DNA of 64,000 bases from Candidatus Liptonbacteria bacterium (lineage in GTDB: Bacteria; Patescibacteriota; Minisyncoccia; UBA6257; 2-01-FULL-56-20). The notes beneath the pieces were generated by a model, which did not search any database, had not been told where the DNA came from, and saw only the letters and a list, made by a program, of their open reading frames with translations. This document shows positions 1-64,000 of this stretch, piece by piece (position 1 is the first letter of the stretch; each line of letters starts with the position of its first letter). A program made the position numbers and the translations under genes. Location of the stretch: the NCBI GenBank assembly GCA_016194445.1, contig JACQBP010000035.1, forward strand, positions 4,396 through 68,395, given 5' to 3'.

Positions 1-168
1 ACGGCGTTTGGCTCAAGCGATTAAGCGGGCGAGGTTTTTGGGTCTTTTGTCGTTTGTTAGTCGCTAAAGCTCCGCTACGAAATACGAAAATGTACGAATA
101 TGCGAGAAGGCTCCATCCTTTCATTCGTATATTGGTAACGGATTCGTATTCTGTAGCTAAGAAGGATA

Positions 169-735
169 ATGCGTAGTTTGAATGAAGAACTTTTTCTTTG
201 GATTTTTAATCTGGCTCATCAGAATATCTGGCTGGACCGGCTTTTGATTTTTACGGCGCAGTATTTGCCCTACATTCTTTTTCTCTCGGCGCTCGTACTC
301 ATTTTTTCAGAGCCGGGGTGGAAGCGGCGGATTTTTTTCGCTTCCCACTTAGTTTTAGTGATAGTCGTAGCGAGAGGAATAATCGTGGAAGCTCTAAATT
401 ACTTCTACCCCACCCTGCGGCCCTTTGAAGTTTTAGAAATCCAGCCTCTTTTTACGGTGGTTGGATCGTCTTTTCCTTCGAGTCACGCAACGATATTCTT
501 TGGGTTGACAGCGGTGATTTTTTACCTGAATAGAAAGTGGGGCTGGTGGTATTTTTTGCTGGTGACCATCAATGCTTTAGCCAGAGTGGCAGTGGGAGTC
601 CACTGGCCCCTCGATATTGCGGTCGGAGCTCTTATAGGAGTTTTAAGCGCGGTGATGGTTTACCAGTTGCTCGAAGTTTACTTCAAGAAAATTAGTTTGC
701 CTCAGGCGGTGAAAGGATGGGAAGTAGAAAAATAA
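169..735 (+). CDS. PAP2-family phosphatase (membrane protein)
   Basis: Polytopic hydrophobic protein with PAP2 motifs PSSHA and ARVAVGVHWPLD. Confidence 0.6.
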   Translation: MRSLNEELFLWIFNLAHQNIWLDRLLIFTAQYLPYILFLSALVLIFSEPGWKRRIFFASHLVLVIVVARGIIVEALNYFYPTLRPFEVLEIQPLFTVVGSSFPSSHATIFFGLTAVIFYLNRKWGWWYFLLVTINALARVAVGVHWPLDIAVGALIGVLSAVMVYQLLEVYFKKISLPQAVKGWEVEK

Positions 736-764
736 AAAAAGAAGCCTAAAAAGATACCCCCGCT

Positions 765-1526
765 TCAAGTTGAAACGGGGGCGGTCATCGGTTTTTGCCT
801 GAGGCTGTCGCGAAGCCTGACAAGTTCGGTTACGATTCGCTCGGTAACCACGCGGCGGATATCTTCGTCTTTGGAGGTCGAAGAGCGGTCGAAGCGAATG
901 GGTTCTCCGAAGACAACCGTGGTTCGGCGACCAAAACCGGGGAATCTGGGCAACCAACGAGCCAGACCACTGTGTTTACCCGGCTGGCCGCCGAAAAGCC
1001 GGTCCGTGCCTTCGATGTAGGCTGGGATGACGACTGGGCTAGGGTTGCTTTTAGCCACCAAGTACCCTAGGCCATCTCTCATGTCTTCGAGGTTGTAGCT
1101 ACGGGTGCCTTGGGGAAAGATGTGAATGATACCGCCACCCACAATCCTCAAGAGGCGGGCAATCAACTCCCGGTTAAACCTGCCTCGATCAACCGGAATG
1201 GCTCGCCAGGCCTTCAAGATCAGTCTTACCAGCCAGAAGCCGAAGTAGTTTTCCCTGGCGGCCAGATGGTATGGTCGCACTCCGGGCCTCACGATGATTA
1301 CCGGTAAAAATCCGGCGATGCCGACGGCAAACGAATCAAACATGCTTAAGTGATTCGAGGCGACGATGGCGTTTCTTTCAATGCCTTCCAAGTTTCCCCG
1401 CCCGTAGACCCGCATTCGATTTAAAACCCGGAAATAAAAGAGACTGATGGCAACTCCGGCAATGACGGTGAAGTGTTCTGCCCAGATTTCAAGGCGGCGC
1501 AAGGCGGCTCGGACGGTCTTTTTCAT
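765..1526 (-). CDS. 1-acyl-sn-glycerol-3-phosphate acyltransferase-like (PlsC family)
   Basis: NHLSMFD (HX4D acyltransferase motif) and a later FPQGTRS-type motif. Confidence 0.6.
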   Translation of the reverse strand: MKKTVRAALRRLEIWAEHFTVIAGVAISLFYFRVLNRMRVYGRGNLEGIERNAIVASNHLSMFDSFAVGIAGFLPVIIVRPGVRPYHLAARENYFGFWLVRLILKAWRAIPVDRGRFNRELIARLLRIVGGGIIHIFPQGTRSYNLEDMRDGLGYLVAKSNPSPVVIPAYIEGTDRLFGGQPGKHSGLARWLPRFPGFGRRTTVVFGEPIRFDRSSTSKDEDIRRVVTERIVTELVRLRDSLRQKPMTAPVST

Positions 1527-1999
1527 TGGTTACCCTCCTTTGGGTGCTAAGGGATATTTTAAAGAAGTTTGGGTTAGCTGACAACTGGACAAGTCATTAG
1601 GTTTCCCCAGCTTGCCCCGTAGAACAAGGTGGATAGCAATTTTTACGAAGCCGTTTTCTTAAACCAAGTCTTTGCAAAAAAATGTTCATTTTATTTTTGA
1701 GCCATTTTATCCTAAAAATTGGATGGGCTTCGCAATCCACTTTGTTATACGGGGCTTGCGTATTTTAATTATTTTTGGTAGGGTTACAGATAGTAATTCT
1801 TTTTGACATCTTGGTTTACGCTGAACTGATAAGAGAAGCTGGCTTGATTCGCACTCTTTTGGGGAACGGGGGATGAGGTTTCCCTTTAGAGTTTTCAATC
1901 ACGACTAGTGCTCGGACTAAAGGAGGCCGAGCGAAAAGAACTGGGAGCGAACTTAAGCTGGACGCAGTCATCCCTTTTCACTGTAGTAAGGAGGGCTTT

Positions 2000-2746
2000 A
2001 TGACGAGGAAGTGGCCTTGGCTGATGGCCATCGCGGTCGTATTTTTGGCGCTTCTTGTTGGCGGTTTCGATATGTCGCCGGCGTTCGCCAATTATCCGAA
2101 TCCGGTGGCTGTCACGACGAACGATCTCTGGGTCGAGTTTGTGGCCGACACGTCACCGCCGATTTCTGCTTTTGCGGTGTACCCAAACCCTTTAACTTTC
2201 GTCTCGGTCAATTCGGGCAGCGGGTACGGCAACTACACTTACGGTATCAATGTCGTCGAGTGCACGCTCGCAGGGGAATGTTCGGATTGCGCGGAAATCT
2301 CATCGGTGTGGAATGTCCAAGCGTCGAGTTCATTGGCGATCATGACCGGTACGGCGGCAAACTGCGGCGCATCACCGAGATTGGTGAGGCCAGCTTGCCT
2401 AGCTTCTTCTTCCGACGCGGACGATTACACAATGATGGCGACGATGCCTGTCGATAAGCCGGAGAACACGCGGACGATCATGTCAGCGCGTGACGCGATG
2501 ATTTCCGATCCGACGACGTGCCTGGCGGCAATGAAAATCGGCGGATATCGAGGCGAAGGTCTCGGGTCCGGCAATGTTCGCGCCAGTCCGATCTACTGCG
2601 GGGCGAAAATCGGTGGCTGTTACGGCGGCGGTCTGCGTGGGCCTGGCCCTGCTTCTCTCATCGACGGTTTGCCGGTAGGGGTCGTCAACAAGGAAACGAC
2701 GATCGCGGCGCCTCCATTCTCTTCGAAGACAGCGCGCTGGGCGTAG
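2000..2746 (+). CDS. secreted hypothetical protein
   Basis: N-terminal signal peptide (MTRKWPWLMAIAVVFLALLVGG) and a Gly/Ser-rich body. Overlapping ORFs in other frames are treated as spurious. Confidence 0.4.
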   Translation: MTRKWPWLMAIAVVFLALLVGGFDMSPAFANYPNPVAVTTNDLWVEFVADTSPPISAFAVYPNPLTFVSVNSGSGYGNYTYGINVVECTLAGECSDCAEISSVWNVQASSSLAIMTGTAANCGASPRLVRPACLASSSDADDYTMMATMPVDKPENTRTIMSARDAMISDPTTCLAAMKIGGYRGEGLGSGNVRASPIYCGAKIGGCYGGGLRGPGPASLIDGLPVGVVNKETTIAAPPFSSKTARWA

Positions 2747-2789
2747 ATCCCGAACCGGGATGAAACCTGCAAGCGCGCGAAATACAAAA

Positions 2790-2829
2790 CCCTCGGGTGT
2801 ACAACACTGCACCCGGGGGTTTCTTTTTC
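2790..2829 (+). terminator. rho-independent terminator-like hairpin followed by a T-run
   Basis: CCCTCGGGTG...CACCCGGGGG stem followed by TTTCTTTTT directly after the stop of the 2000..2746 CDS. Confidence 0.4.
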
Positions 2830-2896
2830 CCAGGTAGTAGAAACTCGACTTTGTTTTTTTGGAAGTAAAATGCCCAGTCGAGTTTTCACTACCCGG
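2829..2896. repeat. GTAGTAGAA/TTTCACTAC hairpin element, copy 1
   Basis: CCCAGGTAGTAGAAACTCGACT ... AGTCGAGTTTTCACTACCCGG forms a 21-bp imperfect inverted repeat. The same stem with the same mismatches recurs at 40148..40208 and 43492..43550. Confidence 0.6.
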
Positions 2897-2999
2897 TGTT
2901 AATTTGACTCAACCCCTAGTTCGGGTATATTGACGGAAGCTGGAGGTTTGGGGAAGATCGACTTTGACACAGTAAAAACAGGAAGGAGGTGACCCCTAA

Positions 3000-3653
3000 G
3001 TGCTCTATCTTTTCGTTTTAACGGTTGCAATTTTCGCCTTTATTCTCGTGAGGCGAAAAAGCGAACGGGCTCTCGTGAACAGAGTCGAAGACTTGGCGAA
3101 GCTCGGGAAGGTGAAAAAGATCCGGGTTTTATCGAGTTGGTTTATCCCGGCGATTCTTGAAGAGTACTTAGTCGAGCCGGAGAGAGAAACGCGAGAAAGG
3201 GAGGAGGCAAGAGATTTAAAAGTGGCCTGGCCGGCCGAAGAGCCGGAGATGATCGAGATCAAGGTTTCAGCGCACTCAACTTTTTCCATACCGAGGTATT
3301 TTCCGGCGAGTATTATGGGGAAGCTTGAGTGGTACGAATTCTGGCCAATTATTGCCGAGCACGCAGGAGTTTGGCACTTGGCTCAAGTGGAGGAAGAGGT
3401 AGTCACGGCCGGCCGGACTCGCAAAGTGAAGCGAGTGATCTCAACGCGAGATTTTCTTCACACTGGAGAGAGGATCGGAGTCATTGTCCGAAAAGCCTTA
3501 ATGGAAGAAAAGGAGGAACATCACTATCGGGCGCCAAACCAGGGTTACTTGTTTTCACTTCAAGTCTCAAGTGGGATGGAAGTGGAGCCGGGGAACGTAC
3601 TGGTGGTAATGGCGATTCCTACCGGTCGACCAGCGACCAAGAAACCAGACTAG
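3000..3653 (+). CDS. hypothetical membrane-anchored protein (GTG start)
   Basis: ORF with an N-terminal TM helix. The overlapping ORF 3329..3748 in another frame has a non-protein-like composition and is judged spurious. Confidence 0.4.
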   Translation: MLYLFVLTVAIFAFILVRRKSERALVNRVEDLAKLGKVKKIRVLSSWFIPAILEEYLVEPERETREREEARDLKVAWPAEEPEMIEIKVSAHSTFSIPRYFPASIMGKLEWYEFWPIIAEHAGVWHLAQVEEEVVTAGRTRKVKRVISTRDFLHTGERIGVIVRKALMEEKEEHHYRAPNQGYLFSLQVSSGMEVEPGNVLVVMAIPTGRPATKKPD

Positions 3654-3692
3654 CCCGCCTTTTCTCTCTCAAGAGGGAGGCGGGTTTTTTGT
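3654..3692 (+). terminator. rho-independent terminator
   Basis: CCCGCCTTTTCTCTCTCAAGAGGGAGGCGGG hairpin followed by TTTTTTGTTT. Confidence 0.55.
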
Positions 3693-3707
3693 TTGGTGGT
3701 AAAATCA

Positions 3708-4265
3708 TTATTTATAAAAATACCGATAAAAAATATATAAAATTATAACCCAGACAACATACAAAACCGTTCCGATCGTGACTAACTTTAAGTAGGTTCT
3801 AAAACCGGACTGTTCAACATTCGCTAATTTTTCTCCATACGCCGCTGTTTGTTTATGTCTTCTTAAAAAACTTGCGGAATACATCATCATGCCGAAGACT
3901 AGAACTGGAGCAATGAATTCAAGATATCGTAATTTTTTGATGTGATAAAGATAAACAGAAATGATTAACATCAAAAACAAAGTTGCACCAGCAACTACCC
4001 GAACCTTAAAGAAATCTGGAAATTGGCGAGCTATTTTCACCGCTTCTTTACTTTCTTCTTCCTGCGCTAGAAATTCTTTATTTTTTGACACGCGCGGATA
4101 GATGAGAAAGAAAAAAATTACAAGACAAATTCCAATGATAGTGCCAAAGTATTTTGCATTAAATTCAACTCCTAGTAGTATGAGAGTTATGGGTAAAACA
4201 AAAAGCACGAGAATAAAAATAATCCATACGAGTTTATTGGGATTCATTTCCAATGGAGATTTCAT
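3708..4265 (-). CDS. hypothetical polytopic membrane protein
   Basis: Several hydrophobic helices and AT-rich codons; no recognisable motif. Confidence 0.4.
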   Translation of the reverse strand: MKSPLEMNPNKLVWIIFILVLFVLPITLILLGVEFNAKYFGTIIGICLVIFFFLIYPRVSKNKEFLAQEEESKEAVKIARQFPDFFKVRVVAGATLFLMLIISVYLYHIKKLRYLEFIAPVLVFGMMMYSASFLRRHKQTAAYGEKLANVEQSGFRTYLKLVTIGTVLYVVWVIILYIFYRYFYK

Positions 4266-4327
4266 GTAGTCTGTAGTTTCTTAGATTAAAAATTTTTTTC
4301 CTCAAAAATGAAGTTGCCACTCATCAG

Positions 4328-4410
4328 TGGGCAGAGAGGGATTTGAACCCTCAAGGAGTTGCCTCCATAGGTTTTTGAGACCTACGCGTATACCGTTCCG
4401 CCACCTGCCC
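4328..4410 (-). tRNA. tRNA-Leu(CAA)
   Basis: Reverse complement GGGCAGGTGG...CTCTGCCCA folds as a cloverleaf. Anticodon loop CTCAAAA gives CAA, there is a long variable arm, and the T-arm is GAGGGTTCAAATCCCTC. Confidence 0.8.
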
Positions 4411-4457
4411 CGTTTTATTGATTGATAATATGTTAAAAATTGATTAGAGTAAAGACA

Positions 4458-7052
4458 ATGGCGAGGGTGATTTCTATTTGTAATCAAAAAGGCGGGGTGG
4501 GGAAATGTTTGGCGCCAGGGACGCCGGTGCTTCTTTCGTCTGGAGAACTGGTGCCTATCGACAGGGTTTTTGAAAAGCACTGGGGAGATAATTTAGTGAA
4601 GAGGCTTGATAGCGACGGCGGAGTTTTTATTAAACCGAAACATGAGATCGGGGTTTTTTCTTTAGATGACGAACTTAAGATCGTTGAGGGCAAGGTGGAG
4701 GCTTTATACCGAGGAAGAGCGGAAAAGCTTCTCGAGATTAGAAGTAGTAGAGGTAAAACAGTAAAGGTAACCCCCACACACCCTTTCTTGTCGTTCAGGA
4801 ATGGTAAGCCAGGGTGGGTGTGTGCCAATGACTTGGAGGAAGGTGATTTTATTGCGGTACCCCGACAGGTCGAAGTCAGAAGTCGGAATAGCGCCGTAGA
4901 TCTGATTCCGATGGTTCCAGATGAAATTTATCTTTGGGTTAAGGACAAAGACTTTGTGGATGTTCATTTGGCCGACATTCTTTCCCGATCGAGTTTGAAT
5001 CTTGAGGATAAAATATTGTTTCAGCTCTTACAACAAGAAGAGGTGTCCGCTTCCAAACTTTATGCCACAGGAGGCAAGCCAGCTGTTTTTAAGCATCTGC
5101 GGTCGCTTTTGGCCAAAAATGTTGTAAGCCGAAGGAGGAGAGGGGAATATGTTTACTCACTCATTCGGGAAGGGGCCGTTGATTATATGTATCGGAGAGG
5201 TTTTTCGGTTCGAGTTTTTAAGGAGTGTGGTTGGGATAAAAATATGATTGCTAAGATGGGCTATCGCACTCGTTTTGGTTACACGTGTATTCCTATAAAC
5301 CCAATCTGGGAATTGGATAGAGATTTGGCGATTTTCCTCGCTATTATTTTAGCCGAAGGATATCTTGGGCCGTCGCGGATTGTGCTGTTTCATACCTCGC
5401 CTGAGATATTGGATTTTTTTAGCGCCTACTGTAGGAGGGTTGGGCTCCGATGCCAAAAAGAGTGGGTTGGTAATCAGTGGAAAGCGACGGTTAATCAAGC
5501 CGGAACCTTGATGAAGATTCTTCACGAGGTAGGGGAGGTGCCAATACGAGGCAATCGGAAATCATTTAAGGTTAAGGTTCCGGGGGTGGTGCTACGGGCA
5601 CCCAGAGAAATCTTAGCCGCTTATCTTGGCGCCTACATCGGCTGCGAGGGGTATATTGCAAAGGACAGGTCTACGGTTGAAGTGACCAGCGCTAGTTTTG
5701 AGAATATTATTGGGCTACAATATGCTTTTTTGAGATTTGGAATTAACAGTACTTTGAGGAGTGGATGGAAGTGGGCTACTAATTCTCCTGCGCCAAAGAA
5801 AAGGATGTATCACTTTCTTACCATTACCGGCTCTCATGATCTGCGGATTATTTTGGAAGGTTTGCCGATTTTGATTGAGGAAAAAGTCGAGAAACTCAAG
5901 AGGGTCTGTGAACTGAAACCAAACACTAATGTTGACGTAGTGCCAGGGGTAGGGTATTTGATAAAGTCGGTTCGGCAAAGCTTGGGGTTGCGGCAAAGAG
6001 ATGTCGGCATCCAAGGAACAATTACTGATTATGAAGATGGCAGTAATAATCCGTCAAGAACGGCGATCCAGGGAATGGTGGCCACTCTTTCGAGGAGCCC
6101 TTTGTTTTCTTATCAGGATCTCGAGGTAGAACTTTTGGATCGACTGGGATTCTCGGATGTGTTTTGGGAGCGGGTAACTTCTAAAACTTCTAGCGATTAC
6201 GATGGCTACGTTTATGATTTAACTGTTGGTAAATTCCATAATTTCATAGCTGGACAGGGTGGGTTGGTGGTGCACAATACGACGACGGCCGTTAATTTGG
6301 GGAGCTATTTGGCGGCGCTCGGTCGGCGGGTGTTACTCGTGGATTTTGACCCGCAGGCGAACGCGAGTTCGGCTTTGGGTTATGATCCTTTGCGGACGGA
6401 GCTTAGCGTTTATCACGGCATTATTAACGCCGCGCCGCACGAACACGTGATCCGGCCAACCGCCCTATTTAACTTTCATTTAGTGCCGGCGGCGCCGCAT
6501 TTGGCCGGAGCTTTAGTTGAGTTTGTGAATTTGCCGGAGCGGGAATATTTCCTTCGAAAGTTTATTAATCGCGTCAGACATAGCTACGATTATGTTTTAG
6601 TGGACTTGCCGCCGTCCTTGAGTCTGCTCACCGTGAACGGTTTGGTGGCATCGGATGAAGTTTTGGTGCCGGTGCAGGCGGAGTATTATAGCTTAGAAGG
6701 ATTGGGTCAGCTTTTGCAGACGATTGATTTGATTCGAAATAATTTGGGACACAACATTAAGGTTAGCGGCGCGGTGCTTACCATGTACAATAAGGGCGAA
6801 CGGTTGAGTCGGGAAGTGGCGACGAATTTAAGGAAAAATTTTCCGTACACTGTTTTCAACACTGAAATCCCCAGAAGTGTGGCGCTCGCGGAGGCGCCCA
6901 GTTTTTCGAAGCCGGTGATGCTTTACCGGCCGGATTCGATCGGGGCTTTAGCATATCGGAATTTGGCGGCGGAGGTTATGGCTCAAGAGAAGGAATTGAT
7001 TGCGGGGGCGATGGTAGCGAGTCAAGATTTTGGAAATTTTAATGTTATTTAG
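4458..7052 (+). CDS. soj: chromosome-partitioning ATPase ParA/Soj interrupted by an intein (possible alternative start at 4440)
   Basis: MARVISICNQKGGVGK then C...; after residues VVHN the extein resumes TTTAVNLGSYLAALGRRVLLVDFDPQANASS, a typical ParA. The Walker A motif KGGVGK|T is split by the insertion. Confidence 0.85.
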   Translation: MARVISICNQKGGVGKCLAPGTPVLLSSGELVPIDRVFEKHWGDNLVKRLDSDGGVFIKPKHEIGVFSLDDELKIVEGKVEALYRGRAEKLLEIRSSRGKTVKVTPTHPFLSFRNGKPGWVCANDLEEGDFIAVPRQVEVRSRNSAVDLIPMVPDEIYLWVKDKDFVDVHLADILSRSSLNLEDKILFQLLQQEEVSASKLYATGGKPAVFKHLRSLLAKNVVSRRRRGEYVYSLIREGAVDYMYRRGFSVRVFKECGWDKNMIAKMGYRTRFGYTCIPINPIWELDRDLAIFLAIILAEGYLGPSRIVLFHTSPEILDFFSAYCRRVGLRCQKEWVGNQWKATVNQAGTLMKILHEVGEVPIRGNRKSFKVKVPGVVLRAPREILAAYLGAYIGCEGYIAKDRSTVEVTSASFENIIGLQYAFLRFGINSTLRSGWKWATNSPAPKKRMYHFLTITGSHDLRIILEGLPILIEEKVEKLKRVCELKPNTNVDVVPGVGYLIKSVRQSLGLRQRDVGIQGTITDYEDGSNNPSRTAIQGMVATLSRSPLFSYQDLEVELLDRLGFSDVFWERVTSKTSSDYDGYVYDLTVGKFHNFIAGQGGLVVHNTTTAVNLGSYLAALGRRVLLVDFDPQANASSALGYDPLRTELSVYHGIINAAPHEHVIRPTALFNFHLVPAAPHLAGALVEFVNLPEREYFLRKFINRVRHSYDYVLVDLPPSLSLLTVNGLVASDEVLVPVQAEYYSLEGLGQLLQTIDLIRNNLGHNIKVSGAVLTMYNKGERLSREVATNLRKNFPYTVFNTEIPRSVALAEAPSFSKPVMLYRPDSIGALAYRNLAAEVMAQEKELIAGAMVASQDFGNFNVI
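4506..6278 (+). mobile_element. large intein (591 aa) with a LAGLIDADG homing-endonuclease domain inserted in the parA P-loop
   Basis: Starts with Cys (CLAPGTPVLL). Block B is VTPTHPF. LAGLIDADG-like blocks are LAIFLAIILAEGYL and LGAYIGCEGYI. Block F/G is VYDLTVGKFHNFIAG...VVHN, followed by the +1 Thr. Confidence 0.8.
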
Positions 7053-7066
7053 CTACGAAATACGAA
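7052..7066. repeat. GCTACGAAATACGAA motif (half-site copy) between the parA stop and the parB start
   Basis: Identical 15-mer to position 74..88 and one mismatch from 16736..16750. Confidence 0.5.
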
Positions 7067-7094
7067 TTTTTTACTAATATACTAATAAAAAATC

Positions 7095-8228
7095 ATGCTA
7101 GGCAAAGGATTAGAATCTTTAATTCCGCCGGGGGGTGGACAGAAGCCGAATGATGGCGGATCCAGCCAGTCTCAAGATGCGGGTTTGACGGGACAGGCCC
7201 CGATACTAGAATTTCGAAAACCTGAAGGTTCGATAAGTTCGAAATTCAGTACGGGACAGGCCCAGCCCCACTTTCGAGAGAAAGATGGAGCTGGGCAAGC
7301 CCGGATAGTAGAAACTCGGAAGCCTGAAGGTTCGACGAGTTCGAAATTCAGTACGGAACAAGCCCAGCCCCACCTTGTGGATAAAAGTGGAGCTGGGCAA
7401 CCGCGCCTTCGCGAGCACGCTTCGGCGGGCGAGGCGATTTTTCAGATTGAAGTTTCAAAAATTAAACCGAATCCGCATCAACCGAGAAAAGATTTCGACG
7501 AGGAGTCAATCAAGGAACTCGCGGCGTCAATTAGCGAGGTAGGGATTTTACAGCCCTTGGTGGTCACTAAAGTTGAAAAAGAGACGCCGACGGGGACGGA
7601 TGTTGAATACATACTGATCGCTGGGGAGAGGCGGCTTTTAGCATCCAAGAGATTGGGGTTAGAGAGGGTGCCGGCTATTATTAAAAAATTGGATTTTGAA
7701 AGAGAGAGACTCGAGATGGCCATTGTCGAGAATCTCCAAAGGGAAGATCTGAACCCCATTGAAACCGCGAGGGCCTTTTCGAGACTGCAAGATGAATTCA
7801 ATTTAACCCAACGAGAAATTGCCACTCGTTTAGGCAAAAGCCGAGAGGCGGTGGCGAACACCGTCAGACTTTTAGATTTGCCGGTCTTTATACAAGAGGC
7901 GCTGGCGAGAATCCAGATCACGGAGACGCACGGAAGATTGTTACTGGCGGTGGCTGATCCGGCGGCGCAGAGGAAACTTTTTGATGATATTTTACTCAAA
8001 AGAATGACCACTCGGGAGCTCAAAGAAAGAGTCAAACCTCAAAAAGGGAACAGCGGAATTTTAACTGGGAACGATTTACCTCCCGAACTTCAGAGTTTGC
8101 AAGAAGAATTAGTCTCGAAATTAGGAGCGCCAGTGCGGATTCAGCAGCAGGGTAAAACTGGGAAAATTACGATCAGCTTCTTTTCCGAAGAAGAACTCCG
8201 AAGCATTGTCGAGAAGTTAGGCAATTAG
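7095..8228 (+). CDS. spo0J: chromosome-partitioning protein ParB/Spo0J with an N-terminal repeat insertion
   Basis: MLGKGLESLIP start; ParB box IKPNPHQPRKDFDE and GERRLLASKRLGLERVPAII; HTH region. Roughly 95 aa of tandem repeats sit between the N-terminus and the ParB-N domain. Confidence 0.85.
   Translation: MLGKGLESLIPPGGGQKPNDGGSSQSQDAGLTGQAPILEFRKPEGSISSKFSTGQAQPHFREKDGAGQARIVETRKPEGSTSSKFSTEQAQPHLVDKSGAGQPRLREHASAGEAIFQIEVSKIKPNPHQPRKDFDEESIKELAASISEVGILQPLVVTKVEKETPTGTDVEYILIAGERRLLASKRLGLERVPAIIKKLDFERERLEMAIVENLQREDLNPIETARAFSRLQDEFNLTQREIATRLGKSREAVANTVRLLDLPVFIQEALARIQITETHGRLLLAVADPAAQRKLFDDILLKRMTTRELKERVKPQKGNSGILTGNDLPPELQSLQEELVSKLGAPVRIQQQGKTGKITISFFSEEELRSIVEKLGN
7198..7261. 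repeat. MITE-like element with terminal inverted repeats (CCCCGATAC...GTACGGG), in frame within parB
   Basis: About 75-80% identical to 14215..14280. A second partial copy lies at 7300..7365, giving a tandem repeat with a period of about 120 bp. Confidence 0.6.
7300..7365. repeat. second (partial) tandem copy of the MITE-like element inside parB
   Basis: AAGCCTGAAGGTTCGACGAGTTCGAAATTCAGTACGGAACAAGCCC is near-identical to 7214..7261. Confidence 0.55.
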
Positions 8229-9686
8229 GAGTTTCTCAAATTGTTCTTTCTTTTTATGGATGGCGTTTCGGATGTGTTCGCGGGCGTGAGCCGTTTTGAC
8301 GAAAGTGAGCCACCGGGCTTGAGGCTTCCGGTTTTTTTGAGTGAGGATTTCAATCACATCACCGGATTTGAGTTCAACGTCGAGAGATTTTAAGGCGCCA
8401 TTAATTTTGGCTTTGAAGGCGGTTTCGCCAATCACGGTATGGATGCTGTAGGCAAAGTCGACGGGGGTGGAACCCTTTGGCAGATCGATCACGTCGCCTT
8501 TGGGAGTGATCACGAAGAGACGGTTGTTGAAGAAATCAATTTTCATCGCCTCGATGAATTCCTGATAGCTTAAGGCGGGGTCAAGTTTGTTATTTTCCCA
8601 TCTTCTTAAGTATTTTAAGAGACCAACCTCTTCTAAGATATTTTTGAGGGATTTTTTGGACGGCGCTTCTTTTTGGATTTTTTGTTTATAGAGCCAATGA
8701 GCCGCGAGGCCGTTTTTGTTTTCTTCGTGCATCTTTTCAGTATGAATTTGGATTTCGATGTGTTTGCCTTCGGGGCCAACCACGGTGGTATGGAGAGAGC
8801 GATAACCGTTCGGTTTAGGCGAGGCAATGTAGTCTTTGATGCGACCGGGGAGGGGCGGCCAAGTTTGGTGGATGACGCCTAAAGCTTCATAGCAATCTTT
8901 GACGTCTTTAAAAACTATCCAGGTGGTGACGAGGTCGTAGATTCTCTCGAGATCCATATTGTACTCGCGGAGTTTGAAGTAGAGGCTCGAGTAGCGTTTG
9001 GCTCGGAAATCGATGAAAAGGGGAACCAAACCATTTTCCTTTAAGGTGTTCTCGAGGACGGGTTTGATTCTTTTTAAGTATTCATGGCGAGCTTCATACT
9101 GTTCTTTCACATTTTCTGTGAGCCATTCGTACTCTTTAGGGTGGAGAATGGGAAAACAGAGATCATACAATTGTCCAGAGAGGTTTTGCATGCCGATTTG
9201 GTAGGCGAGGGGCGCGTAGATTTCGTTGGTTTCGAGAGCAAAGTATTTCCATTTACTTTCCGGAATGCCTTCGATGGTTTTTAAATTATGGAGACGGTTA
9301 GCGAGTTTGATAAAGACGATTCTTAAGTCACCGCTTAAGGCTAAAATCATCTTGCGCAAGTTTTCGATTTTGGTGGCGGTGTTCTTATATTTAACCAGAG
9401 AAAGTTTGATGAGGCCGTCTAAGAGGAACGCCACCTCGCGGCCGAATTCTTTTTCGATTTCACTAACGCTGATTTTAGTGGTTTGGGGGACGTCGTGCAG
9501 GAGCCCGGCGGCAATGGTGGTTTCATCAAGGTGCCACTGATCGAGGAATTCAGCGGTCATTAAGGCGTGGTTAAAAAAAGGCTCGCCATTTTCGCGTTTC
9601 TGGCTCGAGTGAGCTTTTTTGGCGAACGCAAAGGCTCGGCCAATCAAGCTTTTAGGGTCTTTTTGGGCAGTTTCTTGAACGGTCAT
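8217..9686 (-). CDS. rel: bifunctional (p)ppGpp synthetase/hydrolase (Rel/SpoT family, short form)
   Basis: HD motif LLHDVPQ; synthetase motif YRSLHTTVVGPEGKHIEIQIHT; C-terminal TGS-like GDVIDLPKGSTPVDFAYSIH. Convergent 12-nt overlap with parB. Confidence 0.85.
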   Translation of the reverse strand: MTVQETAQKDPKSLIGRAFAFAKKAHSSQKRENGEPFFNHALMTAEFLDQWHLDETTIAAGLLHDVPQTTKISVSEIEKEFGREVAFLLDGLIKLSLVKYKNTATKIENLRKMILALSGDLRIVFIKLANRLHNLKTIEGIPESKWKYFALETNEIYAPLAYQIGMQNLSGQLYDLCFPILHPKEYEWLTENVKEQYEARHEYLKRIKPVLENTLKENGLVPLFIDFRAKRYSSLYFKLREYNMDLERIYDLVTTWIVFKDVKDCYEALGVIHQTWPPLPGRIKDYIASPKPNGYRSLHTTVVGPEGKHIEIQIHTEKMHEENKNGLAAHWLYKQKIQKEAPSKKSLKNILEEVGLLKYLRRWENNKLDPALSYQEFIEAMKIDFFNNRLFVITPKGDVIDLPKGSTPVDFAYSIHTVIGETAFKAKINGALKSLDVELKSGDVIEILTQKNRKPQARWLTFVKTAHAREHIRNAIHKKKEQFEKLLIA

Positions 9687-9725
9687 ACAGAGAGAAGTAT
9701 GAAAGATACTTTCGAGAGAATCAAG

Positions 9726-11783
9726 TTACTCCGATTCTAAATTAGCTTCGGCTGATGTTTTGATTTTCTCATCTTCTTCTTTTTTCTCTAAGGGATTAGT
9801 CCAAGAAGCGTAGTCGCAGTCGGGGTATCTTGAGCAACCCCAGAAGATTTTGCCGCGGGCGCGACCCTTCTTATTCACTCTTTTTTCAATCACGTCACCC
9901 TCATGACACTTAGGACATTTCAAACCGATAGTTTTATCACCCCCCTTTAGGTTTTTAGTGTTTTTACAATCCGGGAAACCGGAACAGGCGATGAATTTTC
10001 CGAAGCGACCGAATTTGACAATCATCGGTTTACCGCATTTTTCGCAGACTTCATCGGTTTTTTCATCGACGATCTCTTGCTTGGAAACGGCTTCGTATTT
10101 TTGTTCCAGATTTTTAGAGAAAGGTTCGTAGAATTCCTTGATGGTGGTTTGCCAGTTTTTTTTGCCTTCGGCAATTTCATCGAGTTCCTCCTCCATTTTA
10201 GCCGTGAAATCAATGTCCACGATTTTGGGAAAATTTTCACTCAAAACTTTGTTGACGAGAGTGCCGATTTCGGTGGGGTGAAAATACCGAGCCAGTTTTT
10301 CAACGTAGTTTCGGTCTTGAATTACAGAAATGGTGGGGGCGTAAGTGGAGGGCCGGCCGATGCCAAATTTTTCTAAAGTTTTAATAAGACTAGCTTCGTT
10401 GTAGCGAGGAGGCGGTTCGGTGAAGTGCTCTAAAGGATTGATTTCAATGAGATTGAGCTCGTCTCCTTTGGCCACGGCTGGCAAAGTTTTTTCTTCAAGT
10501 TTGGTTGGCCAAACTTTTAAAAAACCATCAAAACGCATGACATTTCCTGTAGCATGTAACATGTAACATGTAGCAGTATTTTTTGGTTGGGCCGAGATTT
10601 CGATGCGGGTGGCGTCTAAGATGGCGGGAGGAAGTTGAGAAGCGATGAAACGTCGCCAGATAAGGTCGTAAAGTTTTTGCTCGTCTTTTTCTAAGTTTTT
10701 CTTGGTCTTGATTTGACCGAATTCGAGCGGGGCGAAGTCAACATTTGAAGGGCGGATGGCTTCGTGCGCCTCTTGGGCTAACTTGGATTTGCCATGGTAG
10801 GTTTTTGGTCCTTGGCTGTATTTGGATCCGAGATGGTTTTTAACCCAGCTTTCAGCAGATAAAAGGGCGTCTTGAGCAAGATTCACCGAATCAGTTCGCA
10901 TGTAAGTAATGTGACCTTTTTCGTAAAGGGATTGAGCGAGGTACATAGTTTTCTTCGAGGAGAAACCAAAAGCTCGGGAGGCTGTTTGCTGGAGAGTGCT
11001 CGTAATAAAAGGAGGCATCGGGTTTTTCCGGAGTTCGCTTTGATTGACCGCTGCGATTTCGTAGAGCGATTGCATAAGATCGGTTTTGATGACTTCCACT
11101 TGATCCTTAGTTTTAAGGCTCAATTTGGGAATGGTTTCATGATTAATTTTGACGAGGGTGGCTTCGAGTTTCTCATTTTTTTTCGTTTCTAAAAGAGCCG
11201 TCAGAGTCCAGTATTCTTCCGGATGGAATTTTTTGATTTCTTCTTCGCGTTCAACGATCAACCTTAAAGCGACGGATTGAACCCGGCCGGCGGAGAGGCC
11301 GCGGGCGATTTTTTTCCAAAGGAAGGGGGAGAGTTTGTAGCCGACGAGACGATCTAAAACACGTCTGGCTTGCTGAGCGTCAACTAAATGGAGGTCAATC
11401 TCGCGGGGGTTTTTGAGGGCGCTATCAATAGCGGTTTTGGTGATTTCGTGAAAGACGATGCGTTTAACGCGGTCAATTTTACTTTCTTCAAGCTTCAAGG
11501 CGTGGAGGAGATGCCAGGCAATGGCTTCACCTTCGCGATCCTCGTCGGTCGCGAGAATGACGGATTCGGCTTTTTCAGCCACCTTTTTCAGGGCGGTAAC
11601 CTGTTTTTGATTTTTTTTGGGGATAATATATTGAGGCTCAAAGTTTTTTTCAACTTCGACGCCGAGTTTGCTTTTCGGTAAATCTCGGACATGGCCAAAA
11701 GAAGACTCCACTTGGTAATGGGAGCCTAAAAATTTACTGATAGTTTTGGCCTTAGTAGGGGACTCGACGATGACGAGGTTCAT
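9726..11783 (-). CDS. topA: DNA topoisomerase I
   Basis: Toprim MNLVIVESPTKAKTISKFLG and catalytic YMRTDS. C-terminal zinc ribbons CEKCGKPM..C and CPKCHEG. The ORF track extends to 11822; start chosen at MNLVIVESP. Confidence 0.88.
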   Translation of the reverse strand: MNLVIVESPTKAKTISKFLGSHYQVESSFGHVRDLPKSKLGVEVEKNFEPQYIIPKKNQKQVTALKKVAEKAESVILATDEDREGEAIAWHLLHALKLEESKIDRVKRIVFHEITKTAIDSALKNPREIDLHLVDAQQARRVLDRLVGYKLSPFLWKKIARGLSAGRVQSVALRLIVEREEEIKKFHPEEYWTLTALLETKKNEKLEATLVKINHETIPKLSLKTKDQVEVIKTDLMQSLYEIAAVNQSELRKNPMPPFITSTLQQTASRAFGFSSKKTMYLAQSLYEKGHITYMRTDSVNLAQDALLSAESWVKNHLGSKYSQGPKTYHGKSKLAQEAHEAIRPSNVDFAPLEFGQIKTKKNLEKDEQKLYDLIWRRFIASQLPPAILDATRIEISAQPKNTATCYMLHATGNVMRFDGFLKVWPTKLEEKTLPAVAKGDELNLIEINPLEHFTEPPPRYNEASLIKTLEKFGIGRPSTYAPTISVIQDRNYVEKLARYFHPTEIGTLVNKVLSENFPKIVDIDFTAKMEEELDEIAEGKKNWQTTIKEFYEPFSKNLEQKYEAVSKQEIVDEKTDEVCEKCGKPMIVKFGRFGKFIACSGFPDCKNTKNLKGGDKTIGLKCPKCHEGDVIEKRVNKKGRARGKIFWGCSRYPDCDYASWTNPLEKKEEDEKIKTSAEANLESE

Positions 11784-11792
11784 GATTTCTCT

Positions 11793-11851
11793 ATAGATTA
11801 CGGATTTTTTACGAATATACAAATTTTTTTTGGGTTCGTTTTTTCGTACTC
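11793..11851. repeat. degenerate TACGGAT/TACGAATATAC motif copy upstream of topA
   Basis: ATTACGGATTTTTTACGAATATAC ... TTCGTTTTTTCGTACTC resembles the inner arms of the 74..157 and 16736..16828 palindromes. Confidence 0.35.
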
Positions 11852-11867
11852 TTTGGGATTTTTAATT

Positions 11868-12902
11868 TTAGAGAGTGTAACCTTGGTCAGTTTCTTGAAT
11901 AGAATTTTTTAAAGTGAGAAAGCTTAGGGTTTGATTGATGATTTTGGCATTAAGATTAGTGAGTTCGATGATTTTGTCAATAGTAACCGGTTTTCCTGAC
12001 TTTAACAAAACTTCCAGGATGATTTTTTCTTCTTCAGTTTCGGGATTGACCCGACGAGGAGAGTTTTCTTTTTCGAGGAGAGCCGGAGCGAGGATTTCTA
12101 GAATTTCTTCCGGTTTAGTGACTAAAGCCGCGCCTTGGCGGATAAGCTCGTGGGAACCGATGAAGTTGGGATGAGTGATCGGGCCCGGAACCACAAAAAC
12201 GTCTCGGTTTTGATCGAGGGCAAAGCGAGTAGTGGCGAGCGCGCCAGAACCTTGAGGCGCTTCGATAACAAGAAGGCCATGAGCAAGACCGCTCACCAAT
12301 CGGTTGCGCTCGATGAAGCGTTGGGGAAGGGAGGGGCTGCCTAGGGGATATTCAGAGATAATGGCGCCGCCAGACCCCAAGATTTTTTGGGCGAGTTTTT
12401 CGTTGGTCTTGGGGTAGAGTTTGTCTAGACCGCTCGCAATTACCGCCACGGTGTAGCCTTTAGCTTCAAGGGCGCCTTCGTGACTTTTGGCGTCGATACC
12501 TAAGGCCAAGCCGCTTATGACGTTAATGCCCCAGCCAGCGATTTTTCTCGCAAATTTTTTGGCGATTTCTCGGCCGCTTTCGCTCGCCTTTCTGGTCCCG
12601 ACGATGGCGAGGGAGGTTTGGTTGATTTTATTTAAGTTGCCGAGCGAGTAAATTCCAAAAGGGGTCCAAGGAATTTCTTTGAGGAGCGCGGGGAAATGAG
12701 GGTGATGGCTTAAAGTAAGGCTCACCCCGGCTTTTTCGAGCTTAGCCCATTCTTTTTCGGGGGAGCAAGATTTTTTTACTTCCGTGGAGAGGCTGGCCCA
12801 AACTTTTTGCCAGGTGGAGTATTTTTTCTTCAGGTTTTCAAGTTCGCGAAAGTTACTCCATTTTACGAGAGTTGCGGCGTTGTAGAAAATTTCTTCGGTC
12901 AC
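11868..12902 (-). CDS. dprA: DNA processing protein DprA/Smf
   Basis: Rossmann-like GLALGIDAKSHEGAL and YPLGSPSLPQRFIERNRL motifs. Confidence 0.8.
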   Translation of the reverse strand: MTEEIFYNAATLVKWSNFRELENLKKKYSTWQKVWASLSTEVKKSCSPEKEWAKLEKAGVSLTLSHHPHFPALLKEIPWTPFGIYSLGNLNKINQTSLAIVGTRKASESGREIAKKFARKIAGWGINVISGLALGIDAKSHEGALEAKGYTVAVIASGLDKLYPKTNEKLAQKILGSGGAIISEYPLGSPSLPQRFIERNRLVSGLAHGLLVIEAPQGSGALATTRFALDQNRDVFVVPGPITHPNFIGSHELIRQGAALVTKPEEILEILAPALLEKENSPRRVNPETEEEKIILEVLLKSGKPVTIDKIIELTNLNAKIINQTLSFLTLKNSIQETDQGYTL

Positions 12903-12981
12903 CTTAGTATTATGGCATACCCACTAGGAAATTACCTGGGGGGCATATTTTGAAGATTGAGTTATGTTATAATAGGCTGAA

Positions 12982-13515
12982 ATGGTTAATGATTTCAAAA
13001 AGCAAGTTTGGTTGACATTGGCGATTTTAGGAGGAGCGGGGCTGGTTTTTGGTTCGGCTTATTATTTTTCGGTTCAGAGGATCAATGCTCAGGTCCAGGA
13101 GATTGTTCGCCAAAGAGCTTTAATAAGACAAAGTTCGACTATCACTCAAACCCTAGCGAATCTTAAGCAGGAAGGTCAAGCGGCAGAACCCTATAAACAA
13201 GCGATGGAAAGATTGGTGGCGACGAGAGACCAATTGATCGTTAACTTTTCCGATTGGCTGACAAGGGAAGCCAGCATCTACGGCGCGGGAGTTTCTTTCA
13301 GCTTTCAGGGATCAGAAACTAAGCCGACCCCGGATGATTTTGGCTCCGCTGGTTTCTCGATTAAACTCAGTGGTCACTTCAGGGATATAGTCGGATTGCT
13401 CAAATACCTTGAGTTAGAATCTCCCCAGTTTTTGATCACTTTTAATGATTTTGATGTTAGCCAATCAAATGGTGGTTACAATGTGGCGGCGGACGGGAAA
13501 GTTTTCTTTAACTAA
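12982..13515 (+). CDS. hypothetical membrane-anchored protein (PilO-like topology?)
   Basis: N-terminal TM followed by a coiled-coil-like region; no diagnostic motif. Confidence 0.3.
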   Translation: MVNDFKKQVWLTLAILGGAGLVFGSAYYFSVQRINAQVQEIVRQRALIRQSSTITQTLANLKQEGQAAEPYKQAMERLVATRDQLIVNFSDWLTREASIYGAGVSFSFQGSETKPTPDDFGSAGFSIKLSGHFRDIVGLLKYLELESPQFLITFNDFDVSQSNGGYNVAADGKVFFN

Positions 13516-13520
13516 CATTA

Positions 13521-13724
13521 ATGAAAAATTTTTTTAGAAATCAATATGATAAGATATTAGTTTTGATGGCGGTGGTTTTTTTGGTGGGTTTGACGATTTT
13601 TTACGTGTGGGGCGCGCGGTTTCTAGTGGTTGGTTTTAATAGGACAACCGAGATTAAGGGTGGACCAGAGGATTTAGTGCATTTTGATGTAGGTGGGGCG
13701 GCTAAGTTAAACTTAGTTCACTAA
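13521..13724 (+). CDS. small hypothetical membrane protein
   Basis: 67 aa with a single TM helix. Confidence 0.3.
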   Translation: MKNFFRNQYDKILVLMAVVFLVGLTIFYVWGARFLVVGFNRTTEIKGGPEDLVHFDVGGAAKLNLVH

Positions 13725-13956
13725 AGTAACTGTGCCATCAGTGCTCCCGTAGAACGTTTTCTACGGGCTTGACTTGGGCTTGGGTTGACGCTCGTGGAGT
13801 TTTGGTTTTTAATGTTAGTGGATTGAGCTTAACAAAGAACGGGCGGATGATTTATTAGGGAATCTCATTAATTGAGATTATGGGGCAATGGTCCGTTTTT
13901 CTATTTTTAACAACGTTGGTTAGAGTGGTACTCTGGTGTTAAATTTCCAAGTTAAT

Positions 13957-14028
13957 GCGCACATAGTTCAGTGGTAGAACGCGTTCCTGATAAGAACGAG
14001 GTCCTTGGTTCGATTCCAAGTGTGCGCA
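13957..14028 (+). tRNA. tRNA-Ile(GAT)
   Basis: GCGCACATAGTTCAGTGGTAGAACG..CTGATAA..GGTTCGATTCC..TGTGCGCA; anticodon GAT. Confidence 0.85.
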
Positions 14029-14106
14029 CCGGAAGCTGAAAGGTAGCCCCGCTGTGAGAGGGACAAAAGAATTTGTGAAGCTTAAGATTCGCTAACAAAT
14101 TCTAAC

Positions 14107-14178
14107 GCGCGGTTAGCTCAGTGGTAGAGCGCTTCGTTGACATCGAAGAGGTCAGAAGTTCGATCCTTCTACCGCGCA
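14107..14178 (+). tRNA. tRNA-Val(GAC)
   Basis: GCGCGGTTAGCTCAGTGGTAGAGCG..TTGACAT..GTTCGATCC..ACCGCGCA; anticodon GAC. Confidence 0.85.
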
Positions 14179-14214
14179 CAGTCTCCCATAAATCATATAG
14201 CATGAAACATGAAA

Positions 14215-14280
14215 CCCCGATACTAGAAGTTTGGAAAAACTTAAGTTTTAAGAAGTTCCAGACTTCAGTACGGGGCAGGC
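14215..14280. repeat. MITE-like element (CCCCGATACTAGAAG...TTCAGTACGGGGCAGGC) abutting the RBS of the rluA-family gene
   Basis: Aligns over about 66 nt with 7198..7261. Terminal inverted repeats are CCCCGATAC / GTACGGGG. Confidence 0.6.
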
Positions 14281-14292
14281 AGAAGGAGAAAT

Positions 14293-15024
14293 ATGAAAAA
14301 TAGAGAAAAGTTTGAACCGGAAGTGATTTATGAAGATCGGAATTTTTTGGCGGTGAATAAGCCGGCGGGACTTTTGGTGCATGCTAGCAATTTAAAGTTA
14401 AAAAATAAAAATGAAAAATTATTGGAGCCAACTTTGGTCAGTTGGCTTTTATATAGGTACAAAGAGATAAGTAAAGTGGGAGATGATCCAAAGGTGAGGC
14501 CGGGGATTGTGCACCGGTTGGACAAGGACACTTCTGGGGTAATGCTAATAGCGCGAAACCAAAAATACTTTGATTATCTCAAGAAACTTTTTCAAGAACA
14601 CAAAATCAGGAAAACTTATTTGGCTTTGGTTTATGGGATACCGAAAGAAAAAAAGGGAGTGATAAACAAACCTATCGCTTTAAAACCAGGTACGACGAAG
14701 CGGTCAGTTTTTGGCGGGAAGATGGAGAAGGAAGCGGTGACGGAGTACAATTTAGTAGAAGGTTTTAACGAGACAAGCGACAAGGTTTTTTCTCTATTAG
14801 AAGTGCATCCGAGAACAGGTAGGACGCATCAGATTCGAGTGCACCTCGCGAGTATTGGTTGTCCGGTTTTGAATGACCAAATTTACGCTCCGAAAAAAGA
14901 GAAAGTTGGGAGTGGAAGGTTGATGTTACACGCGCTGTCTTTGGAGTTTACGAATGAAACCGGTAAAAAGATTTTGATTGAGAGCGAATTGCCAAAGGAG
15001 TTTAGGGAAGTGACCGACAACTAA
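14293..15024 (+). CDS. RluA-family pseudouridine synthase
   Basis: Catalytic HRLDKDTSGVMLIA motif. Confidence 0.85.
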   Translation: MKNREKFEPEVIYEDRNFLAVNKPAGLLVHASNLKLKNKNEKLLEPTLVSWLLYRYKEISKVGDDPKVRPGIVHRLDKDTSGVMLIARNQKYFDYLKKLFQEHKIRKTYLALVYGIPKEKKGVINKPIALKPGTTKRSVFGGKMEKEAVTEYNLVEGFNETSDKVFSLLEVHPRTGRTHQIRVHLASIGCPVLNDQIYAPKKEKVGSGRLMLHALSLEFTNETGKKILIESELPKEFREVTDN

Positions 15025-15027
15025 CAG

Positions 15028-15049
15028 CTTATAACTTACGACAAATAAC
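15028..15049. repeat. CTTATAACTTACGACAAATAAC motif (also at 20650..20671)
   Basis: 21 of 22 nt identical to the copy downstream of the pseudopilin gene. Both lie upstream of pilin genes. Confidence 0.5.
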
Positions 15050-15259
15050 GAGGAAGATACACAAGAAAGATAATTGTTTCCAGCACCACTTTTTTAGCTT
15101 GAAAAAGGGTGCTCGAATCCTCAATTTTGTTGCTTCGTTGAACCAAGTAGTCCCTCGTCGCAAGGCTTCTCGGGACGATTGAAAACCTAAGTTCGTACCT
15201 CACTAATGTTTTCTAATCGGAGTTATCCACAATCCATTTTTAAAGGGGTTTTGAAGCTG

Positions 15260-15268
15260 TGCTATAAT
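15260..15268 (+). promoter_or_regulatory. extended -10 promoter element (TGcTATAAT) upstream of the major pilin gene
   Basis: TGCTATAAT lies 48 nt upstream of the pilin ATG. Confidence 0.35.
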
Positions 15269-15315
15269 ACTCAAGTAAATCTTCTAGAAAGGTCGAATTT
15301 AAAGAAAAAATTGAA

Positions 15316-15987
15316 ATGCAAAGTAAACAAGTAAAAGGCTTTACTCTGATCGAGCTTCTGATTGTGATCGGGATTATTGCCATTCTCGCTACGGTGGTCA
15401 TTTTAACTTTAAATCCGGCCGAGCTTTTGAGGCAGGCGCGAGATTCAACGAGGACTTCTGATTTTGCGACTATAAAGAGCGCAGTTTCGCTTTTTGGGGC
15501 TGATGTGGCTACGTCTTCAGCTGCTTACGGCGCAAGTATACTTGCCGCCGGTCCTCTTCCGACTTGTTATGTTTCTATCACACAAGGTGCGGCTCAATCA
15601 GGTGGAGCGGCTCCGGTTTGGGGAGCAAATTGTGGTGGCCGCTTTACTACTCGTGGTGTTGCAGCTAATTGGACGATAGCCAGTAGTTCGGAGACTAATA
15701 AAAGACTCGTGAATGGTGGTGGCTGGATTCCAATTAATCTGAATGCGATTAGTTCTGGGGCGCCGATTTCAGCTTGGCCAGTTGATCCAGTGTCCCCCAA
15801 CGCTTCCACTTCTTATTACGCTTACGCCACGGACGGTTCTGGGGGTTTTGAAATTAACGGAGTTTTAGAAAGTACTAAGTTCGCTAGCAGTTCCGCAAAT
15901 GATGGCGGAGATATGAACGCGGTTGGCGGGCCGGTTGGCACTTCTCTTCTTTATGAAGTCGGAACGCAGCCTGGATTAAATCTCTAG
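15316..15987 (+). CDS. type IV pilin (prepilin)
   Basis: Class III signal MQSKQVKG|FTLIELLIVIGIIAILA with Glu at +5. Confidence 0.8.
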   Translation: MQSKQVKGFTLIELLIVIGIIAILATVVILTLNPAELLRQARDSTRTSDFATIKSAVSLFGADVATSSAAYGASILAAGPLPTCYVSITQGAAQSGGAAPVWGANCGGRFTTRGVAANWTIASSSETNKRLVNGGGWIPINLNAISSGAPISAWPVDPVSPNASTSYYAYATDGSGGFEINGVLESTKFASSSANDGGDMNAVGGPVGTSLLYEVGTQPGLNL

Positions 15988-16070
15988 TTTAAACAGAGAG
16001 TGTTGAGTATGAAAGAACCCAGCCTGTGCGTTGGGTTCTTTTTTGCTATAATTGAGGGGGTTGGAATGAT

Positions 16071-16730
16071 ATGGCTTGGCTAAATTTATACACTTTATGC
16101 ATTTTGGCTTTAGTTTTAGCGGCCCAGTTTTTTTATCGTTTTTCTTCGGGGCGCTTGGCGGCTTTTTTTATCAAATTTAAGTTCCATACTTTTTTGAGAT
16201 GGATTTGGATTCTAAGCGGGGTTTTGATTTTTTCACTTTTAACTTATTGGTCGTATTTGCAGTATGAACTTTGGTCGGGTGAGGGCGGGTTTGGCAAATT
16301 TCTTTTGCCGCCGTATCAAAGCATCTACTATTTCTTTTCTTATGTGGGAGTCAGGTTTTTCGGGCCGTGGATTTTGGCGTTTTTCGCGGCTATTTTAGTC
16401 AGCCGTTTGGCGAAATTTTTGAATAGACGTTTTGAGGAAAGGTTTTTTGAGCCGGAGGAGATAGAACTGATCGCTTTGGGAACCTTTTTGGCTGGCTACC
16501 CGGGATTTTTCTTTTACCTAGCTTTGATTTTGACAGTGGGAGTTCTGTTTTCTGCGTTCTACCTTCTGCTTTCAAAGGGGCGATTACCGCTTTATTATTT
16601 TTGGATACCTTTGGCTATATTTGCTATCATTATGAAGATTTGGTTTTTGGGTTATTTGGGCAACGGTTTTGTTTCGTTTTGGGGGAGCTTTTCGCTCGGA
16701 GATTTTTATAAATTGATTTTCGGTTTCTAA
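16071..16730 (+). CDS. polytopic membrane protein, possibly a degenerate prepilin-peptidase-like protein
   Basis: Several TM helices. The C-terminal GDFYKLI resembles the second catalytic Asp motif of A24 peptidases (GDxKLL). The first Asp motif was not found. Confidence 0.3.
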   Translation: MAWLNLYTLCILALVLAAQFFYRFSSGRLAAFFIKFKFHTFLRWIWILSGVLIFSLLTYWSYLQYELWSGEGGFGKFLLPPYQSIYYFFSYVGVRFFGPWILAFFAAILVSRLAKFLNRRFEERFFEPEEIELIALGTFLAGYPGFFFYLALILTVGVLFSAFYLLLSKGRLPLYYFWIPLAIFAIIMKIWFLGYLGNGFVSFWGSFSLGDFYKLIFGF

Positions 16731-16735
16731 AGTTT

Positions 16736-16828
16736 GCTACGGAATACGAAAAAATACGGATATACAGATGTAGCGAAAGTATTTATGCTGTTTAATGTCT
16801 ATTCGTATAGAAATTCGTATTCAGTAGC
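16736..16828. repeat. GCTACGGAATACGAA...TTCGTATTCAGTAGC nested palindrome upstream of pilB
   Basis: Outer arms and inner TACGGATATAC/TATTCGTATA arms match the 74..157 element. Confidence 0.55.
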
Positions 16829-16836
16829 CTTATAAC

Positions 16837-18552
16837 ATGCGATTACCAGTGCCGGCGGATCAACTTAAAAAAAAACTAGTTCAGGAGGGCTTGATTACGG
16901 CCGAGCGATTTGATGAAATTGCGGTGGATGCCGGGAGGAAGAACCAAGATTTTTTGGACTTAATTATTTCGCAAGGCGTGGCCGAGCAGGGTTACTTGAA
17001 CAATACGCTGGCGGCGCTTTTGGGAGTGCCGCTCGCGAATTTGGAAGAGCGAAAAGTTGATCCAGAGGTGGTGAAGGTACTTTCGGAGGATATTGCCCGA
17101 CAAAGAGAAGTGATTATTTTTGATCGGGAACCGGACGGCAGTTATGACGCGGCGATGGCTGATCCCAACAATCTCGAGACCATTAAGTTTTTATTCCAAC
17201 ATCTTCAGGCGAAAGTTAATCCTTTTTTTGCGAGTAACAGCGATTTGAATCGCGGGTTTGCCATTTACGGTTCTCAAAGCGCTAAAGATTTCAAGAAGTT
17301 AATCGAGGAAAATATTCAGCAGTCCTTAGCGGGCCAGGCGAAGACGATTGAAGAGGCGGCCTCGCTACTACCCATTGTTTCGATTGTGGAAAATCTTTTG
17401 TCTTACGCCATGGCTTCCAGGTCGTCGGATATTCACCTTGAAGTTTTGGAGGACGTGACTTTGGTGCGCTATCGCGTGGACGGCATTCTTTTTGAAATTA
17501 TGAGGATGCCGAAGGCGATTCATCCGGCACTCGTGGCTAGGATCAAGATTTTGTCCGGGTTAAAGATCGATGAGCATTTTCGGCCTCAAGACGGACGCTT
17601 TCATTATCAAATTGCCACTCAAATGATCGACGTAAGAGTTTCAATTTTGCCGACTTTCTATGGAGAGAAAATTGTGATGAGACTGCTTGAGGCGGCGCAG
17701 AAACCTTTGTCGCTTGAGGAATTGGGCATGCTACCGGAGACGGCCAAAGTGATTACGGAAAATTTGAAGAAAGCTTACGGAATGGTTTTGTCGGTGGGGC
17801 CAACGGGTTCAGGGAAAACCACGACCCTCTACGCCTTAATGGATATCTTGAATCGGCCAAACGTGAATATTGTTACCGTTGAGGATCCAATTGAATACAA
17901 CATGCGGTATGTGAATCAGACTCAAATCAACGTCCAAGCGGGGATTACTTTTGCCAATGGTCTGCGAGCCATCCTGCGACAAGATCCGAATATCATTATG
18001 GTCGGTGAGATTCGGGACGCAGAGACAGCGGGGATTGCGGTGCAGGCGGCCTTAACCGGACACTTGCTTTTGTCATCGCTTCACACCAATGACGCGCCGA
18101 CGGTGGTGCCCAGACTTTTTGATTTGGAAGTGCCGCCATTTTTGGTGGTTTCGGTTTTAAACGTGATTGTCGCCCAAAGGTTGGTCCGAAGAATTTGCCA
18201 TTCATGCATCTACTCTTATGAAGTTGGTCAGGAGGTGATGGGGATTATTCGCAGCCAGCTCGAGGAACTAAGTCTCGATCCGGCTAAAGTTAAGTTGCCC
18301 AAAAACTTTTTTAAAGGAAAAGGATGTCCGAGTTGCGGGATGACCGGCTACCGAGGGCGTTTAGGTATTTTTGAAGCGTTAGAGATTAACGAGCAGATAA
18401 AGAGAATCATCATCGGTCCGGATTTCACTTTAGAGAAGTTAAGGTTGGCAGCCCGAGAGCACGGTATGACAACCATGTTTGAAGATGGCTTGAAGAAAGT
18501 GGAACTGGCCATGACGACTTTGGATGAAGTGCTGCGGGTGATTAGGGAGTAA
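16837..18552 (+). CDS. pilB: type IV pilus assembly ATPase PilB/GspE
   Basis: Walker A GPTGSGKTTT, Asp/His boxes and a C-terminal CxxC...CxxC zinc finger. Confidence 0.9.
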   Translation: MRLPVPADQLKKKLVQEGLITAERFDEIAVDAGRKNQDFLDLIISQGVAEQGYLNNTLAALLGVPLANLEERKVDPEVVKVLSEDIARQREVIIFDREPDGSYDAAMADPNNLETIKFLFQHLQAKVNPFFASNSDLNRGFAIYGSQSAKDFKKLIEENIQQSLAGQAKTIEEAASLLPIVSIVENLLSYAMASRSSDIHLEVLEDVTLVRYRVDGILFEIMRMPKAIHPALVARIKILSGLKIDEHFRPQDGRFHYQIATQMIDVRVSILPTFYGEKIVMRLLEAAQKPLSLEELGMLPETAKVITENLKKAYGMVLSVGPTGSGKTTTLYALMDILNRPNVNIVTVEDPIEYNMRYVNQTQINVQAGITFANGLRAILRQDPNIIMVGEIRDAETAGIAVQAALTGHLLLSSLHTNDAPTVVPRLFDLEVPPFLVVSVLNVIVAQRLVRRICHSCIYSYEVGQEVMGIIRSQLEELSLDPAKVKLPKNFFKGKGCPSCGMTGYRGRLGIFEALEINEQIKRIIIGPDFTLEKLRLAAREHGMTTMFEDGLKKVELAMTTLDEVLRVIRE

Positions 18553-18617
18553 GTTTTAAGCAAACTCTACTTTCCTCAACCCGCTTCATTCCTCCAGCGA
18601 AGGACTCGCTTGTCCTC

Positions 18618-18669
18618 GCCGGCTTGCCGCTCGTAAAAACAGAAAACGAGCGGACCGTGCCAAGCCGGC
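18618..18669 (+). other. stable bipartite stem-loop between pilB and pilC
   Basis: GCCGGCTTG/CAAGCCGGC (9 bp) and CCGCTCGT/ACGAGCGG (8 bp) nested stems. Confidence 0.45.
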
Positions 18670-18746
18670 TCCGGGGGTTTCGGAAAGTAAAGTTTGCTTG
18701 GTTTGGGTGGTTAATATATGAAAAGTTGTTTATAATTATAGTAACA

Positions 18747-19958
18747 ATGCTTTTTCATTACCTTGCGGCGGATAAAAATGGGAAGATCACGGAGGGGGAT
18801 TTAGAAGTGGATAATTTCAACCAAGCTCTTCAGTACCTAGCCGGGAAGGAACTCCGGCCGATTTCGGTGAAGCCCATTAAAGAAGCCGGGGCGGGAGCGG
18901 CGCATCATCGGATTTTTGGCAACATCAATTTAACTGATAAAATTTTTTTGACCAGGTACCTGGCTCTCATGCTTCGAGTCGGGACGGATCTTTTATCGGC
19001 GATCGATATTTTGATCGCTGATTTTGATAAGCCGGCCATGAAAAGTTTTCTCTTGGAAGTGCGGGATAATCTAGGTCGAGGCCAGCCTTTCAACCAAACT
19101 TTTGCCCGCTACCCTAAAATTTTTTCACCGGTGTTTATCAGTCTCGTCAAAGCGGCGGAAGCTTCGGGTAATCTTCAGAAAACTTTTGAAGATGCGAGCG
19201 TGTCTTTGGAGAGGGAGGCGGCGCTCAAAAACAGCATTAAGTCGGCGATGATTTATCCGATTATACTTTTGGTCACATCGGTTATGATCTTTGTTTTTTT
19301 GGTAGCTTTTGCTTTGCCCAAAATCGCGAATATTTTTAATGAAAGCGGTATCCACCCGCCGCTTTTTTCGAAAGTAGTTTTTACAATCGGACTTTTTGTG
19401 CACGATCACGCTCTGGCTTTTGGAGGAGGAGCGGTGTTCGTGGTTGGTTTTGGAATTTATTTTTTCTTTAAAAATTCAGTCGGACACCGCTTGGCGCAAA
19501 GATTGTTTGCCCGTTTGCCGATCGTGCGGAAGGTTTATAAAGAACTGGCGGTCCAGCGATTTGCCGCGACCACCAGTTCGCTCATGAAAGCGGGTTTGCC
19601 GATTGTGCAGACTATTAATATCGCGGCTGATACAGTGAACGTGGAAGAGTTTAAGTTTAGTTTAAGGCGGATTAGCGAAGAGGGACTGGCCAAGGGGCTC
19701 ACGGTGAGCGAGGCTTTTAAGCGGGAGGTGGTTTTCCCGAAGCTAGTGACGAATTTGATAGCGGTTTCGGAGAAGGCGGGGCATTTAGAAGAAGTGCTCG
19801 AAACACTCGCGAACTTTTACGCCTCGCGGGTCGAGTCGGCGATCAAGTCGCTAGTTTCGATTTTGGAACCAGTGATGCTCCTCGCGATGGGAGTTTTGGT
19901 CGGGACAGTGGCCCTCTCGATTATCGTGCCGATTTATCAGCTCACTTCGCAGTTTTAG
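18747..19958 (+). CDS. pilC: type IV pilus platform protein PilC/GspF
   Basis: Two GspF repeats and three TM segments. Start moved to MLFHYLAADKNG because the upstream part of the ORF covers the structured intergenic region. Confidence 0.85.
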   Translation: MLFHYLAADKNGKITEGDLEVDNFNQALQYLAGKELRPISVKPIKEAGAGAAHHRIFGNINLTDKIFLTRYLALMLRVGTDLLSAIDILIADFDKPAMKSFLLEVRDNLGRGQPFNQTFARYPKIFSPVFISLVKAAEASGNLQKTFEDASVSLEREAALKNSIKSAMIYPIILLVTSVMIFVFLVAFALPKIANIFNESGIHPPLFSKVVFTIGLFVHDHALAFGGGAVFVVGFGIYFFFKNSVGHRLAQRLFARLPIVRKVYKELAVQRFAATTSSLMKAGLPIVQTINIAADTVNVEEFKFSLRRISEEGLAKGLTVSEAFKREVVFPKLVTNLIAVSEKAGHLEEVLETLANFYASRVESAIKSLVSILEPVMLLAMGVLVGTVALSIIVPIYQLTSQF

Positions 19959-20021
19959 GTGAGGTTAGGATTTTGGGGATTGGTGAGAGAGCGGGGCAGC
20001 GGTTATAATTAAAGAAAGGCA

Positions 20022-20639
20022 ATGCGGCACCTTTTTCGAGCGAGGAAAAAAAGGAGAGGTTTTACTTTGGTGGAGCTGCTCATCGTAGTGGCTTTAATGA
20101 CGATTATGACGGTGATTGTCGTGCCGAATCTGCTCTCTCGGAATATCCGCAAAGAATTTGACAGCACTGTGGACGACATCGTCGCGACTTTGAATCAAGC
20201 GAGGGATAACGCCATTACTTGGCAGAAGGGGACGGTCTGGGGGGTGTTTTTTGAGAGATACAATGTGAATAAAACCTGCGCATTTCATCAGCCACGGTTT
20301 GGTCTTTACTATACAAATGCCGGTTTTAATATTCAGGGTAATGGCGCTTTTAATGACTCAAGTAAGGTAACGCAAATTTACTATATACCCAAGTCGGTGG
20401 CTTTTAATGAGACATCGACATTTTCTGATTACGATGCAACTAAGTGTACTAACCAGAATTGTTTTTGCTTTGCGGTGATGCCGTTTAAAGAAATTACAGG
20501 CAGTTGGTGGAATCAACCCGCTGTGCCGCCAGCAACAACCACGGTTACACTTTATCTTCCAAAAAGCCCACAAGTTTCATCAACCATCACCATTTCGCCA
20601 AATGGGTTTATCAGTTACACCACTTCTTCGGCGCAATAA
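20022..20639 (+). CDS. prepilin-type (pseudopilin) protein
   Basis: RG|FTLVELLIVVALMTIM class III signal. Confidence 0.7.
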   Translation: MRHLFRARKKRRGFTLVELLIVVALMTIMTVIVVPNLLSRNIRKEFDSTVDDIVATLNQARDNAITWQKGTVWGVFFERYNVNKTCAFHQPRFGLYYTNAGFNIQGNGAFNDSSKVTQIYYIPKSVAFNETSTFSDYDATKCTNQNCFCFAVMPFKEITGSWWNQPAVPPATTTVTLYLPKSPQVSSTITISPNGFISYTTSSAQ

Positions 20640-20649
20640 CGACTAATGA

Positions 20650-20690
20650 CTTATAACTTACGACTAATAACTTATGACCAATAACTTATT
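20650..20690. repeat. CTTATAACTTACGACTAATAAC plus degenerate tandem TTATGACCAATAAC repeats
   Basis: Matches 15028..15049 and is followed by roughly 14-bp periodic AATAAC repeats. Confidence 0.5.
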
Positions 20691-20770
20691 AAGAAAAGGG
20701 CAGTCCCGGTGCTACCAAGTGGGACTTTTTTGCTTTTTGGAATTTGCTTACTAGAAATTGAAAATCTGTA

Positions 20771-21457
20771 ATGTTTAACTTAGAAACCATGTTGAATAAG
20801 AACCACTATCCCACTTGTAGCACCGGGCAGTCACTCATGGAACTGATTTTGGCGATGGCGATTGGAGTGGTTTTAGTAGGGGCGGCGATTGTGATTATCG
20901 CGCCAGCCTTAAAGATCGATACGACGACTAATCAAGTGAAAGTGGGGTCGGCTTTAGGGAGGGAACTGGTGGAAGATTTGCGGGTTTTTGCCGAGAGCGA
21001 TTGGCACAATATTGATACCTTAGCCACTGGCACCGCTAACCCTTATTATTTAGCGACCACAACGACGGGGGCGTTTTTTTCTACTCCTGGGGTACAGAGC
21101 GTAAGAGTGGGCACGACGACCTTTACCCGTTACTTTTATTTGACGGATGTTTGCCGGGAAGTGGGCGTTAGTACTGATTACGTGACGAGTACATTGCTCT
21201 GCGTGTTTCCACTTAAAGCTGATCCGGGGACGAAGGAGGCGACGGTGGTTTTTCAATGGCCGCAGAGCGCGACCAACACTTTTTCGACTTATTTTACCCG
21301 GTTTAAAAATAGAAATTACAGCCAGACGGACTGGTCACAGGGGCCCAATCAATACACGCCCGGTTCGAGTTCGTTCCAAGGATTTGGAACGTCTTCAAAT
21401 TTGGATTACTCGAGCACCACCGGTTCTTTTAGAATAATATTAGAAGCCAATCCATAA
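20771..21457 (+). CDS. pilin-like protein
   Basis: N-terminal TG|QSLMELILAMAIGVVLVGAAI prepilin-like hydrophobic segment. Confidence 0.5.
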   Translation: MFNLETMLNKNHYPTCSTGQSLMELILAMAIGVVLVGAAIVIIAPALKIDTTTNQVKVGSALGRELVEDLRVFAESDWHNIDTLATGTANPYYLATTTTGAFFSTPGVQSVRVGTTTFTRYFYLTDVCREVGVSTDYVTSTLLCVFPLKADPGTKEATVVFQWPQSATNTFSTYFTRFKNRNYSQTDWSQGPNQYTPGSSSFQGFGTSSNLDYSSTTGSFRIILEANP

Positions 21458-21458
21458 A

Positions 21459-22484
21459 ATGAGGAAAATTTTCAAACGAAATCAGATTTTTTTGGCGGTC
21501 GGTTTAGGTTTGGCTGCTTTTTCGATCCTTTTAGTTCGAGAGATTAGAGAGGCGCCGCGAGTTCGGGCGAGTAACATCACTAACATCTGTCCGGGAGACA
21601 GCAGTTGCTTGGGTTCGACTGATCACTGGGCGTGGAACGATATAGTGGGGTGGATAGATTTTTATAACCCACCCGGTGACCCCGGGGTGTTGGTTCAATC
21701 GAAAAGAGTGGTTGGTTGGGCCAGTTCGTCGGTGGGAGATCTTTCTTTGAACTGTGAAAATACAGGAAACTCATCTGGCAACGATTTTTGCAGTCAGAGT
21801 AACTACAAAGTTTATAATAATGGAGCGGGCTATCTTTCCGGCTGGGCTTGGAATGATGTGGTGGGCTGGATTAGTTTTTGCGGAGATCCGAATTCAATCT
21901 CAACCGATAAGTGTCCACAAGTTGCTCAAAAATATCAGGTGGTTCTCCTACCTTCTGGGACCGATGCTAACGGCAACGATTTGCCACCCAGTACTTTTAA
22001 CGGGTGGGCGTGGAATGACGCCGTGGGTTGGATTAGTTTTAACTGCCTTGATCCTGGGTTTTGCGGCACCTCTGATTACAAGGTGAAAACTGGCTGGTAC
22101 GCCACTTCAACTTACGGGGACGTTTATTCTTCGATTTTTGATACCGGAGTGACCGGAGGCGCGCAGTTTAATTCGATCACCGTGATTGGCGATATACCAT
22201 CCGGAACTAATTTTTTATTTCAATTAGCGACTACCTGCACGAATAGCGGGAGTAGTCCGCCGAGTTGCTCAAGTAATGATTGGAAATTTATAGGACCTGA
22301 CGGGACCACTAACACTTTTTATCAAGGGTCGGGTGTGGGGAGTTGCTCAACTTGCTACGTTAAGTTGGATTATCAGGTCCACAATAACGCCCGATACTTT
22401 CGCTACCGAGTGAGACTAAAGTCGGATAAAACGCAAAACATTACCCCGAGAGTGGACGATGTGATTGTGAATTGGAGTCCGTAG
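21459..22484 (+). CDS. secreted repeat protein with three GWAWNDxVGWIxF repeats (candidate pilus-associated adhesin)
   Basis: Signal anchor. Repeats are WAWNDIVGWIDF, WAWNDVVGWISF and WAWNDAVGWISF. Cys-rich, located inside the T4P cluster. Confidence 0.5.
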   Translation: MRKIFKRNQIFLAVGLGLAAFSILLVREIREAPRVRASNITNICPGDSSCLGSTDHWAWNDIVGWIDFYNPPGDPGVLVQSKRVVGWASSSVGDLSLNCENTGNSSGNDFCSQSNYKVYNNGAGYLSGWAWNDVVGWISFCGDPNSISTDKCPQVAQKYQVVLLPSGTDANGNDLPPSTFNGWAWNDAVGWISFNCLDPGFCGTSDYKVKTGWYATSTYGDVYSSIFDTGVTGGAQFNSITVIGDIPSGTNFLFQLATTCTNSGSSPPSCSSNDWKFIGPDGTTNTFYQGSGVGSCSTCYVKLDYQVHNNARYFRYRVRLKSDKTQNITPRVDDVIVNWSP

Positions 22485-22509
22485 AATTAGGTGATAGGTT
22501 GTAGGTTAT

Positions 22510-22518
22510 AGGGTATAA
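22510..22518 (+). promoter_or_regulatory. -10-like GGTATAAT box followed by AAAGGAG
   Basis: Lies between the inverted GTTGTAG copies and the CTACAAC tract. Confidence 0.3.
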
Positions 22519-22548
22519 TTATGAAAGGAGAAAGTTACTTTCTAAATA

Positions 22549-23124
22549 ATGCTTTTTCTACAACCTACAACCTACAACCTACAACATGTGCGAGGACAAG
22601 CGGCGTTGGCGCTCATTTTCCTGATCGGGGGGACGGTGGTGCTACTTGCGGCCACGCTGGCTTTTCTGATTTTTAACTTTATTAATTCCACCTACGGTTA
22701 TCAAGCCGTTAACAGGGCGCTCGGGGTAGCGATGGCGGGGGCGAATGACGCGTTAATTAAGCTAGTGAGAAATAGAGATTATAATAGTGGTGATATGAAC
22801 TCCAGCAATAAGTATTGGCTTGGTAATGGTGGTGCTCTTCTCGGTAGTTGTAGGTATTACCTTAGTGTTGAGAAAGACCGAGCTGAAATAGAGATACTTC
22901 GGCAAGACACTAATAATTATTGTACTCCCAGCAACGGCATTGTAGTAGCCAATATTCCAACTAATGAAGCATTTGTAAATGTTGAGGCGGCTGTTTCGGG
23001 GAGGAGAAGGAGGATAGAGATGGTAATTTCGATTAATCAAACAACGGGCGAGGTGAAGGTGGTTTACTTGAGGCAATTTTTGAGCGGTCAAGGAGGAGGC
23101 GTTTGTTATCCGTCCTGTAACTAA
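22549..23124 (+). CDS. pilin-like/pseudopilin protein with a 5' heptanucleotide repeat tract
   Basis: VRGQAALALIFLIGGTVVLLAATLAFLIF hydrophobic N-terminus. The codons for TTYNLQ are (CTACAAC)x4. Confidence 0.5.
   Translation: MLFLQPTTYNLQHVRGQAALALIFLIGGTVVLLAATLAFLIFNFINSTYGYQAVNRALGVAMAGANDALIKLVRNRDYNSGDMNSSNKYWLGNGGALLGSCRYYLSVEKDRAEIEILRQDTNNYCTPSNGIVVANIPTNEAFVNVEAAVSGRRRRIEMVISINQTTGEVKVVYLRQFLSGQGGGVCYPSCN
22558..22585 (+). repeat. (CTACAAC)x4 heptanucleotide tandem repeat inside the 5' end of the CDS
   Basis: Four perfect 7-nt units. Two inverted copies (GTTGTAGGTTaTAG) lie 46 bp upstream at 22497..22510. Confidence 0.8.
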
Positions 23125-23125
23125 A

Positions 23126-24643
23126 ATGTGGCTTAATAACTATTTAAACAAATTACTGGTTTTACTGCGAGCCCAGCCGCAGGTGGGAGGTTTGGAGATT
23201 GCTGACTCGGCTTTGCGTTTTGCCCGCTTTATCGGTCGGGAGTGGCAAATGGTGAGTTTAAGGTTGCCGCCGGGAGTTGTAAAGGCCGGCCAGGTGGCGG
23301 ATTACGGGCAACTAGTTTTAACCTTGAAGCAACTCAAAGGTCAATTACCTCACGCCGGGAGCGATCGTCAAAATATATCAGCGGTGGTTTGTTTGGGGTC
23401 CTTAAATGTTTACACGCAAGTGATGAGTTTGCCGGACATCGAAGAGAGTCGGTTGGATGAGGCAGTGCGGTTGAATATCCAGATGGTTTCGCCGGCGAAC
23501 GCGGCGGAGATTTATTCTGGCTGGCAAATAGTTGGTAAAAATGAAAGCGAAAGGAAGCTCGATATCCTAAGCGCTTTCGTGAATCGTTCGGTGGTAGATG
23601 AGATAAGCAAAGCGCTCAAAGAAGCCGGTTTTTTAGGAGTGGTTTTTGAGTCCCGGGCGATGGCGATAGCAAGATTGGTGAGAGAGAAAGCTGTGGGAAT
23701 CAACCAAGCTCGATCGCATTTGATTTTTATTTTGGACAACGACGTGTTTGATATTTTAGTGACGAGAGGCGGAGAACTTTATTTTGAATACTTGAATTAC
23801 TGGAAAGATTTAAGGGGGGAGAATAAATTAATTTCCCTTTTGGATTTTCGAAATATGGTGGTGAGTAACTTACGAAAAGTTTTTAACTTTTACAGTCAGC
23901 ATTGGTCGCAAGATATTGAAAATGTTATCCTCGTCGCCACGGGCTTAAACGATGAGATCAAAAAAATCGTTAAAGAAAACTTTTCTCTGGAAGCTAGGGA
24001 GTTGGAGATCAGTTTAGATCGGCCGGTGACTTCAGAGTGGTATAACGTTTTAGGCAGTGGGCTGCGAGGGATAAAAAGCCGAAAAGACGATCGGGAAATC
24101 AGTCTTTTCGTTACCAGCGCTCGAGACGAATTTAGAGAAGAGCAGGTGGTCAGTTTCATGAAATTTTGGCGACTATTGATTCCGGTGGCCTTAGGGTGGC
24201 TTTTGATTTTTTTCTTGGCGACTAATTTTATATTGATGAGGAAGGTCGGCACGCTTAAGTCTTCCGGCTTGATGTTTGATAGCGTAAAGTCGAAAGAGGT
24301 GGAAAATTTACAGAACGAAGCCAAGTTGTTTAATCGTTATCTGGGTTTAATCAGCGCTCGGCGGAGTTTGAATGGATCAAAAACATTGGCGCTTGAGAGA
24401 ATCAGCAAACTCATGAGTGATAATAACATTACCCCTGATCGGTTTAGTTTCCGGGATTTTAATTCCAGAATAGTGTTGCTCGGAGAAGCAAAAACGAACG
24501 CTCAAATCTTAGACTTTGAGAAAGCGCTCCAGACGGATCCTCAGATATCCCAGGTTGATTTGTCACTCACCGAGATCAAGCCCAGTCCTCAAGGTTTTTC
24601 TTTTTCGATTAGCTTCGCAATCATCCCTGGAAAAAGTGAGTAG
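23126..24643 (+). CDS. PilM-like actin-fold protein fused to a PilN-like TM/periplasmic segment
   Basis: N-terminal FtsA/PilM-like region, central TM helix (LLIPVALGWLLIFFLATNFIL) and a C-terminal coiled/periplasmic part. Confidence 0.55.
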   Translation: MWLNNYLNKLLVLLRAQPQVGGLEIADSALRFARFIGREWQMVSLRLPPGVVKAGQVADYGQLVLTLKQLKGQLPHAGSDRQNISAVVCLGSLNVYTQVMSLPDIEESRLDEAVRLNIQMVSPANAAEIYSGWQIVGKNESERKLDILSAFVNRSVVDEISKALKEAGFLGVVFESRAMAIARLVREKAVGINQARSHLIFILDNDVFDILVTRGGELYFEYLNYWKDLRGENKLISLLDFRNMVVSNLRKVFNFYSQHWSQDIENVILVATGLNDEIKKIVKENFSLEARELEISLDRPVTSEWYNVLGSGLRGIKSRKDDREISLFVTSARDEFREEQVVSFMKFWRLLIPVALGWLLIFFLATNFILMRKVGTLKSSGLMFDSVKSKEVENLQNEAKLFNRYLGLISARRSLNGSKTLALERISKLMSDNNITPDRFSFRDFNSRIVLLGEAKTNAQILDFEKALQTDPQISQVDLSLTEIKPSPQGFSFSISFAIIPGKSE

Positions 24644-25149
24644 ATCCGTTTTTTGTCATCGGCTTTGATTTTACTCAGAACGAATTTTCCAGCCTTGATT
24701 CTAGATAGAGAGGAGGCGGATAGACTTAAGGTTGACTTCGGTTCAGGCGGACGGATGCCAATCCGGAGCCGCCAAACCTCTTTGGTTTTTAAGGAGTCAA
24801 AAATTGACTGAACGCCTTTATGGCCAGCCGCTCCTCGGTGGTGAGAAAGTTTAGATGATCCGATCGCAAGATCACTGTCATCATGAATAACTAAGACTTC
24901 TGGTAAAGAAACTTTAAAAATTTTTAGGGTTTCTTTCACGGCGGGGCCGGATTGGTTCATAAAGGTCGCAGTTTTCACAAAAATAAGGTTGCTCGCTTTG
25001 GAGTAAGTGGACTTTTTTGAAGGCAGAGTTTTAAATCTGGCACTTTTTAGTTCTTTCGACAAGTAGTCGACAGCGGCGTGGCCGACATTGTGGTAAGTAT
25101 CTTGGTATTCTTCGCCCGGATTGCCGAGGCCGATAATTAACTTGAACAT
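24589..25149 (-). CDS. pth: peptidyl-tRNA hydrolase
   Basis: MFKLIIGLGNPGEEYQDTYHNVGH. Confidence 0.88.
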   Translation of the reverse strand: MFKLIIGLGNPGEEYQDTYHNVGHAAVDYLSKELKSARFKTLPSKKSTYSKASNLIFVKTATFMNQSGPAVKETLKIFKVSLPEVLVIHDDSDLAIGSSKLSHHRGAAGHKGVQSIFDSLKTKEVWRLRIGIRPPEPKSTLSLSASSLSRIKAGKFVLSKIKADDKKRIYSLFPGMIAKLIEKEKP

Positions 25150-25267
25150 GTCATAGTGAGGTTCCCCTTGATCGGGATTGATTTTTATTATAGAATAACG
25201 CCAATAGATTAAATTGTAAAAGTTGGCCTGGGGAGGCCAGTTTTTAAACCTTCGATTAGATTGAATA

Positions 25268-25825
25268 ATGAGGAAATTTTTCTCTTCTTTTTTAGAAGTT
25301 TTAGAGGTAGCACTCGTAGCGGTGGTGTCAGTTTTTTTGATTAGAACCTTCTTGGTGCAGCCTTTTTTGGTGAGTGGAGAGAGTATGGCGCCGAATTTTT
25401 CTAATGGTGACTACCTACTAGTGGATGAACTCACGTATCGATTGAGACCGCCAGAGAGGGGAGAGGTGATAGTTTTTCGTTACCCCAACGACGAGTCCAC
25501 TTATTTTATTAAACGGCTGGTGGGTCTGCCGGGAGAGACGGTTCAGGTTAAAGATGGAAAGGTGACTATTTTTAATAAGCTCAATCCGGATGGGCTTTCG
25601 CTTCAAGAGGCGTATTTGCCGCCAGGAACCAAAACGAATAGCCAGGGCGAGTTGACGAAACTGGGGAGCAAGGAGTATTTTGTTTTAGGCGATAATCGGT
25701 CGGCTAGTTTTGACTCTAGGAGCTGGGGGGTTTTGAAGGAAAAAGAATTAGTGGGACTAGCAAGGTTTCGACTGTGGCCAGTAAATGATTTTCGAGCTTT
25801 CGCGGCGCCAAATTATTCAAAGTAA
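25268..25825 (+). CDS. lepB: signal peptidase I
   Basis: GESMAPNF (catalytic Ser), KRLVGLPGE (Lys) and GDNRSASFDSR. Confidence 0.85.
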   Translation: MRKFFSSFLEVLEVALVAVVSVFLIRTFLVQPFLVSGESMAPNFSNGDYLLVDELTYRLRPPERGEVIVFRYPNDESTYFIKRLVGLPGETVQVKDGKVTIFNKLNPDGLSLQEAYLPPGTKTNSQGELTKLGSKEYFVLGDNRSASFDSRSWGVLKEKELVGLARFRLWPVNDFRAFAAPNYSK

Positions 25826-25836
25826 ATTTTTTAAAA

Positions 25837-27168
25837 ATGACACCGAGAAAAGTGGCTATAAAAAAGAAAGCTCCCACGGAGGAGAATCTTTTTAGGATCC
25901 CGAGGGGGATGCACGATATCCTACCGGCGGATCAGGTGTGGTGGGAGAGAATTGATAAAACGGCCAGAGAGCTAGCGGATTTTTATAACTTTCAAAGAAT
26001 CGAGACACCGATTTTGGAGCAGGTGAGTCTTTTTGAGCGGACAGTGGGAGGCGATACCGATATTGTTCAGAAAGAGATGTACACCTTAAAGACTAAGGGG
26101 GGAGATTTTTTGGCGCTCCGACCAGAAGGGACGGCGCCGGTCATGCGGGCTTATTTGGACCACGGTTTAGGTTCGCTCGGGCAACCTCAAAAGTTTTTTT
26201 ACCAAGGACCTTTTTTCCGGCACGAAAATCCCCAGGCGGGGAGGTTTCGGCAGTTTTATCAGATCGGTTTTGAGATTATTGGCGGAGTGAATGATCCTAT
26301 CTACGACGCGCAGGTGATTTTAATTTTTGATAGACTTTTAAAAGGCCTCAAAATTAAAAATACGATTTTGAAGGTTAATTCGATTGGTTGTAAGATTTGC
26401 CGGCCGAACTATAAAAGACAGCTAGCGAATTATTATAAACGTTATGAAAAAGATCTTTGCAACAATTGTTTGCGGCGTTTGAAAGTTAACCCGCTAAGGC
26501 TTTTGGATTGTAAAAATCAAAATTGCCAACCCTTTAAGGAAAAAGCGCCCAATTTGTTTGATAAAATTTGTACAAGTTGCGGTCGACACTTGAGAGCGGT
26601 CCTTGAATACTTAGATGAGCTCGAGATAGTTTACGAGTTAGACAATACCTTGGTGAGAGGCCTGGACTATTACAGCCAAACAGTTTTTGAATTCTACGCG
26701 ACGGACTCGAATATCGGAGCTTTACCGGGCGGGGGCCGCTACGACTACTTGGCAGAATTTTTGGGCAGCAAGGCGACGGCAGCGGTGGGAGGAGCCACAG
26801 GAGTGGAGAGACTGATTGAAGTGATGAAAACCCAAGAAGTGAAATGGCCAAGTCGGACTCCTAGAAAAGTATTTTTGGTGCACGTGGGTGATTTGGCTAA
26901 AAAGAAGTCGCTTAAAATTGTTGAGGAGCTAAGATCGGCGGGAATTCCGGTCGGTGAGGCCTTAGGAAAGGAATCGGTGAAAGCTCAACTCAAACAAGCG
27001 GATAAACAGGGGAGCGTCCTTGCGATTATTTTTGGCCAGAAAGAGATTTTTGAGGAAAGCGTGATTATTCGAGATTTGCGGACTGGCTTGCAAGAGAGCG
27101 TGATTTTGTCTAAAATGGTGTTCGAAATCCAGAAACGGCTTAAAGAAAGACCCGTTGAAAATAAATGA
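25837..27168 (+). CDS. hisS: histidyl-tRNA synthetase
   Basis: Class II motifs LRPEGTAP, FRHENPQAGRFRQFYQ, GGGRYD and GGATGVERL. Confidence 0.9.
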   Translation: MTPRKVAIKKKAPTEENLFRIPRGMHDILPADQVWWERIDKTARELADFYNFQRIETPILEQVSLFERTVGGDTDIVQKEMYTLKTKGGDFLALRPEGTAPVMRAYLDHGLGSLGQPQKFFYQGPFFRHENPQAGRFRQFYQIGFEIIGGVNDPIYDAQVILIFDRLLKGLKIKNTILKVNSIGCKICRPNYKRQLANYYKRYEKDLCNNCLRRLKVNPLRLLDCKNQNCQPFKEKAPNLFDKICTSCGRHLRAVLEYLDELEIVYELDNTLVRGLDYYSQTVFEFYATDSNIGALPGGGRYDYLAEFLGSKATAAVGGATGVERLIEVMKTQEVKWPSRTPRKVFLVHVGDLAKKKSLKIVEELRSAGIPVGEALGKESVKAQLKQADKQGSVLAIIFGQKEIFEESVIIRDLRTGLQESVILSKMVFEIQKRLKERPVENK

Positions 27169-27581
27169 AAAGCTGCCTTTTTTGCGCGATAGCTAAGAAA
27201 GAGATTCCAGCCAACGTGGTTTACGAGGATAAGGACAATCTGGCTTTTCTGGATGTTAAACCGAGGGCGCCGGGGCACGTGTTGGTGGTTCCAAAAATTC
27301 ACACCGAAACGATTCTGGACTTAAAGGAGGGCCAGGGACCATCACTTTTAAAGGCTTTGGTCAAAGTCGAGCAGAAGCTTTACGAGGTTTTAAGTCCCGA
27401 TGGACTCACGGTGGGTATTAATGAAAAGGAGGCAGCGGGACAGGAAATCAATCATCTCCATATTCACATCATCCCTCGGTTTTTCGGAGACGGCGGCGGT
27501 TCCATACAAAGTGTAGTCGACAATCAGCCTAAAGAGTCGTTGAATGAAGTCTTAAAAAAATTTAAATTGACCAATGGTTAA
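27165..27581 (+). CDS. HIT-family hydrolase
   Basis: Histidine triad HLHIHIIP. Confidence 0.85.
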   Translation: MKSCLFCAIAKKEIPANVVYEDKDNLAFLDVKPRAPGHVLVVPKIHTETILDLKEGQGPSLLKALVKVEQKLYEVLSPDGLTVGINEKEAAGQEINHLHIHIIPRFFGDGGGSIQSVVDNQPKESLNEVLKKFKLTNG

Positions 27582-27786
27582 AGTATTAAAGAAAGAAGGG
27601 GAATCGGCGAGCGCCCTGCTTTTTCGATTCTCAAAAAAAATAAAGCAAAGTGGAGTCCTCCGGGAAGCTAAACGGAGGCGTTTTAGGCAGAGGCCGCTTA
27701 ATAAACGAAAAAGATTGGTTTCGGCTCTCCACCGCGAAAAAAAGAAAAGTGAAATTGAGAGATTGAAGAAGTTGGGCTTGGCATAA
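27574..27786 (+). CDS. rpsU: 30S ribosomal protein S21
   Basis: MVKVLKKEGESASALLFRFSKKIKQSGVLREAKRRRF, a typical S21. Confidence 0.85.
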   Translation: MVKVLKKEGESASALLFRFSKKIKQSGVLREAKRRRFRQRPLNKRKRLVSALHREKKKSEIERLKKLGLA

Positions 27787-27794
27787 CTAATCTC

Positions 27795-28247
27795 ATGACG
27801 CTCCAAGAAAAGATTAACCAAGATCTGAAGGAGGCAATGAAAGCCGGAGAAAAAGAAAGAACTCAAGTCCTTCGATTCATTTTAGCTCAAATTCACAATC
27901 GAGAAATTGAAAAGAGATCTAAGGGCCAAGAGGGTGCTTTATCCGAAGAAGAGGCATTAGAGGTTCTAAATAAAGAGGTTAAAAAAAGGAAGGAGGCCCT
28001 CGAGCTTTTCCGGAGGAGTGGTCGAGCTGATCTGGTCGGTAAAGAGGAAAAAGAACTCACTTTTTTCGGAGGTTACTTGCCAGAACCGATTTCAAATCAA
28101 GAAATTGAAGCGGCGGTTGAGGATATTTTAAAAAAGGGTGGCCGAGATTTTGGGTTGGTGATGAAAGAGGCTAAGGCGAGACTAGGATCCCGCGCTGATG
28201 GGAAAATACTCAGCGAGATTGTGAAAGCGAAACTTGGGAAGGTTTAA
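27795..28247 (+). CDS. GatB/YqeY-domain protein
   Basis: YqeY-like helical protein; weak sequence match. Confidence 0.65.
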   Translation: MTLQEKINQDLKEAMKAGEKERTQVLRFILAQIHNREIEKRSKGQEGALSEEEALEVLNKEVKKRKEALELFRRSGRADLVGKEEKELTFFGGYLPEPISNQEIEAAVEDILKKGGRDFGLVMKEAKARLGSRADGKILSEIVKAKLGKV

Positions 28248-28261
28248 ATTGGGATTGGCTT

Positions 28262-28708
28262 ATGATAAACAAGGTAAAAGTTTTTGTTCAGCACAATCGA
28301 TACCAGAACTTTGAAAACCCAACCAGGAGAGTCGCCAAAGAAACTTTAAGAATTTTAAAAAAAGAAGGGTTGGTTTTGGAGATCAACTTGGTGGATAGTC
28401 GACGGATGAGGTTTCTAAACAAGAAGTTTAGAGGTAAGAACGTCGCGACTAACGTCTTAAGTTTTGAGGGAATGAGAAAGGGGGAATTTTTTGAACCTGG
28501 AATAAGTTTGGAGAAAGGGTGGCGGGATCTAGGCGAGATTTATTTGAACCCAGGGTATATTTTAAAGCAGAAGGAAGATTTAGGGAGGATGGTTATCCAC
28601 GGCATTCTTCATCTACTTGGCTATCAACACGATAAAAAAGATGATACTATTAGGATGGAAAAATTGGAAAAAAGCTTGAAGGGTTTGATTAGGGTAGGTT
28701 TTTCGTAA
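28262..28708 (+). CDS. ybeY: rRNA maturation endoribonuclease YbeY
   Basis: HGILHLLGYQHD metal-binding motif. Confidence 0.85.
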   Translation: MINKVKVFVQHNRYQNFENPTRRVAKETLRILKKEGLVLEINLVDSRRMRFLNKKFRGKNVATNVLSFEGMRKGEFFEPGISLEKGWRDLGEIYLNPGYILKQKEDLGRMVIHGILHLLGYQHDKKDDTIRMEKLEKSLKGLIRVGFS

Positions 28709-28728
28709 ATTAATCTGATTTAAATTAA

Positions 28729-29964
28729 ATGGGGAAGGATTTTATTGTTGGGTTAGACATTGGCACTTCGAGCATTAAAGCCGCCGTGGCGGAGAATAAA
28801 AAAGGGTACCCGGTACTCCGAGGGGTTTTTGCGGAGCCTTCTTTGGGTCTTCAGAGAGGCAGCGTTTTTGATTTAACGGAGGCATCGCAGAGTATTGGTC
28901 GGGTGCTTTCAGAGATAAGGAAGATTCACCGGAGGGCGGTTAAAAACATTTACGTGGGGATTGGCACCCCTCAAGTTAAGGTGCAGAGTTCCAAAGGAGT
29001 AGTGGCGGTTTCTAGGGCGGACAACGAAATTTACCGAGATGACGTGGATAGAGTAGTGCGCGCCAGCCAGGCGATTAATTTATTGCCGAATCGGATGATT
29101 ATCCATACCATCACTCGGGATTTCGTGATTGATGGAATAGGGGATATCAGCGACCCCTTGGGACTCAGTGGCAATCGCTTAGAAGTGAACGCGCTCGTGG
29201 TGGACGCTTTTACGCCGCATATTAAGGGTTTGATCAAAGTGATCGATTTGGTGGGCGGAGAAATTGGGGGATTAGTTTTTGCACCGCTTGCGAGCAGCCG
29301 CTCAGTTTTAAGCAAAGTTCAGAAAGATTTAGGTACGGTTCTCGTGGACATTGGTTTTGGGACGACGGGGATGAGTGTGTATGAAGAAAACCGGTTGGTG
29401 GGTTTAGGAAAATTTCCAGTGGGAGCCCACAATATTTCGAAAGACTTAGCTGTCGGTTTAAAAATCCCATTACTAGCGGCGGAGAATTTGAAACTTAATT
29501 ATGGTTCGGCGATGTCTCGGGAGGTGGCCGCCAGAGAAATGATCGAACTCAAAAAATTTTCGCCGGAGACTCACGGTTCGGTATCGCGGCGATTTATCGC
29601 TGAGATCATCGAAGCTCGACTTGCAGAAATTTTTGATTTCGTTAATAATGAGCTGAAATTAATAGGGAGAGCTGGAAAGCTGGCCGGGGGTGTAGTTTTG
29701 GTAGGTGGGGGAGCGAAGCTACCGGGCATCACCGAACTAGCTCGCCAAGAGCTCAAGCTTTTCAGTCAGGTTGGATTTACCAACCAAAATGAGTGGTTTA
29801 AAGAGGTGACCGGTTTTACCGAGGCGATGGAGGATCCTGAATATGTCAACGCTTTGGGTTTAGTGCTTTGGGGAGCGGATCAGGAGCATTGGTGGCCCAC
29901 CTCCCAAGGAGCGAGTAATTTTATGGGGAGCATGAAAGATTTTTTGAGCTACTTCAAACCTTGA
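28729..29964 (+). CDS. ftsA: cell division protein FtsA
   Basis: Actin-fold GLDIGTSSIKAAV, VDIGFGTT and VLVGGGAKLPG. Confidence 0.85.
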   Translation: MGKDFIVGLDIGTSSIKAAVAENKKGYPVLRGVFAEPSLGLQRGSVFDLTEASQSIGRVLSEIRKIHRRAVKNIYVGIGTPQVKVQSSKGVVAVSRADNEIYRDDVDRVVRASQAINLLPNRMIIHTITRDFVIDGIGDISDPLGLSGNRLEVNALVVDAFTPHIKGLIKVIDLVGGEIGGLVFAPLASSRSVLSKVQKDLGTVLVDIGFGTTGMSVYEENRLVGLGKFPVGAHNISKDLAVGLKIPLLAAENLKLNYGSAMSREVAAREMIELKKFSPETHGSVSRRFIAEIIEARLAEIFDFVNNELKLIGRAGKLAGGVVLVGGGAKLPGITELARQELKLFSQVGFTNQNEWFKEVTGFTEAMEDPEYVNALGLVLWGADQEHWWPTSQGASNFMGSMKDFLSYFKP

Positions 29965-29971
29965 GAAAGAA

Positions 29972-31210
29972 ATGAAAAAAGCAAAAAAAATTAAAAAAGA
30001 GAAGAGCGAAAAAGCTTACGTACCTTTGGCTAATATTAAGGTAGTGGGTATTGGCGGTGGAGGAGGAAACGTGATTTCTAGAATGAGTCGGGATTTTTCG
30101 CGAAGCATTGATTTTATTGCCATCAACACTGACCATCAAGATTTGGATCATTGCGAAGTCAGAAAAAAAATTTATATTGGGAATAATTTGACTAAAGGTT
30201 TGGGGACGGGGATGAGCCCAGAGTTGGGACGGCAGGCGACCGAGGAGAATCGTTCGGAAGTGGCGGAGTCTTTGGCGGGAGCCGATTTGATTTTCATCGC
30301 GGCGTGTTTAGGGGGCGGGACGGGAACGGGAGCTTCGCCAGTAGTGGCGGAGGCGGCTAAGCAGACCGGAGCTTTGACTATAGCTTTTGTGACCAAGCCT
30401 TTTGGTTTTGAAGGCAGCCAGCGCGACAGGATTGCGCAGGATGGCCTCGCTAAGCTGAAAGATAAGGTAGACGCCTTGATAGTGGTGCCGAATGACCGGA
30501 TTTTTACCGTGATTAACAAGGATACGCCGATTGTTAAAGCTTTTGAGGTGATTGACGATGTTTTAAAAAATGCGCTTAAGGGAATCGTGGAGTTAATTGT
30601 GACACCGGGGATTATTAACGTGGATTTTGCGGACGTGAAGAATGTCATTCAAGATGCCGGTTCGGCGATTGTGGGGATGGGCGTGGCGAGCGGCCAAGAT
30701 CGAGCGGTCGCAGCGGTCAATCTTGCTTTGAATTCGCCGCTCTTCGAGATTAGCGCCGAAGGAGCGAAGGGTGTGATTTTGGGCATTTCCGGGAGCCGAG
30801 ATCTTAAAATGACCGAGATAAACGACGCCGCGAAAGTGGTGGCCCAGGTGGCGGACGCGTCCGCTCGGATTATTTTTGGAGCTTATTATGATCGACGACT
30901 CCGACCGAACCAAATCAAGGTTACCTTGATTGCCACCGGTTTTAACAGCGCTGGGCAGCAAGGCCACTCGCTTTTCGACAGCAGTTTTCAGTCAAAAAAG
31001 AGCGATTTTTTTGAGCCAATGAAGATGGGTGGCACTTATGGTGAAGAAGAGGAGGAAAAGAAAAGACCGCCGAAGACGGAAGGGACAGTGGTAAAGAGAA
31101 CCGAGAAAGACTCTTTGGTTGATCGAGGCGCAAAGTCAGAAGTGAAGAATAAAGATCGCGAGAGCGATATTTGGGATATTCCCACTTTTTTGCGGAAGAG
31201 GAAGAAGTAA
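29972..31210 (+). CDS. ftsZ: cell division protein FtsZ
   Basis: Tubulin signature GGGTGTGASPVVA and a C-terminal basic tail. Confidence 0.92.
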   Translation: MKKAKKIKKEKSEKAYVPLANIKVVGIGGGGGNVISRMSRDFSRSIDFIAINTDHQDLDHCEVRKKIYIGNNLTKGLGTGMSPELGRQATEENRSEVAESLAGADLIFIAACLGGGTGTGASPVVAEAAKQTGALTIAFVTKPFGFEGSQRDRIAQDGLAKLKDKVDALIVVPNDRIFTVINKDTPIVKAFEVIDDVLKNALKGIVELIVTPGIINVDFADVKNVIQDAGSAIVGMGVASGQDRAVAAVNLALNSPLFEISAEGAKGVILGISGSRDLKMTEINDAAKVVAQVADASARIIFGAYYDRRLRPNQIKVTLIATGFNSAGQQGHSLFDSSFQSKKSDFFEPMKMGGTYGEEEEEKKRPPKTEGTVVKRTEKDSLVDRGAKSEVKNKDRESDIWDIPTFLRKRKK

Positions 31211-31229
31211 GAGTCGATTGGTTTGTTAG

Positions 31230-31925
31230 TTGGAAGAAGGCACAATGAATAAATTTGAGGGCATACAAAATTTTTCTTCTCCAGAAGGCCAAGCCATTGA
31301 GAGTGAGGTTGCCATTGAAATTGAGAAACCAGAAATGAAAGATTGCGAGAATTTAGTGACGGATGCGAGAGCTTTTCAAGAAGTTATGAAGATGCGCGAA
31401 GATGATGCTATTATGGCAGAGTATGTTAGGCAGGGTTTGGTAAGTTTTATTGGGGAGATGACCGAGGAAGAAATGCATCAGAAAGCATTAAAAGATGGTT
31501 GGCCTAACAACTGGGATGATGCTCATCCTATTTACGATAGTAATGGTATTCATCAGGAAAGATGGAAAGTTTACGAATTTAGTGAAGGACTTATTAATAC
31601 TGCAGCGAAAGTTAGAAATGGACAGAGTTTATCGCAAAACGAAACAAAGATTTTAAATGTGGCACAAAAATTAAATCAGGTAATTGACACACAGTTTTCC
31701 CAAGAGGATTTGTATATTCGTTCGTCTGACTATCAACTAAAAATATTAGAAGACTTAGTAGGTACAGATCAAGCTGAATATTTGGGTGAGTACAGTCAGA
31801 CAGAAGGATACGAAAAGTTACCGAATTTTGGCCCTTGGGTAGATAAGAATCATTTAAGGATACCAACTAAACTAAAGAATAAATTAGGCGAGAGGATATT
31901 TGAGTATTACCGGTTTATTAAATAA
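31230..31925 (+). CDS. hypothetical acidic protein
   Basis: Follows ftsZ with a 20-nt gap; no recognisable motif. Confidence 0.4.
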   Translation: MEEGTMNKFEGIQNFSSPEGQAIESEVAIEIEKPEMKDCENLVTDARAFQEVMKMREDDAIMAEYVRQGLVSFIGEMTEEEMHQKALKDGWPNNWDDAHPIYDSNGIHQERWKVYEFSEGLINTAAKVRNGQSLSQNETKILNVAQKLNQVIDTQFSQEDLYIRSSDYQLKILEDLVGTDQAEYLGEYSQTEGYEKLPNFGPWVDKNHLRIPTKLKNKLGERIFEYYRFIK

Positions 31926-31971
31926 CGTACTTTGTTTTTGACCGTTGCTTTACTACGAGGTAGCAGAGTGA

Positions 31972-33021
31972 TTACTCAACTTCCTCGAGTTCGAGGGGTT
32001 TTTCGAGAGAGATGGGTTCGGTGCCGACAGTGACGCCGGTGATTTTTAGGACATCCTTATCAATTTTAGAAAGTTCCTTGTAGGCGGAGTTGTACATACC
32101 GACGGTGGTACCAAGGTGGGTGCCTAGTTTTTTCATGTAGGTTTCGTAGGAGATCAAGTGGCGGCCAAGTTCTTCGACACGCTTGCGGATTTCTTTGGCG
32201 GACTCTTCAATTTGCATAGCCTTGAGGCCCTGGAGAACGGTTTGGAGGTAGGCTAAAAAGGAAGTAGGGGAGACGACGATGACTTTTTTCTCGTTAATAG
32301 CATATTCAATTAAATCGCGAGTGTTGGCTTTGACTACGCCGATTTTGTTGACTAGTAAGTCGTAGTAGATAGCTTCCGAAGGAATAAACATGAAAGCGAA
32401 TTCCATGGTGCCTTCACTTGGTTTTATATATTTTGAAGTTTCTTCGATGCGGTTTTTGAGGTCTTGTCTAAAGGCTTCTTCAAGGCGTTTTCTTTCAGAT
32501 TCATCTGAGGTTTCTAGGATTCGATTATAGTTTTCTAAGGAAAATTTCGAATCAATAGGAATGATTTTATCTTTCACAAAAATAACCGCGTCAACTTTAG
32601 TGCCGTCTTTGAATTCGTATTGGGTAGACCAAGTGCCGGGCGGGAGAACATTTTCTAAGACAGTGTTTAAATAATATTCGCCCAAGACGCCGCGTTGCTT
32701 CGGGTTTTTCAAGATATCCTGAAGGTTCTTGAGTTGATCGGTGACATTCATCACTTGTTTCTGGCCTTCGCCGACTTTGGTGAGTTCTTGGGTGATTTCT
32801 TTGATGATTTTGGCGGATTCTGAGAATTGGCGTTCGAGAATGCGGGCGGATTCGCCAAGCTTAGAGTCAAGGGTGCGGTTCAGTTCATTCAACTGGTTTT
32901 GCAAAAGTAAGAGAGATTTATCTTCGGCTTTGTCTTGTTTTTGGGATTTTAGAAGTTGCCAAATTAGGCCGAAGCCGATGACGAGAATAACAAGTATGAA
33001 GATTAAGAAAATACTTTGCAT
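31972..33021 (-). CDS. rmuC: DNA recombination protein RmuC
   Basis: N-terminal TM, a long coiled coil and a C-terminal RmuC nuclease-like domain. Confidence 0.7.
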   Translation of the reverse strand: MQSIFLIFILVILVIGFGLIWQLLKSQKQDKAEDKSLLLLQNQLNELNRTLDSKLGESARILERQFSESAKIIKEITQELTKVGEGQKQVMNVTDQLKNLQDILKNPKQRGVLGEYYLNTVLENVLPPGTWSTQYEFKDGTKVDAVIFVKDKIIPIDSKFSLENYNRILETSDESERKRLEEAFRQDLKNRIEETSKYIKPSEGTMEFAFMFIPSEAIYYDLLVNKIGVVKANTRDLIEYAINEKKVIVVSPTSFLAYLQTVLQGLKAMQIEESAKEIRKRVEELGRHLISYETYMKKLGTHLGTTVGMYNSAYKELSKIDKDVLKITGVTVGTEPISLEKPLELEEVE

Positions 33022-33025
33022 ACAG

Positions 33026-33409
33026 TTACCGACTGTTGGTTGAAGTAGGAGTTTCGTTTTTCAATGAGGTTGGTTGGGAGGTTTTGGGCGTACCAGACAA
33101 AAGCGATAAGGCGTAATAAAGTCCACCGATGACGGCGATAATAATGATGGATAAAAATATAGTTTTTCCTAACCGAGTGGGATTACTATGGACACTAGGT
33201 GAGATTTGGCCTTGGAATTTTTTGATGGTTTCTTCTTTGTAATTGGATTGATTAGGGAGGGGATCGGTTTGGCTTTTGGTCAGACTTAAAGCTTCGTCAA
33301 CCTCACGCTCGGGCCAGCCGAAGGCAATGAGTTCCTCGCGGATTTTGCTCTCGGGTTTGCCATTCACAATCATTTGCTGAATGTAATTTGTGATTTCGCT
33401 CGAGATCAT
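33026..33409 (-). CDS. hypothetical membrane protein
   Basis: Soluble N-domain followed by a TM helix. Confidence 0.35.
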   Translation of the reverse strand: MISSEITNYIQQMIVNGKPESKIREELIAFGWPEREVDEALSLTKSQTDPLPNQSNYKEETIKKFQGQISPSVHSNPTRLGKTIFLSIIIIAVIGGLYYALSLLSGTPKTSQPTSLKNETPTSTNSR

Positions 33410-33813
33410 GAGAGTTAATTATACCACTTTAATTTGGTTTTTTAGGCCTGGTTTTGACTTGGATGTATTTTCTGAGTCGAAAGCTGGCCGAGGTTCGATA
33501 AGAGGGCCCCGCACTAAATTGGGCGTGAAAGTTTCGTTTAGGTTTGGCGTTTGGTTGGTGCCTCATTTACTTCCAGTTTATAATCGGTTCAAGGTTGTTT
33601 TTGAGAGACAAAACGCCCAAGTTAGTGACGGGGTAAATTTGCCTCGACGATTGCCAACTTGGGAGTGGTTTTTCATTTTTAATTTTGAGATACAAACTTT
33701 ATTCGGATCTTTTAATTTTATACTAAAAAGAGGCGGCCGTCACAAAGTAAAAAGCCGCTCCCTTCGGGCACCCCTCCTTTACTGAAAAATCAGTCTGATT
33801 TCAAGTTCGGACT

Positions 33814-34053
33814 TTAGTCGACGAGGACGTTGATTTTGTTGCGGGGGGCCACTTCCAAAAAGCCACCGTTGATTTCCATTTCTTTTTTTTGGTTTTTTTG
33901 CTCAATGATAACGGCCAAACCTGGTTTCAGAAGCGTGATGAGCGGGCGGTGATTTTCTAAAACGGTAATTTCGCCACTTGTAGTTTGGATGTTTAAAGAG
34001 ACGACGTCACCTTCGTATTCGATACCTTTTAGAGAAATTACTTTTAAAAGCAT
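33814..34053 (-). CDS. atpC: ATP synthase epsilon chain (short)
   Basis: MLLKVISLKGIEYEGDVVSLNIQTTSGEITVLENHRPLIT. Confidence 0.8.
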   Translation of the reverse strand: MLLKVISLKGIEYEGDVVSLNIQTTSGEITVLENHRPLITLLKPGLAVIIEQKNQKKEMEINGGFLEVAPRNKINVLVD

Positions 34054-34067
34054 TTTTAACTTCCGCC

Positions 34068-35462
<1,395 letters not shown>

Positions 35463-36386
35463 TTAGTTTAGGGCAGTTTGGGTCGACGTGATTTCGATAA
35501 GTTCCCGCGTGATATTGCTTTGGCGGGCTTTATTGTATTCAAGAGTGAGAGTGTTGGCTAGATCCTCGGCGTTGTCGGAAGCGGTTTTCATGGCCACTCT
35601 GCGAGCCGAGTGTTCAGAGGCGTTGGCTTCGAGGATGAGGTGATAAATTTGGAGTTTCACTAAATGGGGGATCAGGAATTCGATGGCGGTCGCGGGGGTG
35701 GGTTCAAAAATATATTCAGTTTCAACATGATTGCCATTTTGCTTTTCAATAATATCCGAATAGCGGCCGTGCTCCGGGACGATTTCTTTGATGGTTTCTC
35801 GGATTTTTTCAAAATCAACCGGCAGGATTTGGCGAGTCAATGTTTCTTGTTTCAAGGCCGTTCGGAAATGAGTGGAGATGGTGATAACTTTATCCCAGTC
35901 GCCTTTTTTGAAACCGTCGATTAGAAATTTGGCAATGGGTTCGACCTCGCCGGGTTTAACGAAGTCGCCAACGCCATAAAAGCTACTGATTAAGTTAAGT
36001 TTTTTTCTTATAGCGTAGGCGTGAGTTTTTTTGCCAACCGCCACGACAGTGAGATTGTCACTGGTAAAATGCTCTGATTCCAAAAGGCGATCCGTTACTC
36101 TGAAAACCTGGGTATTGAAGGCGCCGGTTAAGCCTTTATCCGAGGCGATGATTACTAAAAGAGTTTTTTTAACCGGGCGTTCAGTGGTAAGAATAGTTTG
36201 GACCGGAGTATTTTTAGAAAGTTTTTCGAGTAAATGGATAGCTTCGAAGGCGTAAGGTCGAGAGTTTAGAGCCACTTCTTGGGCGCGGCGCATTTTGGTG
36301 GCCGAAACTACCTCCATGGCTTTGGTGATCTGACCAACGTTTTCTACGGCTCGGCGTCTGGTTTTAGTGGTTTGTAGGGATTCCAT
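35463..36386 (-). CDS. atpG: ATP synthase gamma subunit
   Basis: ITKAMEVVSATKMRRAQ N-terminus and a typical C-terminal helix. Confidence 0.9.
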   Translation of the reverse strand: MESLQTTKTRRRAVENVGQITKAMEVVSATKMRRAQEVALNSRPYAFEAIHLLEKLSKNTPVQTILTTERPVKKTLLVIIASDKGLTGAFNTQVFRVTDRLLESEHFTSDNLTVVAVGKKTHAYAIRKKLNLISSFYGVGDFVKPGEVEPIAKFLIDGFKKGDWDKVITISTHFRTALKQETLTRQILPVDFEKIRETIKEIVPEHGRYSDIIEKQNGNHVETEYIFEPTPATAIEFLIPHLVKLQIYHLILEANASEHSARRVAMKTASDNAEDLANTLTLEYNKARQSNITRELIEITSTQTALN

Positions 36387-36424
36387 AATATTAATTAAAA
36401 GTGAAATGAGACATGAGACAAGTT

Positions 36425-37966
36425 TTAAAAAATCTTTTTAAACTCGGCTAGGGAAGACTTTAAATTTTTTTCGGTTTCTTCGCTTAATTCAGTGGATTTC
36501 TGAATTGCCCCTAGCACTTTCTCGTGGTGCATTTTTCCCAAGAAATCTACAAGCTTAGCTTCAAATTCTTTGATGCGATCTTTGGGAACGTCATCTAGAA
36601 AACCGTTAATCCCAGCGTAAAGGGCCACCACCTGTTTTTCGAAAGAGACGGGTTCGCGGTCGTTTTGTTTTAGAAGTTCGGTGAGGCGGTCGCCGCGTTC
36701 GATTTTTTGTTTGGTATTTTCATCTAAATCCGAAGCAAACTGGACGAAGGCTTGGAGTTCCCTGAATTGAGCCAGTTCGAGGCGGAGGCGGCCGGCGACT
36801 TTTTTCATAGCCTTGGTTTGGGCAGAGGAACCGACGCGCGAGACCGAGAATCCGACGTTGACCGCGGGACGGAGGCCTTGGTAGAAAAGATTGGACTCTA
36901 AATAAATTTGGCCGTCGGTAATCGAGATGACGTTAGTGGGGATGTAGGCTGAGATGTCGCCGAGCTGGGTTTCGATAATGGGCAGAGCAGTGAGGGATCC
37001 GCCGCCCTTTTCTTTAGAAAGTTTAGCCGCCCGTTCGAGGAGACGGGAATGGAGGTAGAAGATGTCACCGGGGTAGGCTTCACGGCCGGGGGGACGGCGC
37101 AAAAGGAGAGAGAGCTCTCGGTAACTTTGAGCGTGTTTTGAAAGGTCGTCGTAGATAACAATCGCGTCCCCGCCCTTTTCCATAAAGTATTCGCCAATGG
37201 CGCAGCCGGCAAAGGGAGCGAGGTACTGGAGAGCGGCTGGGGCGGAGGCGGGAGCCGAGACGATGATGGTATATTTAAGGGCGCCGGCTTCTTCTAGAAC
37301 TTTGACGATTTTAGCAACTTTGGAATTTTTTTGACCGATAGCGACATAGACACAGATGGCTGGTTTCGACACCGAATCCTTGCCTTGATTTAAAATTGTG
37401 TCTAGAGCAATAGCCGTTTTACCGGTACCGCGGTCGCCGATGATGAGTTCTCTCTGGCCTCGGCCGATTGGAATCATGGCATCAATCGCTTTGACACCGG
37501 TGTGGACTGGGACGCGGACCGATTCGCGATCGATAACCGAAGGAGCCAAACGTTCGAGAAAATAATCCTCGGCTTTTTCTGGTTGATCAAAGATAACACC
37601 TTTATTATCAAGGGGAAGGCCCAAGGGGTTGACCACTCGGCCGATCATTTCAGGGCCCACTTTAATGGACAAGACTTGGCCAGTTTGACGGACGCGCTGG
37701 CCAATTTTGACTTTCTCAAAGTCGCCTAAGATAATGGCGCCGATGGAGCTTTCTTCTAGGTTTGAAGCGAGACAAGGCACATCGCCGGATTCAGTTTCAA
37801 TCGTGAGAATTTCTTGGCTTAAACTTTGAGAGAGACCAGAGATTTTAGCAATACCATCGGAGGTTTCAATGACGATTCCAACTTTCTCAAATTCGGCATC
37901 ATCCTTGAAGCCTTCGATTTCTTTTTTTAGTTTTTCGATAATGTCGTAGGCCATATAATAATTCAA
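36425..37966 (-). CDS. atpA: ATP synthase alpha subunit
   Basis: [10 protein letters not shown]-loop. Confidence 0.95.
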
Positions 37967-38011
37967 AATTTAAAAGTTAAAATGAAAAATTTTGGTAATC
38001 TTTCAGATTTT

Positions 38012-38383
38012 TTATTTAAAAAGTTTGTGTAATTTTCTGTTTAGTGAACCATCAAGTTCGCGCTCGTCGTCGAAAGTGATTCTGACGCCCGCCACGAGAG
38101 ATGGATTCAGCGAAGTTTCAATCCAGTCTTTACGGGAAAATTTTTTGGTGATGGATTTGATTTGGGCTTCACTGGCTTCACGGGCAAATTCGATTTTGAT
38201 TTGCGAACCGCCGTTTTTTTTGATCTCGATTTTTTTGAAAGCCTCAAGAATTTTGGGGAAACTTTTTTGATCGCCATTTTTCTTGACCAATTTCAAGAAG
38301 TTCGAGATCAGAGGCTTTTCATCTTTAGCTTTTTCTAGAGATTTTGCGAGAGCTAAAGCATAATTTTTAGGGGAGTATTTCAT
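38012..38383 (-). CDS. atpH: ATP synthase delta (OSCP) subunit, short
   Basis: Sits between atpF and atpA; 123 aa, shorter than the usual delta subunit. Confidence 0.55.
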   Translation of the reverse strand: MKYSPKNYALALAKSLEKAKDEKPLISNFLKLVKKNGDQKSFPKILEAFKKIEIKKNGGSQIKIEFAREASEAQIKSITKKFSRKDWIETSLNPSLVAGVRITFDDERELDGSLNRKLHKLFK

Positions 38384-38883
38384 GCTTTTTCTTTGATGAC
38401 TTCGGCAGCGCGACTAATTAACTTGTCGTCGATGTATTTTGGATCGAGTTCGACCATCTTCACAATCGCTTCCTTGATTAAAGCGTTAGCTTTTTCAAAA
38501 AGTCGATCTAATTCCTCTTGTTTTTTGTGTTCCGCGATCCGAGCCGCTTCGGCGAGAGTGCCGTCCGCTTTTTCTTCGGCCACTTTTATAATTTCGTCGA
38601 AGCGTTTTTGACCCTTTTTTTCCGCTTCGCTGATTAATTTTAACGCGTTTTTATCGGCTTCGGTCATTTTTTCTTCTTTCAGTTGGTCAATTTCTTTTAG
38701 TCGCCGTTCGGCTTCTTCGGCGCCGACGAGGCCAAACTCGATCTTTTTGCGGCGCTCTTCCATGACTTTGGCGAGAGGTCGGTAAACCAGGAGCGTGAGG
38801 ACGATGAGTAGGATCAAGAAATTTGCCCCTTGAGATAATAGGAGTTTCCAGTTAATGCCTAGTTGATGAACTAATTCTTGCAT
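38380..38883 (-). CDS. atpF: ATP synthase B subunit
   Basis: N-terminal TM followed by a long charged helix. Confidence 0.75.
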   Translation of the reverse strand: MQELVHQLGINWKLLLSQGANFLILLIVLTLLVYRPLAKVMEERRKKIEFGLVGAEEAERRLKEIDQLKEEKMTEADKNALKLISEAEKKGQKRFDEIIKVAEEKADGTLAEAARIAEHKKQEELDRLFEKANALIKEAIVKMVELDPKYIDDKLISRAAEVIKEKA

Positions 38884-38945
38884 GCCGATTTTGTCTGAAT
38901 TTTAGAGCCGTCTTGAGGTGAATAAAATTCAGCCACAAAAACGAG

Positions 38946-39049
38946 CACCCCGCCCCACTTTTTACAAAGCGGGTTTTTCGACTTAATATTTTTTAAATCT
39001 AGTTTGAACATTTTTTTATACCGTGCCCTTATAAAAAGTGGGGCGGGGT
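38946..39049. repeat. perfect 18-bp inverted repeat (ACCCCGCCCCACTTTTTA / TAAAAAGTGGGGCGGGGT) between atpE and atpF
   Basis: The arms at 38947..38964 and 39032..39049 are exact reverse complements, separated by 67 nt. Confidence 0.8.
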
Positions 39050-39103
39050 ATAGGTTTTGTCAACAAAATTTTTTCGCATTCGCTCTAAATTTTGTACAAA
39101 GCC

Positions 39104-39331
39104 CTATACGAACTTTAAGATTAAAGAAACGACCAACGCGTAAATGGCGATGGCTTCGGCGAAGGCGATCGCTAAGATCATCGCCGTCTGAACTTTCGGA
39201 GCGGCTTCCGGATTGCGGCCGATAGCGTCGGCGCCTTTGGATCCGATCAGGCCGATAGCGATGGCGGGACAAATAGTACCGACCGCCATAACGATAGCGA
39301 TGGCTAATAACTTCATTGATTCTGCGTCCAT
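39104..39331 (-). CDS. atpE: ATP synthase C subunit
   Basis: Two TM helices; GRNPE loop; conserved carboxylate in FAEAIAIYAL. Confidence 0.9.
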   Translation of the reverse strand: MDAESMKLLAIAIVMAVGTICPAIAIGLIGSKGADAIGRNPEAAPKVQTAMILAIAFAEAIAIYALVVSLILKFV

Positions 39332-39366
39332 TTTATTTTTTATTTATTTTTCGATTTTTCGACCGT

Positions 39367-40116
39367 TTAGTGGCCTCCGTCTTTGGCTGTGGCCATAGCC
39401 ACAAAGACAAGAGTCAACATTGAAAAAATGAAGGCTTGAATGAAGCCTACAAAAACCTCTAAAAACATAAACGGCAGAGGGACGACGTAGGGGACTAGGA
39501 AGCCCACAATCACCAAGAGCACCTCGCCAGCAAACACGTTCCCGAATAACCGAAACGAGAACGACACTATTTTAACAAATTCGGATAAGAATTCAAGAAC
39601 GCCGACGAAGGAGATGACTGGGAAGGGTTTGTGAAAATTAAAAAATTTTGAGAAATGTTTTTTAAAGCCAATAGCGAGAATGCCCAGCAGGTTAATGGAA
39701 ATTAAGGAGATGACGGCGAGGGCCACAGTGAAGTTGAGGTCGCTCGCGGGAGAGCGGAAGAGAGGAATCACGGAAGGTAGACCCTGGTGAGTAGTGTTTA
39801 GGCCAATGGAGCCGAGAGGCAAAAGACCCAACCAGTTGGAGGTCATTATAAACAGAAAGATGGTGGCCACGATAGGCAGGTATTTCTCTGAGAGTTTGCG
39901 ATCGCCGAGAACTGAGTCCATGAGTTTCAGGATTTGCTCTAAAAGGAGTTCAAAAACGCTCTGGAGCTTGCCCGGCACCATTTTTAATCTGTTTTTGATG
40001 AGAAAACTTAATATAACCAGGATTAAGAGGCTGACAAAAGAAAGGAGGAGGGCATTGGTGACTGGAAAGCTACCAATATGGAATATCTCTTCGGCTTTTA
40101 AAGATATTTCGGGCAC
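39367..40116 (-). CDS. atpB: ATP synthase A subunit
   Basis: Polytopic protein with a conserved Arg in the ...FRLFGNVFAG region. Confidence 0.85.
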   Translation of the reverse strand: MPEISLKAEEIFHIGSFPVTNALLLSFVSLLILVILSFLIKNRLKMVPGKLQSVFELLLEQILKLMDSVLGDRKLSEKYLPIVATIFLFIMTSNWLGLLPLGSIGLNTTHQGLPSVIPLFRSPASDLNFTVALAVISLISINLLGILAIGFKKHFSKFFNFHKPFPVISFVGVLEFLSEFVKIVSFSFRLFGNVFAGEVLLVIVGFLVPYVVPLPFMFLEVFVGFIQAFIFSMLTLVFVAMATAKDGGH

Positions 40117-40147
40117 GGAAGTTTAGACTATTTGGGTTTAATACGGG

Positions 40148-40208
40148 CCCAGATAGTAGAAGTTCAGAACGCTAAAGCATATTGAAAAATCTGAACTTCA
40201 CTACCGGG
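40148..40208. repeat. GTAGTAGAA/TTCACTAC hairpin element, copy 2 (upstream of the atp operon)
   Basis: CCCAGATAGTAGAAGTTCAG ... CTGAACTTCACTACCGGG. Confidence 0.5.
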
Positions 40209-40340
40209 AGGGCGTTATTTTAGCAGATTAATGCTGTTTTGAGAAGAGGGAAAAAACGGCTCAAGGACGAAGCTCCTCGCGCCGTTACCGTGACCGCTCT
40301 CCCTCCTGGTCCAGGGGGCTCAAATTAATTATATCTCGAT

Positions 40341-40589
40341 TTAGAAAATCAGCCAGAAGAAAATTAGGGCGGCGAGGACGCGATAAACGCCAAAAGAGGT
40401 GAAGACGCTTCTGGATTCGATTTTGGAGGACCGGCGGTTCAATTGCTCCAGCGGCAATTGCCCGTCTGCGCTCTCGGCGCTAAAATTTTTCCATGAAAAA
40501 ACCAAGCTTTTAGCGCCTGCGAGAGCCCCTCCAAAATCGAATCTTTCGCTTAGGTGTGAAGAAAAGATATTTAAAAAACAATTAGCCAT
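40341..40589 (-). pseudogene. small ORF whose C-terminus duplicates the UppP C-terminal helix (possible gene remnant)
   Basis: Ends FTSFGVYRVLAALIFFWLIF, against the UppP end FTSFGIYRVIVAIILWLIVF. GC-richer than the flanks; the N-terminal part is unrelated to UppP. Confidence 0.3.
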
Positions 40590-41383
40590 AAGATAATTGC
40601 GACTATCACTCGATAGATGCCAAAGGAAGTGAAAGTGTGATTACTGATAAATTTAAGGAGAAACTTGATGGCGAAGAGAGCGACGACGAAAGAGGTGATA
40701 AAGCCAACGGCGAGCAGGCTGAATTGATCTGAAGAAAAACTGCTGGCGTTTTTGATTAAATCTAAACCAGTGGCGGCAAGCATGGTCGGAACGGCTAAGA
40801 GAAAAGAAAACTCAACGATAGTTTGACGTTTCAGGCCGAGGAAAAGACCGCCGACGATGGTGGCGGCGGCCCGAGAAACGCCGGGAACAACGGCGATGGA
40901 TTGGAAAAGGCCGATGATGAACGATTGTTTGTAGGAAATGTTTTCGAGGTTTTCGGTGGCGTCGGTTTTTTCTTGGTGGAATTTTTCAAAAATAATGAGG
41001 AAAATACCACCGAGGAGTAGACTAACTAAAACAATAGTCGTGTTGTCCAAGAAGTATTTTTTTACGACTTTGTAGAGAGCGAGTCCGATTACGGCTGTGG
41101 GCAGGAAAGCTACGAAGAGACGCTTGATGATTTCAAAGTTTTTAGTGAGGGTTTTGAAGTAGAGGACGATGACTGACAAGATTGCGCCGAGCTGGATGAA
41201 AATCTCGAAGGTTTTTAGAAATTCGGTTGAGGAAAGGTTTAAAAGTTTTGAAGTGAGGATGAGATGGCCAGTCGAGGAGATTGGCAAGAATTCGGTGATG
41301 CCTTCGACGAGGCCGAGGATGATGGAATGGATGAAGGTCATAGGTTTATTTTGACATAATGGAGGAGACTTGCCCAGCACCAC
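40571..41383 (-). CDS. uppP: undecaprenyl-diphosphatase
   Basis: MTFIHSIILGLVEGITEFLPISSTGHLIL and AAT..GVSRAA.TIVGGL motifs. Confidence 0.85.
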   Translation of the reverse strand: MVLGKSPPLCQNKPMTFIHSIILGLVEGITEFLPISSTGHLILTSKLLNLSSTEFLKTFEIFIQLGAILSVIVLYFKTLTKNFEIIKRLFVAFLPTAVIGLALYKVVKKYFLDNTTIVLVSLLLGGIFLIIFEKFHQEKTDATENLENISYKQSFIIGLFQSIAVVPGVSRAAATIVGGLFLGLKRQTIVEFSFLLAVPTMLAATGLDLIKNASSFSSDQFSLLAVGFITSFVVALFAIKFLLKFISNHTFTSFGIYRVIVAIILWLIVF

Positions 41384-41515
41384 AAGTGGAATAAAGAAGA
41401 AGTCGCGGTGGGTTGACTCGCCGTTTGAGGAGAGCCCCGGCGATCCTTTCTAAATTAAAATGGCGGTCAAGTTTTGAGCTTGACCGCCATTCGACTAATT
41501 ATAGGTGAGTTTTTA

Positions 41516-41941
41516 TTACCAGAGGGCGAGGATCGAGCCCATGATAATGAGTGAGACGAGATAGTAACCGCTGTTTAAAAACCAAACTTTCCAAGATTTG
41601 CCTTCCCAGAGAGTGGGGCCGAGAGTGACCGGAGCGATGAAGCCGAGCCAGTTTAAAAAGCCAACCATCACGCCAGATGAGAGGCCGCTTGAGTGAAGGT
41701 AGGCGTTCGCGAAAACAAGGGCGTGAGCGAGAATATAACTCATCACAAGCGCGCCAAGCGCGTTTAGGGCGTAGACTTTGCCCATACCTTTGGCTTTTGA
41801 CGCTTCAACTTTATCTGGGGTGATGCCTGAGAGAGCCATCCAAGTTTTGCCGAAGAGCGGACCGTACCATAAAAATCCGATGGCCATACTCGAGGCGGTG
41901 GCGACGATGAGGGCTAAATAATTAATAGGAACTTGAGGCAT
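41516..41941 (-). CDS. hypothetical membrane protein (DUF1761-like)
   Basis: Four TM helices. Confidence 0.4.
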   Translation of the reverse strand: MPQVPINYLALIVATASSMAIGFLWYGPLFGKTWMALSGITPDKVEASKAKGMGKVYALNALGALVMSYILAHALVFANAYLHSSGLSSGVMVGFLNWLGFIAPVTLGPTLWEGKSWKVWFLNSGYYLVSLIIMGSILALW

Positions 41942-42129
41942 ATTGATTTGTGAATGGAATTGAGTTCACCCGCCAAAATTTTCCAAATGAAAACTTAGGA
42001 GGGCAAGCGACCCCAGCCCCACTGCTTTTGGAGCTGGATTTCGCTCTCCGAATGGAAGAAAGATTTTTAATTGCGGAGAGCTCAACTTTTCCGACCTTTG
42101 GATTATTTTCTCACAAGTTATAAAAAAGA

Positions 42130-42165
42130 TACAGCCCCGCTCTTTGCTAGCAAAGAGCGGGGCTC
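42130..42165 (-). terminator. rho-independent terminator (perfect palindrome CCCCGCTCTTTGCTAGCAAAGAGCGGGG) with a T-run on the minus strand
   Basis: The hairpin is followed by TATCTTTTTTAT on the minus strand, 3' of the 42183..42569 CDS. Confidence 0.6.
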
Positions 42166-42182
42166 GTGATGCGTGATCGCTA

Positions 42183-42569
42183 TTATCCCTCGGGGAGATG
42201 ATAGGGTTTTTGGAGAGGGGCGATTTGGGTTTCGCCGGCTGGTCCAACTCCAAGCGTTCGGGAGATGGTGATGAAGTAGGGCTTTGGTAGCGAGCCCCAT
42301 TCAATGGTGAATTTTTCTCCCACAAGACTCATGGAATCCAGAAAGTCACCAACCAATCTCTTGCAGTCGGTCCAGGTGTCGGGAGCTAATTCAGCATCGA
42401 TAACCAGTTGAACTTTCGGGCAGCCGCATCGCAAGAAGTTGACTGCCGCGACCAGGTCGAGGCCTGGCTCTATGGGATTGTTTAAGACCAGGATTGGTAT
42501 CCCACCCTCGAGCATGGTGACAGTGTTTCCTCTTTGCTGGATGAGCCTGGGTCTGGGGTTGTTCTCCAT
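42183..42569 (-). CDS. hypothetical protein (GC-rich, possibly acquired)
   Basis: 128-aa ORF with a clean terminator; no recognisable motif. Overlapping ORFs are treated as spurious. Confidence 0.35.
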   Translation of the reverse strand: MENNPRPRLIQQRGNTVTMLEGGIPILVLNNPIEPGLDLVAAVNFLRCGCPKVQLVIDAELAPDTWTDCKRLVGDFLDSMSLVGEKFTIEWGSLPKPYFITISRTLGVGPAGETQIAPLQKPYHLPEG

Positions 42570-42668
42570 ACAACACTCCTTTCTATCATTTAGGTGTTTT
42601 ATCTACCTTCTTTGTTCCGATGGTATTTTTGATTATTTATGGATATTTGTCAAACATTTTAGCCCTTT

Positions 42669-42962
42669 TTATTTTAAAGCCGATTTGATTCTCACGGCTT
42701 CATCGCGGACAGTTTCGGAATCGTAGTCGCCGGCGTGGGCGTGGGTGCCAGAGTACGAAGGTTTTTTTTGGTCGAGGTGGAGGTTGATGACGATTTCATT
42801 TCCTTCTTCTTTTGAGTAAACATGAAAGCGCGGGTAGTCGCCACCCATCAGCGAACGAACGCAGTTCATCTCGCCGCGATCGGTCATGTCGATTGGGTTG
42901 TAGCCAATCTTGCGCATGGCGTTTTGGAGATTTTCGTTGCCGGATTTTACGCGGAAGGTCAT
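42669..42962 (-). CDS. hypothetical protein
   Basis: 97 aa; no recognisable motif. Confidence 0.3.
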   Translation of the reverse strand: MTFRVKSGNENLQNAMRKIGYNPIDMTDRGEMNCVRSLMGGDYPRFHVYSKEEGNEIVINLHLDQKKPSYSGTHAHAGDYDSETVRDEAVRIKSALK

Positions 42963-43050
42963 ATCAGAAGTTTATCGTTTAGTTCTCGAAATGGAAAGGC
43001 CGCAGACGAATTGCCTGCGGCCGGTGAGAAGGTGGTTTCCTGGCGGGCTT

Positions 43051-43305
43051 TCAGTGTTCTGCGCTGAGCGCGGCTCGACCAAGCATGACAGTGAGTTTCC
43101 ATGCTGACCGGATTGCGAATGTGGTGATGACAGCGCACACCAGTAGATTCACGTAAAGTTCTGGGTCTCCCAAAACGAAGCTGGCAAGTCCCGGGTTTTC
43201 GGCCGCAAACTTTACCACAGATTGATAGCTGTCGATCCACACTACATCAAAGATAGTCGCGATCGCTATCAGCAGCAGGTGTCCAGACACATTTACGTAC
43301 CGCAC
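43051..43305 (-). CDS. small hypothetical membrane protein
   Basis: Two TM helices. Confidence 0.3.
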   Translation of the reverse strand: MRYVNVSGHLLLIAIATIFDVVWIDSYQSVVKFAAENPGLASFVLGDPELYVNLLVCAVITTFAIRSAWKLTVMLGRAALSAEH

Positions 43306-43491
43306 TTTTTCCTCCTTGTCGAGTTATGAGTTAAACTTAGCTGGCTTTAAGGTAACATAGTTTTGGTAATTATTACAAGCGAGCCCTCGCGGCCTCTAAC
43401 AGGATTGACAAATTCTATACCTTTGGTATGATCGTTCAACACTATCAGACCAAGAGGCATAGTCGAGTTTCTAGGTAAAAACCAGGTAGTA

Positions 43492-43550
43492 GAACTTCGG
43501 CGTGTCGCTTTTCGCGACTGCGTTTAATCGGCCGAAGTTTCACTACCTGG
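43492..43550 (+). promoter_or_regulatory. long imperfect hairpin in the cspA 5' leader (GTAGTAGAA/TTTCACTAC element, copy 3)
   Basis: CCAGGTAGTAGAACTTCGGC ... GCCGAAGTTTCACTACCTGG, 14 nt upstream of the csp ATG. Confidence 0.55.
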
Positions 43551-43563
43551 AAAAAATAATCAA

Positions 43564-43761
43564 ATGAAAGGAACTATCAAAACGCTCACGGACAGGGGAT
43601 TTGGATTCATTGCCCGTGATGGCGAAGCGAAAGATCTCTTCTTTCACTCCAATGAATTAAAGGGAGTGACGTTTGACGAACTTAAGGTCGGCGATGCCGT
43701 TACCTTTGAAGTCGTGGATGGAGAGAAGGGTCCGAGCGCTAAGAATGTGTCACGTGAATAA
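43564..43761 (+). CDS. cspA: cold-shock protein (CspA family)
   Basis: RNP motifs KGFGFI and LFFHSNEL. Confidence 0.9.
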   Translation: MKGTIKTLTDRGFGFIARDGEAKDLFFHSNELKGVTFDELKVGDAVTFEVVDGEKGPSAKNVSRE

Positions 43762-43817
43762 AGTAGCCTGACTCTTAAAAACCACCCTCCTTGAATTAAG
43801 GAGGGTGGTTTTTATTT

Positions 43818-44783
43818 CTAGTGGGGTTTAGCCTTGATGTGATTTAAAATCTTTTCCACATTTTTGATGCTCTCGGGATCGTTCATCGAGATGGCGATCA
43901 CGTGAGGATCTATTTTTTTGAGCGCCGATAATTTTTGATTGAGTTCTTTGGGTGTGGCCAAGTCGCTTTTAGTCAGAAAAAGACGTTCGGGTTTTTTAAG
44001 GAGTGCCGAGTTCCACGCGCCGAGTTCCTGACGGATGGTTTGATAGTCTTTGGAAGGAGTGGGGGATTCCGATGAAATAAAGTGGAAAAGAAGATGCGTT
44101 CGCTCGATGTGGCGGAGGAACTTGATGCCTAAGCCCTTACCACTCGATGACCCTTCGATGAGTCCGGGAATATCCGCGAGGATAAGTTCGTAGTAGGCAC
44201 CGAGGTGGGGCTCAAGCGTGGTGAAGGGATAATTAGCCACTTTACTTCTTGCGCTCGTCAGTTTGTTCAACAAGCTTGATTTGCCGACATTTGGAAAGCC
44301 CACGAAGCCGATATCGGCAATGAACTTAAGCTCGAGCCGGAGGGCAAAATTATCTCCGGGTAGGCCCGGCTGCGCCTGTTTTGGGGTGGTGTTACGAGAA
44401 GAACGAAACTGGAAATTGCCTTTTCCACCGATGCCGCCTTTGGCGAGGAGGACCAGCTCGTCGATTTTTTCAAAGTTAATTTCTGCGCCGTTGGTAAGGT
44501 TGTGGGCGACAGTGCCAATCGGCAATTTCAAAATAAGGTCACGTCCATCTCGGCCGTCGAGAAACTGGCCGCGACCGTCCCGACCATCTTCAGCAAAAAA
44601 TTCTTTTTTAAAGCGGAATTGCCAGAGCGCGCCCAGATCGGAGACACCGAGGCCGTAGATGCTGCCGCCTTTGCCGCCCGATCCTCCGGTCGGTCCGAGA
44701 CTCTTCAAGTTCTTATTAAAAGCCACGGCGCCTTTTCCGCCGTGGCCGGCGCTGATTTTTATTTTGACATCATCGATGAGCAT
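43818..44783 (-). CDS. obg: GTPase Obg (lacks the C-terminal extension)
   Basis: Obg-fold Gly-rich N-domain; G1 GFPNVGKSS; DIPG; NKSD. Confidence 0.88.
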   Translation of the reverse strand: MLIDDVKIKISAGHGGKGAVAFNKNLKSLGPTGGSGGKGGSIYGLGVSDLGALWQFRFKKEFFAEDGRDGRGQFLDGRDGRDLILKLPIGTVAHNLTNGAEINFEKIDELVLLAKGGIGGKGNFQFRSSRNTTPKQAQPGLPGDNFALRLELKFIADIGFVGFPNVGKSSLLNKLTSARSKVANYPFTTLEPHLGAYYELILADIPGLIEGSSSGKGLGIKFLRHIERTHLLFHFISSESPTPSKDYQTIRQELGAWNSALLKKPERLFLTKSDLATPKELNQKLSALKKIDPHVIAISMNDPESIKNVEKILNHIKAKPH

Positions 44784-44813
44784 ATAAAGGAGAATCTAAA
44801 TAAATTCGGGATT

Positions 44814-45407
44814 TTAGAGGGTATTGGTTTGTTCCCGGCCGGTTGAAGTTCGATACACCCTACACGCTGCCCAAAGACCAAGTCCGTTTCCGCGAGCTTC
44901 AGTTTCGGCTTCGTTAAAATCTTTAACCCGAGAAGTATCCGGTTCGTAGGGGTAGCTAAAGGCCAATCCCTGTTTGACTAGCGCCAAATTCACAAAAGTG
45001 CCGTCGCTAAGATACACAAAGCCTAGCCAGCGGCCGTACTTATCTCGATCCGATACATCTTTGTAAAAAATAATCGACTGGCCTTCGACTAGAGCTTGAT
45101 TGGCGGCGGCCGCTTCTTTGGCAAAACATTGAACTGGCTTTCTCGGATCGACTTCCTCGGGCGTATCGATGCCGATGTAGCGCAACCGATCGCCATTCAC
45201 CAGTTCAACCGTGTCGCCATCGATCACTCTTACCACTTTAATCGCGTGGCCAGCTTCCGTTTTGAAGGAAGCGTCATAGAGCGTCGCGGTATTTTTACCT
45301 AACCCGCCGATCAGAGCCGGAGACGCGTAGTGATAAAACAAAAAAGCCGCAATCAATGCGCCAGCCAGAAAATAAAATTTCTTCAATGTCATCGGCCTAA
45401 TATTCAA
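44814..45407 (-). CDS. secreted thermonuclease (SNase-like)
   Basis: Signal peptide; VIDGDTVEL ... RYIGIDTPE ... GRWLG catalytic pattern. Confidence 0.75.
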   Translation of the reverse strand: MNIRPMTLKKFYFLAGALIAAFLFYHYASPALIGGLGKNTATLYDASFKTEAGHAIKVVRVIDGDTVELVNGDRLRYIGIDTPEEVDPRKPVQCFAKEAAAANQALVEGQSIIFYKDVSDRDKYGRWLGFVYLSDGTFVNLALVKQGLAFSYPYEPDTSRVKDFNEAETEARGNGLGLWAACRVYRTSTGREQTNTL

Positions 45408-45496
45408 AAATACAGTTTTTACTTCCTTTATTAGATGCGTTCAGAACTTTGATTGGAGGAAAGATAGGGTGAGAAGTGGAAGAACTGCGGTTAGAG

Positions 45497-45715
45497 TTAA
45501 GATTTGCCGTTTAGATACTTACTTGCAACACTTAACGCAAATGAAGGCAGTATAATAAAGACCGCCGTAAATAGAAGTTTCATTAATAATATATGTAGAC
45601 TCGAGCTATTGGCATCCCCTCCATCCGGCAATGTCAAAACTACTAATATTCCAATAATTCCAAAAGCAATGGATGAGTAAACAAATATTCGTGTCACTAT
45701 TTTTTGTTTCGACAT
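45497..45715 (-). CDS. small hypothetical membrane protein
   Basis: Two TM helices. Confidence 0.3.
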   Translation of the reverse strand: MSKQKIVTRIFVYSSIAFGIIGILVVLTLPDGGDANSSSLHILLMKLLFTAVFIILPSFALSVASKYLNGKS

Positions 45716-46155
45716 GGTCGGGGATCCTCGATAAATTCAAATCTTTAAATTTATCGGGACATAGTTTTAGTATATCTGTGTATTTTAATCATCAAAGGTC
45801 GAATCAAAAATTCAAAATTTTAACGCCGCCGATTCTATCTAACTTATCCACAACTACTGTCTTGACGAGTGGGACCACTTAAGGAGCTATTAGAGATACC
45901 GAGCTTTTTGGGGAGTACAATTGGCCTTTCAGGGTCAATTAAGGCAACTAATCAGGGTCAATATACGGCATAGAAAGTATTCAAGCCTTGTCTAGTCAAA
46001 CTGATATATCAACAGCCGAACGAGCACTCTTTTCAATCGGCGCACCAATAATTACTACTTTAGGAGCTATAGGCACGGCATATTTCGGTTCCGCTATTGG
46101 TCTAAAAATTAAGAAGGTGCTTGAATCTAAAAAAGCTCGATAATGACAACTAAAA

Positions 46156-46452
46156 ATGCCATCAATATTTAGAGAATTTTTAAATAAGTCTGGATTAAGC
46201 GATGACAAAATCAAAGAGTTTGAAAAAGAATTCGCGATAGTAATCTTGCTTAAAATCCTTAGCGAGACCTACGAAAAACTTTCGACAGATGACAGAGAAA
46301 AAGTTAAACAACTTTTCGACCAAAGAAAGATGGATGAGATAATTGAATTTATCGAAGGAAAATACCCAATCGAAGAGTGGAAACAACTCCTTGAATCAAA
46401 AATCGCGCCAATTTTTGAAAGCTACATAAAAGAGGTCGTATTCGGAAAATAA
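46156..46452 (+). CDS. hypothetical protein
   Basis: 98 aa, helical, charged. Confidence 0.35.
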   Translation: MPSIFREFLNKSGLSDDKIKEFEKEFAIVILLKILSETYEKLSTDDREKVKQLFDQRKMDEIIEFIEGKYPIEEWKQLLESKIAPIFESYIKEVVFGK

Positions 46453-46500
46453 TTTAGAATATCTAACCATATTCTATCGTCACCACAGCTTTCGCGATTA

Positions 46501-47439
46501 TTACTGTGAATTTTTAGCTTTAGGTGTTCCGCCTTTAACTAACGAAGTGTGCCAGCCAAAATCGTTTACATTTCGCTCCAGAGTTTGCTTTGTCTTGTTG
46601 TCTCCCCCAAAAGTCCCCCATCCCGAGAGTGCGTTAACTTCATCCACTACCTTGCAATCTTGATCAAAAAGTTTCAGCCATTCGCCGTCGTTCGACATCG
46701 CGCCCACATAAATTTTATCCGCCGGAATTCCCGGCACCGAATTATCATCCGTCCGCTCCAACAAGAAAAGCCCGCCGGAGGAAATTTTTTCATTACTTCT
46801 AAAAACAATCTTAATCGTGCCTTTAGAATTTTTTATCTGCCAACCCTTCAAACTAACTTCGCCGGAAAAATTATTTTTCAGTTCCATCCATTCGTTGTTC
46901 GATGAACTCGCGCTCCCCATCCACGCTACCTCATTCAATAAAACTTTTCCGCTCGGCGTACTCGAAACCGAAAAATCACAATCTTGGATCGTCGGCTGAC
47001 TCGGTACTACTCGACTCACCGAAGATGTCGCCGTAGTTGTCGCGACCGGAACTTCTAAAGTAGAATTTTTAAAACTTTTAGCATTGTTTTTACCGAAACT
47101 GCGCGTGGTTGAAGTCATTCCACTCTCGCTCGCGCTTGTTTTCACCGATTTTCGAGAAACGTCGCCACCCTCCGGCGTCAAAACTTTCGTCGAAGTCGAA
47201 TTTTTATTTTGTGAACCACCCAGTTCGACTTCGTAAACCGGTTTCTCACTCTTAAAACCAAAAACGTCCTTCAGAGTTTGCGAGACTGACACCGAAAAAT
47301 TCCCTAAAAGAGAGTTTTCTCCCGAAATTTTCCCGCCGAAAACAAAAACTAAGACTAACAAGCCAGCTAAACCTGAACCAATCCAAAACTTCGGTCGCGT
47401 CCAAAATTTTTTCTTCCCTAAATCAAATTCTTCCTCCAT
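46501..47439 (-). CDS. secreted lamin-tail-domain (LTD) protein
   Basis: N-terminal TM/signal. The C-terminal region LLNEVAWMGSASSSNNEWMELKN...LKGWQIKN...LFLLER is typical of LTD proteins. Confidence 0.65.
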   Translation of the reverse strand: MEEEFDLGKKKFWTRPKFWIGSGLAGLLVLVFVFGGKISGENSLLGNFSVSVSQTLKDVFGFKSEKPVYEVELGGSQNKNSTSTKVLTPEGGDVSRKSVKTSASESGMTSTTRSFGKNNAKSFKNSTLEVPVATTTATSSVSRVVPSQPTIQDCDFSVSSTPSGKVLLNEVAWMGSASSSNNEWMELKNNFSGEVSLKGWQIKNSKGTIKIVFRSNEKISSGGLFLLERTDDNSVPGIPADKIYVGAMSNDGEWLKLFDQDCKVVDEVNALSGWGTFGGDNKTKQTLERNVNDFGWHTSLVKGGTPKAKNSQ

Positions 47440-47719
47440 CTTTGATAAAATTTCTTAAAAATAAAACTGGCCCGCCCTTCCCAAAACCCTGTCAAGGGGG
47501 AAAGCCTCCTTCCCCTTGCCAAAACTCGAACCTATCCTTAAAACTTAGTTCGATTCGGCTCTGATTTTTAAGAGCTCCCCGTGTCGCGAAAAGTCTCTAG
47601 CGGTTATCATAATGATTTCCCTAAAAAGTAGCAAATGTCTCGGACTTATCCACAAGACTTAAAAAAAATCTCGGTGGTAAACTTATCCTGTCAAAAAAAA
47701 TTTAGTGAGGCCAGGAATT

Positions 47720-50011
47720 ATGTCCCCAAAGAGAAATCATTTCGCCGAAGTTAGAAAAAGAGATGGCCGCATCGTCGCCTTTGATCAAGATCGTATCACA
47801 AGCGCCATCAAAAAAGCCATGTTGGCTGCCGGAGAAGATCACCCCGAAGTCGACGCCGAGCGAGTTTCTGATCAAGTGGTCAATGCCCTCGCCCACAAAT
47901 TCACCGCCACTCACCTTCCCTCGATCGAACAGATTCAGGATATGGTGGAAACCCAACTCATGGCCACCGGTTTCACCCAAACCGCCAAATCTTACATTCT
48001 CTACCGCAACGAACGCGCCCGACTAAGAGAAGAAAAGCGCGAAGTCCCTGAACACGTCCGCGATTTAGCCGCGGAGAGTAAAAAATATTTCCGTAACCCC
48101 TTGGGCGAATTTATTTTCTACCGCACTTACTCCCGTTGGATCGAAGAAGAAAACCGCCGCGAAACTTGGATTGAGACGATTGATCGCTACCTGGATTTCA
48201 TGAAAGAAAATCTTGGCAACAAATTAACCGATGCCGAGTACAGCGAAATCCGTGAAGGTATTTTAAATCAAGAAGCCATGCCTTCGATGCGCCTCCTGCA
48301 ATTTGCCGGCAAAGCTGCTCGCTCGACCAACGTTGCCGCCTACAACTGCTCCTTCATCGCTCCCTCAAAACTTCAAGACTTCGCCGAAATTATGTACATC
48401 TCCATGTGCGGCACCGGTGTCGGCTTCTCGGTTGAAAATCAAAACGTTCAGCAACTTCCCCAAATCAAAAAACAAGGCGGTGAGAAATTGCCTACTCACG
48501 TGATCACCGACTCCAAAGAAGGCTGGGCTGACTCTTTGGCTTTCGGTATGCAAACCTGGTTCAATGGTAAAGACGTTGAGTTTGATTATTCCGAACTCCG
48601 GCCTGCCGGCGCGAGATTGAAAACTATGGGCGGCAAAAGCTCCGGTCCTGATCCGATCCGCTCACTCTTAAATTTCACGCGCGCTAAAATCCTAAAGAAG
48701 CAGGGTCGCCGTCTCTCCAACCTCGACGTCCACGACGTGATCTGTAAAATCGGCGAGATCGTGGTCGCTGGCGGCGTCAGGCGCTCCGCTTTAATTTCTC
48801 TCTCCGATCTCGACGACATCGAAATGCGCGATGCTAAAAAAGGCCAGTTTTATACGACCGAACCCCAACGCTCGCTCGCTAACAACTCTGCCGTCTACAA
48901 TCAAAAACCCTCCGCCGCTGAATTTATGGACGAGTGGATCGCGCTTATAAAAAGCGGCTCCGGGGAGCGCGGTATCTTCAACCGCGGCGGCCTGGCCAAA
49001 ACCCTGCCCGAACGCCGTCTCAAAGTCCTCAAGGGCTACGTGGGCGATCTGGGCACCAACCCTTGCGGTGAAATTATTTTGCAATCCAAACAATTCTGTA
49101 ACCTCTCCGAAGTGGTTTGCCGCGCCGAAGACACCGAGGAATCCTTGCTCCGTAAGGTTCGTCTAGCCACCATCTTAGGCACCTATCAAGCCACCCTCAC
49201 TAAGCTTCCCTATCTTTCCAAAGAATGGACCGAAAATTGTGAAACCGAAAGGCTCTTGGGGGTATCCATGACCGGCCAATGGGACTCGGTGGTCGCCCGC
49301 GAGCCCGAAGTTTTAAATAAGTTAAGAGAAGAAGCTATTAAAATTAACCAAGAATATTCCAAACGCTTCAAAATCAATGAATCCACCTGTATCACTTGTG
49401 TCAAACCCAGTGGCAATCTCTCGCAAACTGTCGACTGCGCCTCGGGCCTTCACCCTCGCCACTCGAAATACTATATCAGAAGAGTTCGTATCGCTCACAC
49501 CGACTCCCTTTTCAAAATGCTCCGCGACCAAAAAATTCCCTATCACCCCGAAGTGGGCCAATCGATGGAAACCGCCACCACCTACGTCGTTGATTTCCCA
49601 GTCAAATCTCCCGAAGGCGCCGTCTTCAAAAATAACGTCACCGCTCTCGAACTTCTCGAACATTGGAAAACGGTGAAAACTAAATTCACCGAACACAATC
49701 CTTCGGTCACCATCTCCGTGGGCGACGAAGAGTGGATTGCGGTGGCCGACTGGCTCTATGAAAATTGGGAAGTCATCGGTGGCCTCTCCTTCCTCCCTCG
49801 CTCCAACCATGTTTACCAGTTAGCTCCCTACGAAGAAATAAATGTTGATCAATACCAAGAAATGCTAGAAAAATTTGAAGGTTTAGATTTTTCCCAAATC
49901 ATGGCCTACGAAAAACGGGATGAAACCGACTTGAAAAAAGAACTGGCGTGCGTGGGCGGCGTTTGCGAGATCGACGAAGTCACCACCGAAGCCACCGCCG
50001 TAGCCGCTTAA
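47720..50011 (+). CDS. nrdJ: ribonucleotide reductase, class II-like, with an N-terminal ATP-cone
   Basis: ATP-cone VRKRDGRIVAFDQDRITSAIKKA; active-site loop NPCGEI; C-terminal CVGGVC. No adjacent nrdB. The ORF track starts at GTG 47705; ATG 47720 with GAGG 9 nt upstream is preferred. Confidence 0.8.
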   Translation: MSPKRNHFAEVRKRDGRIVAFDQDRITSAIKKAMLAAGEDHPEVDAERVSDQVVNALAHKFTATHLPSIEQIQDMVETQLMATGFTQTAKSYILYRNERARLREEKREVPEHVRDLAAESKKYFRNPLGEFIFYRTYSRWIEEENRRETWIETIDRYLDFMKENLGNKLTDAEYSEIREGILNQEAMPSMRLLQFAGKAARSTNVAAYNCSFIAPSKLQDFAEIMYISMCGTGVGFSVENQNVQQLPQIKKQGGEKLPTHVITDSKEGWADSLAFGMQTWFNGKDVEFDYSELRPAGARLKTMGGKSSGPDPIRSLLNFTRAKILKKQGRRLSNLDVHDVICKIGEIVVAGGVRRSALISLSDLDDIEMRDAKKGQFYTTEPQRSLANNSAVYNQKPSAAEFMDEWIALIKSGSGERGIFNRGGLAKTLPERRLKVLKGYVGDLGTNPCGEIILQSKQFCNLSEVVCRAEDTEESLLRKVRLATILGTYQATLTKLPYLSKEWTENCETERLLGVSMTGQWDSVVAREPEVLNKLREEAIKINQEYSKRFKINESTCITCVKPSGNLSQTVDCASGLHPRHSKYYIRRVRIAHTDSLFKMLRDQKIPYHPEVGQSMETATTYVVDFPVKSPEGAVFKNNVTALELLEHWKTVKTKFTEHNPSVTISVGDEEWIAVADWLYENWEVIGGLSFLPRSNHVYQLAPYEEINVDQYQEMLEKFEGLDFSQIMAYEKRDETDLKKELACVGGVCEIDEVTTEATAVAA

Positions 50012-50159
50012 AAGAAATCACTTTTTCTTGAAATCAAAAAGTTGCTTGGTAAAGCAAAAGATTTTTTGATTTCAACCCGATACTTTCTCATTTCTTTAAT
50101 AACGCCTTACAAAATCATCTCTTGAAAAACTAATTTAATCTGTTAAGCTAGATTGGCAT

Positions 50160-50429
50160 TCCCCGGTAGCTCAGTGGTAGAGCGGATCCCTGTCGGATAG
50201 GCAGCCTACAAGAGTAATCTTGTTTGAAAATTTCGGGATAACGGTGAACCCTTCGATACGCTTTGGCATATAAAGGTAACACCGTGGGAACCTCGCAATT
50301 TGCGGGGGCACCGTAGAGACTAGATACCGAAACATCCCAGTTGGGATGATGATATAGTCCGCGCCCTTTGGAAACTTTGGGATAAGTGTAAGGATAAGGT
50401 CGTAGGTTCGAATCCTACCCGGGGAGCCA
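50160..50429 (+). tRNA. tRNA gene interrupted by a group I intron; most likely tRNA-Asn(GUU)
   Basis: 5' exon (50160..50193) is TCCCCGGTAGCTCAGTGGTAGAGCGGATCCCTGT. 3' exon (50389..50426, plus CCA) is TAAGGATAAGGTCGTAGGTTCGAATCCTACCCGGGGAG+CCA. Joining them gives the anticodon loop CUGUUAA. U1:A72 and G73 match bacterial tRNA-Asn. Confidence 0.75.
50194..50388 (+). ncRNA. group I self-splicing intron (about 195 nt, small IC3-like) in the tRNA anticodon loop
   Basis: Conserved core elements are present: P-like AATTTGCGGG, R-like GTAGAGACTAGA and S-like GATATAGTCC. The 5' exon ends in U and the intron ends in G. A possible P1 pairs exon CUGU with intron GCAG. Confidence 0.7.
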
Positions 50430-52016
50430 GATGGGATGAGTGTCGCGAAAAGCGGCACTTTTCTCTTTATTGGTGGGCTTTTTCGCAGGTTCGAAAGTGC
50501 TTTTTTCGGTGTTTTTCTCGGAAAGCTCTTGTTGAACTCGATCATGTATGAGTTTAAAGGCTTTTTGGTAAGAAACCTCGACATTCTTGCCGTTTATCTT
50601 GGGGTTCGAAAATAGAAATGACAGCAGGGTTCGTTTTTGCTCAACCGTTCGCCGGGGTTTTAGATAAGTGTCGCGGGCCTCTTTTGCTATTTGAAGCACG
50701 GCCACACCCATCTCAAAATATTTGAGATTCGCGTTGCGATGGCGGTTTAAGCTGTCCAGCGTTTCTTCTTGCTCTTTTTTGTATTGCTGGAGTTTTTTGT
50801 CATAAAAATCGTGGCTGATTCGGCCGTCGATTTTATCGTCATAAAGTTTATCTATTCTCTGGGTGGCCGTCTGATATCTTCGTTCAAGTTCGGCCGATGA
50901 TTTTTCACGGAAGGCGATCTCGCCGGCATGGCTTTCTTTGAGTGCCTCTTGGACCCACGAGAGCATCCGTTCAATGCGTTTATCTTCGTGGCTTACTTCA
51001 ACCACCGATTTGGCCACTTGAGTATTGATATCTTCTTGCTTTACCCAATCATAATTCGGGCAGTTTTTGTAATGATTGCAGTGGCCGTACCAATGGCCTT
51101 TTTGTATTTCCCAAGTAATCGTTCCTCCGCATTCACTGCATCGGAATACGCTTTTAAACAGCGAATTGTGCTTTCGCATCCTCGGAGCTCCGTAACTGTG
51201 CAATCTATCCTGCACTTTTTGAAAAAGTTCTTTACTGATAAGCGGTTCGTGGTGACCCGGGGTGATCTGATTTTTCCATCGGTTCATGCCGTAGTAGAAC
51301 GGATCACCGAGAAGCTGATGGATTCGGGCATGGCTTACTTTGTGACTGGTACGCGAGCGCAGGCCTTTTTCATACATCGCATTGCAGAGTGTCTTGGTTG
51401 AGTATTGGCCGGATGCATATAATTCAAACATCTTTTTAATGAGTGGTGATTTTTCCTCGTCAATCACATGAACTTTATGTCCCTTCTCGCCGTCGGTTTT
51501 ATATCCGAGCGGAGGCTTTGTCGGCAACCATCCCTGCGCCAGTTTTTCTTTTTGCCCCTTTTTTACATTTTCAGAGAGCAGTCGGATATAGTATTCGGCT
51601 GTTGCCACTTTTACTCGCCACATAAACCACTCGTGCGATTTTGATTCTTTGTGCAGGGTGCATCCTTCTTTGACCAGATGAATTTTATGATTATCATCGG
51701 CCAGTATCCAATTATCAATAACCGGTACATCGGCGAAGTTTCTGGTGAGCCGGTCGGTGGTCTCTACGATGATGGTGTTGATTTTGTTTTTTACCACATG
51801 CGCCATCATCTCGCCGAAGATTTTTCGCTGGATTTTGCCGGCGGCCGACTCTTGGATGGCAAAAACTTTCGTGAGCTCGAAGTTATTGCGTTCGGCATAG
51901 TCGCGAAGGAATTTTTCTTGGGCCGGTAGTGAATAGCCGGTATCCTCTTGATCTTTTGAGGACACGCGGGCGTATCCCACGGTCTTTGGCATTTCGTTAT
52001 TGTTTATCATTGTCAT
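50415..52016 (-). CDS. large serine recombinase (integrase)
   Basis: N-terminal resolvase catalytic domain with VGYARVSSKDQ; recombinase domain; zinc ribbon CSECGG...HCNHY. The 3' end overlaps the tRNA 3' end by 15 nt. Confidence 0.85.
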   Translation of the reverse strand: MTMINNNEMPKTVGYARVSSKDQEDTGYSLPAQEKFLRDYAERNNFELTKVFAIQESAAGKIQRKIFGEMMAHVVKNKINTIIVETTDRLTRNFADVPVIDNWILADDNHKIHLVKEGCTLHKESKSHEWFMWRVKVATAEYYIRLLSENVKKGQKEKLAQGWLPTKPPLGYKTDGEKGHKVHVIDEEKSPLIKKMFELYASGQYSTKTLCNAMYEKGLRSRTSHKVSHARIHQLLGDPFYYGMNRWKNQITPGHHEPLISKELFQKVQDRLHSYGAPRMRKHNSLFKSVFRCSECGGTITWEIQKGHWYGHCNHYKNCPNYDWVKQEDINTQVAKSVVEVSHEDKRIERMLSWVQEALKESHAGEIAFREKSSAELERRYQTATQRIDKLYDDKIDGRISHDFYDKKLQQYKKEQEETLDSLNRHRNANLKYFEMGVAVLQIAKEARDTYLKPRRTVEQKRTLLSFLFSNPKINGKNVEVSYQKAFKLIHDRVQQELSEKNTEKSTFEPAKKPTNKEKSAAFRDTHPIWLPG

Positions 52017-52109
52017 TTTTGGTTAATTTTTTGGTTCGAAATCGACCTTTGGTCTCAAGACAACCCCTATGCCAATTCTCGATATCCATCAAGCTGATTT
52101 GCCCACAGC

Positions 52110-52646
52110 TCAAACACCGGTGTCTATCCAGTCAAAAAGTCGGTTTTCCGCATCTTCTGGATATTCTTTTCGAGCCAGCTTGAGCCGTACTTCGTAAGGG
52201 ACGAGATACCACCTTTCCATTGATGTCATTTTTGAGAGCGCTTCTTTGCTTAAATTCATTTCTTCTTTGGGCCTGCCTTCGACGCGATCCAGAAGCTCTT
52301 TTATGGCGCCGAGCTTCACATTGTCTTGCTGGCTTCCCATTAAAGCTACGAGCATTTCGTTGGCAAGCCGGAAGTTCTTCTCGCGAATTTGAACGCCGGC
52401 CTTGAGAAGCATCTGCATCGTTTCCCCGTGGATTGTATCCATTTCTTTCTCGTAAAGCTTGTATGTCTCGCAGAGCGTTCCCGTGTCTTTAAACCAATCT
52501 TTTGCTGTTTGCTCGGAAAACTTGCCTTTTCTACTTTTTTCAAACTGGGAATTCAAAGTTTCGGCAATGTCTTGGTAGGAATTGCCTTTATATTTCAGCT
52601 CTAACGCTTTCTTGTGGTATTCGGCTAAATGTTTGAGTTTCGGCAT
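52110..52646 (-). CDS. hypothetical HTH protein (element-encoded)
   Basis: GNSYQDIAETLN helix-turn-helix-like segment. Confidence 0.35.
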   Translation of the reverse strand: MPKLKHLAEYHKKALELKYKGNSYQDIAETLNSQFEKSRKGKFSEQTAKDWFKDTGTLCETYKLYEKEMDTIHGETMQMLLKAGVQIREKNFRLANEMLVALMGSQQDNVKLGAIKELLDRVEGRPKEEMNLSKEALSKMTSMERWYLVPYEVRLKLARKEYPEDAENRLFDWIDTGV

Positions 52647-52657
52647 GAAAAGTTGTG

Positions 52658-52855
52658 TTAAGTAGAGTGTTTGGCTGATTCATGGCGAATAGGTTGGACC
52701 GGCTTCCCCAGCACATACTCAATAATAATTATTGCCGCTTGAAGCCGTATTGATTCGTCTTTGCTTTCCAAAAGCGAAACCAGCACTTTTGTCGCTTTCA
52801 CTACATTTTTTCGTAGTATTTCTATCGCGATTTCTTCTGGCTTTTTATTTTTCAT
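52658..52855 (-). CDS. small hypothetical protein
   Basis: 65 aa, overlaps the next gene by 4 nt. Confidence 0.25.
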   Translation of the reverse strand: MKNKKPEEIAIEILRKNVVKATKVLVSLLESKDESIRLQAAIIIIEYVLGKPVQPIRHESAKHST

Positions 52856-53346
52856 GGTTTTGGCGTCATTGATTTTATTAATGTCTCGCGACCTCTTGCG
52901 AGCGCATCCAATGATTCCTGGTCTTTTTCTTGGGCGTATTGACGGCGGTATTTTAGATCATCGAGCGCGCGTTTCTTTTGGCAAAATTCTTCGTATGCCT
53001 TAAGGCCTGGGCCTACCGCCCAGCTCCAGCCCGGGTGTTCTGGCTTAACCCAGCGACGAGATATCGCTTTATTTCGAAGCAGATATTGGACGATACCGGC
53101 ATCGGTTAGGCCGGTAACATCGTTGCGAACTCGACGCGTGTCTTGGCTTTCGGGGAATTCTCGCTTGCCGATCTTAAAGGCGTTTATAACCGGCACCGTC
53201 TCTCCGTAGAAGCTCATTGGTCTTTCCAGCGGTTCTTTTTTCAGTTGCTCAAGCTCGGCCTCAAATTCTCGAATAGCTTTTCGATCTTCTTCGATATCCA
53301 AGTCGTACCCGACTTTTATTGGTTTTTGTTCTTCATTTAATTTCAT
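52852..53346 (-). CDS. hypothetical protein
   Basis: Charged helical protein; no recognisable motif. Confidence 0.35.
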   Translation of the reverse strand: MKLNEEQKPIKVGYDLDIEEDRKAIREFEAELEQLKKEPLERPMSFYGETVPVINAFKIGKREFPESQDTRRVRNDVTGLTDAGIVQYLLRNKAISRRWVKPEHPGWSWAVGPGLKAYEEFCQKKRALDDLKYRRQYAQEKDQESLDALARGRETLIKSMTPKP

Positions 53347-53349
53347 GGC

Positions 53350-54117
53350 TTAGACAATAAATTTAAGAAGTGTCTCAAGGCTATATTTCTTGAGCCATCC
53401 TTCTTTGACCGCTTCTTGCATCCGCTTATAGCCTTGCTTCAACCGCTCGTCCTCAAACGGCATAAGGTTTTTAGCGGCTCGCAGATTTCTTCGGATAAAA
53501 GTTTCCCATTGCCTTTTAGTGGTGAAATCAGGCTCCTCGGTATCCGCCCAAATTCCGATAATCTGAATATGGCGTTGCGGACTTTGATTGCACCACTCAA
53601 CGAATTCTTTTAAATCCATAGGCATATCCGCATTCACCGAAGGTGTTGCAATATCTTCTTTATTAATTTTCTTTATTGATTCTTCTTTGTTGCCATCCAT
53701 TGGCTTTTCTAAAATCACCGGATGACTTTTCATAACGCACCCAGTGCCTTTTCTATGAGAAAAATCATCTGGTGACTTTTCTTTTTTGGCATAGTATTTG
53801 GCGTTCAGTTGCCATAAATCGACGATCTTGTACTCAATGGTCGGCTTAGTTTTGCCGGCAACGCCGACTTTTTCTATCCAACCTCTTTGCACTAAAGTTT
53901 TCTGATACTTTCTGACGGTACCCGGAGCGATATCGAGTTTCTTTGCGATATTAATCGGCGACTCCCAGCAGGTGCCGGTCTCGCCGGCAACGCGCTTCAT
54001 GTAAAGATAAATTGCCTGCTCGTAGACGGTTGAATGGTTCACGATATAGTTCGGAATGATCGTGAAATATTTGCGGTCACCGCTTTTATCTATGATTTTG
54101 AAGGGATCACTTTTCAT
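53350..54117 (-). CDS. winged-helix DNA-binding protein (replication or regulatory function, element-encoded)
   Basis: wHTH-like segment PGTVRKYQKTLVQRGWIEK. Confidence 0.35.
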   Translation of the reverse strand: MKSDPFKIIDKSGDRKYFTIIPNYIVNHSTVYEQAIYLYMKRVAGETGTCWESPINIAKKLDIAPGTVRKYQKTLVQRGWIEKVGVAGKTKPTIEYKIVDLWQLNAKYYAKKEKSPDDFSHRKGTGCVMKSHPVILEKPMDGNKEESIKKINKEDIATPSVNADMPMDLKEFVEWCNQSPQRHIQIIGIWADTEEPDFTTKRQWETFIRRNLRAAKNLMPFEDERLKQGYKRMQEAVKEGWLKKYSLETLLKFIV

Positions 54118-54288
54118 GGCTTTGTTGTTCGGCGATTAAATCCTCGCAGTAGCACTGCATCAGCGTGTCGTAAAAGCCCACGAGACAAAATGCGATGTCG
54201 TGCAAATCCTGATCATTGACCTCTTCGCCAAAATCTTCTTTGAGAATGACGCGGAGCTTCTCCAGCGTTTCTGGTTTTAAGTTCACGG

Positions 54289-54549
54289 CTATTCGTGGGC
54301 ATAAATCCTGACTTTGGCGAGTTTAAGCTGGTTGAAAAATGCTTGCGGCTCGACCTTGAGTTCGCGCTTCCAATACTTGGCGACAAGCTCATCCAGCTCG
54401 TCGCTTTTCTTGAACGCGAATAGGACTTTATGCGGGTTTGTCCGATCGCAGACCTCGAGCGAATCGGGAATAAATAATAAAAGCACCGCCACCAACGCTA
54501 AATCGGCGGATTTATAAACTTCGGTTTGTTCAGTTGTTTTCATCGTCAT
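54289..54549 (-). CDS. small hypothetical protein
   Basis: 86-aa ORF. Confidence 0.3.
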   Translation of the reverse strand: MTMKTTEQTEVYKSADLALVAVLLLFIPDSLEVCDRTNPHKVLFAFKKSDELDELVAKYWKRELKVEPQAFFNQLKLAKVRIYAHE

Positions 54550-54651
54550 TATTCGCTAAACCGATGTTCCGTTTCGGGGCCTCACCCAAAACAAAACACA
54601 CTCCCATGTTAAGGGAGTGCATTCATTCAATTTTCAGTTATGAATTGATTT

Positions 54652-55353
54652 TTAGGGCTTAAAATACCATCCTTCCTGCTTTTGATTGAAAATTACATCT
54701 TTTTTGAAATGAAGTTTTAATAGGTTGTGGAGCTCGCTTACATACTTTGCGATTGTAATTCTGGGCGTGGATTTTCTTCTGTCCGCATTGATAATCGCGT
54801 CTTGTATGTCATCTCTTGTGAGCATCCGATTCGGGTGATCCATAAAAAGTCGGCATAAATCTTTTATCTGACTTCGCATTTCAATCATTTCGCCTTGATA
54901 TCGGATCGTTCCATCGGAATAGCCGGCAAGGCCTTTTATTTCAATCTCTGGCTTCAAATCTTGAACATACAGCAAGTCCTTTTTGTGCCGGCGCGTAGGA
55001 GCTGTACTGAAGATTTCCTCATCAGATTTCTTGGGTGGCGCAACCAGATCCATCAATTTTTGCCGTTCCTTATACAAAAGCATCTTTATCGGTCTAATCA
55101 AATAAAAACAATCTTGATCCTCTTCAAAATTGCCAATAATTTTCTTCTTTTTGAGGTCTTTAAGCCACCGTCTCTGTTCGTCCCAAGAGTGGAGCGGAAA
55201 AGGGTTGAGCCAGACCTTTTTTCGTTTAGAGTAAAATTCGGGATCATCCTCGCCGGCCACTTCAACTCTTTTGATAACCTCGTTGATAAAATCAATTTTT
55301 CTTTGGGCCTCCCGCCTGATTTTTACTACATCATCATTAATAGTCATTGTCAT
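54652..55353 (-). CDS. hypothetical protein
   Basis: 233 aa; the C-terminal part may be winged-helix-like. Confidence 0.35.
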   Translation of the reverse strand: MTMTINDDVVKIRREAQRKIDFINEVIKRVEVAGEDDPEFYSKRKKVWLNPFPLHSWDEQRRWLKDLKKKKIIGNFEEDQDCFYLIRPIKMLLYKERQKLMDLVAPPKKSDEEIFSTAPTRRHKKDLLYVQDLKPEIEIKGLAGYSDGTIRYQGEMIEMRSQIKDLCRLFMDHPNRMLTRDDIQDAIINADRRKSTPRITIAKYVSELHNLLKLHFKKDVIFNQKQEGWYFKP

Positions 55354-55440
55354 AGTGTTAAATCCATTGTGTCAGATTTTGCCACTTTTGAAAATAAATA
55401 CGAGCGGACGGTAACAGTTTCAATGAGCTAAAGCGACGGA

Positions 55441-56070
55441 TTGTCGGAAAAAGAAATAAGTGATATGGTAAAAAATATTTCCATAGCTTCTATGCCCAAA
55501 CCACAACTTACCTACAATCCCAATTATTATGACGGAACAAACCTCATGCAGCTGAGACCGCGCGAGGTTGCTTTCAAAACATATAAAATGCGCGACGGTA
55601 CTCTGATAGGCTTATTTCAGGGAAGTCGTGGAGTGCGACCAGACATTGATTTCGTTATAAAAATTCTTATTCCCGGATCCGATAAAAAATTAAGACCACC
55701 AACTCACACCTTTTGGGTTGTGGATCTATTACTTAAAATCCCGCAATACAAGAACGAGGTGAAAGAAATTGTGCAATATTATATAGATTATTACGAACGG
55801 ACGGTTCCTTTTGCTTCTGTTCAGGAAAGAAATAATTACCAGCTTGAAACCGTTGAGGAAATTACAACTCGTTATGCGCAACTGGAGCAACCATATACAC
55901 TTTCACTCGATTATGTCGCGACGGTCATTGAACTTTTTTGTAAGAACGAGAAAATCAACCCCGGCGCATATATGTTCCGAAATCTCTTGCTCGTGTTGAG
56001 AGATTATATTGACGGCAATAAGCACTATACAGAAGTGCTTCAGGCCGCAATGCCTGGCTACAGAAATTAG
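55441..56070 (+). CDS. hypothetical protein
   Basis: 209 aa; no recognisable motif. Confidence 0.35.
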   Translation: MSEKEISDMVKNISIASMPKPQLTYNPNYYDGTNLMQLRPREVAFKTYKMRDGTLIGLFQGSRGVRPDIDFVIKILIPGSDKKLRPPTHTFWVVDLLLKIPQYKNEVKEIVQYYIDYYERTVPFASVQERNNYQLETVEEITTRYAQLEQPYTLSLDYVATVIELFCKNEKINPGAYMFRNLLLVLRDYIDGNKHYTEVLQAAMPGYRN

Positions 56071-56711
56071 CTTGCTGTCTCAAAAATCTTTTTTACTAGC
56101 CCTGTGCGAGCATAGAATGCCCGAGTAATAGGGCGACGCTTTCCAGTTCGCGGATTAATACCACCAATGCCTTTTGTGCGAGCCTGTATCCACTTGCCGT
56201 CTTTCCCGGTTAAGGCATCAAAACCCTTCTTAATCAGTTTGTCGCGGATAAAATCGTAGTCGGCCTTGATTTCTTTTATCAATTCACCGTCCTCGGCGAA
56301 ATCCAAGCTTGCCACGCTCAGCAACTCCGCTTTCTTGGAATTCATGCCATTCCATTTTACGGCACAAAAAATAATAGTTTTAAATTTTGCCCAAACATGA
56401 CTTTCAAAAAACGAATGATCCTTTAATTCTTCGGGGTGGACCATTGTTATCGCCATCGTTTCTTTTGGTACGAGTTTATTGTTCACATAATGAAAGGCGA
56501 CGGATTTGAGTTCGTAAGTAAGCCCATTCGGTGCTTTTGAGACATTTGTTTGTAGCCCCGCCAACCGTTCTAAGACAAGACCCTTCCAGCCTTTATTTTG
56601 CTTTCCATTCTTAAACGAATTGATACCGAATTGCAAAGCAAGATCGGCAAGGTCTCTACCAATATATTTCTTCAGATTTTTTATCGCAGTTGCCCGAGTT
56701 ACAATTTTCAT
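56067..56711 (-). CDS. MutH/Sau3AI-family GATC endonuclease (restriction subunit)
   Basis: Similar to MutH. NKGWKGLVLERLAG aligns with MutH DKGWIGVLLEIWLG, TYELKSVAF with GVELKTIPV, and the C-terminal ITRAFYARTGLVKKIF with RGFYLKKNF. Translationally coupled (ATGA) to the upstream methyltransferase. Confidence 0.75.
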   Translation of the reverse strand: MKIVTRATAIKNLKKYIGRDLADLALQFGINSFKNGKQNKGWKGLVLERLAGLQTNVSKAPNGLTYELKSVAFHYVNNKLVPKETMAITMVHPEELKDHSFFESHVWAKFKTIIFCAVKWNGMNSKKAELLSVASLDFAEDGELIKEIKADYDFIRDKLIKKGFDALTGKDGKWIQARTKGIGGINPRTGKRRPITRAFYARTGLVKKIFETAS

Positions 56712-58177
56712 GCCTCTTTGATAAGTTTATTGTTTAAATTGCGATCCAATTCCTCGAATCGTTTAATAGATAGCTCTAAAAATTTTGATTCGGTATCAAT
56801 ACCTATAAATTTTCTTCCATGAAGATAGGCCGCAATGCCGGTAGTGGAACTTCCTGTAAATGGGTCAATGACCAGATCACCTTTATTCGTGCTTGCGAGT
56901 ACTATTCTTTTTAACAAATCTTCTGGTTTTTGTGTAGGGTGTTTTCCAAACTTTTTTTCTATCGGCTTGGGAGTGCCCATTGACCAAACCGAGCGCATTT
57001 GGAGCCCTGGCTTTTTTAAATTATCCTCCGTCCAATGGCCGTTTTTCATCAGATCATAATTGAATGTGTGTTTCGCCTTTCTTTCTTTTCTTGCCCAAAT
57101 TAAAGTTTCGTGACTTGCGGTAAAGTATCGGCAACTAAGATTCGGTGACGCGTTTGGTTTAAACCATGCGATGTCGTTTAAGATATGATATCCGAGTGCC
57201 TGTAGAGCATGGCCGCACTGGTAAATTGAGTGATAGGTACCGCTAACCCAGAGAGTACCGTGCGGCTTCAAAACTCTTCGACACGCCTCCATCCATTTGT
57301 AATGAAAATCATAGTCATCTTTAAACCCCTTACTCTTGTCCCAATCTCCCTTATTCACGCTAACCATTCGTCCGGCGTGAACCGTAAAGCCGCCGTTGGA
57401 AAGGTTGTAGGGTGGATCGGCAAAAATCATATCCACAGAATTTTCTGGAAGTCGTGCTATCACATCTAAGCAATTTGCTTGAAAGAGTTTGAATTTTGGT
57501 TTTTCGTAATAGGGCTTTAGTGCTACTGTACCTTGGTCTGTTTTTTCGATAACAATTTCGGGGATATTTACACTTGCTTCTTGAATCACATCCAGCACTA
57601 TCCCTTGGATCGAGACATCTCGTCCGTTTCTAAATATAAGCGGCTCCATGCTTTTGTTTGCTGGTTGTAAGCGAATATGTCCGCGTTCTCTATAAAATTT
57701 CTTTAGCGTTGCTTCGTGGTTATCGATGAGGGCGACTACCTTTTGTCCGTTATCGGCAACAGCTTGTTGCTTTACCAATACAACATCGCCATTATTGATT
57801 CCTTCATCGATCATACTATCGCCGAGCACGCGCAGGGCATAGAATTCACCGCTTCGTGGTAGCTTGTTTTGAGGGATCGCAATAGTTTCCTTTTCTTGTA
57901 TTGCCTCTATCGGCTGGCCCGCGGCTATGGTGCCCAAAAGAGGAATTTTTACCAGTTTAGCGGTTTTTTCTATTAAACTAATGCCACGCGCTGAATTATC
58001 GTTTTTTGCAACGAATCCTTTATCTGCCAAAACTCCGATATGCTGGTGGATCGTTGAAAGAGAGGAGAGTCGGAAGTGTTTTTTGATTTCTTCCAAAGTC
58101 GGTGAAAAGCCCTTCTTGTTGATATAAGACTCGGTGTAGTCGTAGATTTGTTTTTGTCGCTTGGTTAGTGTGGCCAT
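56708..58177 (-). CDS. LexA-like repressor (wHTH plus S24 peptidase) fused to a DpnA-like GATC N6-adenine DNA methyltransferase
   Basis: The N-terminal 200 aa align with E. coli LexA, including the AAG cleavage site and GDSM/K catalytic residues (LTKRQKQIYDY, GTIAAGQP, LRVLGDSMIDEGINNGDVVLV, TLKKF). The C-terminal 285 aa align with M.DpnIIB/DpnA: DMIFADPPYNLSNGG, VSVNKGDWDK, NLSCRYFTASHETLIWARK, GKHPTQKPEDLLKRIVLAST and VIDPFTGSSTTG. Confidence 0.8.
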   Translation of the reverse strand: MATLTKRQKQIYDYTESYINKKGFSPTLEEIKKHFRLSSLSTIHQHIGVLADKGFVAKNDNSARGISLIEKTAKLVKIPLLGTIAAGQPIEAIQEKETIAIPQNKLPRSGEFYALRVLGDSMIDEGINNGDVVLVKQQAVADNGQKVVALIDNHEATLKKFYRERGHIRLQPANKSMEPLIFRNGRDVSIQGIVLDVIQEASVNIPEIVIEKTDQGTVALKPYYEKPKFKLFQANCLDVIARLPENSVDMIFADPPYNLSNGGFTVHAGRMVSVNKGDWDKSKGFKDDYDFHYKWMEACRRVLKPHGTLWVSGTYHSIYQCGHALQALGYHILNDIAWFKPNASPNLSCRYFTASHETLIWARKERKAKHTFNYDLMKNGHWTEDNLKKPGLQMRSVWSMGTPKPIEKKFGKHPTQKPEDLLKRIVLASTNKGDLVIDPFTGSSTTGIAAYLHGRKFIGIDTESKFLELSIKRFEELDRNLNNKLIKEA

Positions 58178-58276
58178 AAACGATTGACTCGGTGTATTTA
58201 TTTTCTTACACTATCAGTATACCGAAGATTTGCCGAAGATGTAATAGCCCACTTATCCACATGCAGAGAAATAGCA

Positions 58277-58294
58277 AACAAGTCGACAAACTTG
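58277..58294. promoter_or_regulatory. ACAAGT-N6-ACTTGT palindrome (with central GTCGAC) in the divergent promoter region; candidate operator
   Basis: Only strong palindrome in the 170-bp region between the LexA-methyltransferase start and the 1205-aa gene start. Confidence 0.35.
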
Positions 58295-58347
58295 TCTATA
58301 AACTCTACGGCCTCACTTCGGAGGAGTTAAGATTGTAGAACAAAACC

Positions 58348-61300
58348 ATGCCGGAAAACGATAAAGAAATACCAGTTCCATATGAGAAGCCACTAATTTT
58401 AAGCGAGAAGCAAAAATGGCTTTGCTCACATTTGGATGCACTCAACGGCATTGAAAATTTTTGTCCAAACGCAATCCCATCCGATCTTTTTGTAGGCGCA
58501 CTGTCTTTGGTTAAATCAAAAAACAGAAAGACAAACCCTGATTGGATGGCACAGGCAGCTCATTCTTTGCGAGAAATATTATATGGAGTGGGGCAGGTCA
58601 GACGACCCAAAAATAAACTTATCCTGGCTTGGCAAGTTTTCTTGGGAAAAGGTGAAAATTCTCTGACTCGAAGAGCGAGGATTGAAAATTTATTGAAAGT
58701 ATACCAAGAGGAACAGCGGGCTTCAGAATTAGCTCATGTTTTAAATGATTTACATTTTATATTTACCAATATCGCTCATCATTTGCAGGATAGTCAAAAA
58801 CATAAGTATGTAAAAAAGAAACTAATAAAAATAGGGATTTCAAATCCAGAACCTTCCTTGATAGTAACTGAAGCTGTATTTGAACAATTGATGGATACTC
58901 TGGAAAATGCTTGGGCACAATCTATTCCTCGACAACTTACCATTCATGAACAAATCGATTCTCTGTTAAGCCGCGATCCAAAATTAGTCAGCAAAGGAGT
59001 TTTGAATGTTCTTTTATCTTTTAACCCCGACGCGCGGTACTACTTTTATACCAAAGCCGATGAGCGTTGGCTTGGTTGGCTTTGGGGAAATGGTTTTCTG
59101 GATGTTATCAAACAAAAAGCAGAAGATCCTACGCGCTATGGCTATAGAACACCAGAAGTTAATTACCTCGTAAAAGTTTCTGAAAAAGAGCCGGCAAAGG
59201 TGGTTGATATTATGCTGGCCGTACCGATTTCTACGGAGAACTTTAATCCAGAAGTGGTGGACAGGTTCTTACGCATTTGTAGTGGCTTGCCAGCACCAGA
59301 ACTCAAACGGATGGTAAAGAAAATTCGTGATGATGGATTGGTGCGACTTATGGGTGCATTCAACGATTGGGGTTTTGAGTATGAAAAAATGCTTAAAACT
59401 TTAACTGATGTCAATGACTTTGATAGCGTTCTTGTTCTTGCAGAGGCAGTACTTTCCATTCGTACAAAAAAAGAAGCCGAACAAACTTCGCGCGGCTTTT
59501 TGTCCGACAATCCTTTCTACTTCAAAGAACTAAGCTATACAAAAGTATTCGAATACTTACTCAAGGTGGATGAGAAAAACATTGAAAATGCACTCACCTT
59601 GGTAACCAGCACGATGAAAGAGGTTGTACTCTTTGGAGAAAAAGAAGGCAAGGATGAAGTGTTTAAGGTTTATGATAGCTACTTTTTATTAGATGTAGAT
59701 TTTTTTGAGCTTGAACTTACCGAAAAAGACAGGCTTTCGCACAGAGACGATGTTAAAAATCTCGCAGCTGTTATTAAGCATTATGCAGAGCAAACCATCG
59801 GGAAGAAATGTGACGATGTCGAATCGGCAGTTAAGCTGTATAACCAGTATTTTAATCATCTCCCGGATAGCCGCTCTATGTGGCGTCTCCGATTATTTGT
59901 ATTGAGTTTGTGCCCCGGCGCATTTAAAGAAGAGCTTAAAAAGGCATTCTTCCGATTGTTTGAGATTGAGCGTTACTATAACGAGATTATTTCTGGCACA
60001 GAATATTTGAAGGCGCTCCGTATTGGATTTCCTGTTTTATCTGATGATGATAAGCGTAAATATGTAAAACAGGTTATAGATTACTTTGTAAAAAAAGACC
60101 AAGAAAAAGAGAACGAAAAAGAAAATTGGCATATAGGGTATGGCTCGAGAATTATTTCAGTAATAGCCGATCAGCTTACTGAAGAAGAAAAACAAACAGC
60201 CAAAGACGCTGGATTTACGCTCGATCCTAACTATAAGCCAGAGCCATCCATAAAGATGGGTGGTTTTGCTGGTAGCATAAGACCAAGGGGACCGATAATC
60301 CAAGAAGAATTTGGAAATCTCTCGATAACTGATATTGCAGGGAAATTAAGAGTTGAATGGACGCCAGAAGAGTTGAGAAAAGAAAATACAAACGAGGATT
60401 TTCATAATCCCTTAAATGCAGAGGGTGTCGGCGAAATGTTGCGAATTGATATAACTAAGCGTCTACAAGATTATATAAATAACGCAAACATCTTTTTTGA
60501 ACGAGATAAATTAGACCAGCACTATACTTATTCTTTTCTGCGAGGCATACAAGAGGTTCTTCGAGGCAATAAAACCGAGGTCAGTGGTATAAATTGGGAT
60601 AATTTGATAGCTCTTTGCGTCACGATAAAGAAATCTGGCGAGACAAAACCCTTCGATAGCGGAAATCGCGAGCGCGATACTTTTGATGCGTGGCTTTCTG
60701 GCTGGACAGGCGTTCATTCTGCTATGACAGATGTTGTCCAAGAACTACTGACCGAAGAAAGGGGTGCTAAAATCGACTTTCCTAAATATCGCGATGACCT
60801 GTTTGGGGTCATAGGATATCTCCTTTCTTATCCCGATCCAGTTCCCGCCGACGAAGAGCCGAAAACAGCAAAAATGACTACAACGCCTCCTGGCGCAAAA
60901 GAACAAATGGTAAGCGATCCTTATTCGATGGCAATCAACACGGTACGGGGTAGAGCATTTCAAGCTTTTGCGTTGTTTATGTATCAAGACGGGAAGAAGT
61001 TCTCTAAAAACGAAAAAATAAAGATTTCCCTCGATGTTAAGGGACTGTACGAGGCTGTTCTCAAAAAAGAAAATACCCGGGCCCTTATGTTTATGTTCGG
61101 GCATTATCTGCCGTCGTTCTACTTTCGAGATAAAGAGTGGATGCAGAGCCTTTTCTCGCAGATTTTTTCTGCAGAGCCAACAAAGAAAAATCTCTATACG
61201 GCCGCATGGGAGGGCTATGTTTCAGCAAATCTTTATGATGAGATATTCTTCAACCCAGATACTCAGAAGTTATACGAACGGGGTCTTGCTCTGACAGATT

Positions 61301-61965
61301 CGGACTATCCACAACAAAAGCATTTCAAAGAACCGGACGAAGGCGTTGCTGTTCATGTTGCGCTTGCCTTCATGCACTTCTCGAAATTTGATTTTGACCA
61401 CGATCTATTCAAAAAATTCTGGAGTATGCCAAACCCGGAATATCACAAAGAATTTATCTCCTTTATCGGTCGCCACTCTATTTCACGAAAATCGGCTGCG
61501 GAATGGATAAAATACAATAAAGTCGATATTGAGAAACTTAAAAAGTTCTGGGATTGGGCGCTTAAAAATTGCAACATAGATGCGCTTACCGGCTTTGGTT
61601 TCTGGATTAATATGGAGCGTAGCCCATTGGATACAAAATGGCTCGCAAGTCACGCACGCCAAACGCTTGAGAAAACAAAGGGATATGTTGAGTGGGAATA
61701 TGGATTAATGCGCTCACTTGCGGCATTTGCAAAAGAGGCGCCGGAAGACACGCTTGCCATTTTGCGCGCTCATCTCCTTGAAGAGGTTGCAAAACATGAG
61801 CCAGTGAGAACATGGCTTCACATGGATGCCGAAGTTTATGACACCTTCAAAGAACTCTATAAAAATGAAGCGACAAAAGAAGGGGTGCGCACGCTTGTTA
61901 ACGACCTCTTGCCTTATCGTAATGGGATGTTTTGGGGGTTGAAATCTATCTTGGAAGAAAAATGA
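58348..61965 (+). CDS. large (1205 aa) uncharacterised alpha-helical protein, element-encoded
   Basis: Long uninterrupted ORF with no P-loop or nuclease motif found. Its stop overlaps the start of the PrimPol-helicase (ATGA). Confidence 0.5.
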   Translation: MPENDKEIPVPYEKPLILSEKQKWLCSHLDALNGIENFCPNAIPSDLFVGALSLVKSKNRKTNPDWMAQAAHSLREILYGVGQVRRPKNKLILAWQVFLGKGENSLTRRARIENLLKVYQEEQRASELAHVLNDLHFIFTNIAHHLQDSQKHKYVKKKLIKIGISNPEPSLIVTEAVFEQLMDTLENAWAQSIPRQLTIHEQIDSLLSRDPKLVSKGVLNVLLSFNPDARYYFYTKADERWLGWLWGNGFLDVIKQKAEDPTRYGYRTPEVNYLVKVSEKEPAKVVDIMLAVPISTENFNPEVVDRFLRICSGLPAPELKRMVKKIRDDGLVRLMGAFNDWGFEYEKMLKTLTDVNDFDSVLVLAEAVLSIRTKKEAEQTSRGFLSDNPFYFKELSYTKVFEYLLKVDEKNIENALTLVTSTMKEVVLFGEKEGKDEVFKVYDSYFLLDVDFFELELTEKDRLSHRDDVKNLAAVIKHYAEQTIGKKCDDVESAVKLYNQYFNHLPDSRSMWRLRLFVLSLCPGAFKEELKKAFFRLFEIERYYNEIISGTEYLKALRIGFPVLSDDDKRKYVKQVIDYFVKKDQEKENEKENWHIGYGSRIISVIADQLTEEEKQTAKDAGFTLDPNYKPEPSIKMGGFAGSIRPRGPIIQEEFGNLSITDIAGKLRVEWTPEELRKENTNEDFHNPLNAEGVGEMLRIDITKRLQDYINNANIFFERDKLDQHYTYSFLRGIQEVLRGNKTEVSGINWDNLIALCVTIKKSGETKPFDSGNRERDTFDAWLSGWTGVHSAMTDVVQELLTEERGAKIDFPKYRDDLFGVIGYLLSYPDPVPADEEPKTAKMTTTPPGAKEQMVSDPYSMAINTVRGRAFQAFALFMYQDGKKFSKNEKIKISLDVKGLYEAVLKKENTRALMFMFGHYLPSFYFRDKEWMQSLFSQIFSAEPTKKNLYTAAWEGYVSANLYDEIFFNPDTQKLYERGLALTDSDYPQQKHFKEPDEGVAVHVALAFMHFSKFDFDHDLFKKFWSMPNPEYHKEFISFIGRHSISRKSAAEWIKYNKVDIEKLKKFWDWALKNCNIDALTGFGFWINMERSPLDTKWLASHARQTLEKTKGYVEWEYGLMRSLAAFAKEAPEDTLAILRAHLLEEVAKHEPVRTWLHMDAEVYDTFKELYKNEATKEGVRTLVNDLLPYRNGMFWGLKSILEEK

Positions 61966-64000
61966 TCAATATAACCGAGCAACAACTTGAGTTATTTATG
62001 TCCTTATTTCGCGGCCGCGAAGATGTTTATGCGCGTCGCTGGGAAAAAGGTGATAAGTCAGGCTATAGCCCGGCGTACGATTTTAATTGGGACGAGTTCA
62101 TGTCGCATAAACGCCGAGGCGGATCAATGAAGGATTTCGATAATAAAACATTGCTTCCTCTTGCTAGAGAAGTGGTTAAAAAGCATCTTTTGGGACAGCT
62201 TGTTGTCGGAATTTATCCAATACTTACCGAAAATACTTCGTATTTTATTACGGCTGACTTCGATGGGGAAACTTGGAATAATGATGCAAAAGCGTTTCTT
62301 CGTATTTGCAAGGAAGAGTGTATCAATGCCTATCTGGAGCGCTCTCGATCAGGTAATGGCGGACATGTTTGGATATTCTTTTCTGAACCGTACCCATGCT
62401 ATAAAAGCCGGCAAATTGTTCTTGAATTAATACGCCGCGCATTTCATATCTCCGAATTTGAGAAAGAAGTTAGTTTTGACCGCTTATTTCCAAACCAAGA
62501 TACTCTTACGAAAAATGGGTTCGGTAATTTGATAGCTTTACCATTACAGGGAAGATCATTCGAACACGGAAATGCGTTATTTGTTGATGCTGCCACGAAC
62601 AAACCCTTCTCGGATCAATGGGCCTTTTTACAAAATGCGAAGCGCCACACACCTCAGGAATTAGAAACAATGCATAGCAAGCTTTTTAATACCGCAGATA
62701 AACCAATTCAATCTTTACCAAAAGACAATAGCTTCCAAATTACGGTCAGCAATCAAATAACATTGCCGCGCGCACAACTTACGCCAACGATTATTCATTT
62801 CCTTAAAAACGAACTTAATTTTTTAAATACCGAATATCTAACCAAGCGACGACTCGGTAAATCAACTTATAAGATACAAAAATATTTCAAATTAATTGAT
62901 GAGGCGGGAGATACCATTTCGTTACCGTGTGGTTTCTTAACCCAACTGAGTGCGTTTTTGGATCAAAATCATATTGCTTATGCTTTAACGGAAAACCATG
63001 CTCTTCTGGATGAAGCGACTTTTAATAACGACATTAAGCTAACACCCGCGCAGACAAAAGTTGTAGAACAAGCCACTGGCTATAATCAAGGAGTTATCGT
63101 GGCACCTTCTGGAAGTGGTAAAACGATAATGGGACTGGAACTAATCGCCCGGAGAAAACAGCCGGCCTTAATTCTTGTACACCGCAAACAAATTCTTGAT
63201 CAGTGGGTTGACCGCATACAAGCATTTTTGGGTATCGCAAAAACACATATCGGCCAGTATTCTGGTGTCAAGAAGAAAATCGGTAAGCAAATCAGCGTTG
63301 GCCTACTTCAAAGCTTTGCAAGAAAAGGTGATTTATCCGAGCTACAAAATTCTTTCGGCACAATAATTGTTGACGAATGCCATCACATCCCCGCATCAAC
63401 TTTTCGAGAGGTTATTGCCCAGTTGAATCCACAATATCTCTATGGGCTTACGGCTACGCCCAAACGCAAACATAACGACGAAAAGCTTATCTATGTTTAT
63501 ATTGGCGACATTGTTGCTCAAATGGCCGTATCTGATGTGCCTATTCACGAAACAAAAGTAAGTGTGTACACGCCAGAAGTTTTAATACGAACCACCAATT
63601 TAGAAATACCATTCAAATTTACCACCGACTACTTTCAATTACTGGCAAAAATCATTTCTTGCGATACTGGGCGTAATCGCTTAGTTGTCGATAACATACT
63701 TAGCGAGGTTGAGAAAAATAGAAAAATCCTTGTGTTGAGCGAACGAAAAGAACACCTCGAGATTTTAAACATGTATCTTAAAAGTAAATGCGAAACTATT
63801 GTTATTTCTGGAGATGATTCTGCTCGAGCGCGGAAATCAAAACTTGCACAAATTCAAAGCGGTCATTATCAGGTTATTCTTTCAACGGGGCAATTTTTTG
63901 GTGAAGGTATCGATATTCGAGGCACAACCTGTCTTGTACTGGCTTTTCCTTTCTCGTTCGAAGGCAAGCTCATCCAGTATATGGGGCGCCTACGCGATAT
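61962..64000 (+). CDS. PrimPol (archaeo-eukaryotic primase-polymerase domain) fused to an SF2 DEAH-box helicase; partial, runs off the window
   Basis: Manual translation: PrimPol motifs GIYP...YFITADFDGE and SRSGNGGHVWIFF; helicase motif I APSGSGKT, motif II IIVDECHH, motif III LYGLTATP. Confidence 0.65.
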   Translation, partial: MINITEQQLELFMSLFRGREDVYARRWEKGDKSGYSPAYDFNWDEFMSHKRRGGSMKDFDNKTLLPLAREVVKKHLLGQLVVGIYPILTENTSYFITADFDGETWNNDAKAFLRICKEECINAYLERSRSGNGGHVWIFFSEPYPCYKSRQIVLELIRRAFHISEFEKEVSFDRLFPNQDTLTKNGFGNLIALPLQGRSFEHGNALFVDAATNKPFSDQWAFLQNAKRHTPQELETMHSKLFNTADKPIQSLPKDNSFQITVSNQITLPRAQLTPTIIHFLKNELNFLNTEYLTKRRLGKSTYKIQKYFKLIDEAGDTISLPCGFLTQLSAFLDQNHIAYALTENHALLDEATFNNDIKLTPAQTKVVEQATGYNQGVIVAPSGSGKTIMGLELIARRKQPALILVHRKQILDQWVDRIQAFLGIAKTHIGQYSGVKKKIGKQISVGLLQSFARKGDLSELQNSFGTIIVDECHHIPASTFREVIAQLNPQYLYGLTATPKRKHNDEKLIYVYIGDIVAQMAVSDVPIHETKVSVYTPEVLIRTTNLEIPFKFTTDYFQLLAKIISCDTGRNRLVVDNILSEVEKNRKILVLSERKEHLEILNMYLKSKCETIVISGDDSARARKSKLAQIQSGHYQVILSTGQFFGEGIDIRGTTCLVLAFPFSFEGKLIQYMGRLRD

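What the first reader, a model, noticed from the sequence alone, without database searches (positions are those of the whole stretch)
61962..64000. PrimPol fused to an SF2 DEAH helicase (partial)
Manual translation shows AEP PrimPol motifs (ADFDGE, SGNGGHVWIFF) followed by SF2 helicase motifs I to III. This is the likely replicative primase-helicase of the element, although similar fusions are also reported in defence contexts. The gene is truncated at the window edge.
Basis: partly seen in the sequence, partly recalled or inferred. Interest (0 to 1): 0.5.

Follow-up and report, generated by a model that had tools for sequence, protein, structure and literature searches.

The report
Defence-island primase-polymerase fused to XPB-like helicase
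The gene really encodes a primase-polymerase fused to a helicase, but it belongs to a large, already catalogued and untested family that sits among anti-phage genes, so it is more likely an immune component than the replication enzyme of the mobile element.

Summary
Observation confirmed. An ORF starts at 61962 and overlaps the stop of the upstream gene (ATGA). It runs off the window, which lacks only the last 40 of 719 residues. It has an AEP primase-polymerase domain (Pfam PF22548 'AEP-TOTE', E=6e-83), an XPB/Rad25-like SF2 helicase, and all catalytic motifs.

The reading 'replicative primase-helicase of the element' is not supported.
- The family is large and patchy: at least 545 hits among GTDB species genomes and 16% of complete E. 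coli genomes.
- The fusion is absent from 50,697 deposited phage genomes.
- The helicase is SF2, not a ring-shaped replicative class.
- The island has its own replication-initiator-like gene.

Gene context points to defence. The gene is tightly coupled to variable neighbours: SoFic-type Fic, Schlafen-ATPase, AbiEii and HipA. In the window's own clade the layout is a variable restriction enzyme, a LexA-fused methyltransferase, a divergent conserved promoter, a non-homologous variable cassette, then this gene. Here the cassette is a 1205-aa HEAT-repeat protein, which elsewhere rides behind R-M genes.

The partners that define classical TOTE (TPR-OB, TBP) are absent.

Best reading: the conserved DNA-opening and priming core of a modular defence module. 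This rests on gene context only; confidence 0.55.

The parts
61962..64000 (+). AEP-TOTE primase-polymerase fused to an XPB-like SF2 helicase. The window holds aa 1-679 of 719. It is the last gene of the operon.
   Evidence: The full length comes from the identical contig L001:9965-12124.
61983..62669 (+). AEP (PrimPol) catalytic domain, aa 8-236: DxD at D99/D101, SGNGGH135, D173, GNLIALP.
   Evidence: Pfam PF22548, E=5.9e-83. These residues are invariant in 19 homologues. The closest solved relative is Marinitoga CAPP PrimPol 7nqd/7nqf, E=4e-16.
62679..63026 (+). Linker and helicase N-terminal accessory region (aa ~240-355). It has conserved KxELNFLNxEYL and KYFKLI motifs and may correspond to the N-terminal domain of XPB.
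   Evidence: Conservation in A1. The phrog_16 helicase profile already aligns from aa 283. Foldseek alignments to archaeal XPB span 430-495 columns. The domain identity is inferred.
63033..63467 (+). Helicase lobe 1 (ResIII/DEAD): motifs I (GSGKT), Ia, II (DECHH) and III (TATP).
63690..63989 (+). Helicase lobe 2 (Helicase_C): motifs IV-VI.
58348..61965 (+). 1205-aa all-alpha HEAT/ARM-type solenoid protein, translationally coupled to the AEP-helicase (ATGA overlap). It occupies the variable-cassette slot.
58178..58347 (.). Divergent intergenic control region. It holds a promoter-like TTGACT-17-TACACT (58184-58212, + strand), a minus-strand promoter-like site (58245-58216), the direct repeat CCGAAGAT x2 (58222-58229 and 58233-58240) and the conserved box TTATCCACAT.
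   Evidence: The first ~120 nt are conserved in five loci whose downstream cassettes differ. Repeats. Consensus scan. An operator function is inferred.
56708..58177 (-). LexA DNA-binding domain + S24 self-cleaving peptidase fused to an N4/N6 DNA methyltransferase. It is transcribed divergently from the operon.
   Evidence: Pfam. The AAG cleavage site, GDSM serine, TLKK lysine and DPPY motif are all present. The same fusion is found beside the AEP-helicase operon in L002, L248, L250 and L251.
56067..56711 (-). MutH/Sau3AI-like restriction endonuclease, the partner of the methyltransferase.
   Evidence: Pfam MutH, E=7e-9. It is replaced by AlwI, BglII or DUF6996/6997 genes in related loci.
50415..52016 (-). 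Large serine recombinase at the left end of the island that carries the module.
   Evidence: Pfam Resolvase + Recombinase. Serine recombinases are also present in L251 and L009.
53350..54117 (-). The island's own replication-initiator / DnaD-like HTH protein.
   Evidence: PHROG 270/8102/186/428, 'replication initiation protein / DnaD-like helicase loader', E down to 6e-9. Pfam HTH_36.

Best explanation
The ORF encodes a 719-aa enzyme with two active halves: a CAPP-like AEP primase-polymerase (Pfam AEP-TOTE) and an XPB/Rad25-like SF2 DNA translocase. It is the invariant last gene of a small operon. The upstream slot of that operon is filled by interchangeable, unrelated genes; here it holds a 1205-aa HEAT-repeat protein.

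The operon is transcribed divergently from a restriction-modification pair whose methyltransferase carries a complete LexA-type self-cleaving repressor. The whole set sits on a serine-recombinase island in a Candidatus Liptonbacteria (CPR) genome.

The most likely function is immunity against invading DNA, not replication of the island.

Proposed mechanism, all of it inferred:
1. The XPB-like motor binds and opens DNA, as XPB does.
2. The tethered AEP domain starts short primers or DNA on the exposed strand, as the related CAPP enzyme does in vitro (my recollection of the CAPP literature).
3. This aberrant priming, or the resulting hybrid, blocks invader replication or licenses the co-encoded partner. 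In other lineages that partner is a toxin such as Fic, AbiEii, HipA or a Schlafen-ATPase. Here it is a HEAT scaffold or sensor.
4. The LexA domain may hold the operon off until DNA damage or infection triggers its cleavage.

Shown here: domain identity, intact catalytic motifs, operon coupling, the modular cassette architecture and the defence-gene neighbourhood. Inferred: every biochemical step and the defence phenotype.
For: Domains and motifs:
- AEP-TOTE, E=6e-83.
- PADLOC PrimPol model, E=1e-74.
- All AEP and SF2 motifs are invariant in homologues of 62-100% identity.
- The helicase half is nearest to archaeal XPB (sequence E=2e-20; Foldseek E=5e-23).
- The AEP half is nearest to CAPP PrimPol.

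Operonic partners in 88 other loci (82 same-strand neighbours within 200 bp; 80 GTDB species genomes plus IMG/VR and contig look-up loci):
- Schlafen AlbA_2/HATPase_c_4: 12.
- Fic: 11, and 11 members match the PADLOC SoFic model (best E=3e-108).
- AbiEii: 5.
- HipA: 4.
- Many gaps are 0-10 bp.

Own clade (65-92% identity):
- Five distinct loci share the LexA-MTase, the divergent orientation and the AEP-helicase; a sixth, L009 at 65% identity, has a stand-alone LexA-like repressor divergent from a three-gene cassette. The restriction enzyme and the intervening cassette are non-homologous.
- The promoter region was aligned for the five LexA-MTase loci and its first ~120 nt are conserved.

Other context:
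- One distant variant carries a C-terminal PLD nuclease domain.
- The 1205-aa partner family is itself an R-M-linked accessory gene. It lies downstream of Mod-type MTases, HsdR, Type III Res, Type ISP and Type IIG enzymes.
- In E. coli a 35%-identical full-length homologue occurs in 876 of 5426 complete genomes.
- In the O157:H7 genome examined, that homologue sits after an int, YfjI and Gp2-type backbone.
- In K-12 CP4-57 the corresponding slot holds the anti-phage AbpAB and RnlAB (PMC10732053).
- NCBI PGAP names the E. coli protein 'TOTE conflict system AEP domain-containing protein'.

Against a replicative role:
- 0 of 50,697 phage genomes hold the fusion.
- The closest IMG/VR relatives are only 30-34% identical.
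- The island has its own initiator-like gene.
Against: - No member of this family has been tested for defence, as far as the held literature shows.
- Guilt by association in defence islands cannot distinguish a defence gene from an MGE maintenance gene. Both ride on the same islands.
- The protein is unusually well conserved (65-70% identity between CPR and Ignavibacteria/Bacteroidota). That is more typical of a housekeeping or repair enzyme than of an arms-race gene.
- The E. coli homologue follows YfjI (DUF3987) and an inovirus Gp2-type protein. That set could be an island replication module.
- LexA control would fit a repair role equally well.
- The 1205-aa partner has no detectable catalytic domain, and it pairs with the AEP-helicase only in the window and in L002.
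- DNA downstream of the gene is known for only 170 bp in this genome.
Confidence: 0.55

Rival explanations
1. Replicative primase-helicase of the integrated element. After excision by the serine recombinase, the enzyme would unwind and prime the island's DNA.
For: - The gene lies on an island with a large serine recombinase.
- AEP-helicase fusions are classic MGE replicases (general knowledge; PMC11724360 abstract).
- 98 plasmid records hold a full-length 33-35% homologue.
- E. coli homologues follow YfjI (DUF3987) and an inovirus Gp2-type gene near an integrase.
- Distant relatives lie on IMG/VR contigs beside tyrosine integrases.
Against: - The helicase is XPB-like SF2, not an SF3, SF4 or MCM ring helicase.
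- The island has a separate initiator/DnaD-like gene.
- 0 of 50,697 phage genomes carry the fusion.
- Only 10 of 80 species loci show a recombinase within the up-to-8-kb flanks.
- Solo copies lie among tRNA-synthetase or glycosidase genes.
- The tightly linked partners are toxins or defence genes, not origin-binding or partition genes.
- 901 of 908 E. coli copies are chromosomal.
Confidence: 0.15
2. An SOS-inducible DNA damage-tolerance or repair enzyme. The XPB-like motor opens damaged or stalled DNA and the PrimPol reprimes or fills gaps. One possible purpose is to heal breaks made by the neighbouring restriction enzyme.
For: - A complete LexA-type repressor, with its cleavage site and Ser/Lys dyad, is fused to the divergently transcribed methyltransferase. 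It recurs next to this operon.
- XPB, RadD and UvsW, the nearest structural relatives, are repair or fork-remodelling helicases.
- Sequence conservation is very high.
- Other MGE PrimPols show repair activities (PMC11724360 abstract).
Against: - The distribution is patchy and accessory: 16% of complete E. coli genomes and at least 545 hits among 185,579 GTDB species.
- Partner genes are abortive-infection toxins rather than repair factors.
- LexA linkage is seen only in the window's CPR clade.
- LexA-like repressors also gate prophages and defence genes (general knowledge).
Confidence: 0.15
3. An establishment or counter-defence factor of mobile DNA. It would prime and convert incoming single-stranded or nicked element DNA so that the DNA escapes host restriction.
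For: - The gene is present on conjugative and mobilizable plasmids: 99 of 319 matching records.
- In one locus it lies near T4SS/relaxase genes in Sinorhizobium.
- Plasmid-borne primases with this role are known (general knowledge).
Against: - Most plasmid hits are on non-mobilizable replicons: 220 of 319.
- CPR and Bacteroidota copies are chromosomal and lack transfer genes.
- Coupling to toxins and R-M genes suggests the host side of the conflict.
Confidence: 0.07

Closest known systems
Pfam PF22548 'AEP-TOTE': the AEP domain of TOTE (TPR, OB, TBP, Effector) conflict systems. Predicted computationally by Aravind, Iyer & Burroughs 2022 (pmid 35609893), as cited in PMC12458937.
   Same: - The AEP domain matches the family model end to end (aa 8-236 against model positions 2-229 of 230; 278 bits against a cut-off of 27).
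- The AEP + ResIII + Helicase_C architecture is identical in all top 120 homologues.
- NCBI names relatives with this term.
   Different: - No TPR-cold-shock/OB gene, no TBP gene and no RNase H gene is present in the window locus or in the related loci examined.
- The upstream partner is a HEAT-type solenoid with no beta domain.
- The original paper is not held in the library, so its exact definition could not be read.
CRISPR-associated Prim-Pol (CAPP) of Marinitoga piezophila, PDB 7nqd/7nqf
   Same: - It is the closest solved AEP domain (E=4e-16).
- It shares the N-terminal FxLFxGREDV motif, GxHxWIFF, FPxQ...GxGNLIxxPL and the C-terminal FVD...FL region.
- The PADLOC 'PrimPol, CAS-associated' model hits at E=1e-74.
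- From my own knowledge of the CAPP literature, it is an active primase-polymerase.
   Different: - No cas gene is present in the locus.
- The NCBIfam CAPP equivalog scores 97.5 against a cut-off of 200.
- The window protein is fused to an SF2 helicase. The PDB entries name the CAPP chain a 'TPR_REGION domain-containing protein'.
Archaeal XPB/Rad25 helicase with its Bax1 nuclease partner (PDB 6p4o, 6p4f, 2fwr)
   Same: - It is the best sequence and fold match for the helicase half.
- It pairs a DNA-opening SF2 motor with a separately encoded effector.
   Different: - The NCBIfam XPB equivalog scores 95 against a cut-off of 610.
- XPB has no AEP domain.
- No Bax1 homologue was seen in the locus.
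- The RED and thumb elements of XPB were not examined.
- The model is of moderate quality (pLDDT 71).
Hachiman/AbpAB (HamA effector + HamB SF2 helicase sensor)
   Same: - The operon logic is alike: a conserved helicase plus an upstream effector.
- AbpAB is activated by DNA damage or by a phage single-stranded DNA-binding protein (PMC10732053, PMC10925250).
- In E. coli, the syntenic island slot holds AbpAB in K-12 and the AEP-TOTE helicase in O157:H7.
   Different: - There is no sequence homology to AbpB/YfjK.
- There is no HamA/DUF1837 partner.
- Hachiman has no polymerase domain.
- This is an analogy of organisation only.
MGE replicative primase-helicases (pRN1 ORF904-type, P4 alpha/D5-like, pAgo-associated AgaPP + PriCT-DUF3987 helicase; PMC11724360)
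   Same: An AEP primase-polymerase physically or genetically coupled to a helicase on a mobile element.
   Different: - Those helicases are SF3/D5-type. Here the helicase is SF2 and XPB-like.
- No PriCT or DUF3987 domain is present in this protein.
- No sequence comparison with AgaPP or Thermus Ppol (PMC7693054) was run.

Membership tests
AEP superfamily, PrimPol clade (Pfam PF22548 AEP-TOTE) | Match to the family HMM above the curated threshold, over its full length | tested here: met
   278.4 bits against a cut-off of 27. Model positions 2-229 of 230 are matched.
AEP superfamily, PrimPol clade (Pfam PF22548 AEP-TOTE) | Catalytic motifs: DxD (motif I), sGxGxH (motif II) and a third acidic residue (motif III) | tested here: met
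   D99/D101, S130-H135 and D173 are present and invariant in 19 homologues. They align with the CAPP motifs.
SF2 helicases, XPB/Rad25-like | Helicase motifs I, Ia, II, III, IV, V and VI in two RecA-like lobes | tested here: met
   GSGKT, DECHH, TATP, SERKEH, STGQFFGEGID and QYxGRLR are invariant. Pfam gives ResIII + Helicase_C.
SF2 helicases, XPB/Rad25-like | Orthology to XPB (NCBIfam equivalog NF045503, cut-off 610 bits) | tested here: not met
   95 bits only. Archaeal XPB is still the best fold and sequence match, so the protein is XPB-like, not XPB.
TOTE conflict system (TPR, OB, TBP, Effector) | A TPR-OB (cold-shock domain) fusion protein encoded in the system | tested here: not met
   No TPR or CSD hit in any gene of the locus or in 82 operonic partners of relatives. 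The 1205-aa neighbour is an all-helical HEAT/ARM solenoid with no beta domain.
TOTE conflict system (TPR, OB, TBP, Effector) | A TBP-domain protein encoded in the system | tested here: not met
   None upstream. Downstream DNA is known for only 170 bp in this genome, but nothing is conserved downstream in relatives.
TOTE conflict system (TPR, OB, TBP, Effector) | An effector component, here the AEP-SF2 helicase | tested here: met
CRISPR-associated Prim-Pol (CAPP) | Genomic association with cas genes or a CRISPR array, and a match to the CAPP equivalog | tested here: not met
   No cas gene among the genes called in the locus. NF040561 scores 97.5 against a cut-off of 200. The window was not scanned for CRISPR repeats.
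MGE replicative primase-helicase | Helicase of a ring-forming replicative class (SF3/D5, SF4/DnaB, MCM), often with a PriCT domain | tested here: not met
   Only SF2 families match. PHROG gives the generic 'DNA helicase' phrog_16.
MGE replicative primase-helicase | Required for replication of the carrier element | not testable with these tools
   Needs genetics. The island does carry a separate initiator-like gene.
Known anti-phage defence systems (PADLOC-DB v2) | Match to a validated system's protein set | tested here: inconclusive
   Only the accessory 'PrimPol' models and generic helicase models (mREase_IV, PbeA) match. No complete known system is present. Partner genes in relatives match SoFic, PDC-S04 and AbiEii.

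The most novel reading that the evidence does not exclude
The AEP-XPB-like helicase would be the constant core of a widespread, untested immune system that swaps cassettes. Unrelated effectors or sensors plug in upstream of one conserved motor-primase: a HEAT solenoid, HEPN-like proteins, membrane proteins, SoFic, Schlafen-ATPase, AbiEii or HipA. In the CPR clade the operon would be gated by a LexA repressor fused to the methyltransferase of an adjacent R-M system. Immunity would work by template-dependent priming on invader DNA, a mode not yet demonstrated for any defence system.
Probability: 0.3. Interest if true: 0.7.

Novelty: new member of a known kind. Interest (0 to 1): 0.45.

Why it matters
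The gene is an ordinary member of a very large family that Pfam and NCBI already label as a conflict-system component. That label rests on comparative genomics alone.

If the defence reading is right:
- A primase-polymerase tethered to a DNA-opening motor would be a new kind of immune effector or sensor.
- The family would be one of the more common untested candidates. It is in about 16% of complete E. coli genomes, including O157:H7, so a direct test in a model host is feasible.

For this window, the practical point is annotation. The gene should be recorded as defence-island cargo, not as the element's replicase. The island's LexA-methyltransferase fusion and the R-M-linked HEAT protein are uncharacterised and deserve separate notes.

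Tried and rejected
1. TOTE definition. The paper by Aravind et al. 2022 is not held under its DOI or PMID. Four text searches found only one citing preprint. The definition therefore rests on PMC12458937.

2. The 1205-aa protein as obligate partner: rejected. None of 80 species loci with the AEP-helicase has it. None of 80 metagenomic loci with the 1205-aa family has an AEP-helicase.

3. The 1205-aa protein as the 'TPR-OB' component: rejected. It is a HEAT/ARM fold with no beta domain and no Pfam TPR or CSD hit.

4. E. coli YfjK/AbpB as a homologue: rejected. I considered this because of the shared alpA, yfjI, yfjJ and helicase gene order. BLASTP gives E=0.32. Only the island slot is shared.

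5. Island att sites. Direct-repeat searches of the 14-kb island gave only short chance-like pairs. No tRNA lies near the island. The right-hand boundary is unknown because both available contigs end about 170 bp after the gene.

6. Intrinsic terminator after the gene: none found by the consensus scan.

7. Deep profile search with the 1205-aa family. It gave 2556 representatives at E<=1e-3 and 495 at E<=1e-30. No listed member had an informative extra domain.

8. AF2 model of the AEP-helicase. It reached only pLDDT 71. I used it for helicase fold assignment only, not for active-site geometry.


Full report
OBSERVATION

The frame from 61962 to 64000 (+) is open for 679 codons. Its ATG overlaps the TGA of the preceding 1205-aa ORF, 58348-61965, as ATGA.

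- ADFDGE at aa 98-103.
- SGNGGHVWIFF at aa 130-140.
- GSGKT at aa 384-388.
- DECHH at aa 471-475.
- TATP at aa 497-500.

Helicase motifs IV-VI are also inside the window.

Pfam gives PF22548 'TOTE conflict system, Archaeo-Eukaryotic Primase domain' over aa 8-236 (E=5.9e-83). It also gives ResIII over aa 358-502 (E=6e-29) and Helicase_C over aa 577-676. PADLOC's accessory 'PrimPol' model matches at E=1e-74.

An identical public contig (L001) supplies the missing end. The protein is 719 aa, and only 40 residues after motif VI lie beyond the window.

THE PROTEIN

In an alignment of 19 homologues at 62-100% identity, every AEP catalytic residue is invariant: D99, D101, H135, D173 and the GNLIALP loop. 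Every SF2 motif is invariant too.

By sequence, the helicase half is nearest to archaeal XPB/Rad25 (6p4f, E=2e-20). The AEP half is nearest to the Marinitoga CRISPR-associated Prim-Pol (7nqd/7nqf, E=4e-16).

An AF2 model (pLDDT 71) has archaeal XPB-Bax1 complexes as its best Foldseek matches (E=5e-23). TFIIH XPB, T4 UvsW and RadD follow.

The protein falls below the NCBIfam equivalog cut-offs for both XPB and CAPP. It is therefore XPB-like and CAPP-like, but a member of neither orthologous group.

THE FAMILY

The family is very large and strikingly conserved.
- All 8000 candidates scored in the protein search had E<=1e-20. The top 120 all have the same architecture and are 705-745 aa long.
- Named sources in those rows are mostly CPR/Patescibacteria, with some Ignavibacteria. 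An identical copy of the upstream 1205-aa protein (P0121) is recorded by NCBI from a Candidatus Liptonbacteria MAG.
They come from CPR, Bacteroidota, Ignavibacteriota and other phyla.
- Bacteroidota forms carry about 280 extra C-terminal residues with no Pfam hit. One distant form ends in a PLD nuclease domain.

The fusion is essentially absent from viruses.
- None of 50,697 deposited phage genomes covers at least 80% of the protein. Only the helicase half matches.
- The best full-length IMG/VR matches are 30-34% identical.
- 98 plasmid records carry a full-length relative at 33-35% identity.
- 876 of 5426 complete E. coli genomes carry a full-length relative. 901 of the 908 copies are chromosomal. 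PGAP annotates them as 'TOTE conflict system archaeo-eukaryotic primase domain-containing protein'.
- The O157:H7 copy is 35% identical to the window protein over its full length.

GENE CONTEXT

I called ORFs in 96 loci and clustered the neighbours. No gene is universally linked. The gene directly upstream or downstream on the same strand, often 0-10 bp away, comes from a recurrent set. Among 82 such partners:
- 12 are Schlafen AlbA_2 + HATPase_c_4 proteins.
- 11 are Fic proteins.
- 5 are AbiEii.
- 4 are HipA.
- The rest include HTH regulators, UvrD, McrBC and a YhcG nuclease.

Against PADLOC, 11 members match the SoFic model (best E=3e-108), 11 match PDC-S04 and 5 match AbiEii. Six of the 80 species loci have Type I R-M genes nearby, and ten have a recombinase.

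None of these partners is a TPR, cold-shock/OB or TBP protein. TOTE is defined as TPR, OB, TBP, Effector, 'often with RNase H domains' (PMC12458937). The AEP domain is therefore a member of the Pfam family, but the window locus fails the system-level definition.

THE WINDOW'S OWN CLADE

The closest relatives (81-92% identity: L002, L248/249, L250, L251) show the same layout as the window. L009, at 65% identity, is similar. Left to right:
1. A variable restriction endonuclease: MutH/Sau3AI-like here and in L250, AlwI in L002, BglII in L251, DUF6996/6997 in L248.
2. A LexA_DNA_bind + Peptidase_S24 + DNA-methyltransferase fusion.
3. A divergent intergenic region.
4. A variable cassette.
5. The AEP-helicase.

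The cassettes share no detectable similarity:
- the 1205-aa protein (window and L002);
- 262 aa + 209 aa (L250);
- 379 + 277 + 187 aa (L251), two of which contain Rx4H motifs by eye;
- a methyltransferase fragment (L248/249).

The modules reassort. The window and L250 share the R-M pair (MTase 88% identical) but not the cassette. The window and L002 share the cassette and helicase (89% and 92%) but not the R-M enzymes.

The first ~120 nt of the intergenic region next to the LexA-MTase are conserved in all five loci. They contain:
- a TTGACT-17-TACACT promoter-like site facing the operon;
- a CCGAAGAT direct repeat;
- a TTATCCACAT box.

The LexA moiety keeps the Ala-Gly cleavage site and the Ser/Lys dyad. 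It is plausibly a damage-responsive switch for one or both transcription units. This is inferred.

THE 1205-aa PARTNER

It has no hit in Pfam, PADLOC, NCBIfam, PHROGs or PDB sequences.
- AF2 (pLDDT 82) predicts an all-helical solenoid.
- A profile search finds 2556 cluster representatives at E<=1e-3.
- In 80 metagenomic loci it is never next to an AEP-helicase.
- In most of those loci it is split into a ~190-aa ORF, which matches residues 1-210 of the window protein, plus a ~1010-aa ORF.

It lies just downstream of R-M genes:
- N6_N4 (Mod-type) methyltransferases, in 20 loci;
- HsdR;
- Type III Res;
- Type ISP;
- Eco57I/MmeI-like enzymes.

It is therefore another 'rider' on restriction systems. 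That is the same genomic niche where, from general knowledge, Fic, AbiEii and Schlafen-ATPase genes are commonly found.

THE ISLAND

After a class II ribonucleotide reductase gene (47705-50011) the window has, in order:
- a large serine recombinase (50415-52016, minus strand);
- small ORFs;
- a replication-initiator/DnaD-like HTH protein (53350-54117, minus strand);
- the R-M pair;
- the operon.

The element thus has its own candidate initiator.

E. COLI COMPARISON

In O157:H7 the homologue follows integrase, HTH, YfjI and a Gp2-type protein. In K-12 CP4-57 the backbone is related: YfjI is 40% identical. There the corresponding slot holds abpB/abpA, a Hachiman-type system activated by phage SSB or by DNA damage (PMC10732053), followed by rnlAB.

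YfjK/AbpB itself is not homologous to the AEP-helicase. This places the family in a slot used for defence cargo. The YfjI and Gp2-type neighbours also leave room for an island-replication reading.

INTERPRETATION

The best-supported view (0.55) is that this is the conserved motor-primase core of a modular anti-invader module. An XPB-like translocase opens DNA and the tethered PrimPol primes on it. The interchangeable upstream gene acts as effector, adaptor or guard. In this clade, expression may be gated by the LexA-fused methyltransferase.

Rivals:
- Island replicase (0.15). The SF2 helicase class, the absence from phages, the separate initiator and the toxin partners all argue against it.
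- SOS-inducible repair or repriming (0.15). LexA linkage, repair-type structural relatives and high conservation favour it. The patchy distribution and the toxin partners argue against it.
- An MGE establishment factor (0.07).

All functional statements are inferences from context. No member of the family has experimental data in the literature I could search.

NOVELTY

The gene is a new member of a catalogued but untested family. I did not find the arrangement seen here described anywhere: LexA-MTase, swappable cassette and AEP-helicase, with a HEAT partner and no TPR-OB/TBP. That is a modest extension, not a new kind of system.

Noticed in passing
window 56708-58177 (-); also L002:4537-6213, L248:1912-3390, L250:2875-4344, L251:3326-4930: A complete LexA-type repressor is fused to a DNA methyltransferase (N4/N6 type, or Dam type in L002). 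The repressor has its winged-helix domain, Ala-Gly cleavage site and Ser/Lys dyad. The fusion is paired with a different restriction endonuclease in each locus. This suggests R-M systems whose control protein is an SOS-cleavable repressor.
   Followed up: partly
window 58348-61965 (+); L167-L246: The 1205-aa HEAT/ARM solenoid belongs to an uncharacterised family (2556 representatives at E<=1e-3) with no Pfam model. It occurs fused (~1200 aa) or split (~190 + ~1010 aa). It almost always lies just downstream of Type I, IIG, III or ISP restriction-modification genes.
   Followed up: partly
window 58178-58300: About 120 nt of intergenic DNA are conserved across five loci with different flanking cassettes. 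The stretch has back-to-back promoter-like hexamers, a CCGAAGAT direct repeat with 11-nt spacing, a CAGTATAC palindrome and a TTATCCACAT box. It is a candidate operator for the LexA-MTase.
   Followed up: partly
window 50415-56070: The island carrying the module starts with a large serine recombinase right after a class II RNR gene. It also contains a DnaD/replication-initiator-like ORF (53350-54117), a weak terminase-small-subunit-like ORF (52110-52646, PHROG E=6e-4) and a DUF5659 ORF. It could be a degraded phage or a satellite-like element. No att repeats were found.
   Followed up: partly
window ~44000-48000: GC skew in 2-kb windows changes sign: positive from 1 to ~46 kb, negative from 46 to 50 kb, and near zero afterwards. 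Cumulative skew peaks near 44-46 kb. The cause is unexplained. It may reflect a strand or replication boundary, or the junction with foreign DNA.
   Followed up: no
L254:10001-12361 (E. coli O157:H7) versus L255 (K-12 CP4-57): 16% of complete E. coli genomes carry a 35%-identical AEP-TOTE helicase. It sits after an int/YfjI/Gp2-type backbone, at the position where K-12 carries the AbpAB (Hachiman-type) and RnlAB defence genes. This is an experimentally tractable homologue.
   Followed up: partly
L052:7980-10976, L062:8001-10961, L028:7989-11375, L100:7665-10715: Bacteroidota versions of the protein have an extra C-terminal region of ~280-400 residues with no Pfam match. One IMG/VR variant (L100) ends in a PLD-like nuclease domain.
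   Followed up: no
L004/L005:6283-12139 (Candidatus Falkowbacteria): A diversity-generating-retroelement-like pair (RVT_1 reverse transcriptase + bAvd) lies 1-3 kb upstream of a 203-aa ORF, an AbiEii gene and the AEP-helicase, arranged as an operon.
   Followed up: no
L251:5119-7693: This locus has a three-gene cassette in the slot that the 1205-aa gene fills in the window. Two of its proteins contain Rx4H motifs (NRNLYAH, IRNKVIH) reminiscent of HEPN RNases. I read these by eye and did not test them with a profile.
   Followed up: no
L001:12160-12200 (about 40-80 bp after the stop codon; beyond the window end): A 10-bp-arm inverted repeat, AGTTAGTTGA...TCAACTAACT, follows the gene. The Logan contig (L001/L247), the only one retrieved for this genome, ends about 170 bp after the stop. 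That may mark the island boundary or strain heterogeneity.
   Followed up: no
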